Shown here in pieces: positions 1 through 64,000 of a stretch of DNA of 64,000 nt. Numbering within the stretch: the stretch's first letter is position 1; every line of letters starts with the position of its first letter. A program made the position numbers and the translations under genes. The DNA is taken from contig CM038998.1 of NCBI GenBank assembly GCA_017499595.2, positions 310,001-374,000 on the forward strand. Direction: 5' to 3'. The stretch is from Psilocybe cubensis. Its lineage: Eukaryota. The notes beneath the pieces were generated by a model, which worked only from the letters and a program-made list of their open reading frames with translations, was not told the DNA's origin and made no database searches.

Positions 1-855
1 CCATAATGAGTCTGAGAGGTATTACTTAGGCGTGACTTATTGTCACGTGTGGTCACGTGTACCATTATATAAGCGGCCAAAAGAACATTGTCAAATTTTC
101 GAAAATCTCCCAAACTCGAGAAAACACCATTTCTGACGTGTTAGACTAAAAAAAAAGGAAAAAAATTAAAATCTTTATAACTTCTTGAGATCAAAATTTT
201 TTTGAAAAAAAAAACCACAGATGTGTTCAAAGAAGCATAACCTACATATCTGTGGTTCAAAAATGTAGAATAGTGTGAGTGCAGAAGGGTTGAAAAGGTT
301 CGGAGGTAAGCCAACTTTTGCTTACCTAAGGGGGTGCTGGTTCCTGATGAGCCCAATCTTATGGCGAAGCGTAGGTGGGGTCCCACGCACAGACCTTATC
401 AACCCCGTTTACCCACGATCATGCGTATGTTACATCCGCAAAATTTCCCGACTCGGAGCTTGTCCTCTCACTTGTATGAACCAAGTTTCTACTAAAGTCT
501 CTCTATTATTCATGCTACTCATGCAACCAAATTACCTAGCCCTCATGTATTCTCAACTGCGAAAATACCTGCCAACATCGTCTATTTCGATCCTTTCGCC
601 AACCTTTTTGCCCGTTTTAAAAATGAAACGTTCTATGGCATTATTCCCGCATGACATTCAACTTCTCCGTTTGATGAGTAAATCCCCAGTGAGGCTGTTA
701 CATGCGCTGTTTTTGCCAAACACTGTCATCAGATTCACCCTTTCCATGCACTGTGAAATATATCAAGCTGCAAGCTTCGACCTTGGCGCCTTTATCCGAG
801 TTCATTTGGTTTCCAGCGCTTCCCTTCATTTATCACTCAATCCTAGTTTCTCAAC

Positions 856-3800
856 ATGGAATTTGTCGAAATCATCTTCCAACTCGCTCCTGTACCCTAT
901 TTAGACTTCAGCTTTACCGTTTTCAAGGGACTGTGGGATGCCCTGAAAGATGTTCAGTCCAGCAAGCAGCAATTCAACGTCCTAGCGCAGTCAGTAGCAC
1001 AATTGTTGCATATACTGGACAAAGGGTTTCGATCTGGAAGTATAATGATGGACGATCTATCGTCAGATGCTCTCATCGACTTGGAAAGGTGAGCGCAGCA
1101 TGTCTTCTTGGAACAAAACAAAATGCACTGAACGACGCAGATTGCTCAAGGACATATCCGCGTACATACAAAAGCAGTCAAATTTTGGATTCGTCAAATT
1201 GCTTCTCTTAAAGGAGGAAAGACTAGCGACTATAGAGGCGTTTAATCGACGTATCTATAACAACATCAACGCATTTCAGGTAGGTGCTATGAAAGCACTG
1301 GACACCTGGGTGTTAACATTACCGCTAGGTTGCCGCAATGATTGATATTCGAGTGTGGCAAACACGAAATGAAGAAGCTCGAAGGAACGATCAGGGAAGC
1401 CTACATGCCCGACTCCGCCATCTGGAAGCCAATCAACGACTCCTGATAGAAGCGCTAGGTCTGTACTTCTACCCATGTTGAATAGCACCGACTCACCGAA
1501 CCGATAGATATTCCTCACAGTGGCCCTCAGGCAATCATGGCTACTCTTCGCAGACGTGTTGATGAAAGGAAAGGATCTGACGAAGAATTAAGATTCCTGA
1601 AGCACAGTCTTAGTTATCTGAGCACTACAAGCAATCACCAAATCGACCTTCAACCCTGGACTATTACTTCCTACGACGTCGAATTTGGACCTCTCATTGG
1701 CGTTGGAGGATTGTACGTACAGATTCGTTTCTTCTGATGATGTGCGCTTACATTTGTCTAGCGGAAGGGTATACCGAGGGAAATGGAATCACACAGATGT
1801 GGCTTTGAAGGTGATGCGGAATGCTGGGGATATATCTCCTAGGGCATCCGTAAGCCTGGTGTTAACTTCTTTGTACTATGTCATAACCTCTTGAAATTAT
1901 AGGCCGTCCGTCGTGAAGTTGAGGAAGGTCGCCCCCTTTTATTCACGAGCCATTGACCAACTACTTGTTATACAGACATGGTCGAAGCTACGCCACCCTA
2001 ATATTCTTCGTAAGTCTGATTTTCGAATGTGAACTTCCCTGCTCAATGTTTGTTAGAATTCTTGGGGGCCAATATCCTCGATGATGAACCATTTCTCGTA
2101 ATGCCATTAGTAGAAGGAGGGAATGCTCGAGACTACATTGATAATCACCCTCATTGTAATAGGATCAAGATTGTGGGTATCCGATTACACTCTTTTTGTA
2201 CGTTTCTCACTTTGGTAGAAATCAGGTTCAGCAAATAAGTCTGGGATTGACCTACCTTCATTCACAATCTGTAGTTCACGGAGATCTCAAGGCTGTGAAT
2301 GTCCTCATAGACGACGCAGAGAGGGCATTGCTATGTGATTTTGGATTAGCGAGGTTGAGAGCTGATGTCAACAGCCGGACAGCAGACTCGATTCCTCTGC
2401 AAGGAAGTCAAAATTGGATGGCTCCTGAGTTATTTGAAGGTCGATCCCTACGTATGCCATGCGACATCTACTCCTTTGGCATGACATTGTACGAGGTGAG
2501 CTTCAAAATCGTCCTCGCATACGCCACGTCCTCAGGAACCAATGTCGCAGATATACACGGGTGAAATTCCCTTCGGACACTTATCTCCTCAGCTTATCCC
2601 TAAACTTGTAGCAAAGCGAAGAATTCGTCCAGAGAGACCAGAACATGAAGAGGCACCATACCTAAGCGACGATATTTGGAATGTTGCTCAGCATTGCTGG
2701 TCTCATAGCCCAGCAGACAGACCTTTGGCCATCACTCTTAGCGAAACCCTGACTGTACTTCTCCATACAACTCGAAATCGACCTCAGGTTTCGGTACCCC
2801 ATCCCCAAGACAAAGTTCTTGAACATACTGGAAACATCGTTATGACAAACGGGACTTATTCCACTAGCAACAATGGATACACATCACTCGTATCCCCTCT
2901 GACGACGTTATACAGTATCCCTGATTCCCCTTTTGGAACCAACCAAATAATCCCCGATACTCCTCCTCGGTCCATGCATGGTCTTCCGCAACGCCTCAAT
3001 GACGACTACGAGGCCATCCATGAACACCCTCCCCCTGCATTTCCTGTACCTAATGTCCATCAAAACCCTCCTCCTGCCTTTCCGACACCTGGTCTTCCCA
3101 ATTCACAGGGCACATATGAAACCATGTTTAGGTTTGAAAGTTTCGCCCTGTCGCTTCCTCCGGTCGAAAGAATAAAGATAATCCCAAACAAAAGACTTGT
3201 CCTAGCTTTCGACATTGGAATCTCATACAGCAGCATTTCCTACAGGTGTGTCTTCTACCTGCCGCTGTTAGGAACTTTAGTGACCGCAAAATATGCCAGC
3301 ATCATTGAAGATAATCAAATGTCAGAAATTAAGGGCGTGACGATGTAAGCTCATCTTCAAGTTACTAATTGTTGGGCCCCACTGAAACGAACCAGAATCT
3401 CTGATCGCGACCAATTGAGTGGATCTTTCAAGGTCCCAACAACAATCTATTATGATGAGTTTGGAGAGTTACGCGCTATCGGAGCAGAAACGATGTCTGA
3501 AGAGGTTATCAAAGTTGCCGAATCCAACGGTTGGAGAAAGGTTAAATGGTACGTGGGGCACGTTGTGCCACTGTTGCGCCTGCTAAAATGTTAACCATGC
3601 TATTGTATGGCTTCATAATCAACTACCAGGTTCAAGCTACATCTATGGCCACATATCATCCCTGGCAAGAAACACACAAACACAACCCTACCCTCTAACA
3701 AACGACCTGAGGATATTCTTAGCGATTACCTCCAATATCTATATCGCTGCTCTATCACATATATCAAGAAAACGCATATTAATTGGCAGGAGCTATCTCC

Positions 3801-4972
3801 TCTATTCAGCTCTAGGGATGATATCGATTTTGTTCTGACCTATCCGAACGGATGGGATGGGGTTCAGGAGAAGATGACACAGTCTGCTGTATTGGCTGGA
3901 CTTGTTTCTGACGATGAAGCTGGCAGATCCCATCTGTCCTTTGTAACTGAGGGAGAGGCTAACCTATCCTTCGTCTTAGGTCATAGTGCACAGGACACGT
4001 TCCAAAATGTGTGTATATTGCCTTCTATAACTTTGATATGTCGATCATTGACAATTGAATAGGATGTGGCTGTTATTGTCGACGCAGGGGATTACATGGT
4101 CACCATAAGCTCCTACGTCAGAAATCCTTCTAATGTTACGCCTTCGTTTGAAGAAATCACTCAACCTCTGCGTAAGTATGCTATCCCGCCTTCCTCCAAA
4201 GCACCAAGTTGTACTTGTGATACTTATGACATTGCCAAAGGTCACCTCAGTGGCTCGATATTTGTGACCTCTCTAGCCAAAACATTCTTCCAACGTTCGT
4301 CTATATGCTTTTCTACAAAGTTCACTATGGCAAATAAACAAAGGCACATACGTTTCTAGGCACACTCTCGGATTCTAAATTCAAGGATCGAGCGGATATT
4401 GTCCTTCAATCATTCGAACGAACAACAAAATTCAGATTTAGCAATCCTGGAGAACCTGAATACCTTACCATAGGCGGAGCGAAAGATAACGATAAAAAAA
4501 GACACATCAAACGCGGCCAGCTAAGGTTGCAAGGGTAAAATTCTCGTCCTTTCTAAATGTGATGTCTGTTTGCTTACTTCTCACAGCGCTGACGTCGCGT
4601 CATTTTTCGAGCCTTCGATCAAATGTATTGTAGATTCGGTGAAGGAGCAGCGAAAAACGTCCCGCGAAAAAGCTACGGTACGTCCTCCTTATGCACCCCT
4701 GAATCGCCATGATCTTTCTGATGCATGTTCTTTAGCACGTAATTCTTGTTGGAGAGTTAAGTGCTAGCGAATGGCTTTTCTCCCGCGTCACCGCCGCATT
4801 CTCACCATTGGGATATTCTGTGATAAGGCCCGACTATTATATGTAATTCATTCTTATCATTCTATTGATCTCTTTATCCGCTGACCTGATTCTTCCACTA
4901 AACAGCAACAGATCTGTTGCGGACGGTGCTATTTTCCACTACTTCGAGAACAGAAAGCATCGTCAAATATAA
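856..4972 (+). CDS. Multi-exon fusion protein: MLKL-like N-terminal helical bundle + TKL-type protein kinase + Pro-rich linker + degenerate Hsp70 (HSPA12-like) nucleotide-binding domain
   Basis: N-terminus MEFVEIIFQLAPVPYLDFSF...LLKDISAYIQKQSNFGFVKLLLLKEERLATIEAFNRRI...FQ resembles basidiomycete MLKL_NTD domains. Kinase motifs are IGVGGFGRVY, VALK, HGDLKAVN, DFG, WMAPE and DIYSFG. ORF 2542-3348 runs without a stop from the kinase C-lobe to RLVLAFDIGISYSSISY. Later exons give KVPTTIYYD, FKLHL, FVTEGEA, IVDAG and VADGA. Stop TAA at 4970-4972. Confidence 0.85.
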
Positions 4973-5271
4973 AGCAATATCGTTCAAAATTGTACTAGTA
5001 GTCAATACATTTATTTCTTACAACGGTCGAATGTATTCATGAATGTCATGATCACGCCCAGGACGATACAGGACATAGAAACAAACCTAAGATGTGGAGG
5101 GTGTAGGTATGAAAATACACAGATATATTTGCAATCCTATTGAGACGGAAAAACAGATTCACTTCCATCGAGGTGCGATTCCGATCCCAGCCCATACTCT
5201 TGGATGAAGACAACATAGCCTTGGATAACTAACCCAAGCAAAGACCTTGAAAGTGACTAATGATATCAAAA

Positions 5272-7206
5272 TTATAAACGACCATTTGGAACCTTAGAAG
5301 CTGGGATTTCGGCCTGCAGAGCACTTGAGAAGATAGCAAGAGATTCGTCGGTATACGGTGGGTAACGGGCAGCGAAAGATGGCTCATCCCTATTACCAAA
5401 AAAATTAAGAATTGAAAAATGATAGAATGAGTACACCTACTCAAATGGAACATCTACAACCCCTCTCTCGTAAATAAAGTTTTCGAAGCTGTAACGCATG
5501 ATTTGGCGCCCATCTGTAGCACAGCGGATTAACGATTTGCTCGTGACGCTCCACAGGAAATACAATACGTACATCCGGATTCCCCGACCCCGCCAAAGGG
5601 TAAATCATCAACTAGACATAACGATGAGTCATGAATTATTGAACAGTAAGGGAATGAAAACATACTTCCTACTTGCTGGAATGTGTCATTGATCCAGAAA
5701 TTTCCGCTAGTGGTGTTGGCGAGGACTATTTGATTACATTCTCAAAATTCATATTCAATGTGGAATCATATGGAAATGTACCTTTCTTCTTCGCCTCTTC
5801 GTCATTGGAAAACAGGTATAGAGTAAGTGGGTGATCGCTGGATTGAAAGGTCACCAGTCAAGACGGAGAGTCAAATAAAACAAAATAATTGAAACAGACC
5901 GATCACCCAAAAATTCAATCGCCTCGTCAAGGTTTTCAACTGCGACTAAAGGTAAGATGGGACCAAATAACTCTCTATATGTGTCTCGTCAGGATTGTGG
6001 ATATCGTTGATTCAAAAAATCAACTCACTCCTCAAGCAGTGCATCCCCTTCCTTAACATCAACTACAAGGGTGGGTTCAAACCCACGCTTCCCTTCCCCT
6101 TCCTCCCACTTCCCGCCGAAGACGATTTTGCCGTTCGTTCTCTTCAGAAGGCCCTTCAGCCGTTCAAAATGAGCATCGGATACGATTCTGCTGAAGGAGT
6201 TTGAATTAAGCGCGCCATCTGGGTAGAATGCACGATAATGCTGTTTAAACGCTTCAATGAGCTGCGGCACGATCGCCTTCTCTGCGAGAACGTAGTCGGG
6301 CGCGACGCAGATCTGGCCTGAGTTATTGATCTTTCCCCATAGGATACGCTTCGCAGAGATTGAGATATCCGCCGTCGAATCTACAATAACAGGCGACTTC
6401 CCTCCCAATTCGAGTGTCAGCGGTGTTAGGTGTTTGGCAGCAGCGGCAGCGATAATTCGAGCCACACGCCCGTTTCCGGTATAGAAGATGTGATCCCCTA
6501 ACAAAAATTAGCGTCTACGTGGCTGTGGGTGATAGTAATCCATACATTTCAACTCAAGGGCTTTGGTAATCTCGGGGACAGCACCCAATATGACACGGTA
6601 CGCCGATGGATCGATGTATTTGGATAGGTTCTGGGCAACAAACGCAGACCAGTGCGGGGTGAACTCTGATGTCTTGAGAGCGGCACAGCACCCCGCTGCG
6701 ATGGCACCATACAATGGCTGGAGGGTCAAAACAATAGGGTAATTCCAGGGCCTAGAAGGATGTCAATACGTCATTACAATCTCAATGAAAACTTACGAGA
6801 TGATTAACACAACGCCCTTGGGCGGCCTCTCGACTCTCGTCTTGAAAGTTTTATTCCATGGTGCAGTCAGTGTGACAGCTTCTGGACCCATCCACTCCTC
6901 CAATTTCTCTGCAGCAGCTAGAGGCCGATTGACAATAGGCGCCACTTCTGCCATGATGGCCTCTTGTTTCGGTCGTCCCAAATCTAAGCGAAGACATTCG
7001 GCAAGCGCATCCGCATTCTCTTTCGCAAATCGAGCCAGTTGTCGCAACTGGTGACGACGCCATTCGAGAGGCTTGGTTTTCCCTGAACGAAATGTCTTTC
7101 GAAGCTCGTTATGGATCTAAACATAGGCTTTGAATATGATCAATGGCCATTGAAACATAGTAGAACAAACGTTTAAAATCTCTGGAATGGGAGTGTAGTC
7201 GGCCAT
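5272..7206 (-). CDS. Aldehyde dehydrogenase, ALDH3/fatty-aldehyde type (multi-exon)
   Basis: Motifs PWNYP, FYTGNGRVARII, LELGGKSP, NSGQICVAPDY (catalytic Cys) and ELFGPILP. Start MADYTPIPEI at 7206; ends ...ARYPPYT...VPNGRL* at 5272. Confidence 0.93.
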
Positions 7207-7836
7207 GGTGGTAACAAAAGAAGGGACATCGGACAACAGCTGTGGTATCCTCTCTATATGGGTAAAACTCGCTATGTGCGTGAGAGTGACTGTGGTAGCA
7301 ATTTGCTTTCCATTGAAATGGTTGAGCGAGTTCGCTGGGTTGGTGAGTAATTTTGTCCACGTGCTGTTCGCATGGACGACGGCTATCTCAGTCCCCGGCA
7401 TCCGGATAAACTTTAAACAGCTTTGAACCAAGCCTCAACTTTGTTGTTGAATGAATTGGTATTGACCAATAGTGGGACTTACATTATTGTTTCGGGACCT
7501 GCCAAAGACTTAACAAGAACAGGAAGATCTTTGAGGGAAGAAAGGCGAGATATTAGTTTGTGCTTGGTGTTGTAGGATTCGGTTCTAACAGATTCATTGT
7601 AAGCTGCATTAACTTTGTAGGAAAATTTCCAAGCAGATAACTATGTATTAGTCAAGAATTCTGAATATTGTACGAGGCAAATACGTCACTCTATCAAACC
7701 CACAATATTGTGGCTATAGGTAGTTTATAAAAGGAGATTAATATGACACGTTAATTGAATATCCCTGGAAAGTCTTTTAATTTTGTCACAGGAACGTTTA
7801 TCCAGTGGGTGCTATCCGACATGGGATATAATACCA

Positions 7837-9139
7837 CTAATTATCACCCATTATCTTACCCTTCTTCCCAACTTTTTTGAAAACCCGATGTACCAGTCCT
7901 TTGCTCTTCCCTCGAACTGTGCCTGAAGATGTAGACATGTTCTGAATTTCAGTAGAGGTACGGGAATGTGGGTTATCCCCTTGCTGAGTATCCAATTCTT
8001 CAGATGAGGCATCCCGATTGGGACCGGGGCCCAGGACGGTAGGTGGGTTAAGATCCTCTTGTGAAAAACTGGAAGGGGCATCAGCACACATAGTATTATT
8101 CTGCAGCATAATGGAAGGGGAGCTAGGCATGTTCGCTGCTGTCAACAAATTTGGTGCCGATGAAGTCGAGGCTCCTCCGTGGATGGCCCCAATCACCGTT
8201 GTTGAGGTGGCTGTCTGACTGAAGTCACCATATATTCTCCCTGAATGCTGGTTGTTTGTAAAAGATGTGTTGTGTTGTCCACCCTCAAGGCTGTCCACAA
8301 CAAGTTCCATACTGAACTCGTCTGAAGCTTCCGGAGCAGGCATTCCTGGAGAAGGATAACGTATTGCGCGTTCTTGTGATATTCGAAGCAGCGATTCATC
8401 GCTGAAAGCTGGGGATGTGTCGTTCTTCCACTTAGGTGAGTGAGAACCTGACAAAACTAATTAAATTATATATTGTAATCAGGATGTGAATTTACCTTTT
8501 CCATTTGTAAACTCGGTGCCCATCCCAATATCCGATGGGCGTTGTGCTGTTGACGGTGGTCGTAATGCTCCAGAAGATCCACTGGTCACAGTATGCGATG
8601 GTATGGGACTCCTTGGTATCCTAAAGCTTTCATTTGTTTGTGGGCGTAGACCTCCATCTTAGTAGATCAATTAACAATAGATAATGATAAAGATTGCGAT
8701 TTTACTTACCTCTCGGGGGCACACCCTGTGATGGCGAGCTTGACTGTGATCCTGAAGAATAATCATATAGATCACCACCAATAGCTTGAAAATTTCCATT
8801 GGTTATCTTGAAGTTGCTTGCGCCTTCAAAATATTTTACCGACGACGATTGTATCGGTCTTGTACCAGGCCTTTGTGGCATAGGGCTTGGTGGCAAGCCC
8901 GACGAAGGTGGTGACCTGATATAGTAGGCATTTCCACTGACTGCAGAGAAATCCCCTCCATTGATCTCAAACCCGGTACTGTTTGTGAAATACTCCACTC
9001 CACTCTGATTTCCCTGGGTCCTGGATCTGTTGTTGTAATACAAATCTTCTGTGACGGATTCTTCGTCAGAGGAGAAGTCATCATCCTCATCCTCGTCTTG
9101 GTGAAAATGTAGATCATTTCGATTGGTCCGATGGTGCAT
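7837..9139 (-). CDS. Low-complexity protein with two motif-A putative amyloid signalling motifs (3 exons)
   Basis: Starts MHHRTNRN. YFTNSTGFEINGGDFSAVSGNAYY at ~8921-8992 and YFEGASNFKITNGNFQAIGGDLYDY at ~8759-8833. Two phase-1 GT-AG introns join it in frame to ORF 7837-8454. No globular domain is recognisable. Confidence 0.75.
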
Positions 9140-9977
9140 AGCGCGCACGTCGAGGAGGGTTGTAAAAGCTTTCAGCTGATGATGGTGGTGGTGAAAGGGA
9201 ATTTGACGCCCAGTGGCAAGGTGACATGCTGCCTGTCCCACGGTTCTTGGATTTGACTCATTCTTAATTTACGACATGGCTATGAAGGGTCGATCCCTGT
9301 AAATAAAACAAGGCAACCACAGCCTCACGAACCAATGTGACTTCCAAAATTTGGCATCAACTTGTATTAGGCATAACTCGTTGTGATTAAAGGCTGTTCT
9401 GATGCAATTCAGTTTGTGCTTACCAAAACGGACGGAATAGGATGAATGCAATTTTGAGTGGCTCGTTAGGTAGTAGGCACCCTTCTCAGGACCGTTCGGC
9501 TACAATAAATGTGTCCTCGCTATTGACTTGGACATTGAATTGAAGGAACGGATGCCAGCTGCTACATTTTACTCTATGGATTAGGGCTCAGAAAGCTACT
9601 ATCCGCGGGCACCCGGCGACAAAAGGAAGAGAGCCTTTTGGTCATACTGCAGTTGCGGGTTCTTCCTCGGTGGGGTTGATGTGTAACTTGTTGAATTGCA
9701 CCGTGTAATAGTCGATAGTGGTGGTGGCTATGCATTTGATCAACAACATATTTCTTTCGGGATGAGCAGGGATAGAGATTGTGACACACTTACGGGACAT
9801 GCGATAATCTTTCTGTCCCGAATCATTATCGGGACAGAATGGAACGGGTACCGGCAGAGCTGGAGTACGTTTGTGAAGTTGAGTTTTTGTGGGATTCGAA
9901 CTGGAGGGAGAAAATGCTTGTCTACTCCCTGCTTCTCCACATTTCCTGTCTATTGAATACGACAGATATATCAGTTC

Positions 9978-10409
9978 CTACTCAATATTGTAACGCGCTT
10001 TGAGGGCTTTACGTTTTCGTGACCTTTGGTGGCTAGTATTTGCAGAGCTTACTTCTCCCTGACACGGAGAGTGAGACCCTAGATTTGGATCGACATCGAT
10101 AACGTCGTAGTGGTCACCATGAATATACGAAAATATTCCATCCTTTATTTGAAAATGAGAAAGGTTTTTGAAGCGAGAGGTATTGGTGTGGGATGTCTTT
10201 CGCTTGTTTCTTCGCCTGCTAACATCTCTATCTGATGGATGACATTGATAAAAGTTTCCTCCAATAGATGAGAAGTACCCCCCATCGATCACAAAGTTTG
10301 TGGCCCCAGTGAAATTCTCGACCCCTGGGCGGCGAGGAGGCAAGCCTGGAGGAGATTCGTCATTCGCGCCCCGGGTTCCGTGGTATCCAACATCACCTAT
10401 TGTTGTCAT
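9978..10409 (-). CDS. Small protein with two motif-A putative amyloid signalling motifs (3' end uncertain, may splice on toward ~9600)
   Basis: Starts MTTIGDVG. NFTGATNFVIDGGYFSSIGGNFYQ at ~10245-10316 and RFKNLSHFQIKDGIFSYIHGDHYDV at ~10101-10175. Candidate splice donors lie near the 3' end of the ORF. Confidence 0.65.
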   Translation of the reverse strand: MTTIGDVGYHGTRGANDESPPGLPPRRPGVENFTGATNFVIDGGYFSSIGGNFYQCHPSDRDVSRRRNKRKTSHTNTSRFKNLSHFQIKDGIFSYIHGDHYDVIDVDPNLGSHSPCQGEVSSANTSHQRSRKRKALKARYNIE

Positions 10410-10897
10410 AATTTGCTGTAGGTGGGAAGAGTTATTCAATAGGACTTGATAACGGTTGTTTATAAAGAAATTTGTTAGCGTGCCCGTCCAGAGATGCCAG
10501 TGGTTGTAATGTGCCACTTGAACACAGTTTGCACTCTGCCTTGAACACCTGGAAATATCACAAATTTTACCATCACGTGATTCGAAGCCGGAACAGACGC
10601 GTCGAGCGACGCAACGGTACTAGACCGCGAGAGGGTCAATGAGAGTCAGGTATTTACTTTAACAACATTCATACCAAATATCTTTATGTAAATTTTCTTG
10701 ACTGAATCCACGCTCCTCACTATTTAGATAAAGTATGCAAAAACAATTTATTACCTTTGTGTAAATGAATTTCCAGTAGTTCATTTACACAAAACCAAAT
10801 TTATTATAAATGCACATATGTAATCTACATGCATCTTCTATTTACTTCTTTGAGGATATACGCCGTGCTAGCAAGGGTACTTTCAGCAAGGTGCTTG

Positions 10898-12739
10898 TTA
10901 TGTTAACTGCCACCTACCAGATTTTCGCTTCTGTTTGGAAGTAACATTCCCAGAGTTAGTTATGTTGATGTTTGCAATGTTTCCGCTATTAATGTTGTGA
11001 ACCGAAATAGGAGTATTCCCAGATGGTATTGTCTGATGGCTCGCATTGGGCATGGATTGGTGAATATACGAACTTGGGTACAGAGGATGTGAATAAGATT
11101 GAACCGACGGAGAATGAGGTGCATACTGTAATGCTGAGAAGGTGGAGCCATACTGATAACCTGCTTGCCAGGGACCGATTGAACCCGGATATCCCAGAAT
11201 GGTCTGTGCGAATTGGTTACTGACATTGTCGACGGCCGGAGAATGGGCTTTTGGCGAGGTCGTTTTGGGAAGCTCGGATTTCGGTGGCTTTTGCGATTGT
11301 TTCTTTGGAACAGGAATGTCTGGCTCCGTCTCGTACTCTGAGCTATCTCCACTTCCCACCTCAGAGCTCCCTTCACTAATATCTAGTGATCCCATTTTCT
11401 GCATAAGTTCCTCAATTCTCCGACGCTCCTTTTTGTATCGTCGTTCTAGTTCCCTCTTTCTCTTCGTCTCGCTGTTTATTGCATCCTGGATTCTCCTTGC
11501 CTCTTGTTTTGCTTGCAGTTCGGCTTCTATCTCCAACCGACATTGGAGTTCAATTTTTGCGCGCTCCTCCGCTCTGATTCGCTCCAGAGCCTCTCTTTCC
11601 TCGAGTTGCTGACGGGATCGCTCTTGCTGACGCTCGCGCAAGGCACTCTCTTCATCATCCCTTCTTCGCCTAAGGTCGTCTGCCACTTGAATTCTTAATA
11701 TTGAGTTCTGCGCGTCCAGCTCCTCGATTCGTCGTTGCTGGGAAATAATCTCTTCCTCCGCTGCAGCTTGCTGCCTTCTACGATTGTCTTCCTCTTCTTG
11801 CAATCTTCTAACCTCTTGATGAAGTCGTGCCTCGCGCTCTTGCGCATCTATGCGTTGGTGAACTTCCTCGATGTCATGCCGTGCCTTCAGAAGTTCTGCT
11901 TGTCTCCGTGCCTCCTCTTCCTTCATTTGATTTTGCAATATCAAGCTTAGTGCATCATGAAGGCTCAGGTGAGAGGATACCTAGAAAAGTTTCTGACAGT
12001 TAATTGAAACTCGGATATACAATATTCGTAATGTACCTCGAACATATCTATGGCCGTTTTCAATCGTTGTCGGAACTCCTCTATCTTTCCGGCATCTGCG
12101 GCACTGTAGACCAGCCTTGTCACCTTTCCCCGCCTGAGCTGCTTGTTGATAGCAGCTTGTATGTCTGCCAGTGTTCTTTGAAATCTTATCAAATCCGGAG
12201 TATAACAGTATGAAACAAGAACGCGTACCTTACAAAGTCGTCAATCACAGCTTTGATATCCTGTGGAGGCCAATTGTCTTTGTTAGGTGAGCGCTGGTAG
12301 GCAGAGTATACTGTTGTGATGAACTCCATCGCTTCTTGACCAAGTCTTTCGAAAGCGATTTTGTTCTCTTTCACTGTCTGTCAAGTAAGGTGTCAATGTG
12401 GAGAACATGATGAAAACTATTAAAAATACTGACTTGAATGATCTCAACGATTTTGAGCGTAGCACCCGCAGCCTGCTTTAGGTAAGGAATCGGAGCCAAA
12501 GATGATGCTTCCTTGACGATGTTCAGTAGTACAGATCCTCCATTAAGCGTTGTGTCGATCCAATTGTGTTCTTCCCCAGTTTCTGGGCCCATTGGTACCT
12601 TCGATGTTGACGAAGCCGCAAATTGCAAGGTAGTAAACATGCCACCGCCCGTGTCAATGCCTTTTCCAGGCTTGACCTTGCCTTTTCCTTTGTTATTCAT
12701 AGACGAATCATGGGTATCGACAGTGCTGAGGGCGTTCAT
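10898..12739 (-). CDS. MLKL-like N-terminal domain + long coiled coil + C-terminal motif-B putative amyloid motif (4 exons)
   Basis: Spliced sequence LLNIVKEASSLAPIPYLKQAAGATLKIVEIIQ|TVKENKIAFERL...|RTLADIQAAINKQLRRGKVTRLVYSAADAGKIEEFRQRLKTAIDMFE|V is typical of basidiomycete MLKL_NTD. An E/R/Q-rich coiled coil of ~190 aa follows. The C-terminus has NINSGNIANINITNSGNVTS at 10937-10996. Confidence 0.82.
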
Positions 12740-13285
12740 GATACAAATCGCTGATACAAAACCAAGTGGGGAGACAGTTAAAGAGAGACGGGAGGTATCC
12801 CGTCACACGGCTGTCTATCTCATCTCATCTCATTGACATTGTTCATTCGGATTATCCATAAATAGTATAAGAGAGCTGTGCATTCATTATCAGAAGCGAG
12901 GCGGTACCATAGTGATAATAGGCAGATCAGGTAGGCGGATCGTGATCGACACGGGTATATATATATACAAGGAGAGATATAAGTACAAGGGCGTCAAGAA
13001 GCCATTAGAAGAACAATGAGCATATGCTATGTGGACAGTGGCATCAAGGGAAGGGAAGAGTGCCAAGCTTCCCGTTAGTCAACCGCATCATCGCAAGAGC
13101 CGATTTACGCAGAATAAATGTACAAAACCCATGAAGTCGTCAAATATCCACTGGATAATTTCTTTGAAGAAAGTGTATGTGGTGCCCCAGAATTCGTAAA
13201 TGCGGTGATGATTTTGAATACACAAAAGTTATTGTACGAAGCCAGGACATGCAGTGGAAATACATTTATACCGTGACCTATATTA

Positions 13286-15059
13286 TTAGGGCCGTAGCTC
13301 ACGTCCTAGTTTTCGCCGAGCTAGAGTTATCCAAAGAAGTATTATTTCATGCAGCTAAAAAATTCAAACAAAAGCACCTACTTTGAATCGTGGTCTCCCT
13401 GATGGAATAATCATTATTCGAATCCTTGATCAGCGTGTTGGTGGTATTCCCAGAGCCCACATTGAGTATTCGTGAAGACCTGTCCACGTATTCGTAGTTG
13501 CCGTACACGACATTCACATTGGGACTTCCGTTGATGGTAGCCCCGCCAAAATCAAAGGCAGCTTTAGCAGAAAGTGTATTGCCTTTGTAGTATCCTCGGG
13601 ATCGAGCGGAGGTAACGCGTTGAGCCCCATTTTGGTGATCGTGAATTGAAGAAGAAGAGGGACGAAGGGAAGACGCGTTTGGACTAGGAACGCCTGCATC
13701 GACAGACTGTCTTGATTGTGAGGGGATATCCTGACTACGGAACCCAGCAGAAGGGGTAAATGTTTGAGAAACGTTGTCATAATGGCGAAGTACTGTTGGA
13801 TGTGCAGGAAAGCCAGGGTTCGCACCAGAATATGGTGGGAAGACGCCCTCGTTGAGCGATAATTTCGCAACGCCGTTTGGAAGATCTGCCATTCGAACGT
13901 CCTCGTCGCCAGTACCCGGTGATTCTGCGTCAACATATTCATCTTCTTCCTCATCCTCGGAACCGACCACACCCCCTTCAGCCATCTCTTCTTCCGCAGG
14001 CGCCGTAATGTCTTCGGAAGACTGAGATTGACTATCGGAATCGGAATCGGAATTAAATTGCGATGTTTGTTGCTTGACCATTGCCATGAGTTGATCCAGG
14101 GTTTGCATCATCATCGGGTCCACGATTGGTTGGATGTCATGAGGCTGGTACTGGGCACTGGAAACTGAATGACCGTGTGTTCCATTCATACTGACATTTG
14201 ATTGACTGGCAAGAGATTCTCTGACTTGAGAATGAACCATCTGTCGGATAGCTTTAGCAGTCTTTCTTTGAACACCGCGGGCAGGCGTATCCGCAGAGTG
14301 ATCGACTGAGTGTGATCGTTCGTCAGCGTTGCTTTCGTCGTCTTGAAGAATGCGTATACATTCAGCAGAAGCCCTCTTAAGGATATAGCAACGTACCTTC
14401 AAAAGCCTTTATCTGGGACCTTGATGCTTTTGCGAGTCGATGGGCACGGGGTGGGGATCCTGATACGAAAAATTAGTGGAGCTGCAATATAGGTGAGTGG
14501 CGACAAGTACCATAACGTTCTGAGTTGTCGTTATTGGAGTTTCGTATCCGTTGGTTTTTTACGTTATACGAATCCACGTTAGAGATATCGAGACGACCGT
14601 TCGAAGACGCCAGTTCAACCTGTTGGGCATGGAGCATTGGATGCATCATCGGGGGCGGAAAGTACGATGCCACTTCAGCATCTTCATCTTCCTCTAGAGT
14701 TGAGAACTGGCGTCAAATCGAGTCACCGATTTCATTGTGAGCAGAACATACGTGGAACATCATCCACCTGTGGTGCACTGCGACCTTGATCATTCCTATG
14801 TTTGGACTTTCGGTTTCGACCGTCTAAACGAGGTCGATCAGCACCTTGGAACAAAGTACACAATAATCGATTACCGACATGACACAAAAGAGTTGTCGTT
14901 GTGAGAGTTCAAAGTTGCGGTGTTGTTCGAATTGAAGGAGTTGATGTTGGAGACTTTGCGACTTTGGTCGATAACGGTGTAATTGCCCTTCACATTGTTG
15001 AAGGTTCCTCCAGTGATAACGACGTTCTTCGCACCGCTGAAGAAGGTAGCGCCCGACAT
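13286..15059 (-). CDS. Domain-less protein with multiple putative amyloid motifs (A+B, B, A-like+B); 6 exons
   Basis: ORFs 14871-15059, 14473-14673 and 13347-14402 join in frame through five phase-1 GT-AG introns. N-terminus MSGATFFSGAKNVVITGGTFNNVKGNYTVIDQSRKVSNINSFNSNNTATLNSHNDNS; ends ...TRRKLGRELRP*. Confidence 0.75.
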
Positions 15060-15806
15060 TATCGATCGTCAGGTTCTCAGGAGCTGCGACAGTAGATGAT
15101 GGAGGATATAAAGAGAGCTTACAGTACGAGCGCCTCGCCATCATTAGTATGCTCCTGGAATAAAACATCACACCGTCACGAGTTTGTACCTCCCCATGTT
15201 GCATAGCATCGACACAGCCTTACGAGCATTGTGCTCTTTTTGAGAAAGGTAGGCCGAAAACAGGCGAAAGTATATCCTGTATGTGTGTCTCGAAAGGTTG
15301 GCCACAAGGACTTAGTTCACAGGCTGTTGAACAGCATGTCATTTTTGTCTGTGATGGTAGTCGGTTAATACAAACAGAAATACAAGGCGGTGATGAACGG
15401 GTGAGTCGATGTGACTGTACCTTACCTGGACGGCTGTTTAGGAACATGAAAAAGGTGTGTTCAAAATAGTAGAATGAGCAGGTTTGATGGCAGAAAGGTG
15501 CCTGAGCATACGCCAGCATCAGGGAAGTGGACAAAACTTGGAGAAATCTCAAAAACTTTGGTTGAACCAACAACATTGAATCGGAGCTTGATCTGAATGC
15601 GGATCAAAGGTCCACGAGGTCAACGGCAAACTCCGAATAATGAACTTGTGAATAGTATTTGATTCACGACACTCTCCACCTAGAATAATTGGACTGTTGC
15701 AAGAAGACTTCACTTATATAATATGAAAAATGTGTACCAAAATTAATTCCTGAAATCCGTACTAAACCAGGTGGAAGTTCATAAAACACCCAATAAAAAC
15801 TAGAAA

Positions 15807-16239
15807 TTAAAGGCAGTGGTATGTCGTGTGGACACCGCATGCATCTCCTTCGCTGAATGAACCACAGTTGGCCCAGAAGCTGTTTCCACTTCCCTGGGTG
15901 ATCCAAAGAGGTCCACCACATCCTTGAATCTTGAACGTGTTCCCATTGAGGCTGAACGGAATGTTGCATGGGTTAGTGTTTTTCTGTACCAAATCGCTTA
16001 AGCCCACAATTGACACAGGTTTCGGAAACAATACGTACAGCGGCAACCACGACGTTGTTGCATTTGCTCTGGCCATCTACCCAGGCAACGACATTGTTGA
16101 ACGTTTCTCCAAGGTTAATACCGTATGGCGCGGCAGCCATGGTATCGTTAGAATTGGCCATGGCCTCGGAGGGAGCTGCATTAACAAATCCAGCACCTGC
16201 GACGATGAAGGAGACAGCGGTGGCAAGAGAGAATTTCAT
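15807..16239 (-). CDS. Small secreted cysteine-containing protein (~125 aa, 1 intron)
   Basis: Signal peptide MKFSLATAVSFIVAGAGFVNA. An intron (gtacgt...acag) joins ORF 15973-16239 to KNTNPCNIPF...CGGPLW...CGSFSEGDACGVHTTYHCL*. Six Cys in total. Confidence 0.8.
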
Positions 16240-18334
16240 CTTCGAATAAATATTATTGGAGTGTCAGTAAAATAAGCCCAACCGAAGAAACTTGTATAAA
16301 GAGCTACCTTGAGACTGGATACAGTTGATTGAGAATCTGTTGGGAGTTTTTGAGCTGAAGAGAAAGGAAAACGAGCGGGCCATTTATACATTTTTGCTCG
16401 TAGCCTGAGCTTCCAGGCAGAGTAATTAATTTTTATTAGGCATCAATTTCATCGTGCACGTAAAAACAACTATAGACGGAATTGCAATATTACGGTGAAT
16501 TGAAAATAGCGAACGGCGAACATGCAAAAATAGAAACACCCATTTCCGCGACGGTTTACGCAACTCAATAAGTTATTTCAATGAGATTTTCGCAGTTTGA
16601 CCTGGGCCGGAACGAGTCAGAAGAATTAAGCAGCCAGATGCCGCAAAAGAAGCAGGGTCCTGAGCGCTGAGCGTCTAATTTGACGGCCATAGCAAACTAA
16701 AAATACTATATTGTTCTCCCGGTGTATCTGAAGCTATACAACGCGCTGCAAGGTCTAACGTCTATGGTTGGTTATGATATACAAGAGACTATTCTAACTC
16801 GTTGCTGGGGCTACACAGGCATGAAAAAAGGGAAGAAAATTTTAGCCCAAGAGCCCCTATGATTGGCATAGGAACCTTGGACCGATATTCCTTTCCGCGC
16901 TTGATTTTCAGTCACGTACAAGTTATGAAATTGAATGGAATCTTGAAGGATACAGAGCGGCTTGTAGGATCTTTGTTTTTGGAGAATTCCGTTGTCACGT
17001 ATTTGATTTTGACTAACGCCGCCCACTGTAATCGCGTGAACATCATATATTTGATCACTCGTCATAAACTCCTGTATTGCACATCGCTTTTTTTAGGCTG
17101 AATAGACGTAGAATCCATACACAGCGAAAGGTTAGACAAGCCTAGTATGAACAACGTTGTATATTACTACCACATGTCAGCCAAAGAAGAGAATGATCTC
17201 GTCAACAAGATAAATGCAGTACATCAGCATCTAGTCTTGACAATGATTATGCCTGCATGACAGTGCATGTACATCTAAGCTAGGCTAGCCATATATCGCA
17301 CTAACCCAAAGGATACTAGCACAATAACGGGAAACCTCACGGATCGGCCATTTCCAACCTCCTCAAGGAGATATTTCTCAGGAAACAGGCGCCCATGGAC
17401 CAAATGCGCTGCATAGTATAGAAAAGTAAACCTAAAATGCAACACATTTTGAAGCAAACGCTCAAAAATTGTCAGCTGTCAACCAGATTCTAGTAAGGTG
17501 GATAAGATAGGATAAAACTCTCAATAATCCTGATCGCATTTGTTGCGAGAAAGAGATCACTCCCTACAGCAAACCCCTGTCGAGTCGCCTTCGGGGTGAA
17601 GACAGTGATCGGCGGCACATGACATGTGACACATGACCTCGATCGATCAACGGACCTCATCCAAAAATAGAACGCGGTAGGCTTTGGAATGCGCCCAATC
17701 ACAAGTTCAACCCGCCTTTGCGCAAATAACTTGGACGGCCTCGTCACACAGAAATATAAACTCAAAAAGGAGCAGAAAAAAAGCAGAAAATTAATTAAAT
17801 ACAAGCAACACACAACAAAAAGCACAACAACAAACAATACACTGCCGTGGTCAATGCATGAAAGCTACTAAAATATAATGGCAGAGGGTCATACAACAAG
17901 AAAAAAAAATGTAAAAGGTCGAAGCGCTAATGAACAATGTCCAAGCACGCGGGCCACCACTGACATGTACAAATCGCGATTGAATAGAGGTGGAGGTGGT
18001 GCAGAGATGGAAAGGAGAAGAAAGAAGGCGAAAGGTAAGCGGGCGAAACACAAGAAAAATGGAAGATTCCAATTTGATGATGAACAGGGAAAAATTAAGA
18101 GATGCGAGTGTCGAAGTGAGCCGACCGAGAGGTGGACGGGTTGGGTTAGTAGGATGAAGGAGGGTTTTGTGAATAAGTATGCATAGCAAAGAGTAGGATG
18201 GCATGGTGAAGGTCCTTCCACGATAGCGTGTGGACAGAGGAAAAAGAGGCGAGGCAATGATTCCGAAAAATGAGAATACTGAAATTCCAACATCCGACTA
18301 AGGCGGGAATAAACGAGGCTAAAGCGCAGCACGC

Positions 18335-19030
18335 TTAGGCGTCGTACAACGCTCCCGAGTATCCATCCCCGTTCTTCGCGGACTTAATTCCGCGTATGAG
18401 CACCGCGATGAGGGCGAAGGTGAGTAGCACCCAGATGAGCCATGCAAAGCCCTCAAGCGCATTCAGCTGGCCGCAGTAGACAAAGATGTCTTGCGTGCCG
18501 CAGTTCAGCGCGCCTCCGAGGGTTTGGGTGATCGCAGCTGCACCTGCTAGCCAGAGGATCCACGTCACCGTCAGGCTACAATGTCACCCCGGAAACCAGA
18601 GAGATCAATACGGAAGGGCAGAAGTCATATCGAGAACGTGGAAAGGAAGGGGGGGGAAAATACACCAGTAGTCAGTATACAGATGTAGAGTAGGGTAAGA
18701 CATTACTTACAAGAGGAAATGGGACGCTACACCAGCCAGTACACTCCCTGCCGCCACCAAAAATATGACCAAATATCCAGAGCAGAATATGATGGACCAT
18801 ATGGAGGTGAAAAGGAGGTAGCGCACGCGCGCTCGTAGGCCAGAGTTGAGACTGTTATGGCGGGTGTTGTATCGCGAAGTCAGCCACGCTGCTATACACA
18901 TCTCAATGATAGAGAAAAGTATAAGAGCGCCGAACATGACTGAAGAACGCGATGAATGTTAGAGAGAAAAGAATGTAGGGAGTGCGTGGTTGTGCTCACT
19001 GGGGTGTCCCCTCCTGAAGATAGCGTCCAT
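18335..19030 (-). CDS. MARVEL-domain four-TM membrane protein
   Basis: MDAIFRRGHP|...FGALILFSIIEMCIAAWL...RVRYLLFTSIWS...WILWLAGAAAIT...YCGQLNALEGFAW. Four hydrophobic segments with the typical fungal MARVEL pattern. Confidence 0.85.
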
Positions 19031-19893
19031 TATATCTTGTTGGTTCTTCGTTCGTTTATGCAAAAGATCTGTTTTGTGGGTTCGTTATACGAGGGGCGTA
19101 AATCCTGCGGAAACGATGAAAAGCCGATGGCACACAAATCCAATGGTGAACGAGATGGTGTGGGGTGGGGGGTTGAAAAGGGTAGCGGTGTTGTGGGGAG
19201 GCACAAAAACGAAGAAACAGGTTATGGACGTTGAAGTGGGGGGAAGAAAGATCGAAACTCCCGTCAGACATGTTTTTCTCGATTACGAAGACCCAGAATT
19301 TGTGAAATTGTCTTACAATGCAGAGGTTTCGTTATGACAATCCGATCCAGAATTCCAGGCGTTCCGAGATTCTTAGTCAAGGACTATGTCGTGGTATCGG
19401 CGCTTAATTTCTTCGAGTTGGGGCAGTTTAGGGCTTATACTAGCAAAGATGTCAACCTAGAAGACGTTGGGTCAATCTCATCCTTTACAAATACAAGTGT
19501 ATACTGCGGAGGATGGTGTGCAAAAAACAAACAAGAACCCACCAAACTGGTCGTTGATATGGGCGTAAGTCGTGCAAAGGTCGTTTACAAGTTGTTTATT
19601 ATGATTTAAAAGATACAATGGGCACTGAGAGTTGGTGGATACGTTTGGGTGAGAAATGCGACTATGACGGTGGTTCGACCTTGTTACTTATTATTTACCG
19701 CGAATTCGAACCAGTATGACGTCACAGAGTCATGCGTAATGTTCCTGCCGTTGATCCGATCTAATCTAATCTAGTGCGCGGTAATCTCCACCTTTTTCGA
19801 CTTGGTGAAAATAGACCTGATACGCACAGAATCGAGCACATCATATAGACACATTGAGTAGCGTCAGAAATTTTTCTTTCTAGTTACAGACAT

Positions 19894-22186
19894 TTACGCA
19901 TCGTTCAAGCCACTTGGGTCATAAATGTACTCTGGATATATCGGAACCCATACCATCTTCTCTGCTCTCCTGCGCACTTCTTGGACAGCCTTCTCCCTTT
20001 CCTCGTCCGTACTTCCAGACCAATCAGCTGTAGAGGTACCCTCTCGAACAGCCTGTTCTGCAACGGTGACTCCAACTTCAAAATTCACCTGAGGGGAATC
20101 TCCAAAGTCGGGTAGCAGTGATGCACCATTATACTCTCCATCATCTGTACTGCTGATAGCAGGGGAAAGCGCTGCTAGGCGCTTGGCTCCTGCAATAAGC
20201 ATGGTATCTGTCACTTTCCTCGAATTTGACAATATAGATCCAAATCCGAGCCCGGGGTATATCAGTGCATTATTGCACTCTGCAATACTACAACAATGTC
20301 ATGATTAGTGCGCGATTGTTGGATAACCGAGTTTCTGACGTACAAAAATTCCATGTCCTTCCCATCAACCTTCATCTTGACGCTCTCAAAGGGGCTCCCC
20401 GTGGCGATAAGTGCTCTTCCATTGGTCCAATGCATCAAATCTTTCGGTACCGCCTCAGCCAACCGGCTAGGGTTCGACAGTGGTAAGATGATCGGATGAG
20501 CACCCTCATCCAACCCATCCATCATCGCCTCAACAACCTCCTTTGAGAACGCGCCCGCAGAGGTCGAACATCCAATCAACACCGTCGGCCTAACCTTCTT
20601 CACAACCTGCAAAAGTGAGACATGCTCCTCATCCTCTCCCCAACCCTCATCAGCTGGCCTGACAAACTCTCGCGTATGTTCAGTGACGCTTTGGTCCCTC
20701 AGGTTCTCGTGTAGGAGTCCAACGCGGTCGATCATCCAGAAAAGCCGATTGGCTTCGGCGCGGGAGAGCCCGTCGGCGGAGACGATGGCGTCGCGCAGCT
20801 GCACTGCGATGCCCATGCCCGCAGAGCCTGCGCCGAAAAGTATGTAGCGCTGGTCGGAGAGCTTCTTTTTAGTGGGCGATGAAGCAGATTCGCGACCTCG
20901 GCTGGAGACACGGATTGCTGACATTATACAAGCAAGGGTTACAGCCCCCGTCCCCTGACTACATGAGTAAATGTCAGTTCACGAGCTGTGCACTGACAGG
21001 AAAAGTATGGTAGTACATATCATCGTTAAATACCGCATGAGTGTCACGGTATCGGTCAAGAATCCGGTGTGCATTGGTTACTCCGAAGTCCTCGAAGTGC
21101 AAAAGACAATGAGGATGGTATTTCCGAACAAGTTGAACAAATCTTGTTAATGGTCATCTCTGTGCTCAGACGGGCCAAAAGATCAAACCCCTTACTTGTC
21201 GACAAATCTGTCATAATCTTCTCCTCGAATGCGCCTCTCTGGCCAACCCTATATCAAATTTAGCATTTCAATTATCTGCGTTATATTTCAGTGGCATGTG
21301 GGAACGTACCACGTACAGAGGATCATTCAGAAGGTCCTCGTTGTTCGTACCCACGTCTAGTGTGACGCTGAGAGACTTGGACGGATCGATTCCACCAATA
21401 AGACTAGACGCGTCTAGAATGAGCGAAAAACTGGATTATCTCCTCATTAATGCTTACGTGTAAATCACAGATTTAGCTGTAGATATCTGATGCATCTGTA
21501 AACATCCCGAGGGAAATTTTCTGAAGATAAGCACTTACACCAATGCCCTAACCGTTGCAAGAAATGGTCAGAGAACGATGTTGAGAATGAAAATAAAGAT
21601 ATGTGCTGACCCCAACGCCTTGATCACCAATGCCGAGGATAGCCTCTGCATCTGTAACCACAATCAATTCAATATCGCGTCCGCGAGTCTGCTCGAGAAA
21701 CATCTCCTCCATAATATCTTCATCAGGGTACGACAAGAATAATCCATCGCTTCTACGAAAAACATGGGAGTAGGATGCGATAGCCTCTGCCTGGTATCAA
21801 TCACGGTATCAGAATTCAATCATGACTTGTAGATAACGCCGACATACTTCAGTGGGCGTATAGATAATGGGGATCAGCTCCTTGAGGTGACGCGCCAGCA
21901 GCGAGTAATACAGCACCCAGTTCTGATCTTTCAAACTCTGTAAAAACGTGTTCTTGCGTATCGGGGTGTCCCGCTGATTGAGCTGTGCGTACGCGCGCTC
22001 ACATTGCTCGTCGAGGCTGTTTGTCCTATACGGAAGCCGCCCCTCCAGTCCGAAGGTTTTCCGCTCTTTGAGTGTGAACCCGGTTCCTTTGTTGAACCGT
22101 GGGTTCTCGAGGAGAGCGTGCCCGCGCAGGGCTATGCGGAGGGCGGGTATGAGGTTTGCGGGTTTGTGAACGTTGAGAGCAGCCAT
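19894..22186 (-). CDS. NAD(P)-dependent malic enzyme (multi-exon)
   Basis: Motifs [53 protein letters not shown] and ATGSPF. Confidence 0.95.
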
Positions 22187-22433
22187 GACGGTGGTCGCGA
22201 AAGCGCAATGTATGACGAAATTGATCTTGACATTCAGGAGTCCGTGCGAAAAATAACATGTCAAAGCAGAGGAATAACCTTGTGTTTGCAACATTTCAAT
22301 ACTTTATTTGAGACATTCATGTTTGCAGTTGGAGGTGTAAAATGTATTCAACAAGCGTTTTCAGTACTGCAGAATCTGAGTATTCGACGAGTCGGCATGA
22401 AAATGAACATAGTAAAGTGTCTTCTTGTTTTCA

Positions 22434-23818
22434 TCAAACTTCGATTTGTTCTGTTCCACGACTCGCCATCCAGGTTTCTGGTCCCTGTAACCTTCGTTAA
22501 GCAAAGATAGCAAAGGTCCGATAGTATGACCAAATACTCACTTTTCTGTTATTGATACGCTGGTTCTTGATCCTCCTAGAAAACCATTCGAACGCGGTAG
22601 ATCCGGTTTCATACTTTCCAGGAGGTGCTGAGCGGACGGATTCAGCGATCGTGGGACTGTCTTGTGTCAGTGCCGTCAATACGGACGAGTTGCCTGGTCT
22701 CGTAAAGAACACAAGTGACCAGCGTTCAAGTCCAGACTGCTGGCCTGGCGGAGGTCTGAGTAGATCCTAATCAATGAAAAGACAAAGAACTAGAGGAATG
22801 TAGAACGTACACCACTCTGTGCAAGTTAGAGCGGAGGATACCTCCACTGAAGATAGCTAATGCATCACCGATATTGCATATCGCGTGGTTGGGAATAGGC
22901 TTTCCAGGACCAAAATTAGGTCAATCACCGCATCAAGCAAGAAAATGATGATTACCACCAACCTTAACGTATTGCCATGACTCGGCACCTGGGACGAATA
23001 CTTGGAGACCTCCTAAGCGATTGTGAAGGAACGACTGATAGAAAGAAAGATTAGTACAAGAGGCCCCACGACGCTGCCACATTTACTCACAAGTGTTCCA
23101 AAATCAGTGTGGCTCCCAATGGCTTGCTTGTTTAGATTAGAGATGGGCGGGTTTTTGATGAGCCGAGCTTCACTTCCACTATACTCCTCAGCAGAATGGA
23201 AGCGAAGGAGCGTACCGGCGGGGAGGCCAAGTCGATCGTTAAACACCTCAAGAAGCGTGTTATTCACCTCCAGCGACTTTTTGACGAATGGTACGACCGT
23301 CGTATGCATTTGGGCATTCACTGTCTCTGGGTACGCTCTTCTGGCCTGTTTGGGCCACGCCAAAGCGTCATCCTTTGCAACATTGAGGAATTCAACTGTG
23401 TCGCGTTCCCCTGTGGCGTCGACTGCGTTTGCGCCCGCAGCTTTGTAGCTGTAATACGATTAACGTTGGAATAAATAATATAATGAAACCACTTACCCAA
23501 ATGACATCCCATCATCTCCTTGTTCGAACTTCATCTTCTCTTCCGTCGGTAAGGCCATAACCTCGGCCCCAAGCGTAAACATTCTGTCCACAAACTCGTC
23601 TGCACCATGGTTCTTCAGGCTGTGGTGACGGCACGATGTGAACGCATACGATGGCCAAGTAGCACGACGACTTACTACCAAAATCCAAGTTTCGTTCCAG
23701 CTTCCCATAATCTTTCTATTTCTCCAGCATCCCGAGCCTTGATGAGTTCATAATCAATTACAAGGAGCGGGTGGGTAGGTACATCGTCAGGGAAAGGTGG
23801 ATATGCTAAGGCGGGCAT
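22434..23818 (-). CDS. Fe(II)/2-oxoglutarate dioxygenase (DIOX_N + 2OG-FeII_Oxy)
   Basis: MPALAYPPFPDDVPTHPLLVIDYELI...LGFW|YLKNHG, then HTDFGT (HxD), HAICNIGDALA and FFTRP; ends GPETWMASRGTEQIEV*. Confidence 0.9.
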
Positions 23819-24577
23819 TGTCGCTGAGTGAATTGAAGTTGAGTTAGTGTCAAGATGACGAAATATGTAGGAGTCGACGCAGCCAACGCACCCACGATTT
23901 TGAGGTATCTTCCCTTTGCATTCTATTTATATGGAAACGGTGCGTCACAAGGTCGCCCCAAATACTCGTTCTATCCGCTTTGGCTGCATTCTTGGCCAAG
24001 ATGCCCGGGAAACAAGTACATATATAGTCAAGATGAAGCTTTTATTAGCTCATAAAACTGACTGCATAGCATGTACAGTGATGGTTCTAATAAAGGATAC
24101 CACTGATGAGTTTCGAGTGTTCTTAAATGATATTTTGTAAACTGACATACCAATTGTTATCAGTGAGAAATAGGCTTCTAAGTTCTAACTTTCTCCAAGA
24201 ACTAACATGTCCTGCAGAACAAATACATAGAATACACAAATCGACATGGTCTGAGTCAGGTCTGAGTTGAAGAGGATGCACTTGTTGAAATAATCGGGAG
24301 TTGAGTCGTGCGTGCGTTGGCGTGCGTCGTTTTATTGTCGTGGGAAGACATTATGTACACAGATTTCGGGTTGCGGCATAATTTAATAGCCGGGGTGAGC
24401 TTGTAACTCTGCTTCAGCTAATCCAATTCCAAGTAAGGCGTTTGCTATAATTATTGAAGCCAGGTAATTCGTCTTGAGAAAGTGGTCCGTACTTTAGATA
24501 TAGTATAGAACATTTAAATGTAAATACGAAAAATGTAACGATGCAGAATTCCCGACGACATGCAACTCTTCACTAGG

Positions 24578-25874
24578 TCAGAGTTTCGCCCTTGGAAACT
24601 TTGCCAAAGGTCTGAGGATATTGGCGAGAGCATTGGCGACCAAGTCGGGCTGTTCCTGGACCACCTTCAGATAATACATGTAAGGAGCATTGTGGGAGTA
24701 AAGAAAGGCAGTAACTGACCATATGTCCGGCATCTTCAATCTTGGTAACGGATGCCACAACACGGCCTTCCGAAGCATCGCTTAACGATTCTTGGATGAA
24801 TTCAGGCCTGCAAAACCCATTAATGAGCGGTAATCTGATTATGATTCCGTCAGTACTTACACAAGGTCTCCTTGAGTTCCCCAGATAACATGAATGGGCA
24901 CGGAATGGCAGACTTTAGCCAATTGAATTGCGCCTACAAAATGAGGATCCATGTCAAGATAGGACACAGCTTCGTGCTGTTTGTCCCATTTCAATCTCAC
25001 TCCGCCGTCAGGCGAGTCCTCGAGGGCGTGTTTCTGGAGAACCATCAATATCAAGCTAACACCAAACAAAATGACAACATACAGCCATAAGACGCACAAC
25101 ACGTTCGTCCCAAGTATCCCATGGTATACGCTTCCTGAAGTAGTCGAAAGCTTGCTCCCTCGAACGCCAATGATCACGTCTGGTTTTGGTAGCGGCGACG
25201 GCAAAATCGATTCTGGCCATTCGGTCCTCCCGGTGGGAATCAAAGACCGGTTTTGTTGAGATTGTTGGTTCTACAAGAACGATGGATGCGAATCTTTCTG
25301 GTGAAATAGAGTTTGTTAAATGTATTCTATTGTGTATTAGCCAACGGCAGGTATGTGGAAGCGTAAATCTGACATACGAAACTGCGGCTCCCGCTGAATG
25401 GCCAACAGGAACAATACGATGTCCATTCATCAACGGAGACTTGACAAACCAAGCAACGGCGGTGGTCCATTCATAGGCAGCTGGGAGTTGTGGCTTTGGT
25501 AATTGTGTGGAATGACACAGTGTAGACACTCACAGATGACCCCATGCATACTCTTCAACGCCTCCCGATTCAATACCGCCGAGTCACCATGACTCTGCCA
25601 GTCGAATGCCCATGCCTCTCTCAGAAAATAAACACCTTCCGTCCTTTCGATGTGAAAAAGCCTGTCTATGATGGGCTCCCATTGCTCCTTGTCTATAAAT
25701 AAGGAGTGTTAGATGAATCAGCGTGATCATACTGTGCGACTTACGAGATCCGACGCAATGCATGAACAGTAAAGTCAGTCCAGAGCGGCGACCTTGATCG
25801 TTTGAGTATGAATATCGCTTCGCAGCTATCTTCAAGTTAGAGGGCGCTTCGAACGCAAAAGTGTCAATGTTCAT
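24578..25874 (-). CDS. Alpha/beta hydrolase with C-terminal PTS1 (-AKL), probably peroxisomal
   Basis: Motifs LLFMHCVGS|HKEQWEP, AFDWQSHGDS, nucleophile elbow VGHSAG, IVLVEP and IEDAGHM|VVQEQP. Ends PRAKL*. Confidence 0.85.
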
Positions 25875-26977
25875 TATGGCAGTTTAGTTGACTTGACCGC
25901 AAGGTATAGGTTGGACGTTAAGTAGCCAAATTCCCTTGAATGTGAAGACTGCAGGGTTCGTTTTCACGGCGTAACCGTCGCTCCGGGAAGGGGTCGAGAT
26001 ATATCCTACAGTCCTATCACGTGTAGCGTTCATGTTCCTCTGTAATAGTAGCACTTCTGTCTTCCATGGACTGCTCAAAAGCCGTCAGAGTATCTTCCAA
26101 CGGAAAGCTAGCAAGTTCCAATAATCGAACGAGGACTTGAAGGGAAGAGGCTGCTGTGGGAATGGAGAATCAAGAATGTTCAGGAGCATCGCGGATCACA
26201 CTTGAAGCGGAGAATCAAAGTATCCAATGGTCGTCCGATGGTGTAACAGTGACATGTTGAACAACATATTTATACTTCCACAGACTCGAAATTCCTTGGA
26301 TCGACGTAATCAGACACACTACCTTCAAACAGTGGCATATCTCTAACCAGCGCATCAAAGCCTCGCTAGAGCATCTGCACCACCGACGCAAAAATCGAGG
26401 GTAGACAATGGTTTGAGTTCTTTTGCTTTTGACTAAATATGTCAACAGCAACGAGTAAAGGTATGTACACCTCCATGACTAACCACTATACACAAAATCA
26501 ACCTTGCCGTCTTCTGTTCGATATAGATGACGTTTTAGGCGGTTTGCATCAACTGGTGCTTCTGCCGTCCATGGTGGCCATGGTCTTTGGTGGATCAAGT
26601 CGAAGACGCCAATCGGTACGGGTTCCACTGTATCATTGATTACGCTAAACTCATACTTCCCCATTCATTCAGATTTCTGGGACCGGACTCCTTGTTCTAA
26701 CTCATACCACAATCTAACTCCGCTCAGGGCACGAACACTGCAGTCAAGAAGTCGTGGTTTTGCTGTCAAATTACTCAGCATACTGCGTATGACTTCCTTT
26801 TTGTTTGAAGACTCGTTTTAAATGGTGGAGAAAAGTGATAAAACGCGGCGCACGTGAGTCGGATGACCCACTCATCTCACAAACGCCATCTTACACCATT
26901 TCCATATCTTCTTGCCACCAGACTTTATCTTAAAAGCGTGTAATCTGAATGGGCAAAATTCTGAGAATCAATCCAGC

Positions 26978-28426
26978 ATGACCGCCCTTGTTGAACGCGT
27001 CACTGATCTACTAAGTTCCAATCTTAGCATTTCCTCTCCGGAGGCGGCAACGACTAGAACTGCAGCGACGACTGAATCCATAGAGGCACCTGTATCTGGC
27101 TCACAGCAACCTGACATAGAGTATCACCCAGACGAAGCGAAATGGAAGGCCAGAACTGCCCGCCGCCTTGCGGAGGACCCTACGCTTCCTCAGCAATCGC
27201 TTCCAGAAGGGTTCCCGAAGCACCTTGATTCACCTTTGGTTTGGGAGGGAAAGGACTGGACTGAGGCTTCGCAGTGGGAGTATACATTAACTGCCGAACA
27301 CTTGAAAGAAATCGATGATGCTGTCAAGCATTTCAGAGGTACGTTGTTCTGCTTATAATAGAAGTCGTCTCTGACCTGACGTTCATTAAGCATTGGATAA
27401 GCCTTTCGGTTACATATCCCCTGCCACATTTCCCCTTCCAACTTTGGCCCCCGTTTTGTCCGAATTAGCACACGAGCTTCACAATGGGCGTGGTTTCTTT
27501 GTCCTTCGGACCATTCCAGTGGATTCGTACTCTCGAGAAGACAATATTCTCATATACGCGGGCATTTCCTCCTATGTTGGCGGTAAACGTGCTGTTCAGG
27601 ATGCTGGCAATATCGTCGTTGGCCACATCAAGGATTTGAGCGATACAAACCCACTCAAAACCATTGGCGCGCCTGCTTATACCACCGACAAGCAAGTTTT
27701 CCACACTGACATCGGTGACATAATATCCCTCTTTGTCCTTGAAACCGCTGCTCAAGGAGGAACATCGCGAATAAGCAGTAGCTGGAGAGTTTATAATGAG
27801 CTCGCTGAGACTAGACCAGATCTTATCAGAACTCTGGCTGAGCCGTGGCCTTTTGATACGTACGCGTTTTTTATCCATGCTAATTTTCTTGGCCTCATGT
27901 TATCCAGTTTCGGGGTAGGTGATGGATATACAAAGCGGCCCTTGCTTTTCTATCACGACTCCAAAATTATTATTCAGTATGCACGTCGTGTCTTTACTGG
28001 ATATCTCGGCCTTCCGCGTTCACAAGGCATCCCACCCATCACTGAGGCGCAAGCAGAGGCACTGGATGCCATTCACTTCCTCGCCGAGAAGCATTCACTC
28101 GGCCTCAGCTTCCAAAAAGGTGACATACAATACATCAATAATCTCAGTATCTTCCATGGAAGGGATGGATATGTTGATGCACCAGACCGTCGGTAAGTGG
28201 TCTTTACTTCCTCTATCTTTCCTTGATTTTTATTTATTCACATCTATTTTGTAGTCGTCATCTCCTTCGCCTGTGGCCCCGCAACGAAGAACTCGCATGG
28301 AAGATTCCAGACGAACTCCAGCATGTCTGGAAGCGACTTTACGAAACTGCAACCCCAGACAACGAACAGTTCCCCCTGGAACCTGAAATTCTTAAGAAAA
28401 CGAAGGGAGGTGCAGTGTATGTTTGA
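26978..28426 (+). CDS. TauD/TfdA (clavaminate synthase-like) dioxygenase, intact copy
   Basis: Motifs LHNGRGFFVLR, QVFHTD (HxD), GDIQYINNLSIFHGRD and RHLLRLW. Three GT-AG introns. Confidence 0.92.
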
Positions 28427-29688
28427 TCATACCGTGCGTTTGTGCAATGATTATGCTGTATCTTATCTTGTATACCTATCCAATGGTCAGCCCCTTCGAG
28501 TTGTTCGTCCTTTCGTCAATATAAGAGACTATCACGTGTGATTTTTCTAATATAAACAACCTTGCATTTGAAGGTGTGACGAAGAAGCAATATCACATCA
28601 TCCTGAGCCTTTGGAAACGATATTAATTGAAGGCGGAACGCGAATCCATTGGAGCTTCTCTATTCATTTCGACCATGACTTCAATTCGAGACGCATCAAT
28701 TGAGCAACCGCGTTCCACGGCTTCCTCCTTGAAGAACCACTTTGTACCCAGCTCTGGAAACCAGCCTGATATTTCATATCACCCAGATCGTGAGAAGTGG
28801 ATCCAACGCACTGCGTGGAGGCTGGCACAGGACCCTTCTCTCTTGTCTACTCCTTTACCAGCCGGTTTTCCAAACAAACTCCAATCGCCCTTGGTATGGG
28901 AAGGAAAGGACTGGAAAAACGAAGCTCAATGGGTTTACACTCTCACTTCCGACCATTTGAAGGAGATAGACAATGCTCTCCGTCATTTTCACGGTGCGAG
29001 ATTTAACTCAATCTTAGGTATGGGGAAGTAGTTAATCGAATCTCTTTTCTGTCGATAGCTCTAGGAGTGCCATATGGGCTCATCTCTCCAGAAACATTCC
29101 CCCTGCCTACCCTTGGGCCCATTTTAACGGATCTCGCTTACGAGCTCCATGAAGGTCGAGGGTTCTTTGTTTTGAGAACCATACCCGTCGACTCTTACTC
29201 ACGACTCGATAATGTCCTCATCTACGCTGGTATATCATCATATGTTGGAGGTACGAGAGGACTTCAAGATAAAGACGGTGGTGTCCTTTCCCATATAAAA
29301 GATCTATCCCAGTCGCATTTAAAAGGCGCTATTGGTGGTCCTGCCTACACGACCGATAAGCAGGTGTTTCATACCGACCAGGGCTCCGATATTGTGTCAC
29401 TTTTTGCACTTCAGATAGCTGCAGAAGGTGGTGTATCCAGGATAAGCAGCAGTTGGAGGGTGTATAATGACCTCGCGGAGAACCGCCCTGACTTGATTCA
29501 AACCCTCGCTCAGCCATGGGTAGTAGACGAGTCAGAATTCTGTTTTGTTTGTTCAAATACCTGTGCTAAAGACAATTGCATATGCTAGGTTCGGACGGGA
29601 TCCTCCTTTCACAGAGAGACCTCTTCTTTATCATCTGGACTCCAAGATAATTATTCAATATGCACGCCGATACTTCACCGGCTTCCAA

Positions 29689-29871
29689 TGTCATGATATG
29701 ACCACACACGTGATCCCGCGCTGTTATCCTCCTTCGTAGATACAGTATATCCTTTAGCTTTGACCACTTCGTTATTAGGTATGTACTACTGGTACATACT
29801 CCATTCTTTATATAACTTCGTTATTAGGTTACCTTTCGTGCTGCATTGCAGACCACAGTGAGAACCTTACA
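29689..29871 (+). repeat. 5' LTR (183 bp)
   Basis: tgtcatgatatg...gagaaccttaca; identical to 35522-35704 on base-by-base reading. Confidence 0.97.
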
Positions 29872-29959
29872 CTTGGTCAAAGCTCTTATACGTTCAACCC
29901 GTTTCCTTCCGGAGAAATTTTTTTTTTCGGCATTTGCGCCTTTGGGGCTTCTTTCCAGC

Positions 29960-31114
29960 ATGCCGGATGGGAATTCCACTACGATAGGAGAGGGCGAGCA
30001 TCCGCCGCCACCCCCCACGATCACCAATCCTATTGCGCAGGAGGTTTATACGGCCTTGGAGGTGTTGCTTGCACCCAGGTTGTCCGAGTTGGAGCGAGGC
30101 CTGGAGGAGGCGGCAGAGGGTTTTTCTCGTCTAGAGGTGCAGAACCAGGAACTCCGCGCTGCGTTGGCGGCAACCGAGCAACGACTTGATGCCGTGAGCG
30201 CCGCTCGTGCTCGTCCCTCTCGGATGCCGAAAGTTAATCCTGCCACGGTGTTTGATGGGACAAGCAAACAGAAAGCGGAGGAGTGGGTTCAGCAGATATC
30301 GGTTAACCGCCACTTTGAGGAGTTTTCCAATGATGCGCAGTGTATTCTATGGGCGCAGTCTTATCTATCTGGGCAGGCATACTCGTGGTCGGCAGTCATT
30401 ACACTCGGCGACGCAGAGGGTGGAAATTCCGAACTCCGTGAAAATTGGGATGCATATCTGGCAGCATTCAAGGCCACATTCTGCTCTCGTGACTCGGCAC
30501 GCGATGCTACACAGCGCCTCTTGGGCTTCAAGCAGGGCCAGAAATCCGATACCCAGTACATTACTGAGTTCCGCGAGTTGGTTGCTCGGTTGCCAGTAGC
30601 AGATAGGACTGGGACATTTGTGGATGCGTGTTTCTGGGCTGGTTTGTCTTTACAAACCAAGCAGCTTCTGGCTCACTCAGACTTCAAGGGGGCAGAGGAA
30701 GCCCAGGCAATTCTTTTGCGTCGCGAAACACGACATGCAGACATTGCAGCAGAACTACGACGTCACGCTCCTCACCCACACCGCAGTCCTGCAGTGCCTA
30801 CACCTGCTATTGCACGGTCAGCTTTACCTTCAGGAACTCATGCTGTTCAACCCCGCCCTGCTCAGGCATCCCTTCCTCCTGCTCCACGTGATCCTAATGC
30901 TATGGATGTTGATGCGGCCCGGCACTTACCTCGGAAATGCTATCGATGTGGAGAGAGTGGTCATGTTCGTGCCAACTGTCCATCTACTGTTGCTCGGCTG
31001 CGGGCAGGGCTTTTAGAGGAGGTCACAAAGGTGCTTGAAGCACATGGATTGGGAACAGTTTCCTCCGAGCCACCCATAGCGGAACCTGCAGCCCCCGAGC
31101 CGGGTTTTGTGTAG
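29960..31114 (+). CDS. gag: Retrotransposon Gag
   Basis: MPDGNSTT...FDGTSKQKAEEW...FKQG...YITEF, then DPNAMDVD and the CCHC zinc knuckle CYRCGESGHVRANC. Confidence 0.95.
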   Translation: MPDGNSTTIGEGEHPPPPPTITNPIAQEVYTALEVLLAPRLSELERGLEEAAEGFSRLEVQNQELRAALAATEQRLDAVSAARARPSRMPKVNPATVFDGTSKQKAEEWVQQISVNRHFEEFSNDAQCILWAQSYLSGQAYSWSAVITLGDAEGGNSELRENWDAYLAAFKATFCSRDSARDATQRLLGFKQGQKSDTQYITEFRELVARLPVADRTGTFVDACFWAGLSLQTKQLLAHSDFKGAEEAQAILLRRETRHADIAAELRRHAPHPHRSPAVPTPAIARSALPSGTHAVQPRPAQASLPPAPRDPNAMDVDAARHLPRKCYRCGESGHVRANCPSTVARLRAGLLEEVTKVLEAHGLGTVSSEPPIAEPAAPEPGFV

Positions 31115-31116
31115 GG

Positions 31117-34100
31117 TTGCCTTGCCTTGTCGCTGCAAGTGCAACCCAGAACAGGTTTTCTGTACTTACGCCTCCAAATAAATTGGTTTTGACTGGTCCA
31201 AATCAGACTGTGCCTCGCCGCCGTCGTTGTCGGACCCGCCGTGCAGCTGTGATTCATGCTCGTTCTCCTCGATCACAGTTTTCTTCCTTTGAAATTCCAA
31301 TTACTATTCATGTACACAAAACCGCGACACCCAATGTGCCTACCATTATTGATACTAGGGCAATGCTAGATTCGGGCGCTAGCTGCTGTTTCATTAATCC
31401 ACGTTTTGTGGAGCAACATGGCCTAATTTCAATCCCAAAGAAGAGGAGCCTCCGTTTGCGCACAATTGACAACTCTGAAATCAAGTCGGGTCTTATCACT
31501 CATGAAGTCCACCTCAAGGTTTTCATCGACTCACATTCGGAATTGCTAGTATGCGATGTTACTGATATTGGGGATGACAACCTTATATTTGGGATTAACT
31601 GGCTACGGCGACACAATCCGGTGGTAGATTTTGACCGCTCTACCTTGGATTTTACTTCGGAATACTGCAGGCAGAGGTGCTTACCTTTGCCGGAGGCCAT
31701 AACTGCTGCAGCTGCTTCACCTTCACCTGGAAGGCTGCGTAAGCGACTGCTAGAAAGGCAACGCCGCCGTGCACGCCAGCACGCACGGGAGGCGAGACGT
31801 ACTGGGTTGGAAGTTGAGGCTGATGATGTGGAGAGGTTGAAGCTGTTACATCCAGTCCGGCAAAAACCAGGCCGTAAGACACCTCACACGCATAGCCAGT
31901 GCCGCCAAACCAACACATGTGGCGCTACGGGCCGACTTCGCATTCGGAGGGAATCTCTGCACTTTTTAAAATGTTCGCGTGCAAGTTGGACACAGATGAC
32001 ACGTGACCTACAGGCAGATGCACTTCGTGTTGCACATGCAGAGATTGCAAAAGCTTTGGAGCATGCAGTGCAACAAGAAGAGGCAGGTGGGGTGGTTGAG
32101 GGTGTGTCCTTGGAACAGTGCTGGGATGGAGAATCACACCGTGGATGCCAGGGGCCAGGTATTCGTGCTGCCGCCAGTCATTCAGTATCACAGCGCCTGG
32201 CAGAGGCTGCAACTCCTGCAAAAGCTACTGGCTCAGTTGAAGATTTAGTGCCTGCAGAGTTTCACGAATTTTTGGATGTCTTTGATAAGGGTCGGTCCGA
32301 ACGGCTTCCGGCCCATAAGCCCCATGATTTGGCGATTGAGTTAGAGGGCAATGTGCCACCTCCTGTTGGCAAGCTATACCAGATGTCAGCAGCAGAGCTT
32401 CGGGCACTGAAGGAATTCATTGATGACAACCTCAAGAAGGGTTATATACGGCCCTCCAAGGCCCCGTGTGGAGCTCCTGTTTTCTTTGTCAAAAAGAAGG
32501 ACGGATCTCTCCGTCTTGTGGTGGATTTTCGTGCACTCAATGCCATCACGCGGCCCGATGCATACCCAATTCCTCTCTCCGCTGAACTCCTAGACCGTCT
32601 CAAGGCAGCAAAGGTTTTCACTACCTTAGACATGCGATGGGGTTACTACAATGTGCGCATACGGGAAGGTGATGAATGGAAGACTTCTTTCCGGACCCGT
32701 TATGGCCAATTTGAATTTTTGGTTATGCAGTTTGGTCTTCGCAATGCTCCGGCTGCCTTTCAGCGCATGGTTAATGATCTATTCCATGACCTTGTCGACA
32801 TTAATGTGGTACTCTACCTGGACGACATTATTATCTTCTCTCAAGACCCTTCAAAACACGACGAACAGGTTAAGGAAGTCTTGCGTCGCCTTCGGAAAGC
32901 AGATCTGTTTCTGAAACCAGAGAAGTGTCAGTTCCGCACGACAGAAGTGGATTATTTGGGATTTCGTATCTCACCTGGTTGTGTTGGCATGGACCCAGTC
33001 AAGGTCAGCGGGGTAACGGATTGGCCAGTGCCACGCAATGTTCGGCATGTTAGTCGCTTCCTTGGCTTCTGTAACTTCTATCGCCGCTTTATTGCAGACT
33101 ATGCCAACATTACCCGCCCACTGGAGAATTTGAAGCGGAAAGACATGGCTTGGAGGTGGGGTGATGTGGAGCAAGCGGCGTTTGCACAGTTGAAGCAAGC
33201 ATTTATACAAGCACCAGTATTGATGCTGCCGGAAATGGAGGCGCCATTCCATGTTGAGACGGATGCATCAGATTTTGCTGTAGGAGCCATCCTGTCGCAG
33301 AAGGATGCAGCTGGTGATTGGCGCCCCGTGGCTTACTTTTCAAAGGCTATGCAACCCGCAGAGCGCAACTATGATGTTCACGACAAGGAGTTGTTAGCTG
33401 TTGTGCGTGCTCTTGAAGTCTGGCGACCATACCTGGAGGGCAACCCCTTCTGTATTGATATATTTTCTGATCATCGCAACCTGGAGTTCTTCATGACAGC
33501 TCGTGATTTGAATCGCAGACAGGCGCGGTGGAGCCTTTTTTTGAACCGTTTTGTCTTCAAGATCCACCACCGGCCTGGCCGTTTGAGTGCAGGTCCAGAC
33601 GAGTTGTCTCGTCGTGCTGACCACATCCACGGGATGGCCCGTGACAATGCTGCTATGGAGATCTTGCCAGCAGAGAGGCTGGGGCAGGATTCCAATGATG
33701 GTGGTGGTGGTACGGTGTTGGGAAAGCGAGGTGTGGTGCTGGAGCTGCGTTGTTGTGGTATGTCCAAGGTGGTGGCTAGGGTGGGGCAAGTTATACGTGC
33801 CGACAAGGAGATTATGGACAGGATACGTACAGTGTCTCGTAAGGACCCCAAGTTGGATCTCATGTGGGATTTACCTAACGCTCCCGGCCTTGTTCAACGT
33901 CGGCTGAAGGACTTTGTGGTGGATGATGGCGTGGTGCGGTTTCGTGGGCTGGTGTATGTGCCCAATGACGAGGAATTGAAGCGTTGGATTTTGCAGCTGT
34001 ATCACGATGCGATCCCGGCAGGCCACCCTGGTATCTCAAACACGCTGGAGCTGGTGTCACGGAACTACTATTGGCCAAGGATGTCAGAATTTGTTGCTCG

Positions 34101-35367
34101 GTATGTTGATGGATGTGATACTTGCCAACGCACCAAGCCCCGTCGACAGAAACCCTATGGAAAGCTACAACCCCTTGAGGTGCCTGCAGGTCCTTGGCAG
34201 CACATTTCCACCGATTACATTGGGCCGCTGCCACCATCGCAGGGATACGACGCGGTTCAGGTGGTCTGTGACAAGTCAACAAAGCGTGCCCACTTCCTTC
34301 CGGCACACACCACCGATGGTGCAGTAGAAATGTGTGACACCTTCATAGACCGGGTATGGTCTTTGCATGGGACTCCCAAGAAGATTGTGTCGGACATGGG
34401 GCCACAATTTATTGCGAAATACACAAAACGTTTGTGGGAACGTTTGGGTATTAAGCGCGCGATGTCATCCGCTAATCACCCACAAACCGATGGTCAGACA
34501 GAGAGGGTTAATCAGGAATTGGAAATTTACCTGCGCGCGTACGTCGACTACTACCAGGACGACTGGGTGCAGTGGCTTCCCTTTGCAGAGTTTGCCTACA
34601 ACAACAGACACCATACAGCAATAGGGATGTCCCCATTTTTTGCTGAATACGGCTATAACCCATCGTTTTCCGTGGATCCTGTGAATTCGCAATCAGTTCC
34701 ACGCGCCGACGAGAGGCTGGAGCGCATCCACAGGGTGCAGGGCGAGCTGCAGGCAATTCTGACACTCACCGCGGAGAGGATGAAGAAATTTCACGATGAT
34801 TGGGTGGATGAGGCACCCGACTACATCCCTGGTGATCGTGTCTTCTTGGAACGCTCTGACCTGCGCTCATCGCGCCCTAACAATAAATTGGATTTTCGTC
34901 GTTTTGGGCCTTTCCGTATTGCACAGAAAGTCTCCGATTCTGCATATCGATTGGAGTTGCCTGCTGGTTGGGCCATTCACGATGTTTTCCATGTCTCGTG
35001 CTTGATCCCAGCTCGTACGGACACCATTCTGGGCAGACGACAGTTGCCGCCGCCGCCTGTGTTAATGCCCGGCGGCGAAGAGCGTGAAATTGAGCGCATA
35101 CTGAGGGAGCGGCGGACGAGGGGTGGTGTTGTGGAGTTTTTGGTGAAGTGGCTTGGGTTTGACGAGAGCGAAAACGAGTGGATTCCAGAGTACGGCATGC
35201 AAAATGCACGCAGATTGGTGGCAAAGTTTCGTCGGGAGGAAGCTACGAGGGGTAAGGTCAAGATTTCGCGCAAACAGGGAGTCTCACGACGGGTGAACAC
35301 AGAGGGAGGGGCTGTGGAAGGGGTGTTGCAAGGACGTCGTCGAGGGCGTCCTAGGACAGTTGGCTGA
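31117..35367 (+). CDS. pol: Retrotransposon Pol (protease, RT, RNase H, integrase, chromodomain), probably translated by -1 frameshift from gag
   Basis: Protease LDSGAS, RT YLDD, RNase H ETDAS...DKELLA, integrase H...GHPG...CDTC and SDMG/QTDGQTER, chromodomain EIERIL...FLVKWLGFDESENEWIP. Uninterrupted 1416-codon ORF. Confidence 0.97.
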   Translation: MPCLVAASATQNRFSVLTPPNKLVLTGPNQTVPRRRRCRTRRAAVIHARSPRSQFSSFEIPITIHVHKTATPNVPTIIDTRAMLDSGASCCFINPRFVEQHGLISIPKKRSLRLRTIDNSEIKSGLITHEVHLKVFIDSHSELLVCDVTDIGDDNLIFGINWLRRHNPVVDFDRSTLDFTSEYCRQRCLPLPEAITAAAASPSPGRLRKRLLERQRRRARQHAREARRTGLEVEADDVERLKLLHPVRQKPGRKTPHTHSQCRQTNTCGATGRLRIRRESLHFLKCSRASWTQMTRDLQADALRVAHAEIAKALEHAVQQEEAGGVVEGVSLEQCWDGESHRGCQGPGIRAAASHSVSQRLAEAATPAKATGSVEDLVPAEFHEFLDVFDKGRSERLPAHKPHDLAIELEGNVPPPVGKLYQMSAAELRALKEFIDDNLKKGYIRPSKAPCGAPVFFVKKKDGSLRLVVDFRALNAITRPDAYPIPLSAELLDRLKAAKVFTTLDMRWGYYNVRIREGDEWKTSFRTRYGQFEFLVMQFGLRNAPAAFQRMVNDLFHDLVDINVVLYLDDIIIFSQDPSKHDEQVKEVLRRLRKADLFLKPEKCQFRTTEVDYLGFRISPGCVGMDPVKVSGVTDWPVPRNVRHVSRFLGFCNFYRRFIADYANITRPLENLKRKDMAWRWGDVEQAAFAQLKQAFIQAPVLMLPEMEAPFHVETDASDFAVGAILSQKDAAGDWRPVAYFSKAMQPAERNYDVHDKELLAVVRALEVWRPYLEGNPFCIDIFSDHRNLEFFMTARDLNRRQARWSLFLNRFVFKIHHRPGRLSAGPDELSRRADHIHGMARDNAAMEILPAERLGQDSNDGGGGTVLGKRGVVLELRCCGMSKVVARVGQVIRADKEIMDRIRTVSRKDPKLDLMWDLPNAPGLVQRRLKDFVVDDGVVRFRGLVYVPNDEELKRWILQLYHDAIPAGHPGISNTLELVSRNYYWPRMSEFVARYVDGCDTCQRTKPRRQKPYGKLQPLEVPAGPWQHISTDYIGPLPPSQGYDAVQVVCDKSTKRAHFLPAHTTDGAVEMCDTFIDRVWSLHGTPKKIVSDMGPQFIAKYTKRLWERLGIKRAMSSANHPQTDGQTERVNQELEIYLRAYVDYYQDDWVQWLPFAEFAYNNRHHTAIGMSPFFAEYGYNPSFSVDPVNSQSVPRADERLERIHRVQGELQAILTLTAERMKKFHDDWVDEAPDYIPGDRVFLERSDLRSSRPNNKLDFRRFGPFRIAQKVSDSAYRLELPAGWAIHDVFHVSCLIPARTDTILGRRQLPPPPVLMPGGEEREIERILRERRTRGGVVEFLVKWLGFDESENEWIPEYGMQNARRLVAKFRREEATRGKVKISRKQGVSRRVNTEGGAVEGVLQGRRRGRPRTVG

Positions 35368-35521
35368 CGTGGCCTGTGGTTCTTTTTTTTTCTCTTCCTC
35401 TCTTCTTTGGCGTGCCGGCCGTTCGATCTATTTTTAGTTTCTTTCTTTCTTTGATATTTCGTGCTTTCTTTTGTCTTTCTATTTCTCCTCTTCATTTCTC
35501 TGTCTTCAAGAGGGGGTGTGG

Positions 35522-35704
35522 TGTCATGATATGACCACACACGTGATCCCGCGCTGTTATCCTCCTTCGTAGATACAGTATATCCTTTAGCTTTGACCAC
35601 TTCGTTATTAGGTATGTACTACTGGTACATACTCCATTCTTTATATAACTTCGTTATTAGGTTACCTTTCGTGCTGCATTGCAGACCACAGTGAGAACCT
35701 TACA
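35522..35704 (+). repeat. 3' LTR (183 bp)
   Basis: Identical to the 5' LTR; preceded by the polypurine tract and followed by TCCAA. Confidence 0.97.
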
Positions 35705-36400
35705 TCCAAGGTCTGCCCAGATCCTCAAACATCGCACCAATTACAGAAGCGCAAGCTGAGGCTTTGGATGCCCTTCATTTTCTTGCTGAGAAGTATTCCC
35801 TTGGGCTGAACTTTCAGAAGGGCGATATTCAATATATTAACAACTTGAGTATATTCCATGCCAGAGACGGTTTCAAGGATGACCAAAATAAGACGTGAGC
35901 ACAAGTCATTTTTCATTCGGGCCTTGCAATGATAACTTTCTTAACTTTTTTTTACATATCTCAGCCGGCACTTACTCCGACTATGGCAAAGAAACGAAAA
36001 ATTAGCCTGGAAACTACCAGACGAGCTGTTGCCTCTCTGGAAAAAAACTTTCGACGTAACTCCAGAGCAGCAGACATTCGCTTTGGAACCTGTGATAAGG
36101 GACGCGGTGAGGGGCAAGAATTAAAACAATTTTTTGTAACTACAAGGCTCACTGGTGACTGGGACCTCTCGAAGAGCTCAACTCTCCACTGTCTTATAAT
36201 TTAGTGTTTGTAGTAGGAATCTTAAAAGCTTCAGCCACGCTCACGAGCTTTGGTCTTATTTTGTCCTGTTTTTCGAGGTGGGATATTCCGAGTCCGTTTT
36301 TGCCTTCCAAATCAATTTCAAATCATTTTCAACTCTATCCACATCGTGGTTTCCTATACTTTTTGTTCGTCTGCTGGCTCAGTGAACTTTTTAAACAGAT

Positions 36401-37597
36401 ATGGCGTTACGCGATTTCACCAAGCCAGGCTCTTGGTCTTCTAGACTTTACGACATCCTACGACCTGCGCCACACCCAATGGCAATTCAATTCGGGAACA
36501 GTCAAAGCAAATCTCGTCATTCAGCTGGTGAACTCTGGAGGCATGTTTTATCTTGCTCGATTTATCACGATTTGGCGGGCGAGAAAGAAGAGATGCAACT
36601 CGCCCGCGGTAGGTCTTGGCGGAGATTTGTTAGAATGGAATGCATGGGCCTTAGTGGATTACTATTCTATGAAATCAACCCGCCTCTTTCTTCTGGTGAA
36701 AATTCGGAGTCAGTGGATGGTAGGATAGTAGCTCCTGCAGTCGAAAATTGCCAATCATCTGCCCTCAACTTGACCCTGGAAAGTGTCTTCGGCAATCCTG
36801 ACGATCCCGATGATTCTGGAATGGCGGTAGACGATTTACTGGATGCTGTTCATGCCCGCGTTGTCTACTTTCCAGCATATGCGTGTACTTCTTTCATAGT
36901 ACGTATCAATACTTGCTGAACATACCTCAACCTCACGTCCTTGTGCTAGACTGGACAGGCAATGGCTGCTTTCTTTCGCGATCAACCATCCTTCAGACCT
37001 CGCCCCGCTCCAGAAGGATTTTCAGTCCCCACTTCTCAGACTATGGAACTTATTGATGCAGCCTCGAAACATGACGTTCTTCCCTCCGAAATATCTGAAT
37101 CTACTGAGACACTATGTACAGAAGCGCATACGATGTCACTTTCTCCGTACTCGTGGCGGGCTATCTGTGGGGATCTTGCCGCTCTCGAAAAACTTGACCT
37201 TGATCCAGACGACCCGTACTCCGCACTCTGTGTTCGCACATCTTATAGCGTGCATAAGACTACCTCTTCTTCTCACGGTCTGTCGGATGAGGAAGATGGA
37301 AATGCAACGTTGTCTACTATTGATTCTACAGGTTCTTCGACGCCTCCACCTGCTTTGACGACAAGTTCAATGGCAACAGAGAGTTCTTTTTCCTTTAACT
37401 ATCATCCTTTCAGGCGTTCTTTGCCCATCTATGCAAAAGATCATTCTATCGGGTTTAGCATCTGGACTTTGAAGCCGTCTAGCACTTCCCCAGCAGTAGT
37501 AAATGAAGGCGAGACAGTCATTTCTGCAACGCATAGTGAAGACGGTTCCTTTCTTAATTGCTCATTGTCGTATGCCGAAATCAGTAAAACAAACTAG
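36401..37597 (+). CDS. Hypothetical protein (probably 2 exons)
   Basis: ORFs 36401-36919 and 36962-37597 can be joined by a short intron near 36885-36949. Ser/Thr-rich C-terminal half; no recognised domain. Confidence 0.5.
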
Positions 37598-37660
37598 TGC
37601 TAATTAAGGAAAGTCCAGTAGCATTGTACTTTATCTACCATTTCATATGTCCCACCACAT

Positions 37661-38668
37661 CTAATAAACTACCCCAGCCTCTTTCATCAAGTCTTTTACC
37701 TCGACGTCTATTGTCATAAAATTTTATTGAGATAAATCGTTTTATAAAGGTGATCACACCTACGGTCCTCGGTATGCTTCATTCGAGAAGCGAATAGGCA
37801 TGTCGATCCTAATAAAACAAACAATGAGTTTCAACGTCCAACAGATACCAACAGAATAGACAACTCTACCTGGTCCAAGAATAAACTCTCCTCCCAGCTG
37901 AGTGAATTTCCCTTGCTTTCCGACCTGCCATGGATGCTTAAATGGTCCCCTCTGCTCCTCAAATCAACCAATATCACATATGTAGGTATAATTCTCTTAC
38001 CCAGAGGCTCATCATGAGATTTGAAAAAGCGCTAAGTGTTAGATAGCTCCTTTTTACTTCGCCAACTGGAGTTTTCTCGAGGCTTTCGATGTCCATTCCT
38101 AGTGCATGATATAGCTTCAGACTCGGGTCTGCGAAAAAAAGCCCGTTGAATTTGGTTGCCTCTACGAACTCTTTTAGCATGGCGGTTTTGAGACGAATGT
38201 TTTGGGAGGTGGAAGTTGAATACCCTTGTAAGACTTAATTGGGCCATAACCTCCGCACCCTATCACCACAATTCGAGTGCTTGCCTGAGTCAGCGCCTCT
38301 TCCGGTACCGATGCCAGAGCCTCTACATATAGCTAAGAAAGGTGTAAGATTGAGGAATGGACGGGGTTGTGAAAGATAATCACACCTGGCAAGACTTTCA
38401 CCGACTTTAGCTGCGCAAATAAAACAAAATATTCCAACTGGCTTGTTACTCACCCCGCAAAAGAAATGTCCTTTGTAATTATTTTAGTTACCTTTCTCGA
38501 ATTAAACAGCATCTAGATGTTGTACTGCTCACTTATGAACACAACAATCGTTTTTTGCTCGGCAAAGATTGTGCTGAACTTGACCTTGTTGCCGTCAATA
38601 TCAAGTATGTCGCAATTTCCTGCTTCTTCAAGTGTCTTTTGATCAGGAAGCTCCTTTAAGTTTTTCAT
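37661..38668 (-). CDS. AhpC/TSA-like (peroxiredoxin-like, AhpC-TSA_2) thioredoxin-fold protein
   Basis: Spliced KTIVVFI|RHFFCG|xCQ|LYVEAL...IVVIGCG...FADPSLKLYHALG...QLGGEFILGP|G...RMKHTEDH|VEVKDLM. Confidence 0.85.
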
Positions 38669-38905
38669 GGAGGTGATGGTACGAGAAAACGAGAGGTGGG
38701 AATTGAGCGATACTTCGTGCTATTTTGGGCTTCTGTCAAGTCCTACTGACTGACTTAGGGGCTTACCATCATCAAGGGCACGTGCCATCCATGTCTCGAC
38801 GATTGTGGCAGCACGCCCGCTAAGACGTTCTCCATACATTTTCATCAACTCTTCTTAGCTTCCTGATTTCTTCAACCATCCAAAGCTTCAGATTCTCGAA
38901 TACAT

Positions 38906-40162
38906 ATGGCACTACCCTCCGCTGGTCCAGAGGCTCAAAATGCCCTCTTCGAAAATCATTCGGAATCTGAACACGTACCTCCAACGTTGAAACGAGCCGT
39001 GCTGCGGATGCAATTCCCCCCGTCGTATGTTCTTGTCGGTGTATACAGGCTATTTACAGACAAGAACCTATACAAACCAGCATGGGATAAATGTAAGCAT
39101 GCTACTAGGCGGGGCGCCATTGTAGGATCAATATGGGTGTGTTCAGTATTTTAAAACTTGAAGAAAGACCACTAATTGGTGCTCTCAAGGCCGCTCTGAC
39201 GTTTTCAATCCAAAAGAAGTTCATCGAAATATTTCTCTCAAAGTTTGTGTTGTGTGTATCTCGATATGTCTCGTTGACTGACAGATTGTGACTAGCTCTC
39301 CAAGAATTACTGGCTTGTCGAGAGATGACACAGTTTTCGGATACCACGTTCCTTTCAGTTTGTATACTTGTAAGCAACTTGATATGCCATTTTTGCTGCT
39401 AATATGTACCAATGATCCTGATCCTGCAGACGCAACAATAATGATTCTTGGATCTCAAGTCACCTATATCCTGCGGTTCTTCCTTAGCCGAAACATTCGC
39501 ATTGCACGCGACCGAGCATGGGACCAAACAGTGGCATCTCGAGGGAAGGGACCAGACTTTTGGCAGCCATACGTCGAAGAATGGGAAACTCCGCCAAACT
39601 TGAACCTCGAGACGAAACAGGATAAACTCATCAAGAAATGGCTAGGAGGGTGGTTCGGGCTTTTCGTCGTGAAGAGAGGTCAGTGCTACACATATTCATT
39701 CATATATTACCTTCATCCAACCTCCTCTAGTTCTTCTTTCACCCTTCCAGGTGTACCCATTTGTCGGGATGGTTGTGTCTGCCTGGTTCAAAGCTCTAGG
39801 AACTTCCCGGTTCCTACATCAACGGGTGAGATTATAACTCCCTTCTCTCCGTAGTTTTACTTACAAACTTATTGTGCCTTTTAGTATTTCCAAGCTAAGA
39901 AAATGACGGACAAGGAAATAGCAGTGTTCATGCAGGAGCGTAAATGGGACTATCGAATTTTCGGCTTTACTGCTGCTCTATTGGAAGGGATCCCCATTAT
40001 AGGACTTGTTTTCACGGTTTCAAATCGTGTCGGAGCAGCAATGTGGGCTCACGGTAAATTTTTTCCCTTTTTGTGCCTCACCCTCGCACTGATGGAATCT
40101 TCATAGATCTGGAGAAAAGACAACATTACATCGCCGAAGAGCGTGGTCGAAAGAAAAACTAA
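38906..40162 (+). CDS. EI24/Lds-like multi-pass membrane protein
   Basis: PPSYVLVGVYRL, hydrophobic segments, H(Q)R|YFQAK and FGFTAALLEGIPIIGLVFTVSNRVGAAMWA; ends DLEKRQHYIAEERGRKKN*. Confidence 0.7.
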
Positions 40163-40334
40163 GTGTATCTCACATATGTATGTTGTTTGTTATATTTACT
40201 AGAAACATTTCTTCTCCGGAGCAACTTGGCTTTTGTGCAATAATCGTGTCTTACTCCTCACATTTCAGTCTTGCCATAGACCCCTAGGTTCGTCGTCATT
40301 ATTTCACGTGGACAGTCTGGTAGTCGTCGTGCAC

Positions 40335-40418
40335 GGACCCCTAGCTCAGTCGTAGAGCGTGAGATTCCAGAAATGGTCTGTTTCCTCAAGGTCATCCGTT
40401 CAATCCGGGTGGGGTTCA
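40335..40418 (+). tRNA. tRNA-Trp(CCA) with a short intron
   Basis: Acceptor stem GGACCCC/GGGGTTC, D arm GCTC..GAGC, anticodon arm TGAG..TTCCA..CTCA interrupted by ~12 nt, T arm ATCCG-TTCAATC-CGGGT, and a downstream T-run terminator. Confidence 0.8.
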
Positions 40419-40513
40419 TGTTTTTTGGTAATTCTCTGTGTTCAACGGTATAAGATGGTAACAACTTTTATGTAAGTAAAAGTTGCTAGTCCCCTGTGTT
40501 ATTGGTCCCATTT

Positions 40514-41781
40514 TCATGTGCTTCCAGGACAATCAAAACTGGAACACAAATTATCAAGTCCAGAGTCGAATGGGGTGATTGGGATAAGTCCTGTACCGGG
40601 AAGGGTGTATATTGACATGATATTCGGCCCTCCGCAAAATTCGTTCGAGTTGCCCGTACAAGGGATCATTTTTTGTGAACCGAATCCAAGGGCAGTACAA
40701 TCGGTGATGGGATGTGCTGAATTTTGGATGGAGTTACCGCAATCTGTGTATGATTTTCATAATTAACCGCGTGAATGGATGTTGAAAAAAGAGGATAAAC
40801 TCACAGCATTCGTCTCCTCCAGTCAACCCTGCTAGTGTGAAGCCTAATTATATCCAAGTTAGTTCCTGAAACTCTATTTTAGGCGCGTCGGTGACGGACC
40901 TGAATTGCCACATTCGGTGACACACCCCACAGAGGTGAGATTACCATGCAAGGCGGGCATGTTTACTGTCAATGCATGAGCTGTTGGTGAGTCGCTGTGA
41001 AGTAGTATTGAGCAGATGCATAGGTTTAAGAAATAGACAAACTCACTTGTAAAAATATGAAAATCTCCAGGAACCGACAGCAGTCAATGATGCGCCACCT
41101 GGCCATAGGAAGTTGGAGCAGCTGAATTGCGTTACTTCGTTGAAAAAGATGTTAAACAGAGGCGGGGTGCCGTCGGAAAGTCCGCAAGATTCTCGACGAT
41201 TTCCAGGACATCCTACTCCAACAATCCCAGTGTTTTCACACTCTCCTCTGTCACTTTCAAAACAAGAAACGGGGTTGAAGATATTGGCGCAGCCTTTATT
41301 ATCAGGCAACGAGATACACAGGATTAGCTCAATAATAGAAAGAGAAAAAATAGTGGTGAATGACTCACGGCATTCGGTACCCTTCAACCCAGCCATACGA
41401 GAACCTTGTCCATCGCAGAAAGCCACACAAAGTTCTATCGTCATGTGCACTGGATCAGTAAAAGCCGGTCCAGAGAGAAATTCTCTTTCCAAAGGCAAAT
41501 CATTAAATGTGCAGTCGCTGAAAGTCCTATCAGCAAATATAACTGTATAGTTTTTGGATAGAACTGACGCAAGACATTGACTATTTCCAGACCACCCCGG
41601 TGGGAGTACAGAAGTATTTCCGATTAGAAATGGGAAAGGCGCTGCCGGAGTTTGTGGGGATCCCGATGCTGTTGTGAAAAGCCAGGCCTTGATTTGTTAG
41701 CAAAAATATTGAGCTTAACGTCTGGGAATTGACAGGGGAGAAGGGGCTTACAGTTAGCAAGGTCAGCGAAAGTGGAAACAT
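40514..41781 (-). CDS. Secreted protein with two WSC carbohydrate-binding domains
   Basis: Signal peptide MFPLSLTLLT|AWLFTTASG. First repeat MTIELCVAFC...AGLKGTEC|xCAN...CPGNRRESCG; second repeat LTSVGCVTEC...GGDEC|xCGN...CTGNSNEFCGG. Confidence 0.82.
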
Positions 41782-42290
41782 TCTGGCTAAGAGATCGTCG
41801 ATTAAACAACAATTCCTATGCATGTCTCGGAATCCACGCACGTTTATATGCAAAGAGACTTGACACCAGTGGGAAGTTGTACCTGTGCCTCTCGTTAGGC
41901 CCGCGGGAATAAAAAGAAACTTCTGTCGATAGTTTGAAAGCGTCAATCGAGTACGTATCTCAATCTGACAAACGTCGTACTTTTATGCAGAGACATTGTG
42001 ATTAAGATTGTTCAAAACTCTGAACTATCACCGAACACATCAACCCCTGGATCATGCTTTGGCGAGGAGCCTTATGGCGCATTGTTTTATGGACTTATGT
42101 CAGCCGACAAGTTGAAAAAACTTATGCGGTTGAAATTTGGAATCAAGAAAAAGCGAAGCATGCGACAATTAGAATGTTTTACAACGTAAGCAGGGCCACA
42201 TACAATTATGCCCACGTACAGAACAACAAAGGGATATTTTACCAGGGTAATACAACTTACACATACATGAACAACAGCTGTACATATCGT

Positions 42291-45200
42291 CTACATATCA
42301 ACCATCAGAAGATAACGAAGGCGTATCTGAGAGGGATCGTATACAATATACTGGACAGGATAGCAATAGTGTTAGAGCATGATAGGTTTTAAAAGGATAA
42401 TTTACATACCTCGTTGTACTGTAGGCAGATCCCTGGAATTCCAGTGACGTCTTTGCCAGGACCAGAGGGCATTTCGCATCCAGACAGCTCGGGGTGGTTC
42501 AATGCTGCCCCTGCGTCTTTCCACGCTCCAGGTTGAGTGCGTCCGAGACCCTTGGTAGCCCTGACAGAAAGCATTGTCAGCAAAATGCCAATTCAAACGC
42601 TGGGAAACATGCTACTCACATCTTTCCAGCCTTCTTGCACTCTTGATCGGCGTGGTAGCTCTGAAAGATCGGAAAGTGCCATTAGTTACGTAATATGTTC
42701 AGGGAAATGGAAAGAGACATACAGCATTGGTAAGTTCATGGAAAGGTTTGACCAACACCTCGCACAGAAGGAGGAGCCCGGTGTTATTGCTCAAGCTAAA
42801 TTATATAGTGAGACAAAATTCAGAAATAAAGACAGCAATATGACGTACTATGCGTAGCAATAGTTTGCAGACTACAACAATGATTAATGAAATGTTGTAG
42901 GACCAGGGCAGACGGACCTACCTTGCTCATCATGTCGGCAAAGTAAACCCCTTTTCCGAACATATATCCAGTGACAGGAGCTAAAGACGTCGGTTGATTA
43001 ACCAGAAGTTAATGCTACAACGTGCAAAAGATGTACCTTCAGGAGGAGCAATACGAAGCCCTTGCTTAAGAATACCTACGAATGACGTTCAGAGTCGATA
43101 CACAAGGTAATTCCATATTTCAGCGTACCTGCAAAGTTGGTCGTTCTGGAACCATGCCATAAAAGAAGACGCTCCCCAGAGGCCACACTTGAAAAGTTCT
43201 TCGAATTCCAAGCCTGTGTTTCAGAGTCCCTGTTGGCATGTTAACTGGTGTACTGCTGGAAAGAAGGTGGAATAACGATGTATACCTTTCAACGCGGTAT
43301 GCGTGGCGCACATTCACTGTGTATCTGTGGGTGGCGCCGTGCGTATCCCGTGCGTATTGAACTAGGCTATTGAACTCAGCAGAATCCTTAGGAACGGGTT
43401 CCATGCTTGTGAGGCCCAGGGAACGGAAGTGGGAGTCGATGGGATTGATGGGGTTGCCATCCGCATCCAATGTGCTTGTCGATGATATCAACTTGGATGC
43501 AATTTCCTTCATATTTACATTTTAGTTAGTCACTATATCGGAAACAAAGTGAACGAAGGTTTTTACCATGTCTCCAAGAGCATCAACAAGGTCCAGTTCC
43601 TGTTCATATAAGCGACGTTCTAAATTCCTTGAGAGAAAGAGTTTACCTTTTTGAGAGCTATCTCATTATCGATAACAACAGGCCTGTTTCGACCGAAGTC
43701 GTGAGGAATGACACTGTCGAAAAGGTGAGCAAACATGTCCTGGCATATGTAATCATATCTTACGAGTAGTAAGCGCTGCTGAGCTGCTCGCATGCTCGAC
43801 GCATTCCGCCATATTGAGTAGCAGTAGGACCAGTAGGATTTTGGATCACATCTGCGAGAGTCTATATGTTTTTCTCATTAACAACGTTCCAAAAATCCAG
43901 TAGGAATACACACCTTGAGGGCAGAGAATCCGCTCAAGATCGTAGACTTCGCCAGTTTTCCTGTTATGTCGAGTAAGAAAAGGTGTAATATTCACAAACA
44001 AAATATTACAAACCTAATGGCAATTTTCTGGCATCGTAGTTCATGGACGAGAGATGGGCATCGATGATACTGTAAGCGTTATTTGGTAAGCAAGCTGCGC
44101 AAGGTTAAGGACCTCGTTGCTTTTCACCTCGTAGAAAACAGCAAATTACATAGTTCCTAGAAGATAATGGAATTAAAAAAGATAGAAAGACTCGCAAATG
44201 TAATGACTTACTTGAATCTCGGATGGAAGTTTCGAATCGGGGATAATAACTTCGTCTTTTGCAGCCTTCTGGTCGTCATCTTTGGATTCTTCGTCGCCAT
44301 AATCTCGTTCTGTAGAAAAAAGGTCAGAAAGAATCTAAGAACGTCGATGGTTATTACCAAGCCATGTATATTTCCCTTGTATATATCAGTTTAGGTTCAA
44401 ATATCGATAGTGGCGGATAACACACACCTGGTTTAGGAACCATGCCAACCCTCTGTTCCCAGGCAACAGCGGTCTTAGATCTGAATTGCTTCTTGAATTC
44501 GTTGACCGCTGTCGAAGAAGAGAAAGGGCCCTATTGTTGTTATATAGTTCAGTAAATGGCGACCACAGAGCAGTTAAAGTTACCTTGGTCTGTGTTTGAC
44601 CATTCTCCCCGACACGACCCCAACGAGTGAACAAAGTGCAAGTGTTATTGTTTCCAATTGGGTGCAGAAGTTGAATAACATAGAATCTACATCCATTAGA
44701 AATCAAATACAATATTAACAAATGAGCGCAAACGCACTTGTTCTTGTTTTGGTTTCCACTGACATCTGTTTGGTTCAACATTGCGTCCCAAACTCCCTCT
44801 GTGTTGGAATATACTTGATGCGTATCTGCAAGATGTATCATTGTCAGAAATGAGCTTGCGGCTGTAAAACCTCAGAGCACTCACTGACACACCCGGACAT
44901 GGCATCGACGGGCGCTGCGCCACGTTTCAAGACAGTGACCTTGTAGTAATACGTAAGTGAAGAACGTCTACTTTCTAAGAGATTGAACGCACCATCTTCT
45001 TGTCATCCACTGCGGGTTGAGCATCGTCTTTTTCGCCGCTATCTGGGGTAGCACCCTGTGTGTCTACAGCATCTTTGGCCTTGTCATCAACGGTTTGGCT
45101 CTTCGTTTTTGCGGAAGCTGGCTTGGGCGCTGCACCATCATCTTGGGTGGTAGTGGCCGAACGCTTCCCCTTCGCATTGTCGCTATCTTGCGTACCAGTT

Positions 45201-45472
45201 TGGGTGTTTATATCACTGTCAACTTTATCATCGGTAGTTTGGCTTTTCTTTGTTCTTTTGGAAGCCGGCTTGGGTGCTGCATCATCGGTAGTGGCCGAAC
45301 GCGTCCTCTTCGCCTTCGGTTTGCTGTCCGTTTCCGCAGGCACGTCTGGTTGAGTTGTGGACGTGCCAGCAGTGCCAGCCGGTTGAGAGTTCGTAGCCGC
45401 CTTGATTCTTGAGCTCGAACGAGTAGGAGCCGGGACTGCGTCGTCAGCCGTCGCTTTTTTTCTGGGAGGCAT
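42291..45472 (-). CDS. Poly(ADP-ribose) polymerase (WGR, regulatory and catalytic domains)
   Basis: WDAMLNQTD...FYVIQLL...TRWGRVG (WGR domain), IPHDFG, LLWHGSRTTNF, GYMFGKGVYFAD and LQYNE|YIVYD (H-Y-E triad). Basic, disordered N-terminus. Confidence 0.93.
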
Positions 45473-46660
45473 CACAAAAATGAGTATAGGAGATGTGTGG
45501 TAGAGTAGATGGTAATGGTAATGGTTGAAGCAGGTTGAAGCCTGGGCGTCGGCGCGTTGTGTTCAACTTTTGATGGGCTACGGCTCTTTTTATAACAGCA
45601 ACACGCGCCGTGCACGTGGTGCGTCGGGCCCGAACTTTGATACCGAAATGTCGGGAGCCGCCGCGCGCCCTAAAGCCATTTTGGAAATACCGACTTTCTT
45701 GGCGGGCGCAATCAACATGAGACAGGCACGAGTCAAACTTAGGGTCGAGTCAGAATGGTCATCATGATGAAATTCTGACTTATGGAAGAGTGTTTTCCCT
45801 TCATCTCTACGTCCGAGAGGCTAGTCACAATAGAAGCGTACAAGGTTCCCTAGTCAAATACATGGGATAAGGGGAGAATATATTTGGTGCTACTAACGAA
45901 TATTATGGGCGTTATTGTAACTGCAAAGCTGAGCTGATAACTATTGATTAGTCTACCTTAAACCACCTTTACTTAATAAGAAAGTCTTCAGGGTGCCTTG
46001 ATGATGCGATTACGATCCATTTAGCGCTGATGTATAACCATACAGCTCACGTATACCTTGAAGCGTGTTGTACTTGACAATGTCAACCATTAAAACTGTA
46101 ATCTTTACTTTTATCAGTAGTGTAACTTCGGAATATACTCTCTACATTTTCATAAGAGCAAAGCTTATATTAAAGGTCTAAGCCCTCATAAGTCGTAACC
46201 AGTAATGCCTCTTACTCTCGTGTCCACTCCTTTATTTTTATGTCCGGGCGACTAATAGATGCAAGTAAAAATATTGCAATTGTGGACCTTTGCTGTTCAA
46301 ATAAGAAAGATTGTATCGTATGAAGATCTTATTCCTTTTAAAATTCAGAATGACAATTGATGAGCGTTCGGTTTACCAGTCTACATGATACGTACACACA
46401 GGATTTACCCCTATTTTGTGCGAGCGTGACATGTAGCCATGGCACGCTCATTGCTGACGCGACATGTCACAGCATTAAATCTTGTGTCTTTCGTCACGCA
46501 AACTCTCAACGCTCAACGTTGTCCACGGCGTCAACGCCATTGTCCACGTCGTACGCGACATCTCTCTCCCTCTTGTTCCAATACTCTCGATATATCTGAT
46601 ACTCAACTATAACATTACACAGTGCCTTTTCCTACTCTGATTCTTATCCCTTGAGTACTC

Positions 46661-49184
46661 ATGCACGACTTCGACGTGGATGCCGACAACAGACCCTTCA
46701 AAAGGCAAAGATTAGGGCCGCAAGAGCTTAAGCCTCTGCCACTGGATATATTGCTTTTATCTTTACCTCATCTACTGGCTCACCCACCTACGCATCGACA
46801 ACATACCCGTTCGGTCATTTTGTCGTTATCTGCACTGCGAGGTTATCTGGCGCAACCCAATCTCGAACCACGTTTGGAATGTCGCGCCTGGACCGAGCTA
46901 GCAGAAGCTGGGTTTCGACTGGGATTGAATACACCTGGTATTGAGAATGAGGTGGAGAGGGCGATCACAAGAGCGGTGAGTATCGCATACCGTTGAGCGA
47001 AATACAAACGCTCACTCATTGTACAGTTGATGATTACACATAAGGTATGTCCCCCTGCTTTGGCTGAATATCTCTTCTAATCTCCAGTCTAGCATCCTTC
47101 TCTCAGAATCTACAAACCACAGTTGACCCGCTTGTCAGCTCAGCTTGCTATCCACCAAAACAACTCTCGGTTGGCTCAGAACATACTTAAGAAGATCCTG
47201 GTCTCTTTCATTCTACCGACAGATCCTCCGCATGCACAGTATAGCGCACATCTCGCATATATAGACTCACTCTCGGACAGTAAATCAATCGGAGCGATTA
47301 GGGAACTCCACACACTAGCTTCACATAATAACCACACCGACGTCTCCCTCTTTGCCACAGTTCTGGAGTTGCATCATCTCCTTAAGAACGGCATGTGGAA
47401 TAACGTTCGTCAATCACTGGGAAGCATAGAAAAAACCTTCACCGAAATCCCCCGAACGAATATCCAGAAGGCACTCATGATGCATGTTCTCATCATGGGT
47501 GTTCTATACCATACATATGTCGGAGAATATGAGAATTCGCAATCCAGGATCAAGAAATTGCACGAAATGCTTGATGGAGGGGCGTTAGAAGCATTGGGGT
47601 CTAGCGGAATAGTCGAAATCGAACTCGCCAATTCACACCCCCTTCGCGTGCAGGTTACACATCCACGCGTGCTGTACACGCTGGGATTTCTTGTTAGCAG
47701 CATTTCGAAACGAGATCCCGTGGGACGTAAACCGAAGCGCAGATTGTACGCTGAGGAAGGCGTGCTCACTGTGGAAAGAGAGCTTAAAAAGGAATTGGCA
47801 TGTCAGTCATCATACTGCGCGTTTATTTCAATTGTTGACCAGTCTAATCTATCTAGTGCCCATATGGGCTTCCGTAAGCGATCTCAAGGAGATGCAAGAA
47901 AGATTTCACAAGATGCGAGCTGATATGCTCTGCGAGCTTATCGGAGTATGCTCGCTAGTCTCAGTTTTCTTTTCGCGCCTTAACCGTTCTTCATAGGTTG
48001 CCATATCGCGAAGCGAATTTGACGATGCCGAAAGAGTATGTTTCGAGACGTCTTTTTTTTAGACAACTGGGATTAATTATTCTAATATTATCTCGATGCA
48101 GCGTCTTTCTCAAGTCATTGCCGAAACACGTACCCACGGGCTTTTCGCCTTGTTTAGTGCCCGTATTACCCTGCACCAAGCTCACCTTGCACATGGTTTA
48201 GGCCGACCAGAGCGTGCTTTGAAGTGTTATCAAGTTGCTGCATATCTGTCAAGAAGACGGGCGCCAAACGAAATAAGATTTGACGACAAGTATGGTGAAG
48301 ATACAGATGGCTGTGAAGACCCGTGGGTGAACGTATCTGCACGTGCAGGAGAGTTGTGGTTACGAATAGGATTGGCCAGTGAACAAACAGATGAAGGCAC
48401 TCGTGAATACGAGATGGAAATTCTCCGTGCAAGGGCTGTGGATGTGGTGAAGGAATGCGAAGGATGCGGAGGAACACTTCAAGCTGTCGGTGCTGTTCTG
48501 GCTGCATGTCTGTCGAAAGAATTTCTGGCGACAAAGTAAGTTCTTTATCTTGGAATGATTTATCTGTTTTCGGTTAAACCTGGTACTAACTGGTTCTTCT
48601 CCCGCAATTTTTTTCTTTCTTGTCTTTCTCTTTTCTCGTTCTGCGTCATAACTCTTTTTTTCCAGGACACATTTGCGAACTGCATTGAATTTGACAACGG
48701 CTGCGTCGGATAATCACCTTCGGGCATTGGTTCTTGCGCTAGTTGCTGCGCAATACGTCCACACCTCTACTGAGCATGCAGAAACCATGCTAAATACTGC
48801 AGAATTGTTGGCTGCCGGCCTCGGTGCTCAGCCAAAAGCAAACAAAGGCACCGACGGCGGGAAGAATTCTGCGGCTCCCACTTCAAATATCAAATCGGCA
48901 GATAACGTCGGTAACGCCCACCTAAGGCTGTGGATTGGAGAACGAGCTTTAGGTTAGTTTGTTTTCTTCTCACTTCTCTTTCTTTCGCTCGCGTGTTGTC
49001 TCCCCTTTTTTTCTATTTTTATCTATATAATCTGCGTCCGCTCACTTTTCATTTCGCTTTTCATTCAGAGCTGAAGCGAAGGAATGCCGATGACCAAGGC
49101 GCTTCTAAACAGGAATTAATCAATAAAAGGTTCGAAGAAGCTGTCGCGAAGGTTCGAAAGAGGAAATTTGGCGAGGTCGATTGA
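46661..49184 (+). CDS. TPR-like helical protein, probably the cohesin loader subunit (Scc4/MAU2 family)
   Basis: Long helical protein with an N-terminal NLS-like RPFKRQRL and LEPRLECRAWTELAEAG...VERAITRA, recalled as typical of fungal cohesin-loading-factor proteins. Not confirmed by search. Confidence 0.6.
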
Positions 49185-50189
49185 ATGGATCGAATTCTTT
49201 CGTCATAGCTGCGTGTCTCTCTGTTATCGTATGCTTTCCACTGTTCATTAGCATGTTTCTTTGTTGTCGCAAAAATATACATTCTTTACCCACTCCATGT
49301 CCGCCAAATGGCCATAATTTTGTTTTTCGCTGAGTCAATTCACATTGCCTTTCACGTTTGATAATCACCCATTATACGTGTGTTACAGTTTTACAGAGTG
49401 ACCCCTTTTCTGGTTCAGTTTGTCGGATTCTGTATGACTAACTATATATATATACTGATGTACTCATATAGTGAACATCAAACCTCGGACATTACACCTT
49501 TTATTTTCGTCTTTTGACTTGTACCCAAATAGGTCGTCTCCCTCAAAAACGATCAACCAACCTTTGAGCTTCCTCATTAGACATTAAAAGCTGTCGTTCA
49601 CCATGCGAGAAGTCCCAATATCAATTACAAGAATACACTACTAATACACACAGAAATCCCAACAAAAGAAGTGCTATTATTACTACCGCCCAAAAAAAGA
49701 AAAGAAATTAAAATAGAATGTCCTTACATGTTGAACATAATATTGGCACTTGACAGGCACCACGTAGACTGGAGCGCAGTTCTGTATCAACATTCTATCC
49801 TGTGGCCAGTCTGGTTTGATTCCCATCTCCCAATTCAAAAGGAGTCGCTGCATTTGGATATTCGTACGAAATGATGTTCTTTCTTGATTCCAGGGGATAT
49901 TCGAGGAGATAAAAATGGATCACATATGAGGTGACAACAGGAGGAATTGGGGGCAGAGGTAAAGTTGGACACTGGTGGAATCATGGGCGCGAATTTGGAG
50001 CGGTCCCGTCTCGTTTAGACCGCCCACCCCGCCCTTCACTTCAAACTTATCGCCGCTGTAAGCCCACCTCTGTCAGCAAGAATAGATGAGATGGCACGAA
50101 TAACTTCTAGACGAAGCCCGGGATACGAAAATTGGCAATAGCTCGGGAGCCGGAGAAGAGTGCTCAATGGTATGAGGCGGAATAACGGG

Positions 50190-51537
50190 CTACCGGATGT
50201 CCTCGTAGGCGGGTGGCAGATCTGCCTCCGACTTATTGACGGTCGGTAATGAAAGAGATGGCCGTGTAAGTTGATGTGGGCTGTTCAAGCCCAAGGCAGG
50301 TGACGGTGGCGTGTAGGCGTTGGATGAATGGCGTCGTAGGTGATCAGGGGACTGTGTATTCCAATGAGGTCTGTGACCGTGGGCAGATACGTCGTTCGAA
50401 ACAAATTTTTGCTTGCTGTCAAGCGACAGACTTGGAGACGTTCCCACTGTTGCTGCTGCTGTGCTCGTGGTATTGGTCAAATTTGAACTTGTTGCTGGAC
50501 TAGATGTGCTGGTTATACGAGGGCGTTCTTCCTGAGCATGCGTCAATGATCTTCCTCCACCGGTGTCTCTCCGGTTCAACTCTACGTCGCCAGAAGGAGA
50601 GACATGCACATGTGCCGTATGCTTTCCTGAGCTTCGTGTACTGCTTTTCTTCTTCCCAGATCTTGCGGACTCGCGAGTTGAATTTCTTGTCGATGGCGGC
50701 CTTCTCGATGTAGAATGCTCTTCTATCAGAAAAAGAAAAGATAGCATCAGCTGGAGTCCCACACGAATCATAAAGCCATAATAAATGAAAGATAATGGTC
50801 TAGCTGTTGGAGAGAACATTTCTTGACTGTGTTCTCAGGACCAGAGATACAATGTGTCTCTAATGATAAATTTCAAAAGTATATACATACCTGACATAGA
50901 CCCTGATTCCGAGATAGCATACCCATCTCTATCTAAATTCTCTCCGGAGTGTGCGTGCTGTGCTTCTAATGCTCGTATAATCGAAGCACGGCGGCGGCGC
51001 CGTTTCCCATTGTGTCGCTTTCGGGTTACACAAACAACGAGAATCGCTGCCAGAATGGCAATGAATCCTGCTAGTGATCCAGCAATCATAGCAACTGGGG
51101 ATGGAATATGGTGAGTTGAAGGGTCCGAGTCATCAGAGTTGTTGGTAGCGAGAGTCGACGATTTATTACCGGAGGCTGTGGTGGCAGCGATACCAGTAGT
51201 CGATTTCTTTGACGATGTGGGGGGCAGGCCTGACAATGTCGCGCTAAAACGAAGAAAGAGTACAGAAAGTTGTGTGAATCATTCTCTTTTAACTGAAATC
51301 AAATAGTCTTACATTGTAGTGAGAACCGGATCTCCTCCATTTGATGAGGTGAAAATCACGACAACTGTTGGTCCACTAGTATATACCCTCAGAAACTGAA
51401 AGGAGTCTGCGATGACTACAATATGACCTGATTACTCACGAGGGAGGAACAGTCTCGGTCAAAGTTTGCGCTTGACATGAATTGATCCAGAATAGAATCG
51501 CAGTCAAAGTGATGATGAGTATGGAATAACGTTTCAT
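50190..51537 (-). CDS. Single-pass membrane protein: signal peptide, Ser/Thr-rich ectodomain, TM helix, C-terminal PPxY motif
   Basis: Signal peptide MKRYSILIITLTAILFWINSCQA. TM helix AMIAGSLAGFIAILAAILVVCV followed by RKRH...RRRRR. Ends LPPAYEDIR*. Confidence 0.75.
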
Positions 51538-53722
51538 TCGGTGAATGCCTCGAACGTTGGATAAAGGTCGAGTTGGTGAGGAAACTCGGAGGGCAAGTGG
51601 TCGAGCGTGCGGGATCAAAAGGCGATGTTATATAAGGACGGGAAACCTATACTCTCCGAGGGAAAGTCTATACAAGAGAAGCCCTCCACCTCTATAAAAT
51701 ATAGACACGTTGGCTGGGTAATTCCAGCAAGCGATGAAGAGGGCGAGGAACGATAGTCGTGACCAGTGAGAGTCTGAGAAACCTGGGCAGAAAGGCTGCA
51801 CCCTTACGGGGAGGAAGAGAACTCTCGGATGAAGGCTACAAGGTTTTGAAGTGATCTATATTCGAGCTTTTGCATAACATGCCAATAAGAATAAACCCCC
51901 ACGGACGTCAGCGATTATCCAGTCAGATGGGCAGGGACCAGTAGCTTAAAATTGCTTTGTTATTTCGCAATGTGCCTTGCTTTCCGCACCGTCGGATTGA
52001 TACTTGAGCCCTTTTGGAGCTCAGAAGTATTTTAAGGGGTCCTTACAGTCCTCTAGTTGGACTGCTGGGTGTCGAATAAAAGTTATAGTCGGAAAGAAGC
52101 GGCCGCGAGGAGACCTATACTGATATGAATACAAGCTAAGCCCACGATACATTGTAAGATTATAGAAAAGACCTCACAGATAATGTACTTCCGATTCCCG
52201 GCGCTTCCCAGGTCCTTGCCTTCGTAGACTTCGAAACCGAATGTTGCAGGTGGTGGTTGATAAAAGAGCTTAAAGAGTTAAAGAAAGAAGAATGTCGTGC
52301 TGGCTATCGTCAAGAGGTATTTAAAATGCGTGCGAGCGTGCAAAAATGGCCCATTATCCATCAGGGGATGATTACAGTGCAGCCAGCCAGAGATATAAAT
52401 AGGCGCACAGGGGAATAGAAGGGGGCAGAGCGGAAGCAGTGGCTAATCCCGGATTCCCCGGATAGCAATGAGAAGACTACTAGTCTATGAATAGACACTC
52501 TTCCACGTCTGTCCAGCCTGTAGCATCACACTGTAGGACGCCTGATGTTTCCCTGTCAAGAAACTAACACATGGAATCTGGTGAAAATATGGCTGTAAAT
52601 AGAAAATACGCACTCTGAGAACAGCATAGTCGTCGTTAAAAGTGGTTGATCAAGTGGCAAACGTTACTTTGCATAAACAGTCTAGGGGTAGTGCGCTCTC
52701 TCTCTGGGTCGGTATCGCAGTGGAAGGTGGCTATACTGTATCAATTGGTAGAAGCTCTACCCCGAGAAAGAATCGTATGTCGAGAGCCAAACCGAATCTT
52801 TGGTCAAACTAGATGAGGTGCTTCATCGAAGATGATAAGGACCGAGCGACGGGTCACAATCAGATAATAGAATACTAGGCGTCTGTGGAAAATCTGAAAG
52901 AGGGCAATAGTGCCAGTCTGAGGCTGCATTGGAAAGTTGAAGAGAGCGAGGAAAGCTACTTGGCATGTTGCTTTCACTGCTTATATATTCGATTCTCAAA
53001 CGCTCAAACCACAAAAGACTTGGCTCTTCCTATAATGTCTTGGCATCGAAAAATGATCATGCATATTGGAGCGATGGAAAGGTTGTGGAAAGGCGTTGCA
53101 CCTAGACGGCTGGCTTCCCAACTACAACCTAAAATTATACACATGAACAGCTCATAGGTTACGAGAACAGCCCCAGTCCATCGATGCCTACTTTTTGGAA
53201 AACTGTCAATCCGTTTACATACCCCGAGCGTGAAAAATCATGGATTTTCACCGCCTGTATTGATCTACGTAGCCTTAAACGAATTGACAAGGCAGCCGCA
53301 GTTTGTAGTTCGACATCTCACCACTATCAGGATAAAGTTTCTTCAAGGTGTTATCTCGGGATTACGGTAAAACCGACGAGTTATATTTGGCATGCTTTAA
53401 CTGCAGAATCGCCGACAGGTGTTGAAGGAGATACATAGACGTAGCATGTCTTGCAAGCTTTCATCAAATTTGAAATAAAAGAGCATGGATGCGGAATAGC
53501 ATGCGAATCCAAAATCCAGCTATTTCAAAGCTTTCCCATTCTACTTCAACAAATTTTGTAAGTGAGATTTTCAATAAAATCAGTAATCAACTGGAAAGCT
53601 TACAGTGAACAAACGACTGTAAAAGAGCTCGTTTGATATCAAATCATTCATACTTGATCGTCGGAGATTAAGGACGTTTACAACTCACCTACAGCTTACA
53701 CCCAAGGGGTATACATAGGAAA

Positions 53723-55318
53723 TCATTTGTTGTTATCGTCGTCACTGCGAGCCAGAAGGTCCAAAAGGTCATTCCTTCGAACTGGAATAGGCAAATTGAG
53801 GCAGACTCCTGCTTCCTCAAGCTTCAGAAAACGTTGGAGGACGTGCTTTTCCACTGTCCTGCCACAAAATATAGACCTTGCTTCATCATCCCAATAATGT
53901 CGTTGATCAGCGGTTAATTTTCTCAAAGGTCGCCTCTTCGTCGATAGAGTGGAAAGTGAGGCCCAATTAACAGTGGAGGCGTCATAATCTCTATATGATA
54001 GTGATTTGAGGCTCGGAAGAAATACTTCAGCCTGAATAGTTCCGGCTCCCGTACCGGTTTTTGTGTCACTAAGTAGGGAGAAGAACAGGTTTGTGTCATT
54101 TGAACCGGCACTATACAGTGCTACTTCCAGTTCTTCGAGGTGCGGAAAATGTCTTAGAATTTCGATAAGTCTTTCGGTATTTCCATGCCATTGAAATGAT
54201 AGGGACTTCAGCACAGAACTTGGGTGCAAGCAAAGAATTCCACGGTGAATATCGTCGTCACTGTGCATGTTGTCAAAGTGCAGTGCTGTAAGGCCAGGTA
54301 GAACTAGTGTTTGGAGTAAGGCTCGCACTCCGAGAACATTAAAAATCTCTAAGGTTCGGAGTTTGCTGAGAGTGATGGGTATCAGCCTTACAAGGGTTGT
54401 AAAGATATTAGCAAGACACCAGTGTTCCAGGTTTGGTGTATATCGTACAAGTTCGAGACATTGTTGCACATGGTTGGAAGAGATTTTTAGTCGGGTGATG
54501 TTTTCCCAATCGATGCGAGCAGTGATGTTTTCGTGGAATGTATGGATAGATACGTGTAGAGGCCGAGGGTCCTGTCCATTTACTCGAAAGAATCCATCGT
54601 TTTCATTGCTTGAATTCGAATGGAGCTCCAAAGTGTGAAGTATAGGTGCACCACTGGAATTGCCAGAAAACAATTGAAAGGATTGGGATGGCCCATAGAT
54701 GCCAAACTCATACCATCGATGTGACTTTGCATTTACAAGGTTAACAACCTTCTCCAAGTTTAGGTATGTTTCATCATATGCTGAAATGTGCAGCCAAATC
54801 GAGAGGGGCAGATTGCCTGCCCTGCTAAGCCAATCTTCCATGAGCTCGGGGGTACTTGCTTTTGAGAAGGTTATCTTCTGGCAGACAAACGTCCATAGTT
54901 GGGGCGTGGACCATGCAATCTGGCGCCATGCACGCGATACCGCCCCCAATTTCAAAGGCCAACACAGATCTTTCTTGTCTATAAATTTCCACACGTCAAT
55001 TTCCGATCCATTTGTGTCTCTACGAAGAGTGGGAAGTGTGTGTTGAAAGATGATGGATGTAATCTCTGTAAGAGACTTTGAGACAATTCGATCGTGGGAC
55101 CAGTTCATCGCCTCCCGGAGTTCTCTAAGTTTCTCTAGCTGCTTTTCGAGGATTCGTTTTGTCTCCTGGATCTGCGACTCTAGGTCGGAATATTGGACAC
55201 AAACTGTACAGGCCTTTCCGTTTGCAATGCTGCAACTCTCGTACACAGTCCGAGTTTGCTCCGCTTGTGCCTCGTAGGTGCAAGATAAACAAGTGTTAGG
55301 TAATGATTCCGTCGGCAT
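53723..55318 (-). CDS. F-box-like / RNI-type leucine-rich repeat protein
   Basis: 531-aa ORF with a coiled coil, then LTEITSIIFQH...PLKLGAVSRAWRQIAWSTPQLWT, WLSRAGNLPLSI and LxxLxL repeats (FLPSLKSLSY). Confidence 0.85.
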   Translation of the reverse strand: MPTESLPNTCLSCTYEAQAEQTRTVYESCSIANGKACTVCVQYSDLESQIQETKRILEKQLEKLRELREAMNWSHDRIVSKSLTEITSIIFQHTLPTLRRDTNGSEIDVWKFIDKKDLCWPLKLGAVSRAWRQIAWSTPQLWTFVCQKITFSKASTPELMEDWLSRAGNLPLSIWLHISAYDETYLNLEKVVNLVNAKSHRWYEFGIYGPSQSFQLFSGNSSGAPILHTLELHSNSSNENDGFFRVNGQDPRPLHVSIHTFHENITARIDWENITRLKISSNHVQQCLELVRYTPNLEHWCLANIFTTLVRLIPITLSKLRTLEIFNVLGVRALLQTLVLPGLTALHFDNMHSDDDIHRGILCLHPSSVLKSLSFQWHGNTERLIEILRHFPHLEELEVALYSAGSNDTNLFFSLLSDTKTGTGAGTIQAEVFLPSLKSLSYRDYDASTVNWASLSTLSTKRRPLRKLTADQRHYWDDEARSIFCGRTVEKHVLQRFLKLEEAGVCLNLPIPVRRNDLLDLLARSDDDNNK

Positions 55319-56276
55319 GATAGTCTATAGTTTTGCGTATTCCAATTTATGGCTGGTAGAGGTGGTTAGAGAACAAGACGGACGACCCGAGGAACGGACA
55401 CAAGTTGGCAGTGCATGCAGTGTTCAGTAATTTGTGCGAAATTAGCTACGATTTTGCTAAATATAGGGGGGAAAACTTAAGCTTTCTACCATATCTGGCA
55501 CATATTTATTACATAAATCACAACAAAATAAGTGGCCTGGAGCGTTTGCGGTGACGTCATACTATATAGGTCCCTAGTATGGGTATGAACACCATATGCT
55601 CGTTTGCAACCCATTTGTAAAAACTTTTTGTGGTGACAGACCACGTTTACTGCCAATCAATCTCTCTTGTACCGTATGGCTTGACTAAAAACTGGCTTGA
55701 CTGGAAATAGCTTCGCAACGGTATTCCGGATAAGTATGGCCTTGAGTAGCAATCTCCATTTGACGATGTTACGCCTTCCAACACTCAGGTATCATAAACT
55801 CACAGGTGTTAAGCATTAGAAGGAATGATAAATAACATCCATTGATTCTAGTCACCTCCATCAGATACATAAAATACACAGGAGCTTGATGTACAACAGC
55901 AAAAGAAACGAAATTTGAACTGCAAAAAAGCATCGTATCGTATTATATTGATGTCGGCAAATGAGTCTGGTGTGGACGAAGGGGGGATTATATAAAGCAC
56001 AAGAATGTTACATACACCAGAAAAAAGCGGATACGATTATATAAAAAGGGAAATATAAATCAAGCAAACGAACGATGAGACGACGAGAGTGACAGTAGCC
56101 GACAACGTGAATGTTCTACGCAATGTCGGCGAGCGTCATGGGAGCCCAAGATGATCGAGGCTCCCGAAACTAGAGGGCGGCTGCATTATCCGTCTAATGA
56201 TTCAACGTTCCGGTTGAGAATGGGTGATAAAGGACGAGCGAGGGCAATGGATGGCGGTGACATAAGCAGAAACCGC

Positions 56277-57222
<946 letters not shown>

Positions 57223-59239
57223 TTGAGGTCGATTTGTCGAAGATTTGAGGAAGTTGTGGAAGTTGTGGTGGTGGTGTGTGCTTGAGGAACGGGCGGAAGG
57301 GAAGAATGAAAAGCAAAGTTCGACTCCTCTTTACCACCAAAACTGACGGTTTCAAGTTCTCACGCTTGTGAAGGCGCACGAGCCACGGGATTCTGAGTCG
57401 ATTTTCAGCTCGGAAGATTGGTTAAATATTCATTCTTTTTCTAACGGCCCTTTCTCTGGGCCGTTTGGGCCAGTTAAAGCACCATTGTTCTCAGTTTTTC
57501 AGGAAGAATCTGTAGAATTTTGATTGGTGCGTTTTGGAGCAGAGGAAGTAGGCCATCTGTTCAAAGGAGAGATTGTTGGAAGTGTTGGCGGGTGGGCCCT
57601 CTTTGTGGCAACTTCGGCAGATGCCGGTGACCTCAACATATCCATACAACCCCACTCAAGCCACCACAATACAAGTCATCATTCCATTGCAAAACCCTTT
57701 GCCCCGAGTACACAGGTTTTCCGTGACGACATTTACTGGCGCCTCAAAATGTTACAACATAGGGAACAACAAATCAAAGCCACTTTCTGATTTTCGTTTG
57801 TGGTGATACCCACGGTCTTGAATCTGTTAATCATTTATTGGGAGGCGCTTTGTACAGGTTTGCAAGTAATTCGAATGATTGAGCTGTTTGAGATAAAGAA
57901 ATTTGGAGCGGAGCGACAGAGTGTTGACCGGAGCCAGGACAATCTAGGCTGGGTACTAACACCGACAATGTCTTGTTTAGGATAAAATGCTCTGGTCCAT
58001 TCCGCGTTCAACTCAAATAAGGATGTCTCGGGCCAGGTAGGCTACAATGCCATACAAACAGCCCGTTGTTATAGGGATCAGGAAATGCTACTCGTCGGAC
58101 AGGAAGTGGGAACTTCCCTGTTACTTATGTTGAAGTTATTTTTAGACGCCCATTCGCCACGCCATGCCACGCTGAAATTAGGGAACTTTAGCTTCTATTT
58201 TCTCCATCCAATGAAAGCACAGATTGCCAGAGGCGTCAGAAATTTGATCTTATCAGAAGATACAAACAACGCCATCGTCCTAATCATTTAAGTATTAGCC
58301 TCTGAATCTGAACATGTTTACAGAATTTGGATTGCTATTTTTCCTATTTTTCGCTGGAAGGTTTATTCGCCCTGAGTTTTCTGGACAATACACCGTGTTG
58401 GGTGCTCAAATTTATGAGAATGGGTTGGAATAGGAGTCATTAAGCGCCCACCCCTCTTAAACGTTGACACATCAGTGATTTACGCCACCGTGCACCGTCG
58501 CAGTGTTGATCTTCGCGCCTTTTTGTCCAGTGAGAGCATCATCGGCCCTTCTCCTAACGGCAGAATGGTCTGCTATCTACACTAATATTATACTGAAAGC
58601 ACGGTATAAATCCATATGCAGTTGAGGTCTCATCCAATAATCATATTCATTCCGTGTAACAATTATTTATACGGATCTATATCGGTAAATTGTAGACTTT
58701 GGGCTGCACCTTGAGGCTTAGTGTCGTCTTTTTTGAATACGGCGACGTCATAGTTGCACACCTTATGTTCTTCATTTTAATTATCACGAATTTGTTTCAA
58801 AAAATAGCCGATTAACATCCAGAGCCAGGTTGATAGCAGTTACTACAAGTAACTTATCAATTACATGGAAAACTGGGCTATTCGCTTCGACGTAACTATG
58901 AGCAAACGGTGATCCAGTCTCCAAGAACCCAGTCCATGACTCGGACAGCCCAAAAGCATCTACTTCCAAGAAACTAAAGACAATAGAATAAAGCACAACA
59001 ATCGGGATAGAATAGAATATAACCGCAGGGCTCCAAGACAGCTGAGATAGTAAAGACAGTGTGAGAGAATCAGGGAGAAATTGTCCATCTAGGAATCCAA
59101 AAAAAACGGCATCGAACCACCGGGAGCCTGTAGGGCGACGGAAGTTCGAATACGGTGATTTGGCCTAGGATATAAAACGTCTAATGATATGTAGCTGGTT
59201 AAACGCCGAAAAGAAGTGGAAGTGGTGTGGCTCGGGCGT

Positions 59240-60579
59240 TTAATCAGAGTAGAGGAACTGGTAGGTGCGAAATGTCATGAGATAATGACGACGACGATGT
59301 CCAAATGAGTATATGACTTACGACTTTGGAGCTTCCGCCGGGAGGGGAAATTCCAGTGGCAACCTGAATGAGCTCATTCGAAGAGGTGACGTAAAAGTCC
59401 GTGCTGACAGTGACTATTCAGATTTTACGTGAGCATTAAGATGTGATGAAAAGAAGTGGAAACTCACGTCTTCCGGGGTTAACCCAGATCGCTAAAAGAG
59501 AGCAATTTTCAGAAGCTGAGTGGATAAATTTTACTACACCACGACGCACCAGTGAGCCTATTTCCGCTGACCGACCACACGGCAGATTCGGCGTAGGACT
59601 AAGAAGCAAAAGCACTTTAAACAAAGCTCTGATACGATTACGTTTTCTTCACTTACGCGACCGTAGCTGGAAGAGAGGGAGTTTGCGTTGTTAACGGGGG
59701 TAGATCCAGAGGCCACTACAATTGCGAATCGTTAGAAAATACCCGACAATCTGAGATGAATACTCACGAGAGTTGGTTCCAGTAAGGACATTGTAGTTAC
59801 TAGCACAGACGTCGGTTCAGTTTGGAGATATTAGAAAGAGAGAGAGGTATGATAATTACTTGGAGGTGTTCAGGTTTGAGTTCTTGCCACCGAATCCAAG
59901 GGTAGGTTTCGAACCACTTCCAAAGCTCTGTTTAGGATGACGATTTTAATTGGTTCTTTTGCTATATAAACAGAGTAGTGAAGAAGTCGATCTCACCTCA
60001 ATAAGCACGTTGAAGGGATTAGAGGAGGGGGTGTATTTAATTTGCAAGTGATTGCCTGACCATCCAGACTTGTCGACCTTGAAACTATTTACAATTCAAA
60101 TGGTAGTTAGATATACAACACGAACACCAAAAAGGAATAAGGACGTACGCTCCATTGGACTGAGTCTTGGCGATGTAGCCGACCACGCCACCGTAGGTGT
60201 TAAGGACCTTGATTCTTTTGTTGCAAACCTCACTGCGAAATACGTTAAGTATATCGAGCACTACAGCAAATTTTAACGTACTTTGGGAATCCAGAGGGTT
60301 TGGGAGGGGAACGGGCTATGAAACGCGACAAATTAATTACACAATCAACTTTTTTTTGCTCCCGCGCAACTTTTCACAACACCTACCGACACGAGAGGGA
60401 TTGAAGAGGTTCCTGGGTCTCAGAGGGGGGAGCCCAGCCTCCATACGGGCTGCATTAGTTTGCAGGTCAAGGGCATTGAGACCGTTGTGTCTCGGGCTCG
60501 TGGTGTGAGCAGACGAGCCAACAAGGAGAATACCGAAGACAAAGAAAAAGAGCGTGTTTAAGCGAGTGAAAGCGAGCAT
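59240..60579 (-). CDS. Secreted agaricomycete protein of unknown function (many short exons)
   Basis: Signal peptide, then TNAARMEAGLPPLRP, RIKVLNTYGGVVGYIAK and AESAVWSVSGNRLT|AIWVNPG. Internal exon boundaries are approximate. Confidence 0.65.
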
Positions 60580-61569
60580 GGCTGCGTCGTGGGTGTTTTA
60601 TGAGCTGATATTGGATGGAAAAAAGGGAAGGGGGAGGGAGGAGAAGGGTAAGGAGAAAGAAGAAGGTGGTGGGACGATGGAGAGTTGGAAAAGGCAGAAG
60701 GCCTCGAACCGGGGGGATTCAACTCAGATCTGTGCGCTTGCGGGACTTTTTCAGTTGGTCTTGGTTCCTTGTGTTGCACCAGAGTGCGTATATTGCCATG
60801 GGAATTTCTGTGACTGGATGCCTTAAAATTCGTATCGTTTTCATCCAGAAACGGCCGTTTTCGGCCTCCAGGGGTAGATAAAGCGTGCCCCATCAGAACG
60901 AACACTGATGATCAATTATCAATATTAGAAACTCGACGAAGCCAAGCGATTTTCAAAAAGAAGTTCTGTAAGGTCAAAGTAAGAAACGCAGAGTGACGAT
61001 CACTTCTGAAAGATCTTCAGTGCGATACCTAATTGGCTTATAGTGCACCGGTATTTGGAAAGGGGGTGTTGTTAGGTGTACTGAAATTGGGGACAAGAAA
61101 ATATTTATTTCTTTGACACTTTGCCGAAAGGAAACGGGTGCACCGCGAGGGGATAGCTCGGTCGTAGCCGCTCTATTCAATAGACTGCTTATCAGCGAAG
61201 GGCGCTGAGTAGAAACAAATTGAAATACACTTGCTGATAGGTAGAAGTTGATGCTCAGACTCGTGCTGCTACACTCTGAGAGACGCCAGAAATTATACTC
61301 GCCTGCCTGTTTGAATTGTGCACCTTGTAGTCCATGAAGCATTCGGAAGAAAGATTTGACCGTAACAGCCCATAGAAGAACGATTTTGAAGTGTAAAATG
61401 TAGGCAGTTGCGCTGGCATCATTCAATCCATGTGAGGCCTCGTTCGCAGAAGCCAACGGAAAGGGATCGCTGGCAGCGGATATAGAATAGGTCCTATTGA
61501 TTGAATTCCGAGCCGCACAAGTTCCTCAAAGTGTAGGGATCCCTCGTTTCACAGTTTCTGGCAGGCGTC

Positions 61570-62037
61570 TAGGTTTGGGAAGGTGAATGTAAAACGATGA
61601 AGGTATCCAAATCGAATTCAGTATGATTGCATTTCTTTTCAAAAGTCCTTCTGACGCCAGGCAGTCATCACTAGGGTTCATTATTCTGGCAAGACTGACT
61701 AAGTATTTTGTAATGGATGGATCAACTGGCGCACATAAAGGAGGGGGGCATTTGGAAATAGCTTGAGTTCTGTTAAGTCTGTTGAATATTTTATTGAGCA
61801 ACGCTAGACTTCAAGCTGTAAACTTACATATTCTCACTGGATCCTTCGTTTTACATTCAACTTCCCAAACCTAGTAGGTTTGGGAAGTTGAATGTAAAAC
61901 GATGAAGATATCCAAATCGGTTTTAGTATGATTGCATTTCTTGTCAAAAATTCTTCTGATGTCCTGAGGCCAACCAGTCGTCACTAGGGCTCATTGTTGA
62001 AGACTGACCAAGTATTTCTTATAATGAATGGATGAAC
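61570..62037. repeat. Diverged ~160-bp direct duplication (61570-61726 / 61875-62037) with a 28-bp perfect inverted repeat at 61846-61902
   Basis: Both copies start taggtttgggaag[g/t]tgaatgtaaaacgatgaag...tatccaaatcg...agtatgattgcatttctt. The hairpin reads tcgttttacattcaacttcccaaaccta-g-taggtttgggaagttgaatgtaaaacga. Confidence 0.9.
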
Positions 62038-62381
62038 ATACCCATAGAGGAGCATCAAGGCTAAAGTTGTGGCGCCCAAATTTCATTCGAAAGGGGTTCT
62101 AAATGACCCCCCTGAGAAATATTCCAGTCAATGGGAGAGGACTGTGACACTGTGTGTCATAGAATAAAACTCTTTTGACTTGACGAGTGATAGGATTTAA
62201 CCAAAGATATTGTTTGTGTTACCCACTCCTATGACAAAGAATCATATGCTCCGTCATGCCGGTTTAAACATTTGTTCCGTTTATCATCTGACTTTTGTTT
62301 GGCGTCGGTCGTGGGAGCGTAAGTAGACCAGTGACTGGTCATTGAAGAGGGAGCGGATTCCCTTCAAAAAGAACCTATACC

Positions 62382-64000
62382 ATGCTGACATCAAGCAGTC
62401 AATCAAAAACACAAACAACTCTGAGGAATGCCTCTGGTGGCAAGCGAAAAATCGATGATTACTTTCCCAAAAGGCGTTTAGATGCGACACAGTCGCCTTC
62501 ACAAGCCACCGCCGCATCAGTGACTCCAAAGCCAACATCGATCACAGCCGACGATGGAAGCGCCGCCGCCAACCAGCCGGCGGCAAAGCGGGTGAAGCGG
62601 GAGGAGACCGTCGGAGAGAAAAAGACCAAGCTACGGCAGAACTCGCGGGCAAAGTTGCGCATGTTCCCTTTGTTTCCATTCGATGTTATACTCGAGGTGA
62701 GCCTTTCGTTCCACGCGTTTTTAGCGCGTTTTGACGCGACAAAGATCTTCAGCCACCTAGTGCCCCTGGATCTCCTTCATCTGAGCCGGACCACCAAAGA
62801 TCTTCGCGCGATTATTATGCACCGTTCATCTGCAGCGGTGTGGAGGTCTGCAATGGCCAGCGTGCGCGGAATGCCTTTGTGTCCTGAAGATGTGTCGATA
62901 CCCTCTTGGGCCCATTTAGTATTTGACACATATTGCCAGGTGCGGTTTTTCATAAAATACACGAATTATTGCTCATTTGTTTCAAGAATTGCTTGGCTCC
63001 AAATGTCAGATACGTTAATTTCGAGTTACGCGTGCGGATTTGTACAAAATGCTCCAAGTTTATGCAAGTCATTTCTCGCACTCGGGACTTTGAAGCGCTG
63101 ATAATTCCACGGATAGGCTTTTCTCAGCTGGCGAATTGGACCTCGCAAAAGATGAATTCCACAAGATCTTGCACGGGGTGCTTATGTTCAGCACATGGAA
63201 CTCAAGTATGCATAAAACAAGTCAAAAATTTCTGGCTTACAGACCCTCTGTTCTAGGGGAAGATATGACCTGTACGGTCAAGGAAAAGGAAGAGTTTATA
63301 GAAAAGTACAATACCATGCCTCAGCACGAACGTCATCAACTTATTGAAACGAAGAGAGCTGCTAAAAGATGTCACAAAAAGGTACTTCTTGCCAAAAATA
63401 GTCTTCGTCTTTGTCCCCTTTTCATCTCGTTTCTAGCTGGCTTGTCAATGGAACGACTGGTTCGAGGAGCGTACAGAAAGTCGCCTAGCCAAAATTTTCT
63501 CTATACGGCTTTACAGGTCTAATGTGTACGTTTCGAATTCATTTTACCGTCCATTTTCTTGACCATTATCCGTCTAGCATTCGCAAGAAGTTACGGGAGC
63601 TTGGTTACAGCTCTGAACTGTTCTTTCTCGACCAATTGAGCATTGGAATCTGTGCTATCAGACCGTTACCGGATCATGAACCTCTTGATGACCTTCCCGA
63701 CGTCAGAAAACCTCAGCCTTTGACGGAGAAAGGTCTGTTCACGATCTGACCTCTCATCCCTTTTTTCTTACAATCCATATTTACAGGCTGGGAGAGAATC
63801 AAGCCCAGGCTTATCAAACACATGGAAAAAACGAGAGTGCTCGTCAACAGTAACAATCAATTACGGTTGGTCCAGAAACGTGAGGCGCTCCTCCATAACG
63901 CTTATGTCTGTTGGCGCCGTACACCGGACGTTCTGGCAGCGTATCCTCCGGATATGTTTCTGCCTGGCGTCGCTGATATTCTCGCTTCTCCTCCCTTCTG
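62382..64000 (+). CDS. F-box protein (runs off the window end)
   Basis: FPFDVILE|IFSHLVPLDLLHLSRTTKDLRAIIM...VWRSA...PLCPEDVSIPSWAHLVFDTYCQ|NC...RVRICTKC; later VRKPQPLTEK|GWERIKP. Confidence 0.85.

Follow-up and report, generated by a model that had tools for sequence, protein, structure and literature searches.

The Psilocybe cubensis gene at positions 856-4972 (+) of the window (the 64,000-nucleotide stretch of contig CM038998.1 analyzed here) encodes a single protein in which an MLKL-like helical bundle is followed by a kinase, a linker and an Hsp70-fold domain. This anatomy is near certain. The best explanation of the data, to which we assign a probability of roughly 0.55, is that the gene encodes an expressed four-part protein of a conserved subfamily, in which the bundle would serve as output, the kinase as switch and the Hsp70-like domain as input. 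A self-sufficient switch for cell death or immunity is one possible role of such a protein; from its architecture we infer a function in death or immunity and a role of the Hsp70-like domain as bait. The first-pass annotation had placed the bundle, the kinase and an Hsp70-like nucleotide-binding domain (NBD) in one gene, and this proposal is borne out by fold and family assignments, by transcripts and by comparison with related loci.

Gene Model and Expression

The gene comprised 19 exons with a coding sequence of 3105 nt (1034 aa), and all 18 introns, 47-81 nt in size, were of the GT-AG type. The exons are located on the forward strand at 856-1088, 1141-1279, 1329-1458, 1508-1712, 1762-1849, 1903-1917 and 1976-2009 (exons 1-7), 2057-2172, 2226-2495, 2551-3245, 3300-3344, 3396-3548 and 3630-4008 (exons 8-13), and 4063-4171, 4241-4294, 4360-4534, 4587-4677, 4736-4842 and 4906-4972 (exons 14-19). 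The whole gene was supported by the model, by the public P. cubensis protein P0001 and by spliced contigs. P0001 (1013 aa) has the same sequence up to residue 1012 and lacks the last exon (4906-4972, +), which encodes NRSVADGAIFHYFENRKHRQI followed by a stop and is absent from the public annotation; the latter continues into the last intron and stops at 4843-4845, 21 codons before the true stop. The joint from 4842 to 4906 was present in spliced contigs of both X1 and X2. The last exon is further supported by the intronless relative P0123, which reads YYINKAIADGSIFHY, and by the open reading frame of metagenome locus L004, which ends in NKAISDGAIFHHIDNASART. Seven of the 18 predicted introns were exactly skipped in contigs of runs X1 and/or X2, and none of these seven skips was found in the DNA runs X3 and X4. 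The gene is real and expressed. Among the 28 listed strain differences, beside which 64 further ones fall outside the listing, 14 were synonymous and 8 non-synonymous, whereas random change would make 77% non-synonymous; all five listed indels within the gene span were intronic.

Integrity and Conservation of the Fusion

The open reading frame at 2500-3348 is uninterrupted, and within it exon 10 (2551-3245) connects the kinase C-lobe, by way of some 150 linker codons, to KRLVLAFDIGISYSSISY, the first strand of the Hsp70 fold. By our own arithmetic, about 150 random codons at the local base composition would remain open with a probability of about 2e-4. Contig X1 record 2 spans 2549-3245 together with 12 letters of exon 9, and contig X2 record 8 connects 2396-2493 to 2549-3199, so that exon 9 to the end of exon 10 is covered by transcript contigs. 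The earlier claim that the kinase is linked to the Hsp70-like part without a stop, and that the fusion is not a splicing artefact, thus holds, with one exon and a transcript contig crossing the junction.

It could still be argued that adjacent bundle-kinase and HSPA12-like genes were merged on reading, since nearly every HSPA12-like relative is a free-standing protein of about 600 aa, with a median of 11 residues between the N-terminus and the first strand, none of 334 annotated relatives other than P0001 was fused, and the related locus L002A has an ATG immediately 5' of strand 1. However, the kinase-to-strand 1 stretch is free of stops inside a single transcribed exon, and related loci retain the same arrangement. 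The order of bundle, kinase and Hsp70-like domain was colinear on one strand in metagenome loci L004 and L002 (two copies), and L005 contained the kinase and the Hsp70-like domain; in all, four gene copies on three metagenome contigs carried the fusion architecture, sharing DAGEYMIN, LLGELSGSEW and the terminal exon. The junction in three of these copies contained a conserved in-frame GTGAGA...CCAG intron of 55-56 nt, the donor of which overlaps an apparent stop, and in the fourth it was a direct open frame. In L004 and L005 no ATG precedes strand 1, so that the Hsp70-like part has no start codon of its own. In L002B, splicing of the conserved junction intron would disrupt the frame. A merger of two genes by annotation is therefore scarcely credible.

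The six rows of the subfamily, which include fused or degenerate copies, formed a single clade (SH-aLRT 96 in a quick tree). Because the domain order, the degenerate Hsp70-like motifs described below and the in-frame junction recur in the four metagenome copies, the three-domain fusion is conserved, and it is not unique to the P. cubensis genome.

The MLKL-Like N-Terminal Domain

The N-terminal domain with its brace helices (aa 1-215, exons 1-4, 856-1650, +) was delimited by an AF2 model, a fold search and relatives. The model (pLDDT 92.5) contained an extra short helix (2-8), four bundle helices (14-30, 37-60, 70-91, and 102-122), a short helix (95-100), and long helices of the brace region within aa 131-209 (131-158, 160-167, 173-187, and 192-209). 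According to PMC9815663, basidiomycete MLKL-like domains have an additional N-terminal helix and a short one separating h3 from h4, a layout matched by helices 2-8 and 95-100. Human, mouse and Arabidopsis MLKL were the top three fold matches among 48,161 PDB chains, with Z scores of 12.7-11.1 in a range that the tool assigns to chance for helical bundles (up to about 13). Structure 6ux8 aligned with Z 12.7 (rmsd 3.4, 138 of 152 residues), 4btf with Z 11.5, and AtMLKL3 (6ka4) with Z 11.1 over model residues 13-225, which correspond to bundle and brace; the MLKL alignments begin at model residue 13-14. Unrelated bundles followed closely (HIP1R THATCH, Z 10.8; HHM, Z 10.6). The top Foldseek match was 2msv (probability 0.98, TM 0.64 by target length, E 0.74).

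A Pfam scan of P0001 gave no MLKL_N match at E values up to 1. Four of 35 relatives matched MLKL_N (PF22215; best E 2.7e-6), and residues 4-495 of P0001 align as a single stretch to P0324, whose residues 47-165 reach MLKL_N at E 3.9e-6 and 26.9 bits, just below the Pfam cut-off of 27. The description of the domain as MLKL-like is thus upheld for fold and domain order, but not for a detectable Pfam match of P0001 itself. In 66 of 72 further relatives the domain begins at most 15 residues from the N-terminus.

Four copies of aa 1-227 were modelled together and gave an ipSAE of 0.53, against 0.00 for the best control, with an interface formed mainly by helix 124-167; contact agreement was at least 54% and partner pLDDT at least 66 across runs. 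In calibration, 21 of 30 proteins solved as pairs of one chain attained this ipSAE mark, as did 0 of 23 solved as single chains; among eukaryotes, 17 of 29 solved pairs attained it, but only 1 of the 7 without an older solved relative. According to the tool's own caveats, a four-copy model supports binding but does not show it, and four copies are unlike the calibration set. The predicted self-association could also reflect memory of the solved MLKL and AtMLKL oligomers.

A second bundle is encoded nearby. The gene at 10898-12739 (-), with a four-exon model of 558 aa, comprises an MLKL-like N-terminal domain, a long coiled-coil-like stretch and an N/G-rich tail. The N-terminal domains of the two genes aligned over 163 residues with 28% identity (pairwise E 2e-9), and the LAP[VI]PYL signature said to be common to both was found as LAPVPYL (aa 10-16) and LAPIPYL (aa 81-87), respectively. 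Aldehyde dehydrogenase exons at 6025-7116 (-), with PF00171 matches at E 1e-26 and 7.8e-08, lie between the gene and the cluster of amyloid-like motifs, as had been noted.

The Kinase Domain

The kinase (aa 227-475, 1684-2745, +) is a non-RD (HGD) enzyme of the TKL type (PF07714, E 1.5e-45; PF00069, E 8.5e-42). It contains the G-loop GVGGFG, VALK (K252), E270, HGDLK (338-342), N345, DFG (358-360), and APE (386-388). Its best 60 solved relatives were EGFR, CTR1, RAF, BRAF, MLK4 and TNNI3K, with CTR1 and RAF scoring best, and neither RIPK nor MLKL was among these 60; the label RIPK-like, given to it at first sight, is therefore appropriate only in the broad TKL sense.

The kinase had also been called intact-looking, which is correct for VALK, HGDLK, DFG and APE but not for helix alphaC, where two residues are lacking relative to each of the 33 homologues in the alignment. 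This shortening rests on a predicted 15-nt micro-exon (1903-1917, +; AVRRE) that encodes the alphaC glutamate, as derived from the model and the homologue alignment, and that lies outside the transcript contig coverage. The same micro-exon is 21 nt long in related loci, where it ends in GAG|GTTGGT or GAG|GTTAGT (GGG|GTTGGT in L002B), whereas P. cubensis reads GAG GAAGGT and its only in-frame GT donor is 6 nt upstream. Helix alphaC has probably become two residues shorter through loss of the splice donor. When residues are counted backwards from the HPN anchor, an arginine occupies the expected glutamate position, and because of this arginine and the short alphaC the kinase may be impaired, or the P. 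cubensis copy may be drifting.

The Linker and the Hsp70-Like Domain

A disordered, Pro/Ser/Thr-rich linker of about 150 aa (aa 476-623, 2746-3189, +) lies inside exon 10. It had no Pfam family match, the portion of it that was modelled had a pLDDT below 50, and the listed strain differences within it were five synonymous and four non-synonymous. A profile built from four repeats of the neighbouring genes found no match in the linker, and shuffled linkers scored higher. The suggestion that the protein is a second effector or sensor of the same locus gained no support from the analysis.

The remainder of the protein (aa 624-1034, exons 10-19, 3190-4972, +) is an HSPA12-like NBD of the Hsp70 fold, as judged from relatives, fold and motif columns. 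It had 80 Agaricomycete relatives with 32-47% identity, most of them stand-alone, and several of these are named heat shock 70 kDa protein 12A/B by their sources. The model of the domain had a pLDDT of 87.6, and all listed Foldseek matches were NBDs of the Hsp70 family, including BiP and DnaK (best E 1.1e-15, TM 0.63/0.67); the Pfam scan of P0001 returned no HSP70 match at E up to 1. Across 60 relatives, 111 columns show conservation of at least 90%; the domain retains 80 of these, while the relatives themselves keep at least 89 (mean 106.8). Among the losses are the phosphate-1 (GTT to GIS), phosphate-2 (GGGT.D to GDYM.T) and adenosine (GGF to GEL) nucleotide-binding motifs, and P0143, P0123, L004 and L002 share these changes. 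In addition, the protein ends after the NBD, whereas the relatives extend a median of 191 aa past the end of P0001. Among the listed strain differences in this part, seven were synonymous and two non-synonymous. Although truncated and stripped of its ATP-binding signature residues, the domain is under purifying selection. The proposal of an extra integrated domain fits well, as this is a truncated, ATP-motif-degenerate copy of an otherwise stand-alone family, and the relatives of the protein bear other C-terminal modules.

These deviations raise the question of decay, in which a damaged kinase or a shortened product would have followed from loss of the donor after the alphaC micro-exon, the gene being an incipient pseudogene. 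Such decay would accord with the GA that P. cubensis has where related loci have GT directly after GAG, with the two extra alphaC residues in every aligned homologue, and with the 31 of 111 family columns at which the Hsp70-like domain deviates. However, the reading frame is open across all 19 exons, transcripts splice the downstream exons, and the listed strain differences are mainly synonymous in the gene as a whole and in the Hsp70-like part. The degenerate motifs (GDYM/GEYM and GELS) are common to the relatives, and are thus old and conserved rather than products of recent decay. We consider an incipient pseudogene improbable.

The Wider Family and a Possible Signalling Function

All of the ten longest relatives of the bundle and kinase part carried TPR, WD40, SH3, EH plus EF-hand, USP7, HECT or FHA domains, and precomputed Pfam annotation of the relatives added further kinds of C-terminal module, such as Ras and GEF. 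TPR_10/12 and WD40 were the commonest. The conserved subfamily is nested in a far larger family of Agaricomycete proteins that pair an MLKL-like bundle with a kinase and in which the C-terminal module is variable.

Several of these modules (SH3, FHA, EH/EF-hand, Ras, and GEF) are general signalling modules, and one relative, P0282, is named MAP kinase kinase kinase by its sources. The protein might accordingly be an ordinary signalling kinase with no part in death or immunity, the bundle being a regulatory or oligomerization module and the Hsp70-like domain a scaffold that recruits the kinase to complexes of HSPA12-like chaperones or to their clients. The kinase retains the residues needed for catalysis and is nearest to CTR1, RAF and MLK among solved structures; moreover, four-helix bundles are common and unrelated ones reach Z 10-11. 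On the other hand, MLKL holds all three best fold matches, of which 6ka4 spans bundle and brace, and the domain occupies the free N-terminus in most relatives, an arrangement also seen in MLKL and HeLo proteins. Fungal NLRs likewise have TPR_10/12 and WD40 as sensor repeats, according to the accessible part of PMC12881547, and 6 kb away lies a gene that encodes a homologous bundle and an amyloid-like tail. A purely signalling role is therefore possible but on balance doubtful.

Comparison with Known Systems

The P. cubensis protein resembles animal MLKL in the order of four-helix bundle, brace helices and TKL-type kinase fold, and in self-association that is predicted by modelling to occur through a brace-like helix. 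The kinase fold of MLKL is a pseudokinase activated by RIPK3 (PMC12881547, as far as available), whereas the P. cubensis kinase keeps K252, HGDLK, N345, DFG and APE and is not a pseudokinase by its motifs; the protein also differs in its extra short N-terminal helix and its third, Hsp70-like domain. BaMLKL and HeLo/HELL domains share the same kind of bundle, with its leading helix and the short h3-h4 helix (PMC9815663), and some HELL domains are joined to a kinase or pseudokinase in one protein (PMC12881547). No demonstration of cell killing by a basidiomycete MLKL-like domain was found in the literature, as far as its accessible parts extend, and the word Hsp70 has 0 occurrences in the main text of PMC9815663 and PMC12881547. 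Unlike fungal NLRs, P0001 had no Pfam match to a NACHT or NB-ARC domain, and its controlling part would be the kinase with the C-terminal Hsp70-like domain. It also differs from amyloid-controlled effectors of the HET-S/HELLP type, as no motif of the neighbouring cluster was detected in its linker.

In plants, the wheat kinase fusion protein Pm13 consists of two domains, an MLKL_NTD and a serine/threonine kinase, and MLKL_NTD-kinase proteins function in immunity (PMC10951266, in the portion available). The P. cubensis protein has the same order of MLKL_NTD and kinase, and AtMLKL3 was its third-best fold match; this is put forward as a likeness between kingdoms, and the Hsp70-like third domain has no counterpart in the plant proteins as described in that portion. 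HSPA12A/B-type Hsp70 proteins have the NBD fold in common with the C-terminal domain. In contrast to the fungal HSPA12-like proteins, the latter lacks the C-terminal extension of about 170-190 aa, has replaced nucleotide motifs, is fused behind a kinase and belongs to a separate clade with fused or degenerate copies.

Plant NLR-ID receptors carry integrated domains. By analogy, the P. cubensis protein would likewise have a degenerate copy of a free-standing protein appended to a scaffold, and its relatives bear diverse appended domains; its scaffold, unlike that of the receptors, is a bundle and kinase rather than an NLR, and a decoy role would be an extension of the analogy.

Proposed Mechanism and Significance

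In the favored reading of an output, a switch and an input within one chain, the activated bundle would oligomerize via the brace helix and act on membranes. The kinase would hold or release the bundle, through autophosphorylation or a conformational change, and as the enzyme is kept in the same chain, a separate RIPK3-like kinase would not be needed. The C-terminal module would be the input; here, an ATPase-dead Hsp70-like domain would bind a partner instead of hydrolyzing ATP, either imitating the stand-alone HSPA12-like proteins as a bait or serving as their dock.

A more speculative and rather unlikely extension is that Agaricomycetes hold many single-chain "necroptosis modules", each composed of an MLKL-like executioner, its own active kinase and an interchangeable C-terminal sensor or bait. 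The P. cubensis gene would then be a conserved branch whose bait, an ATPase-dead copy from the expanded HSPA12-like chaperone family, guards the latter against attack by an effector from a mycovirus, a bacterium or a competing fungus, with contact leading to cell death. If true, NLR-ID receptors and plant kinase fusion proteins would have a kinase-based fungal counterpart.

MLKL-like bundles are proposed executioners of necroptosis-like death in fungi, where they have so far been known mainly as N-termini of NLRs or as amyloid-controlled effectors. In the present protein such a bundle is joined to an active-looking kinase and a conserved, apparently catalytically dead Hsp70-like domain, in a wider family that exchanges the last domain for TPR, WD40, SH3, FHA, USP7, HECT, Ras and others. 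Current annotation truncates the P. cubensis protein and misses the family outside P. cubensis. With its three separable domains in a single expressed gene, the protein offers a testable system for asking whether basidiomycete MLKL-like domains kill, by what means a kinase controls them, and whether fungi, like plants, employ integrated baits.

Gene Structure and Transcript Support

The gene at 856-4972 (+) lies in DNA of eukaryotic character with short introns and was modelled from stop-to-stop ORFs and the sequence as 19 exons with 3105 coding bases (1034 aa), in which all 18 introns are of the GT-AG type and 47-81 nt long. A search with exon 10 returned a single protein, P0001 from P. cubensis (1013 aa, 100% identical), which carries the UniRef name "Protein kinase domain-containing protein," and Pfam searches with exon fragments matched the kinase only. 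P0001 agrees with the model up to the last intron, which it enters and where it stops at a TAA, ending in ...DYYM. A further exon of 67 nt within 4843-4972 (+) is evident from spliced contigs and relatives; therefore, P0001 lacks 21 residues and has an incorrect last residue.

Contigs from the sequencing runs X1 and X2 skipped seven introns exactly (2496-2550, 3549-3629, 4009-4062, 4172-4240, 4295-4359, 4678-4735, and 4843-4905), all with GT..AG ends, and none of these joints occurred in the DNA-like runs X3 and X4. X1 and X2 were taken as cDNA-like solely on these intron-skipping contigs, no run being recorded as RNA. The joint over 4843-4905 backs the additional final exon. One X1 contig (record 2, 709 nt) spans 2549-3245, with a further 12 loose letters corresponding to the last bases of exon 9, and an X2 contig (record 8) joins 2396-2493 to 2549-3199. 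The first-pass annotation had held that the kinase-Hsp70 linkage is not a splicing artefact, and this is borne out by the X1/X2 contigs, which carry the kinase C-lobe, the linker, and the first Hsp70-like strand in spliced form. Eleven of the 18 introns are predicted only, because the contigs leave 1071-2326 uncovered (most exons of the N-domain and of the kinase N-lobe, the alphaC micro-exon among them) and list joints for neither intron 10 nor intron 11.

All five listed indels between strains inside the gene span were intronic. The listed exonic differences comprised 14 synonymous and 8 non-synonymous changes (n = 22, a partial list, with 64 further differences outside it), and a random change in the coding sequence would be non-synonymous in 77% of cases. 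The linker contained 5 synonymous vs. 4 non-synonymous changes.

A Truncated and Degenerate Hsp70-like Domain

Residues 620-1013 of P0001 matched 80 Agaricomycete proteins at 32-47% identity, which were mostly stand-alone proteins of ~600 aa, several of them named Hsp70 12A/B or actin-like ATPase in the source. The domain was modelled with a pLDDT of 87.6 from an alignment of 60 relatives, and the Foldseek matches listed were all nucleotide-binding domains of the Hsp70 family (such as BiP, mortalin, DnaK, and Ssz1; best E 1.1e-15). P0001 kept 80 of the 111 columns that are conserved in at least 90% of the 60 relatives, each of which kept at least 89 (mean 106.8). The changes include GTT to GIS, GGGT.D to GDYM.T, and GGF to GEL, which fall in the phosphate-1, phosphate-2, and adenosine motifs, respectively. 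Furthermore, the relatives extend a median of 191 residues past the end of P0001. The domain is truncated and has very probably lost ATP binding. Despite truncation and motif loss, the strain changes in this part were mostly synonymous (7 synonymous vs. 2 non-synonymous among those listed).

The stand-alone HSPA12-like protein P0013 of Phlegmacium glaucopus also has partly degenerate ATP motifs (VYAGGET and VGEF), so the nucleotide site has been lost more than once in the HSPA12-like family. A foreign fused domain was sought in the longer HSPA12-like proteins P0002-P0005, P0022, P0040, P0055, and P0077 and was rejected, as only repeated or weak actin-fold matches were obtained. Stand-alone members from one species were often located on contigs of equal size (4,331,851 nt in P. 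cubensis and 55,256 nt in Candolleomyces; groups P0012/P0025, P0061/P0067/P0073, P0062/P0065, and P0037/P0039), which may point to tandem arrays within an expanding family.

Conservation of the Fusion

Among the 229 annotated relatives, 38 contained the bundle and kinase, 116 the Hsp70-like domain only, 73 the kinase only, and 1 the bundle only, and none combined the kinase with the Hsp70-like domain. A further 105 relatives comprised 72 with bundle and kinase and 33 with the kinase only, none having the Hsp70-like domain. Uniqueness of the fusion to P. cubensis was nevertheless rejected, because metagenome loci show the same arrangement. A scan of metagenome contigs yielded 13 loci, of which 10 (L001, L003, and L006-L013) were ordinary HSPA12-like genes without a kinase, and in the remaining three (L004, L002, and L005) the parts are colinear on one strand. 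Locus L004 carries the bundle at 1040-1836, the kinase at 1837-2970, and the Hsp70-like domain at 3447-5046 on one strand. The 11-kb contig L002 carries two convergent bundle-kinase-Hsp70 copies, tail to tail, at 1266-5225 (+) and 10490-6485 (-), whereas L005 begins inside the kinase and continues on the same strand into the Hsp70-like domain.

The fused metagenome loci have DAGEYMIN, LLGELSGSEW, and the same short terminal exon in common. In three of the four copies, the junction is an in-frame intron of 55-56 nt (GTGAGA...CCAG) with the apparent stop codon inside its donor, and in the other it is a direct open frame. The second L002 copy is almost identical to L004, but an indel before the junction intron leaves its frame open without splicing. 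Two of the four copies have no in-frame ATG before strand 1. The same unusual motifs were also found in a fragment from Flammula alnicola (P0143, DAGDYMVN), in P0123 from an intronless 1058-nt contig (DAGDYMIN and GELSASEW), which reads YYINKAIADGSIFHY, and in the fragment P0209, which is 77% identical. A quick maximum-likelihood tree built on the exon-13 region (128 rows, 120 columns) grouped all six rows of the fused or degenerate kind into one clade (SH-aLRT 96); P0123 and the second L002 copy stood outside the tree, as their matches to this region were too short or interrupted. The fusion is thus conserved and not private to the P. cubensis genome.

The N-terminal MLKL-like Bundle

Residues 1-215 of P0001 had no Pfam match, and residues 1-480 aligned with many proteins at 40-47% identity in a search of 1.84 billion representatives. 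The AlphaFold2 model of residues 1-227 (34 relatives aligned, pLDDT 92.5) was all-helical, with a short helix at 2-8, bundle helices at 14-30, 37-60, 70-91, and 102-122, a short helix at 95-100, and long helices within 131-209. Comparison of this model with 48,161 PDB representatives placed the N-terminal domain of human MLKL first (6ux8; Z 12.7, rmsd 3.4, 138 aligned), followed by mouse MLKL (4btf; Z 11.5) and Arabidopsis MLKL3 (6ka4; Z 11.1, rmsd 2.3, model residues 13-225), and then by unrelated bundles (Z 10.8 and 10.6). Foldseek also ranked an MLKL (2msv) first, yet with an E of 0.74. Since helical bundles can reach high scores by chance, the fold match on its own suggests the MLKL relationship but does not settle it.

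Pfam MLKL_N was matched by 4 of 35 family members. Residues 4-495 of P0001 align in one stretch to the chytrid protein P0324, in which residues 47-165 matched MLKL_N with an E of 3.9e-6 and 26.9 bits (cut-off 27). Basidiomycete MLKL-like domains are described in the available text of PMC9815663 as having an extra leading helix and a short helix between h3 and h4, and the present model has both. The MLKL_N matches, the P0324 alignment, and these helix features support the MLKL-like identity of residues 1-215. The bundle of the neighbouring gene at 10898-12739 (-) had been noted for a common signature, and it is homologous (28% identity over 163 residues, E 2e-9; LAPIPYL vs. LAPVPYL).

Four copies of residues 1-227 were predicted to associate with an ipSAE of 0.53 vs. 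0.00 for the best control, a mark reached in calibration by 21 of 30 solved homo-pairs and by none of 23 single chains, although four copies are unlike the calibration set and solved MLKL oligomers may be remembered by the model. Predicted contacts were mainly on helix 124-167, with the runs agreeing in at least 54% of contacts and a partner pLDDT of at least 66. This modelling supports, but does not show, self-association.

The Kinase and Its Micro-exon

Residues 227-475 matched PF07714 (E 1.5e-45), and the best 60 solved relatives included EGFR, CTR1, and RAF/BRAF as the closest and neither RIPK nor MLKL. The kinase had been described as retaining its motifs, and P0001 indeed has the glycine loop, K252, HGDLK, N345, DFG, and APE; a non-RD HGD is usual in the family. 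In P0001, the stretch from the alphaC glutamate to the HPN anchor is two residues shorter than in all 33 aligned homologues. Related loci have a 21-nt micro-exon here that ends in GAG/GTTGGT or GAG/GTTAGT (GGG/GTTGGT in the second L002 copy), and the window at 1903-1930 reads GAG GAAGGT at this conserved splice donor, so that the only in-frame GT donor lies six bases upstream. The lack of two residues in the predicted product is probably due to this changed micro-exon donor in the DNA.

Genomic Neighbourhood

An aldehyde dehydrogenase gene sits between 856-4972 and the motif cluster, neighbouring genes with an amyloid-like repeat, as previously annotated. A profile of the four repeats of the cluster found no copy in the 856-4972 protein. 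The linker sequence GNIVMTNGTY..., considered as an amyloid-like motif, was rejected as such, since it had no match to this profile and shuffled linkers scored higher. There was no second kinase or Hsp70-like copy within the 64-kb window. A functional tie to the amyloid cluster is proposed solely from proximity and the shared bundle family.

The ORFs 8702-9268 (-) and 9978-10619 (-), neither with a Pfam match, each contain two copies of a ~26-residue repeat (F.I..G.F..I.G[ND].Y), in an arrangement that resembles the paired pseudo-repeats of amyloid signalling domains. At 29828-35367 (+), a pair of long ORFs of 428 and 1442 aa overlap; with a zinc knuckle (CYRCGESGH) and reverse transcriptase- and integrase-like stretches, they read, by eye only, like the gag and pol genes of an LTR retrotransposon.

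A Bundle-Kinase Scaffold With a Variable C-terminal Module

All 10 of the longest bundle-kinase relatives, a sample biased by its selection on length, carried an extra domain: TPR_10/12 in three, SH3 in two, and WD40, EH plus EF-hand, USP7 ICP0-binding, a HECT fragment, and FHA in one each. When the precomputed Pfam annotations of 119 relatives were tallied by hand, TPR_10/12 was the commonest (~45 rows), followed by WD40-type propellers (~15), and FHA, SH3, USP7, HECT, Ras, ankyrin, Sec7 plus PH, RhoGEF, UBA, VHS, and PNP_UDP also occurred. P0324 (Gonapodya sp., chytrid-grade, 907 aa) unites MLKL_N, a kinase, and a PNP_UDP phosphorylase in one protein; therefore, bundle-kinase proteins with an added domain occur far outside the Agaricomycetes.

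HELL domains have been noted in kinase or pseudokinase proteins (available text of PMC12881547), and wheat Pm13 is an MLKL_NTD-kinase immune protein (available text of PMC10951266); thus, the bundle-kinase scaffold is already known. The term "Hsp70" is absent from the main text of the fungal papers PMC9815663 and PMC12881547, and literature searches found no paper pairing MLKL_NTD with Hsp70 and nothing relevant on HSPA12 in Agaricomycetes. What is new here is the conserved pseudo-Hsp70 end on the bundle-kinase scaffold.

The domain order, folds, expression, conservation, degenerate ATP site, and variable C-terminal module are established. In the mechanism proposed here, the bundle would be an MLKL-type output that uses the brace to oligomerise and acts on membranes; its state would be set by the kinase of the same chain, and the C-terminal module would serve as the input. 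In P. cubensis, this input may be a nucleotide-dead Hsp70-like domain that acts as a bait for, or docks to, HSPA12-like proteins.

Follow-up and report, generated by a model that had tools for sequence, protein, structure and literature searches.

Gene Models and Features of the Cluster

The window, i.e., the whole stretch of DNA analysed, covered 64,000 nt of the Psilocybe cubensis genome (GCA_017499595.2, CM038998.1:310,001-374,000, forward strand), and the cluster was located at positions 7,837-15,059. Four adjacent minus-strand genes (g1 to g4) had been claimed at this site, and they proved to be real and spliced. The gene models were derived from 13 GT..AG skips of 48-66 nt on the minus strand in contigs of two probable RNA runs (X10 and X11); one skip had a two-letter difference at the junction. 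None of the 13 skips was seen in the DNA runs X5 and X6. The g1 frame was open once the exons were joined, and the first exons of g1 and g2 corresponded to P0001 and P0002, respectively, at 100% match. The g2 intron at 10868-10917 was placed by a GT..AG fit to a 14-letter loose end at 10918, and an alternative in-frame intron was present at 11073-11126. Two short motifs, A and B, recurred in the encoded proteins, and the features are listed below.

13289-15059, minus: g1 (JR316_0000078), scaffold or "adaptor" gene, about 497 aa, mostly disordered; exons 14879-15059, 14752-14823, 14510-14693, 14397-14458, 13382-14341 and 13289-13320; five GT..AG skips
14979-15044, minus: motif A of g1, residues 6-27; 14 of 22 columns invariant in a three-species alignment
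14889-14948, minus: motif B copy 1 of g1, residues 38-57; forms the N-terminal A+B composite together with A
14521-14580, minus: motif B copy 2 of g1 (middle)
13494-13556, minus: degenerate A' of g1, immediately before B copy 3, read from the sequence; 2 of 21 columns invariant
13404-13463, minus: motif B copy 3 of g1, C-terminal, preceding a basic tail; 12 of 20 columns invariant in the three-species alignment
10842-12739, minus: g2 (JR316_0000077), candidate effector gene, about 560 aa; exons 12434-12739, 12229-12377, 12034-12175, 10918-11977 and 10842-10867; four skips
11965-12568, minus: N-terminal helical domain of g2, putatively BaMLKL-like, at about residues 58-203 of P0002
11380-11950, minus: long coiled coil of g2, at about residues 208-398 of P0002
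10937-10996, minus: motif B of g2, close to the C-terminus and ahead of a basic tail
9642-10409, minus: g3, double-A protein, 212 aa; exons 10013-10409, 9794-9949 and 9642-9727; two skips
10251-10316 and 10110-10175, minus: A copies of g3
7837-9139, minus: g4, double-A protein, 400 aa; exons 8710-9139, 8494-8657 and 7837-8445; two skips
8927-8992 and 8768-8833, minus: A copies of g4
about 7840-7914, minus: basic C-terminal tail of g4

Motif Copies in the Window

All five A copies and four B copies of the original prediction were confirmed in place, and g1 had in addition a sixth, degenerate A'. Motif A comprised 22 residues and ended in G[DN] in all five copies. At the g1 N-terminus, A and B formed one composite of about 55 aa, which recurred in other species and had 46-63% identity to seven other N-termini. 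The claim that the genes had no similarity beyond the motifs stood only in part: the paralogy of g3 and g4 extended over the complete A-linker-A module (36% across 96 aa in blastp, E 1.8e-11), and the comparison of g1 with g2 gave an E value of 0.37. The PP (N.G.Q.G) and RHIM ([IV]Q[IV]G) cores had no match in the four proteins.

Among the 2604 six-frame ORFs of the window, the A HMM matched only the five A copies (35.6-42.8 bits; next best 4.9), and the B HMM matched only the four B copies (25.4-35.9 bits; next best 5.4). Both HMMs had been trained on the predicted copies and the search of the same window was circular; hence, each copy was left out in turn. Four of the five A copies then ranked first among the untrained ORFs, at 11.9-22.6 bits against a background of 4.9-7.0, and the second g3 copy did not (5.4 vs. 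5.7 bits). Three of the four B copies ranked first, one of them marginally (7.7 vs. 7.1 bits); the g2 copy was not recovered by the leave-one-out HMM. In a position-wise shuffle test, the g2 copy fitted 12 of the 20 column sets defined by the three g1 copies. None of 2000 whole-protein shuffles reached this score; 15 of 100000 did so when the last 60 residues were shuffled, and 67 of 200000 when the shuffling was confined to the 26-residue core. The shuffle test does support the g2 copy of B. Motifs A and B are not the product of chance.

The Motif A Family

Of 1.84 billion proteins searched, 68 matched the A profile at E<=1e-3, and 60 of the 68 were of fungal type; of 10 matches looked up, the six that were named were all Agaricales. 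No Pfam domain was found in any of the 60 fungal matches (E<=1e-3). Two A copies were present in 33 of the 60, and in 23 of these 33 the starts of the copies were 42-53 aa apart; A started at or before residue 11 in 30 of the 60. The family members were disordered and had basic C-terminal tails. The best library match of g4 was P0003 (86 bits). For P0001, P0002 and the exons of g3 and g4, Pfam gave no HeLo, HET-s, sigma, Ses_B, MLKL_N or other family at E<=1. According to these profile and domain searches, g3 and g4 belong to a large, unannotated Agaricales family whose members have no Pfam domain and carry a pair of A copies spaced by about 48 residues.

The AF2 model with a 25-sequence alignment had four equivalent strands in both A copies (4-6, 14-16, 19-24 and 27-29; 57-59, 67-69, 72-77 and 80-82). 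The block pLDDT reached 90 in the motifs and was 55-58 in the linker. The A motifs are hence predicted to be strand-rich. A structural search with this model gave no significant match (two Foldseek rows with E about 8; none at Z>=2 in VIA-align).

The original prediction placed stretches like motif A at the N-termini of agaricomycete NACHT proteins. This was not found: none of the 60 fungal matches listed at E<=1e-3 from the 1.84 billion proteins carried a P-loop Pfam domain, NACHT or NB-ARC, although weaker copies on NLRs may lie beyond this cutoff. The absence of an NLR from the window, on the other hand, held in the P-loop scan and in the Pfam search of long ORFs. In six-frame window ORFs of at least 60 aa, G....GK[ST] occurred in two strings only, both in short ORFs, and Pfam detected neither NACHT nor NB-ARC in the 10 long window ORFs.

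The Candidate Effector g2

From the N-terminus onwards, the g2 protein consisted of a helical domain, some 190 residues of coiled coil, a disordered segment, a single B motif and a basic tail. In a single-sequence AF2 model, the N-domain had four helices at low confidence (pLDDT 40-60), and residues 208-398 formed one helix (pLDDT 77-94). In the Atlas, six of the 30 clusters nearest to g2 carried MLKL_N; the best of the six scored 0.93 (199 of 256 features shared), with MLKL_N on 36% of its members. The three best clusters overall (0.94-0.96) were basidiomycete, and 22 of the 30 were unnamed. Moreover, residues 30-208 matched the N-terminal portion of a NACHT/TPR cluster from basidiomycetes with a TM value of 0.64. 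P0002 matched no Pfam family at E<=10, including MLKL_N (PF22215), and the PDB sequence search with g2 returned six matches, which were coiled-coil or other helical proteins only and none of them MLKL. The label of an MLKL-like effector was partly upheld: language-model features and predicted structure resemble basidiomycete MLKL-like N-domains, whereas Pfam calls none. By these look-alikes, the N-terminal helical domain of g2 is a putative BaMLKL-like domain.

Conservation, Synteny and Constraint

The g1 homologues kept the order A-B...B...A'-B at the same places, and the flanks diverged. P0053 and P0056 were retrieved via A only, and the window-trained B HMM found B at three matching places in both. 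Homologues were also present in five metagenome loci: L001-L003 had A plus three B copies, L005 had two B copies and L004 had A only, near its contig end. The middle B was at the same place in P0053, P0056, L001, L002, L003 and L005. Residues 16-57 of g1, in the N-terminal composite, aligned to the C-terminal composite of L002 and L003 with 52% identity over 42 aa. Conservation in the homologues was higher in the motifs than in the flanking sequence. In the three-species alignment, 45 of 113 columns were invariant in the motifs against 41 of 386 elsewhere (Fisher, 1.8e-11), with 25 of 60 for B alone.

In L002, a gene colinear with g2 was located about 2.9 kb downstream of the g1 homologue on the same strand. 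It shared the N-domain blocks with g2, contained a coiled coil and carried a NINSGN-type (B-like) motif at its C-terminus. The second half of this motif differed, and it scored less than 9 bits with the B HMM. The same g2-like gene was visible up to the contig end downstream of the g1 homologue in L001, and one further gene stood between the two in both loci. Synteny was retained for the g1-g2 pair in L002 and L001; no double-A gene was seen in the metagenome-locus flanks examined. The location of B near the g2 C-terminus, beside a g1 gene with three B copies, is the same-motif-on-neighbouring-effector arrangement of the HET-s/NWD2 type.

Within the species, in a count covering 40 of 104 differences, the motifs had 1 nonsynonymous and 5 synonymous variants, compared with 21 nonsynonymous and 7 synonymous ones elsewhere (p 0.014, Fisher). 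Both variants listed for the g2 B motif were synonymous, and so were all three in one A copy of g4 among the differences listed. The genes g1 to g4 are expressed and carry conserved motifs A and B of 20-22 residues in otherwise fast-evolving disordered sequence. They are spliced, open and conserved, indicating that they are not pseudogenes.

Proposed Mechanism and Alternatives

In the preferred model, assembly templated by B would link the scaffold g1 to the effector g2, and A would tie g1 to the double-A family; a probability of roughly 45% was assigned to this reading. Motifs A and B would be rungs of the beta-arch or beta-solenoid type that stack between molecules, A on A and B on B. The g1 scaffold would join A-type assemblies, formed by double-A proteins or by sensors encoded elsewhere, and display B rungs, which would template the C-terminal B of g2. 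This templating would cluster the g2 helical bundles, which would go on to act on membranes. What sets the signal off, which way it runs, the assembly into amyloid and the death of the cell are parts of the model that we infer. A more specific version, which was considered somewhat unlikely, takes g1 as a receptor-less disordered "converter" hub that joins amyloid fold A and re-emits B to fire a BaMLKL executioner. The double-A proteins would then be free-standing two-rung prion modules (amplifiers, buffers or decoys), and A would be shared with many sensors or with these prion-like proteins. If true, such a hub would account for the hundreds of basidiomycete NLR-side motifs without a co-localised effector.

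The original prediction went further and described a full relay, in which the A-only proteins g3 and g4 or A-bearing NLRs fire first, g1 turns A-type into B-type amyloid and g2 executes. The conserved A+B composite and the position of g1 as the only protein with both motifs are consistent with this relay, and so is the extreme N-terminal location of A in half of the 60 matches, which is also that of the published NLR-side motifs NLR05 and NLR22 (PMC9815663). However, those 60 matches contained no A-bearing NLR. The HET-s two-repeat protein, moreover, is on the templated, downstream side, and double-A proteins would hence be unusual as upstream triggers. The full relay was regarded as unlikely.

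Conservation and synteny denote functional constraint, not amyloid, and A and B could also be short binding modules of a finite non-amyloid complex (strand addition to a common partner, or a condensate). The complex might have another role in the cell than death, e.g., as a coiled-coil tether with regulators; g2 is dominated by its coiled coil and has no Pfam death domain, and the A-family members are all disordered and have basic C-terminal tails. This explanation appears improbable in view of the motifs themselves, which fit the pattern of signalling amyloids in being 20-22 residues long and Gly/Asn-rich, in their location at protein termini and in the identical strand patterns predicted for tandem copies about 48 residues apart. 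The resemblance of the g2 N-domain to basidiomycete NLR N-domains also argues against it. Finally, the motifs may reflect no interaction but common descent, either in a fast-duplicating disordered family or as remnants of NLR N-termini, with the B-like stretch of g2 as an Asn/Ser-rich by-product. The tandem paralogy of g3 and g4, the internal duplication that relates the N- and C-terminal composites of g1, the loss of the g2 copy from the leave-one-out HMM and the poor g1-g2 BLASTP value point in this direction. Nevertheless, the g2 match survived shuffling of its core, the L002 orthologue ends in a related motif, again near a g1 homologue, and constraint was stronger on the motifs than on the flanks of intact genes, which makes descent without interaction distinctly unlikely.

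Comparison With Known Systems

In animals, the RHIM proteins RIPK1, TRIF and ZBP1 signal to RIPK3 and then MLKL, and the motif also occurs in Drosophila IMD. RHIM is one motif family, and RIPK3 activates MLKL via phosphorylation, not templating. The likeness to the P. cubensis locus is that non-NLR adaptors pass a signal by stacking of amyloid-type motifs towards an MLKL-type executioner; the difference is that the effector here carries the motif itself and that the RHIM core is absent from g1-g4. The sigma motif of ascomycetes belongs to a three-gene cluster with NLR/SesA/SesB. The PP motif of Chaetomium globosum is likewise described from a three-gene cluster (PMC12881547). In these clusters, as here, more than two clustered genes share an amyloid motif and a HeLo-like effector is included, but there is one motif, one member is an NLR and the PP core does not occur in g1-g4.

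In Podospora anserina, NWD2 and HET-S are encoded by adjacent genes that share a short motif at the partner N-terminus and at the C-terminus of a helical membrane-targeting effector (PMC7889193). The genes are neighbours in both cases, and the double-A arrangement of g3 and g4 is similar to the two HET-s repeats of about 21 residues, which a flexible linker connects. By contrast, the partner g1 is disordered without NACHT or repeat domains, two motifs are present, the Pfam HET-s and HeLo models are unmatched and the double-A proteins have no effector domain. For agaricomycete NLRs, PMC9815663 reports abundant N-terminal amyloid-like motifs, with neither neighbouring nor effector-side partners, and a few BaMLKL proteins with C-terminal motifs (Moniliophthora roreri and Fibularhizoctonia). 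The motifs NLR05/08/22/29/44 are located at the extreme N-terminus and span 17-30 residues, with a G[DN] pair after a hydrophobic pattern (PMC9815663). Compared by description only, motif A is similar in taxon (Agaricales/Agaricomycetes), N-terminal location, length and G[DN] end, and the published effector class, BaMLKL with a C-terminal motif, is the one proposed for g2. The published motifs are on NLRs, whereas those of the present cluster are on non-NLR proteins beside an effector.

Amyloid signalling in ascomycetes is well worked out. In basidiomycetes, it is represented by motif statistics alone, with no effector partner beside any motif-bearing gene (PMC9815663). At the present locus there is a concrete pair, both conserved and expressed, in which a motif-rich scaffold adjoins an MLKL-like, probably membrane-attacking protein with the same motif, and the locus also uncovers an unannotated Agaricales family of two-repeat proteins. 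Judged from sequence, the cluster appears to be a new form of fungal amyloid signalling in cell death, one without a receptor. If true, a non-NLR adaptor would act in fungal regulated cell death, and its logic would resemble that of RHIM adaptors in animals more than the two-gene model of fungi. Their small size brings the proteins within reach of assays with peptides, yeast or Podospora.

Other Reading Frames in the Window

The Pfam search of the 10 long window ORFs identified a kinase, an aldehyde dehydrogenase, a malic enzyme and TauD. Sub-cutoff matches among the same ORFs were to F-box-like and WSC.

Gene Models and Splicing

The gene models were derived from contigs of four public runs aligned to window positions 7700-15300. 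X5 and X6 were DNA runs, and the RNA origin of X10 and X11 was a guess from the label "probable RNA" only. The contigs of X10 and X11 contained 13 skips of 48-66 nt, which were absent from the contigs of X5 and X6. GT..AG ends on the minus strand were observed in 12 of the skips, and the remaining one had a 2-letter difference at the junction. Once the exons were joined, the frames of all four genes were open.

15059-13289, minus strand: g1, the putative scaffold, six exons, about 497 aa
12739-10842, minus strand: g2, the candidate effector, five exons, about 560 aa
10409-9642, minus strand: g3, a double-A protein, 212 aa
9139-7837, minus strand: g4, a double-A protein, 400 aa

The exon translations were 100% identical to the Psilocybe cubensis hypothetical proteins JR316_0000078 (P0001, 499 aa) and JR316_0000077 (P0002, 561 aa), and the window is fungal. 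The deposited proteins differed locally from the spliced contigs. Exons 2-3 of the deposited g1 were in another frame or extent (window 14694-14878), and the acceptor used in the deposited g2 lay 9 nt upstream, which added three residues (window 12176-12237). The deposited g2 also ran through the last intron (window 10842-10918); hence, its C-terminus was unlike that of the spliced contigs. The basis of this last intron was a single 14-letter loose end. In one X10 contig, 54 nt with GT..AG ends were skipped in frame within the disordered part of g2 (window 11073-11126); this stretch was unspliced in an X11 contig and may represent alternative splicing. The X5, X10 and X11 contigs switched to unlike sequence at window 9099 (acidic N-terminus of g4) and at 13761 (disordered middle of g1), which suggests a divergent allele or paralogue.

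Motifs A and B in the Window

Every motif copy listed in the original prediction was confirmed in its position on the minus strand. Run on the 2604 six-frame ORFs in the window, HMMs of these copies had no other match, and the next best scores were 4.9 bits for motif A and 5.4 bits for motif B. A scan that includes the training copies is circular, so each copy was left out in turn. For motif A, four of the five left-out copies ranked first among the ORFs outside the training set; the exception was the second A of g3. The alignment between g3 and g4 spanned the whole A-linker-A module (E 1.8e-11), and this second A is therefore a homologous second repeat. For motif B, three of the four left-out copies ranked first, one of them marginally, and the g2 copy was not recovered.

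The g2 copy was missed by the leave-one-out HMM and was therefore evaluated position by position. It fitted 12/20 of the column sets derived from the three g1 copies. This score was reached by 0/2000 shuffles of the whole g2 protein and by 67/200000 shuffles of the 26-residue core of the motif itself, indicating that richness in Asn and Ser alone is insufficient to explain the g2 copy.

Constraint within the species was evaluated from a variant set in which 40 of 104 differences were shown, 34 of these 40 being in coding sequence. Among the variants shown, the motifs had 1 nonsynonymous and 5 synonymous changes, whereas the rest of the coding sequence had 21 and 7, respectively (Fisher p 0.014). 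The sole nonsynonymous motif variant among them replaced Tyr with Asp in the first of the two g3 A copies, and Asp is the residue of g4 at that position.

The Putative Scaffold Family

Two full-length homologues of g1, P0053 (Crassisporium funariophilum) and P0056, were retrieved via motif A only and had 29-34% identity overall. A B HMM whose training set was confined to the window located B in both proteins, at three positions that coincide with those of g1. Invariant columns made up 45/113 in the motif regions and 41/386 elsewhere (Fisher 1.8e-11), so the predicted conservation of the motifs above their flanks was borne out in these homologues; the three B copies alone had 25/60 invariant columns. 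Two conserved islands were also seen outside the motifs, one rich in Met/Leu and one of LSLNE type, at columns ~244-261 and ~321-340 of the family alignment A2 (P0001 residues ~225-245 and ~300-320).

Several short proteins consisted of the N-terminal A+B composite alone, 46-63% identical to that of the window. Moreover, the composite recurred at the g1 C-terminus: residues 16-57, from the N-terminal composite of g1, matched the C-terminal composite of the metagenome loci L002/L003 at 52% over 42 aa. A and B are therefore parts of one conserved module of ~55 residues, and B also occurs outside it by itself.

Synteny of the g1/g2 Pair

A metagenome scan with protein P0040 as the query yielded five fungal loci with g1 homologues. 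L001-L003 had A and three B copies, L004 had A only, close to the end of its contig, and in L005 two copies of B were seen. The g1 homologue of L002 was followed, ~2.9 kb downstream and with one gene between the two, by a same-strand gene colinear with g2. Its N-domain blocks matched those of g2, exon break included, and it further had a coiled coil, a region rich in proline and an NINSGN-type motif at the C-terminus. In L001, this g2-like gene was present up to the contig end. Each individual N-domain match was weak (E 0.015, small database), and the case for these genes being g2 orthologues comes from colinearity in two loci and the coiled coil, to which L002 adds the terminal motif.

The synteny expected for the whole cluster held for the g1/g2-like pair, which occurred together in L001 and L002, and did not extend to a double-A gene in the available flanks, both contigs stopping at or within the g2-like gene. 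The genes upstream of the g1 homologue (L001 300-990 and L002 2560-5940) corresponded to window 36600-40060, ~21 kb away and in the opposite relative orientation. Hence, the neighbourhood has been rearranged and the pair kept together.

Relatives of Motif A

A word-based homologue search found nothing beyond the window's own two proteins, the word index being unable to follow motifs this short and divergent. A profile of 31 columns was therefore built from the five window copies of A and searched against 1.84 billion representatives, and 68 proteins were obtained at E<=1e-3. Eight of them were excluded as unrelated repeat proteins. Pfam was run on six of these (all but P0046 and P0070), and five had unrelated families, namely Laminin_G, Beta_helix, choline-binding repeats and, in two proteins, DUF723/zinc ribbon; P0022 had no Pfam family. 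In the very large proteins P0028, P0046 and P0070, repeated stretches matched the first half of the A profile. P0028, the one of the three that was scanned, had Beta_helix elsewhere in the protein, and the length of motif A is that of a beta-helix rung.

The original prediction stated that A-like stretches occur at the N-termini of agaricomycete NACHT proteins. This was not supported, as NACHT or NB-ARC was found by Pfam in 0/60 of the remaining proteins at E<=1e-3, where the only Pfam family was Cthe_2159, in one member. Ten of the A-profile proteins were looked up and six were named, all from Agaricales (Crassisporium, Hypholoma, Psilocybe cyanescens, Marasmius, Mycena and Hebeloma). Two A copies were present in 33 of the 60 proteins, and their start-to-start distance was 42-53 residues in 23 of these 33; it was 47 in g3 and 53 in g4. 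The A motif started at or before residue 11 in 30/60 proteins, and a basic C-terminal tail was observed in many, as in g1, g2 and g4.

A subfamily of 180-300 aa (P0013, P0015, P0025, P0027, P0033, P0034, P0037, P0050, P0061 and P0062) had an initial A, a half-B-like NS[FY]N[ND] stretch and, around residue 110-130, a second and incomplete A; the full-length members ended in a conserved Met/Arg-rich block and a basic tail. P0055 (Marasmius sp., 606 aa) had a single N-terminal A followed by a folded domain of ~550 residues without a Pfam family. Its nearest Atlas clusters were basidiomycete, some being named as kinase-domain proteins. Motif A may thus tag globular proteins as well.

One survey describes amyloid-like motifs of the meta-family NLR05/08/22/29/44 at the N-termini of 689 NLRs, almost all of them from basidiomycetes. 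The motifs usually lie at the very terminus of the protein, and the aligned Gymnopus luxurians instances of NLR05/08/22/44 have three hydrophobic residues and end in G[DN] (PMC9815663). The survey gives 0 neighbouring and 0 effector-side partners for this meta-family, describes BaMLKL with C-terminal motifs in a few genomes only and never adjoining an NLR, and contains the authors' speculation that one effector is under the control of many NLRs (PMC9815663). At the level of verbal description, motif A agrees with this meta-family (PMC9815663). In the open-access literature, no adaptor in fungal amyloid signalling, no later work and no occurrence of the four motif strings were found.

Predicted Structures and Interpretation

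The g4 double-A module was predicted by AF2 with a 25-sequence alignment (mean pLDDT 70.9), with block means of up to 87-90 for the motifs and of 55-58 for the linker. The four strands predicted in one A copy recurred in the other at an offset of exactly 53 residues, a pattern compatible with two stacked rungs. VIA-align with this model gave 0/48161 chains at Z>=2. Foldseek returned two rows only, the amyloid structures of FapC and HET-s, which at E ~8 were not significant and were not counted as evidence.

Pfam gave no usable family for g1-g4 and nothing MLKL-like for g2; a sub-threshold Cas8b_C row (E 0.13) was dismissed as chance. The PDB sequence search with P0002 likewise returned nothing MLKL-like, only coiled-coil or other helical proteins (E 0.05-9.5), and in a single-sequence AF2 prediction for P0002 the N-domain was not certain enough for a fold search. 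The support for an MLKL-like g2 came only from the ESM Atlas. Among the 30 nearest clusters, 22 were unnamed, the best three (0.94-0.96) were basidiomycete and six carried MLKL_N; the best of these six (0.93) shared 199/256 features and had MLKL_N on 36% of its members. In the same Atlas comparison, residues 30-208 of g2, as modelled, superposed with a TM of 0.64 on the N-terminal region of a NACHT/TPR cluster from basidiomycetes. The g2 N-domain is regarded as likely MLKL-like.

The best explanation of the locus is that B would provide a templated-assembly link from the scaffold g1 to the effector g2, and that A would tie g1 to the double-A family and perhaps also to sensors elsewhere. The genes with their splicing, the sharing and conservation of the motifs, the synteny of the g1/g2 pair and the predicted strands of A are shown, and we infer that such a system would involve amyloid formation, with a direction, a trigger and cell death as its outcome. 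The relay order of the original prediction, from A-only proteins through the A/B adaptor to the effector, gained no support. Two rivals were weighed against this reading. A and B might be a non-amyloid binding module, against which the predicted strands of A count, or the motif sharing might reflect mere common descent, which the module-wide g3/g4 alignment favours and the shuffles of the g2 copy speak against. A pseudogene or an NLR remnant was rejected in view of the open spliced frames, the conservation across species and the constraint on the motifs. The defining NLR feature was not found, and none of the profile tests was positive. The locus is best filed as a putative novel form of fungal amyloid signalling, outside every defined motif family.

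Elsewhere in the window, 29800-35400 was read by eye as containing a long ORF of retroelement type (31039-35367, 1442 aa) with a gag-like ORF ahead of it, just after a second TauD-like gene (29007-29588). The identical short ORFs around it, at 29697-29858 and 35530-35691, suggest LTRs.

Follow-up and report, generated by a model that had tools for sequence, protein, structure and literature searches.

A conserved, domain-less protein with three motif units beside a coiled-coil gene in Psilocybe cubensis: a candidate relay in amyloid-type signalling

Can a protein with no recognised domain, built from a few short motifs within a largely disordered chain, hand an aggregation signal to the product of the gene beside it? 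This question is raised by a gene in a 64,000-nt stretch of Psilocybe cubensis DNA (contig CM038998.1, positions 310,001 to 374,000; hereafter the window, in whose coordinates all positions are given). In ascomycetes, NLR sensors are known to hand an amyloid template on to HeLo/MLKL-like executioners. In this gene, here called the target, the first-pass annotation recognised two motifs, A and B, and proposed that its product could take up an A-type fold and template a B-type fold onto the neighbouring protein.

The annotation had read six exons as a single transcript. Spliced contigs from X1 and X2, two runs of one study that are presumed to be RNA (a search of sequencing runs listed no RNA run for the target locus), gave the following gene model:

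15059..13286, minus strand: coding sequence of the target gene, six exons, 497 aa
14879-15059, 14752-14823, 14511-14693, 14397-14459, 13382-14341 and 13286-13320, minus strand: its six exons, from the X1/X2 spliced contigs

The five stretches missing from the X1/X2 contigs (14824-14878, 14694-14751, 14460-14510, 14342-14396 and 13321-13381) have CT..AC ends, that is GT..AG on the minus strand, and the contigs of X3 and X4 run continuously across all five introns. In X1 the depth was 53.3 at each of the five joints, the same as one 1905-nt contig. Joined, the exons make 1494 nt that translate in frame into 497 aa, bearing out the single transcript, and the start at 15059 and the stop at 13286 are those already proposed. 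Exon 5 matches NCBI JR316_0000078, a P. cubensis hypothetical protein, at 100%, and the NCBI model of the target (P0001, 499 aa) departs from ours only around exon 2. The X1 contig differs from the gene at 14 positions in 960 nt of its central part, where X3 also holds two haplotypes (13676-13793); this strain variation falls in the disordered region, outside the motifs.

Motif HMMs were built from relatives in other species only (25 relatives for the A-HMM) and run on the 1,349 six-frame ORFs of the window. They matched at places where motifs had been noticed by eye: A and B together at the N-terminus, a lone B in exon 3 and B at the C-terminus:

14967..15047, minus strand: motif A and the start of the linker, residues 5-31 (A-HMM E 6e-15, HMM positions 1-27)
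14889..14951, minus strand: motif B of the N-terminal unit, residues 37-57 (B-HMM E 6.5e-7)
14518..14661, minus strand: central unit in exon 3, a Pro-rich lead and then a lone B (B-HMM E 1.6e-8)
13401..13520, minus strand: C-terminal unit, in which the latter half of A precedes the linker and B (unit HMM positions 15-53, i-E 1.5e-10)

For comparison, B-HMM noise from unrelated ORFs of the window begins at E 0.16. The N-terminal unit spans 53 residues (A, a fixed linker and B) and matches the whole-unit HMM over positions 1-53 (i-E 5.9e-25); exon 1 ends three codons past its motif B. Motif B lies at 14521-14586 within the central unit and at 13401-13466 within the C-terminal unit (B-HMM E 9e-10), from which a short basic tail leads to the stop. 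The part of the C-terminal unit that had been described as A-like is not a whole A, and the A-only HMM finds no match in this unit, but it is a real copy of the second half of A and the linker, since the unit HMM aligns to it over positions 15-53. The units of the target are rich in Asn, Ser, Thr and Gly and prone to form beta-strands.

The rest of the protein, which had looked disordered at first reading, is also predicted to be so by AlphaFold2: for the 499-residue model the pLDDT is below 50 at 332 of 499 residues, and strands are confined to the three units, where means over 10-residue blocks reach 78, with a single helix at 244-264. The absence of a known domain was likewise borne out, with no Pfam family at E<=1 for P0001 and a best Z of 3.2 among solved structures when the model was used in a fold search. 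A four-copy complex prediction of the N-terminal unit, run with neither an alignment nor controls, scored 0.01.

An exhaustive phmmer search with exon 1 returned 36 matches at E<=0.001, 35 of them fungal. One of the 36 (P0019) reads from its sequence as a bacterial-type repeat surface protein and was excluded as unrelated. The named relatives belong to the Agaricales (Psilocybe, Pholiota, Flammula, Agrocybe and Crassisporium) and each is labelled hypothetical. In 23 of the 35 fungal matches the predicted protein opens with the unit, which begins at residue 1-3, and all nine full-length relatives examined, which span 368-1376 aa, preserve the order N unit, central B, C unit; the central block is kept in 8/8 aligned relatives. 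The units stand out in mean pairwise identity among full-length relatives, with 54% (N unit), 38% (central unit) and 44% (C unit) as compared with 21% elsewhere. Judged from sequence, the three units are the only conserved parts of the target protein. Pfam scans of the relatives, and of a domain seen in Flammula and Pholiota that we call domain X, gave nothing above noise.

Whether A and B are two things or one bears directly on how the protein might work. The first-pass annotation took them for two separable motifs, and this finds no support in the family: both are covered in 32 of the 36 phmmer matches (start at residue 6 or before, end at residue 55 or beyond), the A + B unit is gapped in one of 56 alignment columns in full-length relatives, and the block that joins the latter half of A to the linker and B has been duplicated whole, spanning the A/B border (HMM positions 15-53). 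Within the unit G25 is invariant and followed by N or D in most alignment rows, and the linker residues D31 and S33 are nearly invariant among relatives. The fixed and conserved linker and the duplication across the border point to one folding unit, and in these alignments A and B behave as a single unit whose spacing does not vary rather than as motifs free of each other. The alternative that the annotation had offered, one fold made by A and B together, thus fits better than a conversion between two folds, except for the proposed likeness to the pseudo-repeats of HET-s: the A- and B-HMMs gave no cross-matches to each other's regions of the target, so neither is a pseudo-repeat of the other.

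The proposed partner lies 547 bp away on the same strand:

10898..12739, minus strand: neighbouring gene, 558 aa (X1/X2 joints; NCBI JR316_0000077)
12378-12433, 12176-12228 and 11981-12036, minus strand: introns of the neighbouring gene, from the X1/X2 contigs
11073-11126, minus strand: optional in-frame intron of the neighbouring gene
10946..10999, minus strand: B-like motif, here B', at the C-terminal end of the neighbour, then a basic tail (B-HMM E 0.024)

In the AlphaFold2 model the neighbour starts with a disordered lead; a helical domain (about residues 60-200) comes next, then a coiled coil some 190 residues long and a tail rich in Pro and Tyr. The model of the helical domain is poor (pLDDT 50-60, from a two-sequence alignment). 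Neither Pfam nor PDB sequence searches matched this protein, and its model retrieved generic helices only with Foldseek (best E 1.0) and generic helical bundles with VIA-align (best Z 8.9, a designed bundle); one of many tied matches, at Z 7.8, is a plant resistosome CC domain. In an Atlas feature search, 7 of 30 matches fell in a set for which the listed cluster scores 0.93, with PF22215 MLKL_N on 36% of the members of that cluster; on this single language-model lead, the neighbour may be MLKL-like.

A related, conserved motif was recovered at the C-terminus of the neighbour by the B-HMM and by hhalign, at modest similarity. In the B-HMM ranking B' of both Psilocybe orthologues comes straight after the three copies of the target (E 0.024, and 0.019 in P. 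cyanescens), the match being worth about 11 bits, or E of about 0.02 with 1,350 sequences searched. With hhalign, the central unit aligned to the C-terminal 49 residues of the neighbour over 45 columns (31% identity, E 0.0036, probability 9%). Fifteen of the 19 residues of B' are identical between the two Psilocybe orthologues, whose flanks have diverged. B and B' are both Asn-rich.

Three or more genomes or contigs show the target linked to its neighbour. In P. cyanescens, P0012, P0005 and P0003 each lie on a 55,055-bp contig, with locus tags at most 12 apart. A metagenome scan, queried with an alignment of 7 close rows, led to a contig (L003) where a gene for a coiled-coil protein that closes with B' follows 2.4 kb downstream, in the same orientation (tblastn E 4e-6). 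In this gene, as in P0004 and P0005, B' is at the extreme C-terminus and ends 12-15 residues ahead of the stop. When compared with P0004 and P0005 by BLASTP, the C-terminal exon of the L003 gene alone matches (E 2.8e-6), its N-terminal exons giving no significant match, and Pfam found nothing above noise in the L003 exons. Another contig, L001, carries a homologue of the L003 coiled-coil gene that is broken by the contig end. The linkage is not universal, because the near-identical contigs L007 and L008 hold no B'-bearing or similar gene within 4-6 kb downstream.

Motif A is also found in two further genes of the same cluster:

9642..10409, minus strand: small expressed gene, 212 aa, three exons (spliced contigs)
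7837..9139, minus strand: expressed gene with two copies of motif A (X1 spliced contig)

The first has a clear motif A at 10251-10313 (A-HMM i-E 1.2e-3) and a weak second one (i-E 13), and the other has A at 8930-8989 and 8768-8830 (i-E 3.5e-4 and 1.7e-4; E 1.2e-8 for the whole ORF); both are without motif B and without a Pfam family. All four motif genes of the cluster lie under spliced contigs in one run. A scan of the ten largest ORFs of the window, transposons aside, found no NLR, and when a word index was searched for longer proteins with the same N-terminal unit, the target itself was the sole one among 44 candidates.

We hypothesise, with a probability of roughly 40%, that the target polymerises and thereby relays or amplifies an amyloid-type signal to the neighbouring protein, a reading supported by the gene structure, the expression, the conservation of the motifs, the duplication of the block, the shared motif and the linkage. 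The target would be a cytosolic, mostly disordered member of a conserved Agaricales family with three functional units, which once seeded would stack into a cross-beta polymer. Its B modules, the central one above all, could then template B' at the C-terminus of the neighbour, and the neighbour, with its helical bundle and coiled coil, would be the executioner. The trigger could possibly be NLRs with A-type N-termini, as described for Agaricomycetes (PMC9815663). Amyloid formation, the direction of signalling, the trigger and the role of the neighbour in cell death are what we infer here.

The same observations can be read differently. In a strict conversion, A and B would be different amyloid folds, and the target would receive an A template from NLRs or from its A-only neighbours and pass a B template to the effector. 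The occurrence of A without B in two expressed neighbouring genes, and of B without A in the centre of the target and at the end of the effector, speaks for this idea, as do the two HMMs, which do not cross-match and hence describe distinct sequences. Within the family, however, A is never apart from B, the length of the linker is fixed and its D31 and S33 hardly vary, the duplicated block crosses the A/B border as expected of one folding unit, and neither the 44 candidates of the word-index search nor the ten ORFs of the window included an A-bearing NLR, so that we hold such a conversion to be distinctly unlikely. The target might also act in the opposite sense and co-aggregate with B' of the effector or with upstream seeds, buffering or capping the signal. 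Motif-only inhibitors of animal RHIM and cRHIM amyloids offer a model for such a brake or decoy, and a protein that has several motif copies but no output domain, with contigs in the same run as the effector, would suit it. Motif sharing and linkage are what a relay would give as well, and sequence alone cannot separate the two; but the complete unit at the N-terminus resembles the sensor side of known systems and not an inhibitor, and we think an inhibitory role improbable.

A more conservative view does without amyloid signalling: the units would belong to a disordered scaffold with another role, as short linear motifs under conservation or as low-complexity segments prone to beta-strands, and the likeness of the tail of the neighbour would come from a shared Asn-rich composition. 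The weak statistics of B against B', a neighbour without a recognised death domain, the lack of an NLR among the scanned ORFs and the missing partner gene in L007 and L008 are all in its favour. It accounts less well for B' being kept as an island between orthologues though its flanks diverge, for its return at the very C-terminus of a linked gene on the unrelated contig L003, and for a likeness that reaches into the Pro-rich lead, with a basic tail after the motif in both proteins. We regard this view as rather unlikely. One could finally imagine a pair of the HET-s/HET-S type, in which the target is a self-propagating prion that gates the neighbouring effector, for example in self/non-self recognition between strains. 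It is made only of prion-forming-like units, adjoins an effector with a matching tail, and varies between strains in the central part of its gene (14/960 nt in X1; the two haplotypes of X3). Yet a single genome holds both genes, one run covers them both, and the variable part is the disordered region rather than the motifs, which makes a prion pair very improbable.

If the target is indeed a relay, it would add to fungal innate-immunity signalling an adaptor layer like that of animal necroptosis. In the published survey (PMC9815663), Agaricomycete NLRs with N-terminal amyloid-like motifs number dozens per genome, and effector-side partners are 'seemingly less frequent' and were never found adjoining NLRs. 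The target family could explain this basidiomycete imbalance of many motif NLRs against few effector partners, because it is conserved, expressed, motif-only and linked to a helical and coiled-coil protein with a matching tail. By a bolder and doubtful extension, the family would be the missing link of basidiomycete amyloid immunity, a domain-less multi-unit adaptor in which A-type NLR seeds are amplified by self-templating and passed through B to pore-forming executioners; were this true, fungal NLR signalling would gain its first adaptor made of motifs only. By the same extension, a further executioner domain may in some species be fused to the family or lie beside it, namely domain X of Flammula and Pholiota. 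The N, central and C units and B' are defined short peptides, suitable for work on fibrils and cross-seeding.

How does this arrangement compare with known amyloid signalling systems? A literature search that covered PMC9815663 without its supplements turned up no account, for fungal amyloid signalling, of an adaptor or of a multi-motif protein without domains. As in the fungal NLR/effector pairs reviewed in that paper (HET-S/NWD2 with HRAM motifs; PP, sigma and PUASM motifs), a short motif is common to proteins of adjacent genes, here with modest support (B-HMM E 0.024; hhalign E 0.0036). The motif of the neighbour stands at its extreme C-terminus after a helical domain, and that of the target begins at residues 2-5, the site of NLR-side motifs. 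Unlike those NLRs, the target has no nucleotide-binding domain or repeats, it has three units, one of them C-terminal, and its motifs match no Pfam model of these families. A NACHT or NB-ARC domain with repeats was found neither in the target nor in the ten ORFs of the window nor in five relatives (P0042, P0006, P0023, P0009 and P0018), these relatives having no NTPase domain of any kind. Closer in wording, which is all that was compared, is the Agaricomycete meta-family NLR05/08/22/29/44 of PMC9815663: our unit likewise shows about 25 core residues, with hydrophobics at intervals, and a G[DN] end, at the very N-terminus and in Agaricales. Here, in contrast, A occurs without an NLR and in the target family is always followed by linker and B. 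A PP-like core given there, for NLR39, reads 'G-hydrophobic-Q-hydrophobic-G' (PMC9815663).

With about 50 residues, the composite unit would fit two rungs, like the two-rung beta-solenoid of HET-s(218-289), and the effector would then carry a one-rung counterpart. The HRAM family is defined by two similar 21-residue pseudo-repeats, and Pfam includes a model of the HET-s prion domain. A and B are in contrast not pseudo-repeats, as their HMMs do not cross-match, P0001 has no Pfam match at E<=1, the linker is short, fixed and conserved where HET-s has a flexible loop, and the single- and double-rung sides would be swapped relative to NWD2/HET-S. RHIM and PP motifs are built on a core of the form (I/V)-Q-(I/V)-G or G-x-Q-x-G, and no such Gln-x-Gly core was seen when the consensus of the units and B' were read by eye. 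In animals, the RHIM proteins RIPK1, TRIF and ZBP1 act upstream of RIPK3-MLKL, and Drosophila Imd is an amyloid or prion-like adaptor. These adaptors have kinase, death or TIR domains and a Q-x-G core, both of which the target family lacks; what the two would have in common is an intermediate that passes on or amplifies an aggregation signal towards an executioner.

Motifs A and B of the target, the minus-strand gene at 13286-15059 (deposited product P0001, NCBI JR316_0000078), are real. HMMs trained only on relatives from other species, and run on the 1,349 six-frame ORFs of the window together with one outside protein, matched motif A at the N-terminus with E 6e-15 and motif B at the C-terminus (9e-10), in exon 3 (1.6e-8) and at the N-terminus (6.5e-7); unrelated ORFs of the window began at E 1.5 for A and 0.16 for B. 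The three B copies described in the first-pass annotation were thus all recovered by a model built from other species. Its further claim, that an A-like stretch followed by B is repeated at the C-terminus, stands in part. An HMM of the whole N unit (A, linker, B) matched the C unit through model positions 15-53 for the target, and from 9-23 to 53 for nine relatives, so the copy is real and corresponds to the second half of A and the linker, duplicated along with B, not to all of A.

These units define a family. An exhaustive phmmer search with the 60 residues of exon 1 against 1.84 billion representatives returned 36 proteins at E<=0.001, 8 of them at E<=1e-10. In 32 of the 36, the match began no later than query residue 6 and extended at least to 55, taking in both A and B. 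P0019 was set aside because its sequence reads like a repeat surface protein of bacterial type, which leaves 35 fungal matches; 23 of these predicted proteins have the unit starting at residue 1-3. The named sources are Psilocybe cyanescens, Pholiota molesta, P. conissans, Flammula alnicola, Crassisporium funariophilum, Agrocybe pediades and A. chaxingu, and their proteins are annotated as 'hypothetical' in every case. The order N unit, central B, C unit is kept in all nine full-length relatives (368-1376 aa). Averaged over the pairs formed by seven full-length proteins, identity is 54% for the N unit, 38% for the central one, 44% for the C unit and 21% for the remaining sequence, and a single column of the 56 in the N unit contains a gap. 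Conservation also extends to a Pro-rich lead ahead of the central B, to a short helix, to an 'LSLN' block and to a basic tail at the C-terminus. Nine further loci (L001-L009) came from scanning JGI metagenome contigs, six with all three B copies and three broken off by contig ends.

Three gene models, two from Flammula alnicola and one from Pholiota molesta (1376 aa, with two family copies), place a domain of some 260 residues, X, immediately ahead of the A+B unit in the same protein:

P0006, residues 1-300: domain X
P0023, residues 1-250: domain X
P0042, residues about 495-790: domain X

Homology links the X domains (E 1e-28), which had no Pfam or PDB match; their nearest named Atlas clusters were gasdermin families (0.82 and 0.79, below the bar). 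The fusions could be true effector-plus-motif proteins or artefacts of gene modelling, and neither the window nor the nine metagenome loci contain X.

The proposed span and the joining of six exons into one transcript agreed exactly with spliced contigs from X1 and X2, two public runs of one study whose RNA origin is presumed, not certain. These contigs covered only gene bodies and skipped five short stretches of the target with minus-strand GT..AG ends, across which, as across intergenic DNA, contigs from two other runs (X3 and X4) were continuous:

14824-14878, minus strand: intron
14694-14751, minus strand: intron
14460-14510, minus strand: intron
14342-14396, minus strand: intron
13321-13381, minus strand: intron

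The depth at all five joints is that of one 1905-nt X1 contig. The spliced coding sequence, 15059 to 13286, is open over 1494 nt and encodes 497 aa; within it exon 1 is almost exactly the N unit and exon 3 the central unit. Exon 5 was 100% identical to NCBI 'hypothetical protein JR316_0000078 [Psilocybe cubensis]', and the host is a fungal genome. The deposited model (499 aa) departs from the spliced reading only around exon 2, where it uses another frame or other boundaries (14752-14878); its stretch there is unlike the relatives, and the spliced reading is closer to the family, with Tyr and Gly/Arg-rich sequence after the first motif B. Within 960 nt of exon 5 the X1 contig differed from the window at 14 positions (13582-14029), compared with 1 difference in 851 nt of the neighbour's last exon, and X3 had two contig versions at 13676-13793, from which we infer that the disordered middle of the target is polymorphic between strains or nuclei.

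The description of the protein as domain-less held, since its remainder had no Pfam family and no fold match (best Z 3.2). An AlphaFold2 model built with eight family members had pLDDT below 50 in 332 of 499 residues, strands confined to the three units (10-residue block means of at most 78) and a single helix at 244-264.

The neighbour (10898-12739; NCBI JR316_0000077) is the next gene downstream, on the target's strand; 547 bp separate its start from the target's stop. It is supported by spliced contigs and encodes 558 aa. AlphaFold2 predicts a disordered Lys/Gly-rich lead, five helices within residues 60-199 at low confidence (a two-sequence alignment), a coiled coil (210-397, pLDDT above 90), and a disordered Pro/Tyr-rich tail. 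An in-frame 54 nt with GT..AG ends (11073-11126, minus strand) was skipped in one X1 contig and kept in one X2 contig; skipping would drop 18 residues of that tail just upstream of the region resembling the central unit. The neighbour had been called MLKL-like, which our searches did not confirm, with no Pfam family at E<=1, no PDB sequence match and only generic helical bundles and coiled coils in fold searches. In an ESM Atlas feature search the top hits were unnamed basidiomycete clusters (0.94), and 7 of 30 hits belonged to a set for which the cluster listed has a score of 0.93 and MLKL_N on 36% of its members. This identity is a lead only, plausible because passages of a published survey count stand-alone MLKL-like proteins of Basidiomycota in the hundreds (PMC9815663).

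The neighbour ends in a 19-residue Asn/Ser/Gly/Ile motif, B', and a basic tail. B' is identical at 15 of 19 residues between P. cubensis and its P. cyanescens orthologue, whose flanking tails have diverged. In the B HMM search the C-termini of the two orthologues ranked next after the target's three copies (E 0.019 and 0.024, HMM positions 2/3-20), and profile-profile comparison of family and neighbour gave one match only, the central unit (Pro-rich lead plus B) against neighbour residues 502-550, over 45 columns with 31% identity; E was 0.0036 and the probability just 9%. The resemblance of B and B' is real in position and pattern, and statistically it is modest.

Linkage was seen in other genomes. 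In P. cyanescens an N-terminal family fragment (P0012, locus tag 003300), the neighbour orthologue (P0005, 003303) and a C-terminal family fragment (P0003, 003312) are each on a 55,055 bp contig, the fragments being one broken gene or two genes. In L003 a same-strand gene with a coiled-coil exon lies 2.4 kb downstream of the family gene; its C-terminus matched the final 60 residues of the neighbour (tblastn E 4e-6 and 4e-5; BLASTP E 2.8e-6), and its N-terminal exons had no significant similarity to the neighbour's product. L001 carries a close homologue of this L003 gene, interrupted by the contig end. Both loci have an intervening gene, whose exon pattern by eye is like the neighbour's N-terminal domain and which ends without a B-like motif:

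L003 10364-11713, plus strand: second helical/coiled-coil gene between family gene and B'-bearing gene
L001 6411-7136, plus strand: the same

The near-identical contigs L007 and L008 had no such partner in 4-6 kb downstream. Where a contig extends 3 kb or more downstream (four contigs), the partner is thus present in one, probably present in one and absent in two (one sequence). About 6.6 kb upstream of the L002 family gene, an ORF (1228-1632, plus strand) with a B-like Asn/Ser stretch within Arg/Ser-rich sequence may be another motif-bearing gene.

Downstream of the neighbour are two expressed genes with no domain and no motif besides A:

9642-10409: A-only gene, one clear motif A
7837-9139: A-only gene, two clear motif A copies

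Elsewhere in the window, a protein kinase domain (Pfam Pkinase, E 5e-23) at 2163-4062 (plus strand) is followed by ORFs without a family, and two long ORFs (428 and 1442 aa; 29828-35367, plus strand) give translations that look like the Gag and Pol of a Ty3/Gypsy-type retrotransposon, near which G+C is raised (0.50-0.53 against about 0.45). Other genes are ordinary (aldehyde dehydrogenase, malic enzyme, two TauD-type dioxygenases, cohesin-loader-like, F-box-like).

The most economical reading, to which we give a probability of roughly 40%, is that the target is a polymerising relay or amplifier. A seed would convert one unit, the multivalent protein would grow a cross-beta polymer, and its B modules would template B' of the neighbour, the candidate executioner. 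Because the spacing of A and B is fixed and the block was duplicated together, our reading is that A+B folds as a single composite of about two rungs; this favours one of two readings offered earlier over the other, a converter between two independent folds. A function of the target unrelated to amyloid is unlikely, though it deserves somewhat more weight than a role as brake or decoy, and that target and neighbour form a prion/executioner pair seems very improbable.

The principle of common amyloid-like motifs in clustered genes is already known. A conserved family that has no NLR and consists of three copies of such units alone is new relative to the full-text literature searched (PMC9815663 taken without its supplements), which yielded neither a domain-less multi-motif protein nor an adaptor in fungal amyloid signalling. 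Since neither A nor B is a pseudo-repeat of the other, the analogy of the A+B unit with HET-s is only partial. Motif A fits the description, compared by that paper's wording only, of Agaricomycete NLR N-terminal motifs, which in passages of the survey lie at the very terminus, with a hydrophobic residue pattern and a G[DN] ending (PMC9815663). The known fungal systems are described there as sharing a short amyloid motif between the NLR N-terminus and the C-terminus of an executioner encoded nearby, whose motif is templated by NLR oligomerisation (PMC9815663). The target has a unit at the sensor-type position, its very N-terminus, and also one at the effector-type position, its C-terminus with a tail; between its terminal units it has only disorder, apart from a central unit that resembles the tail of the neighbour.
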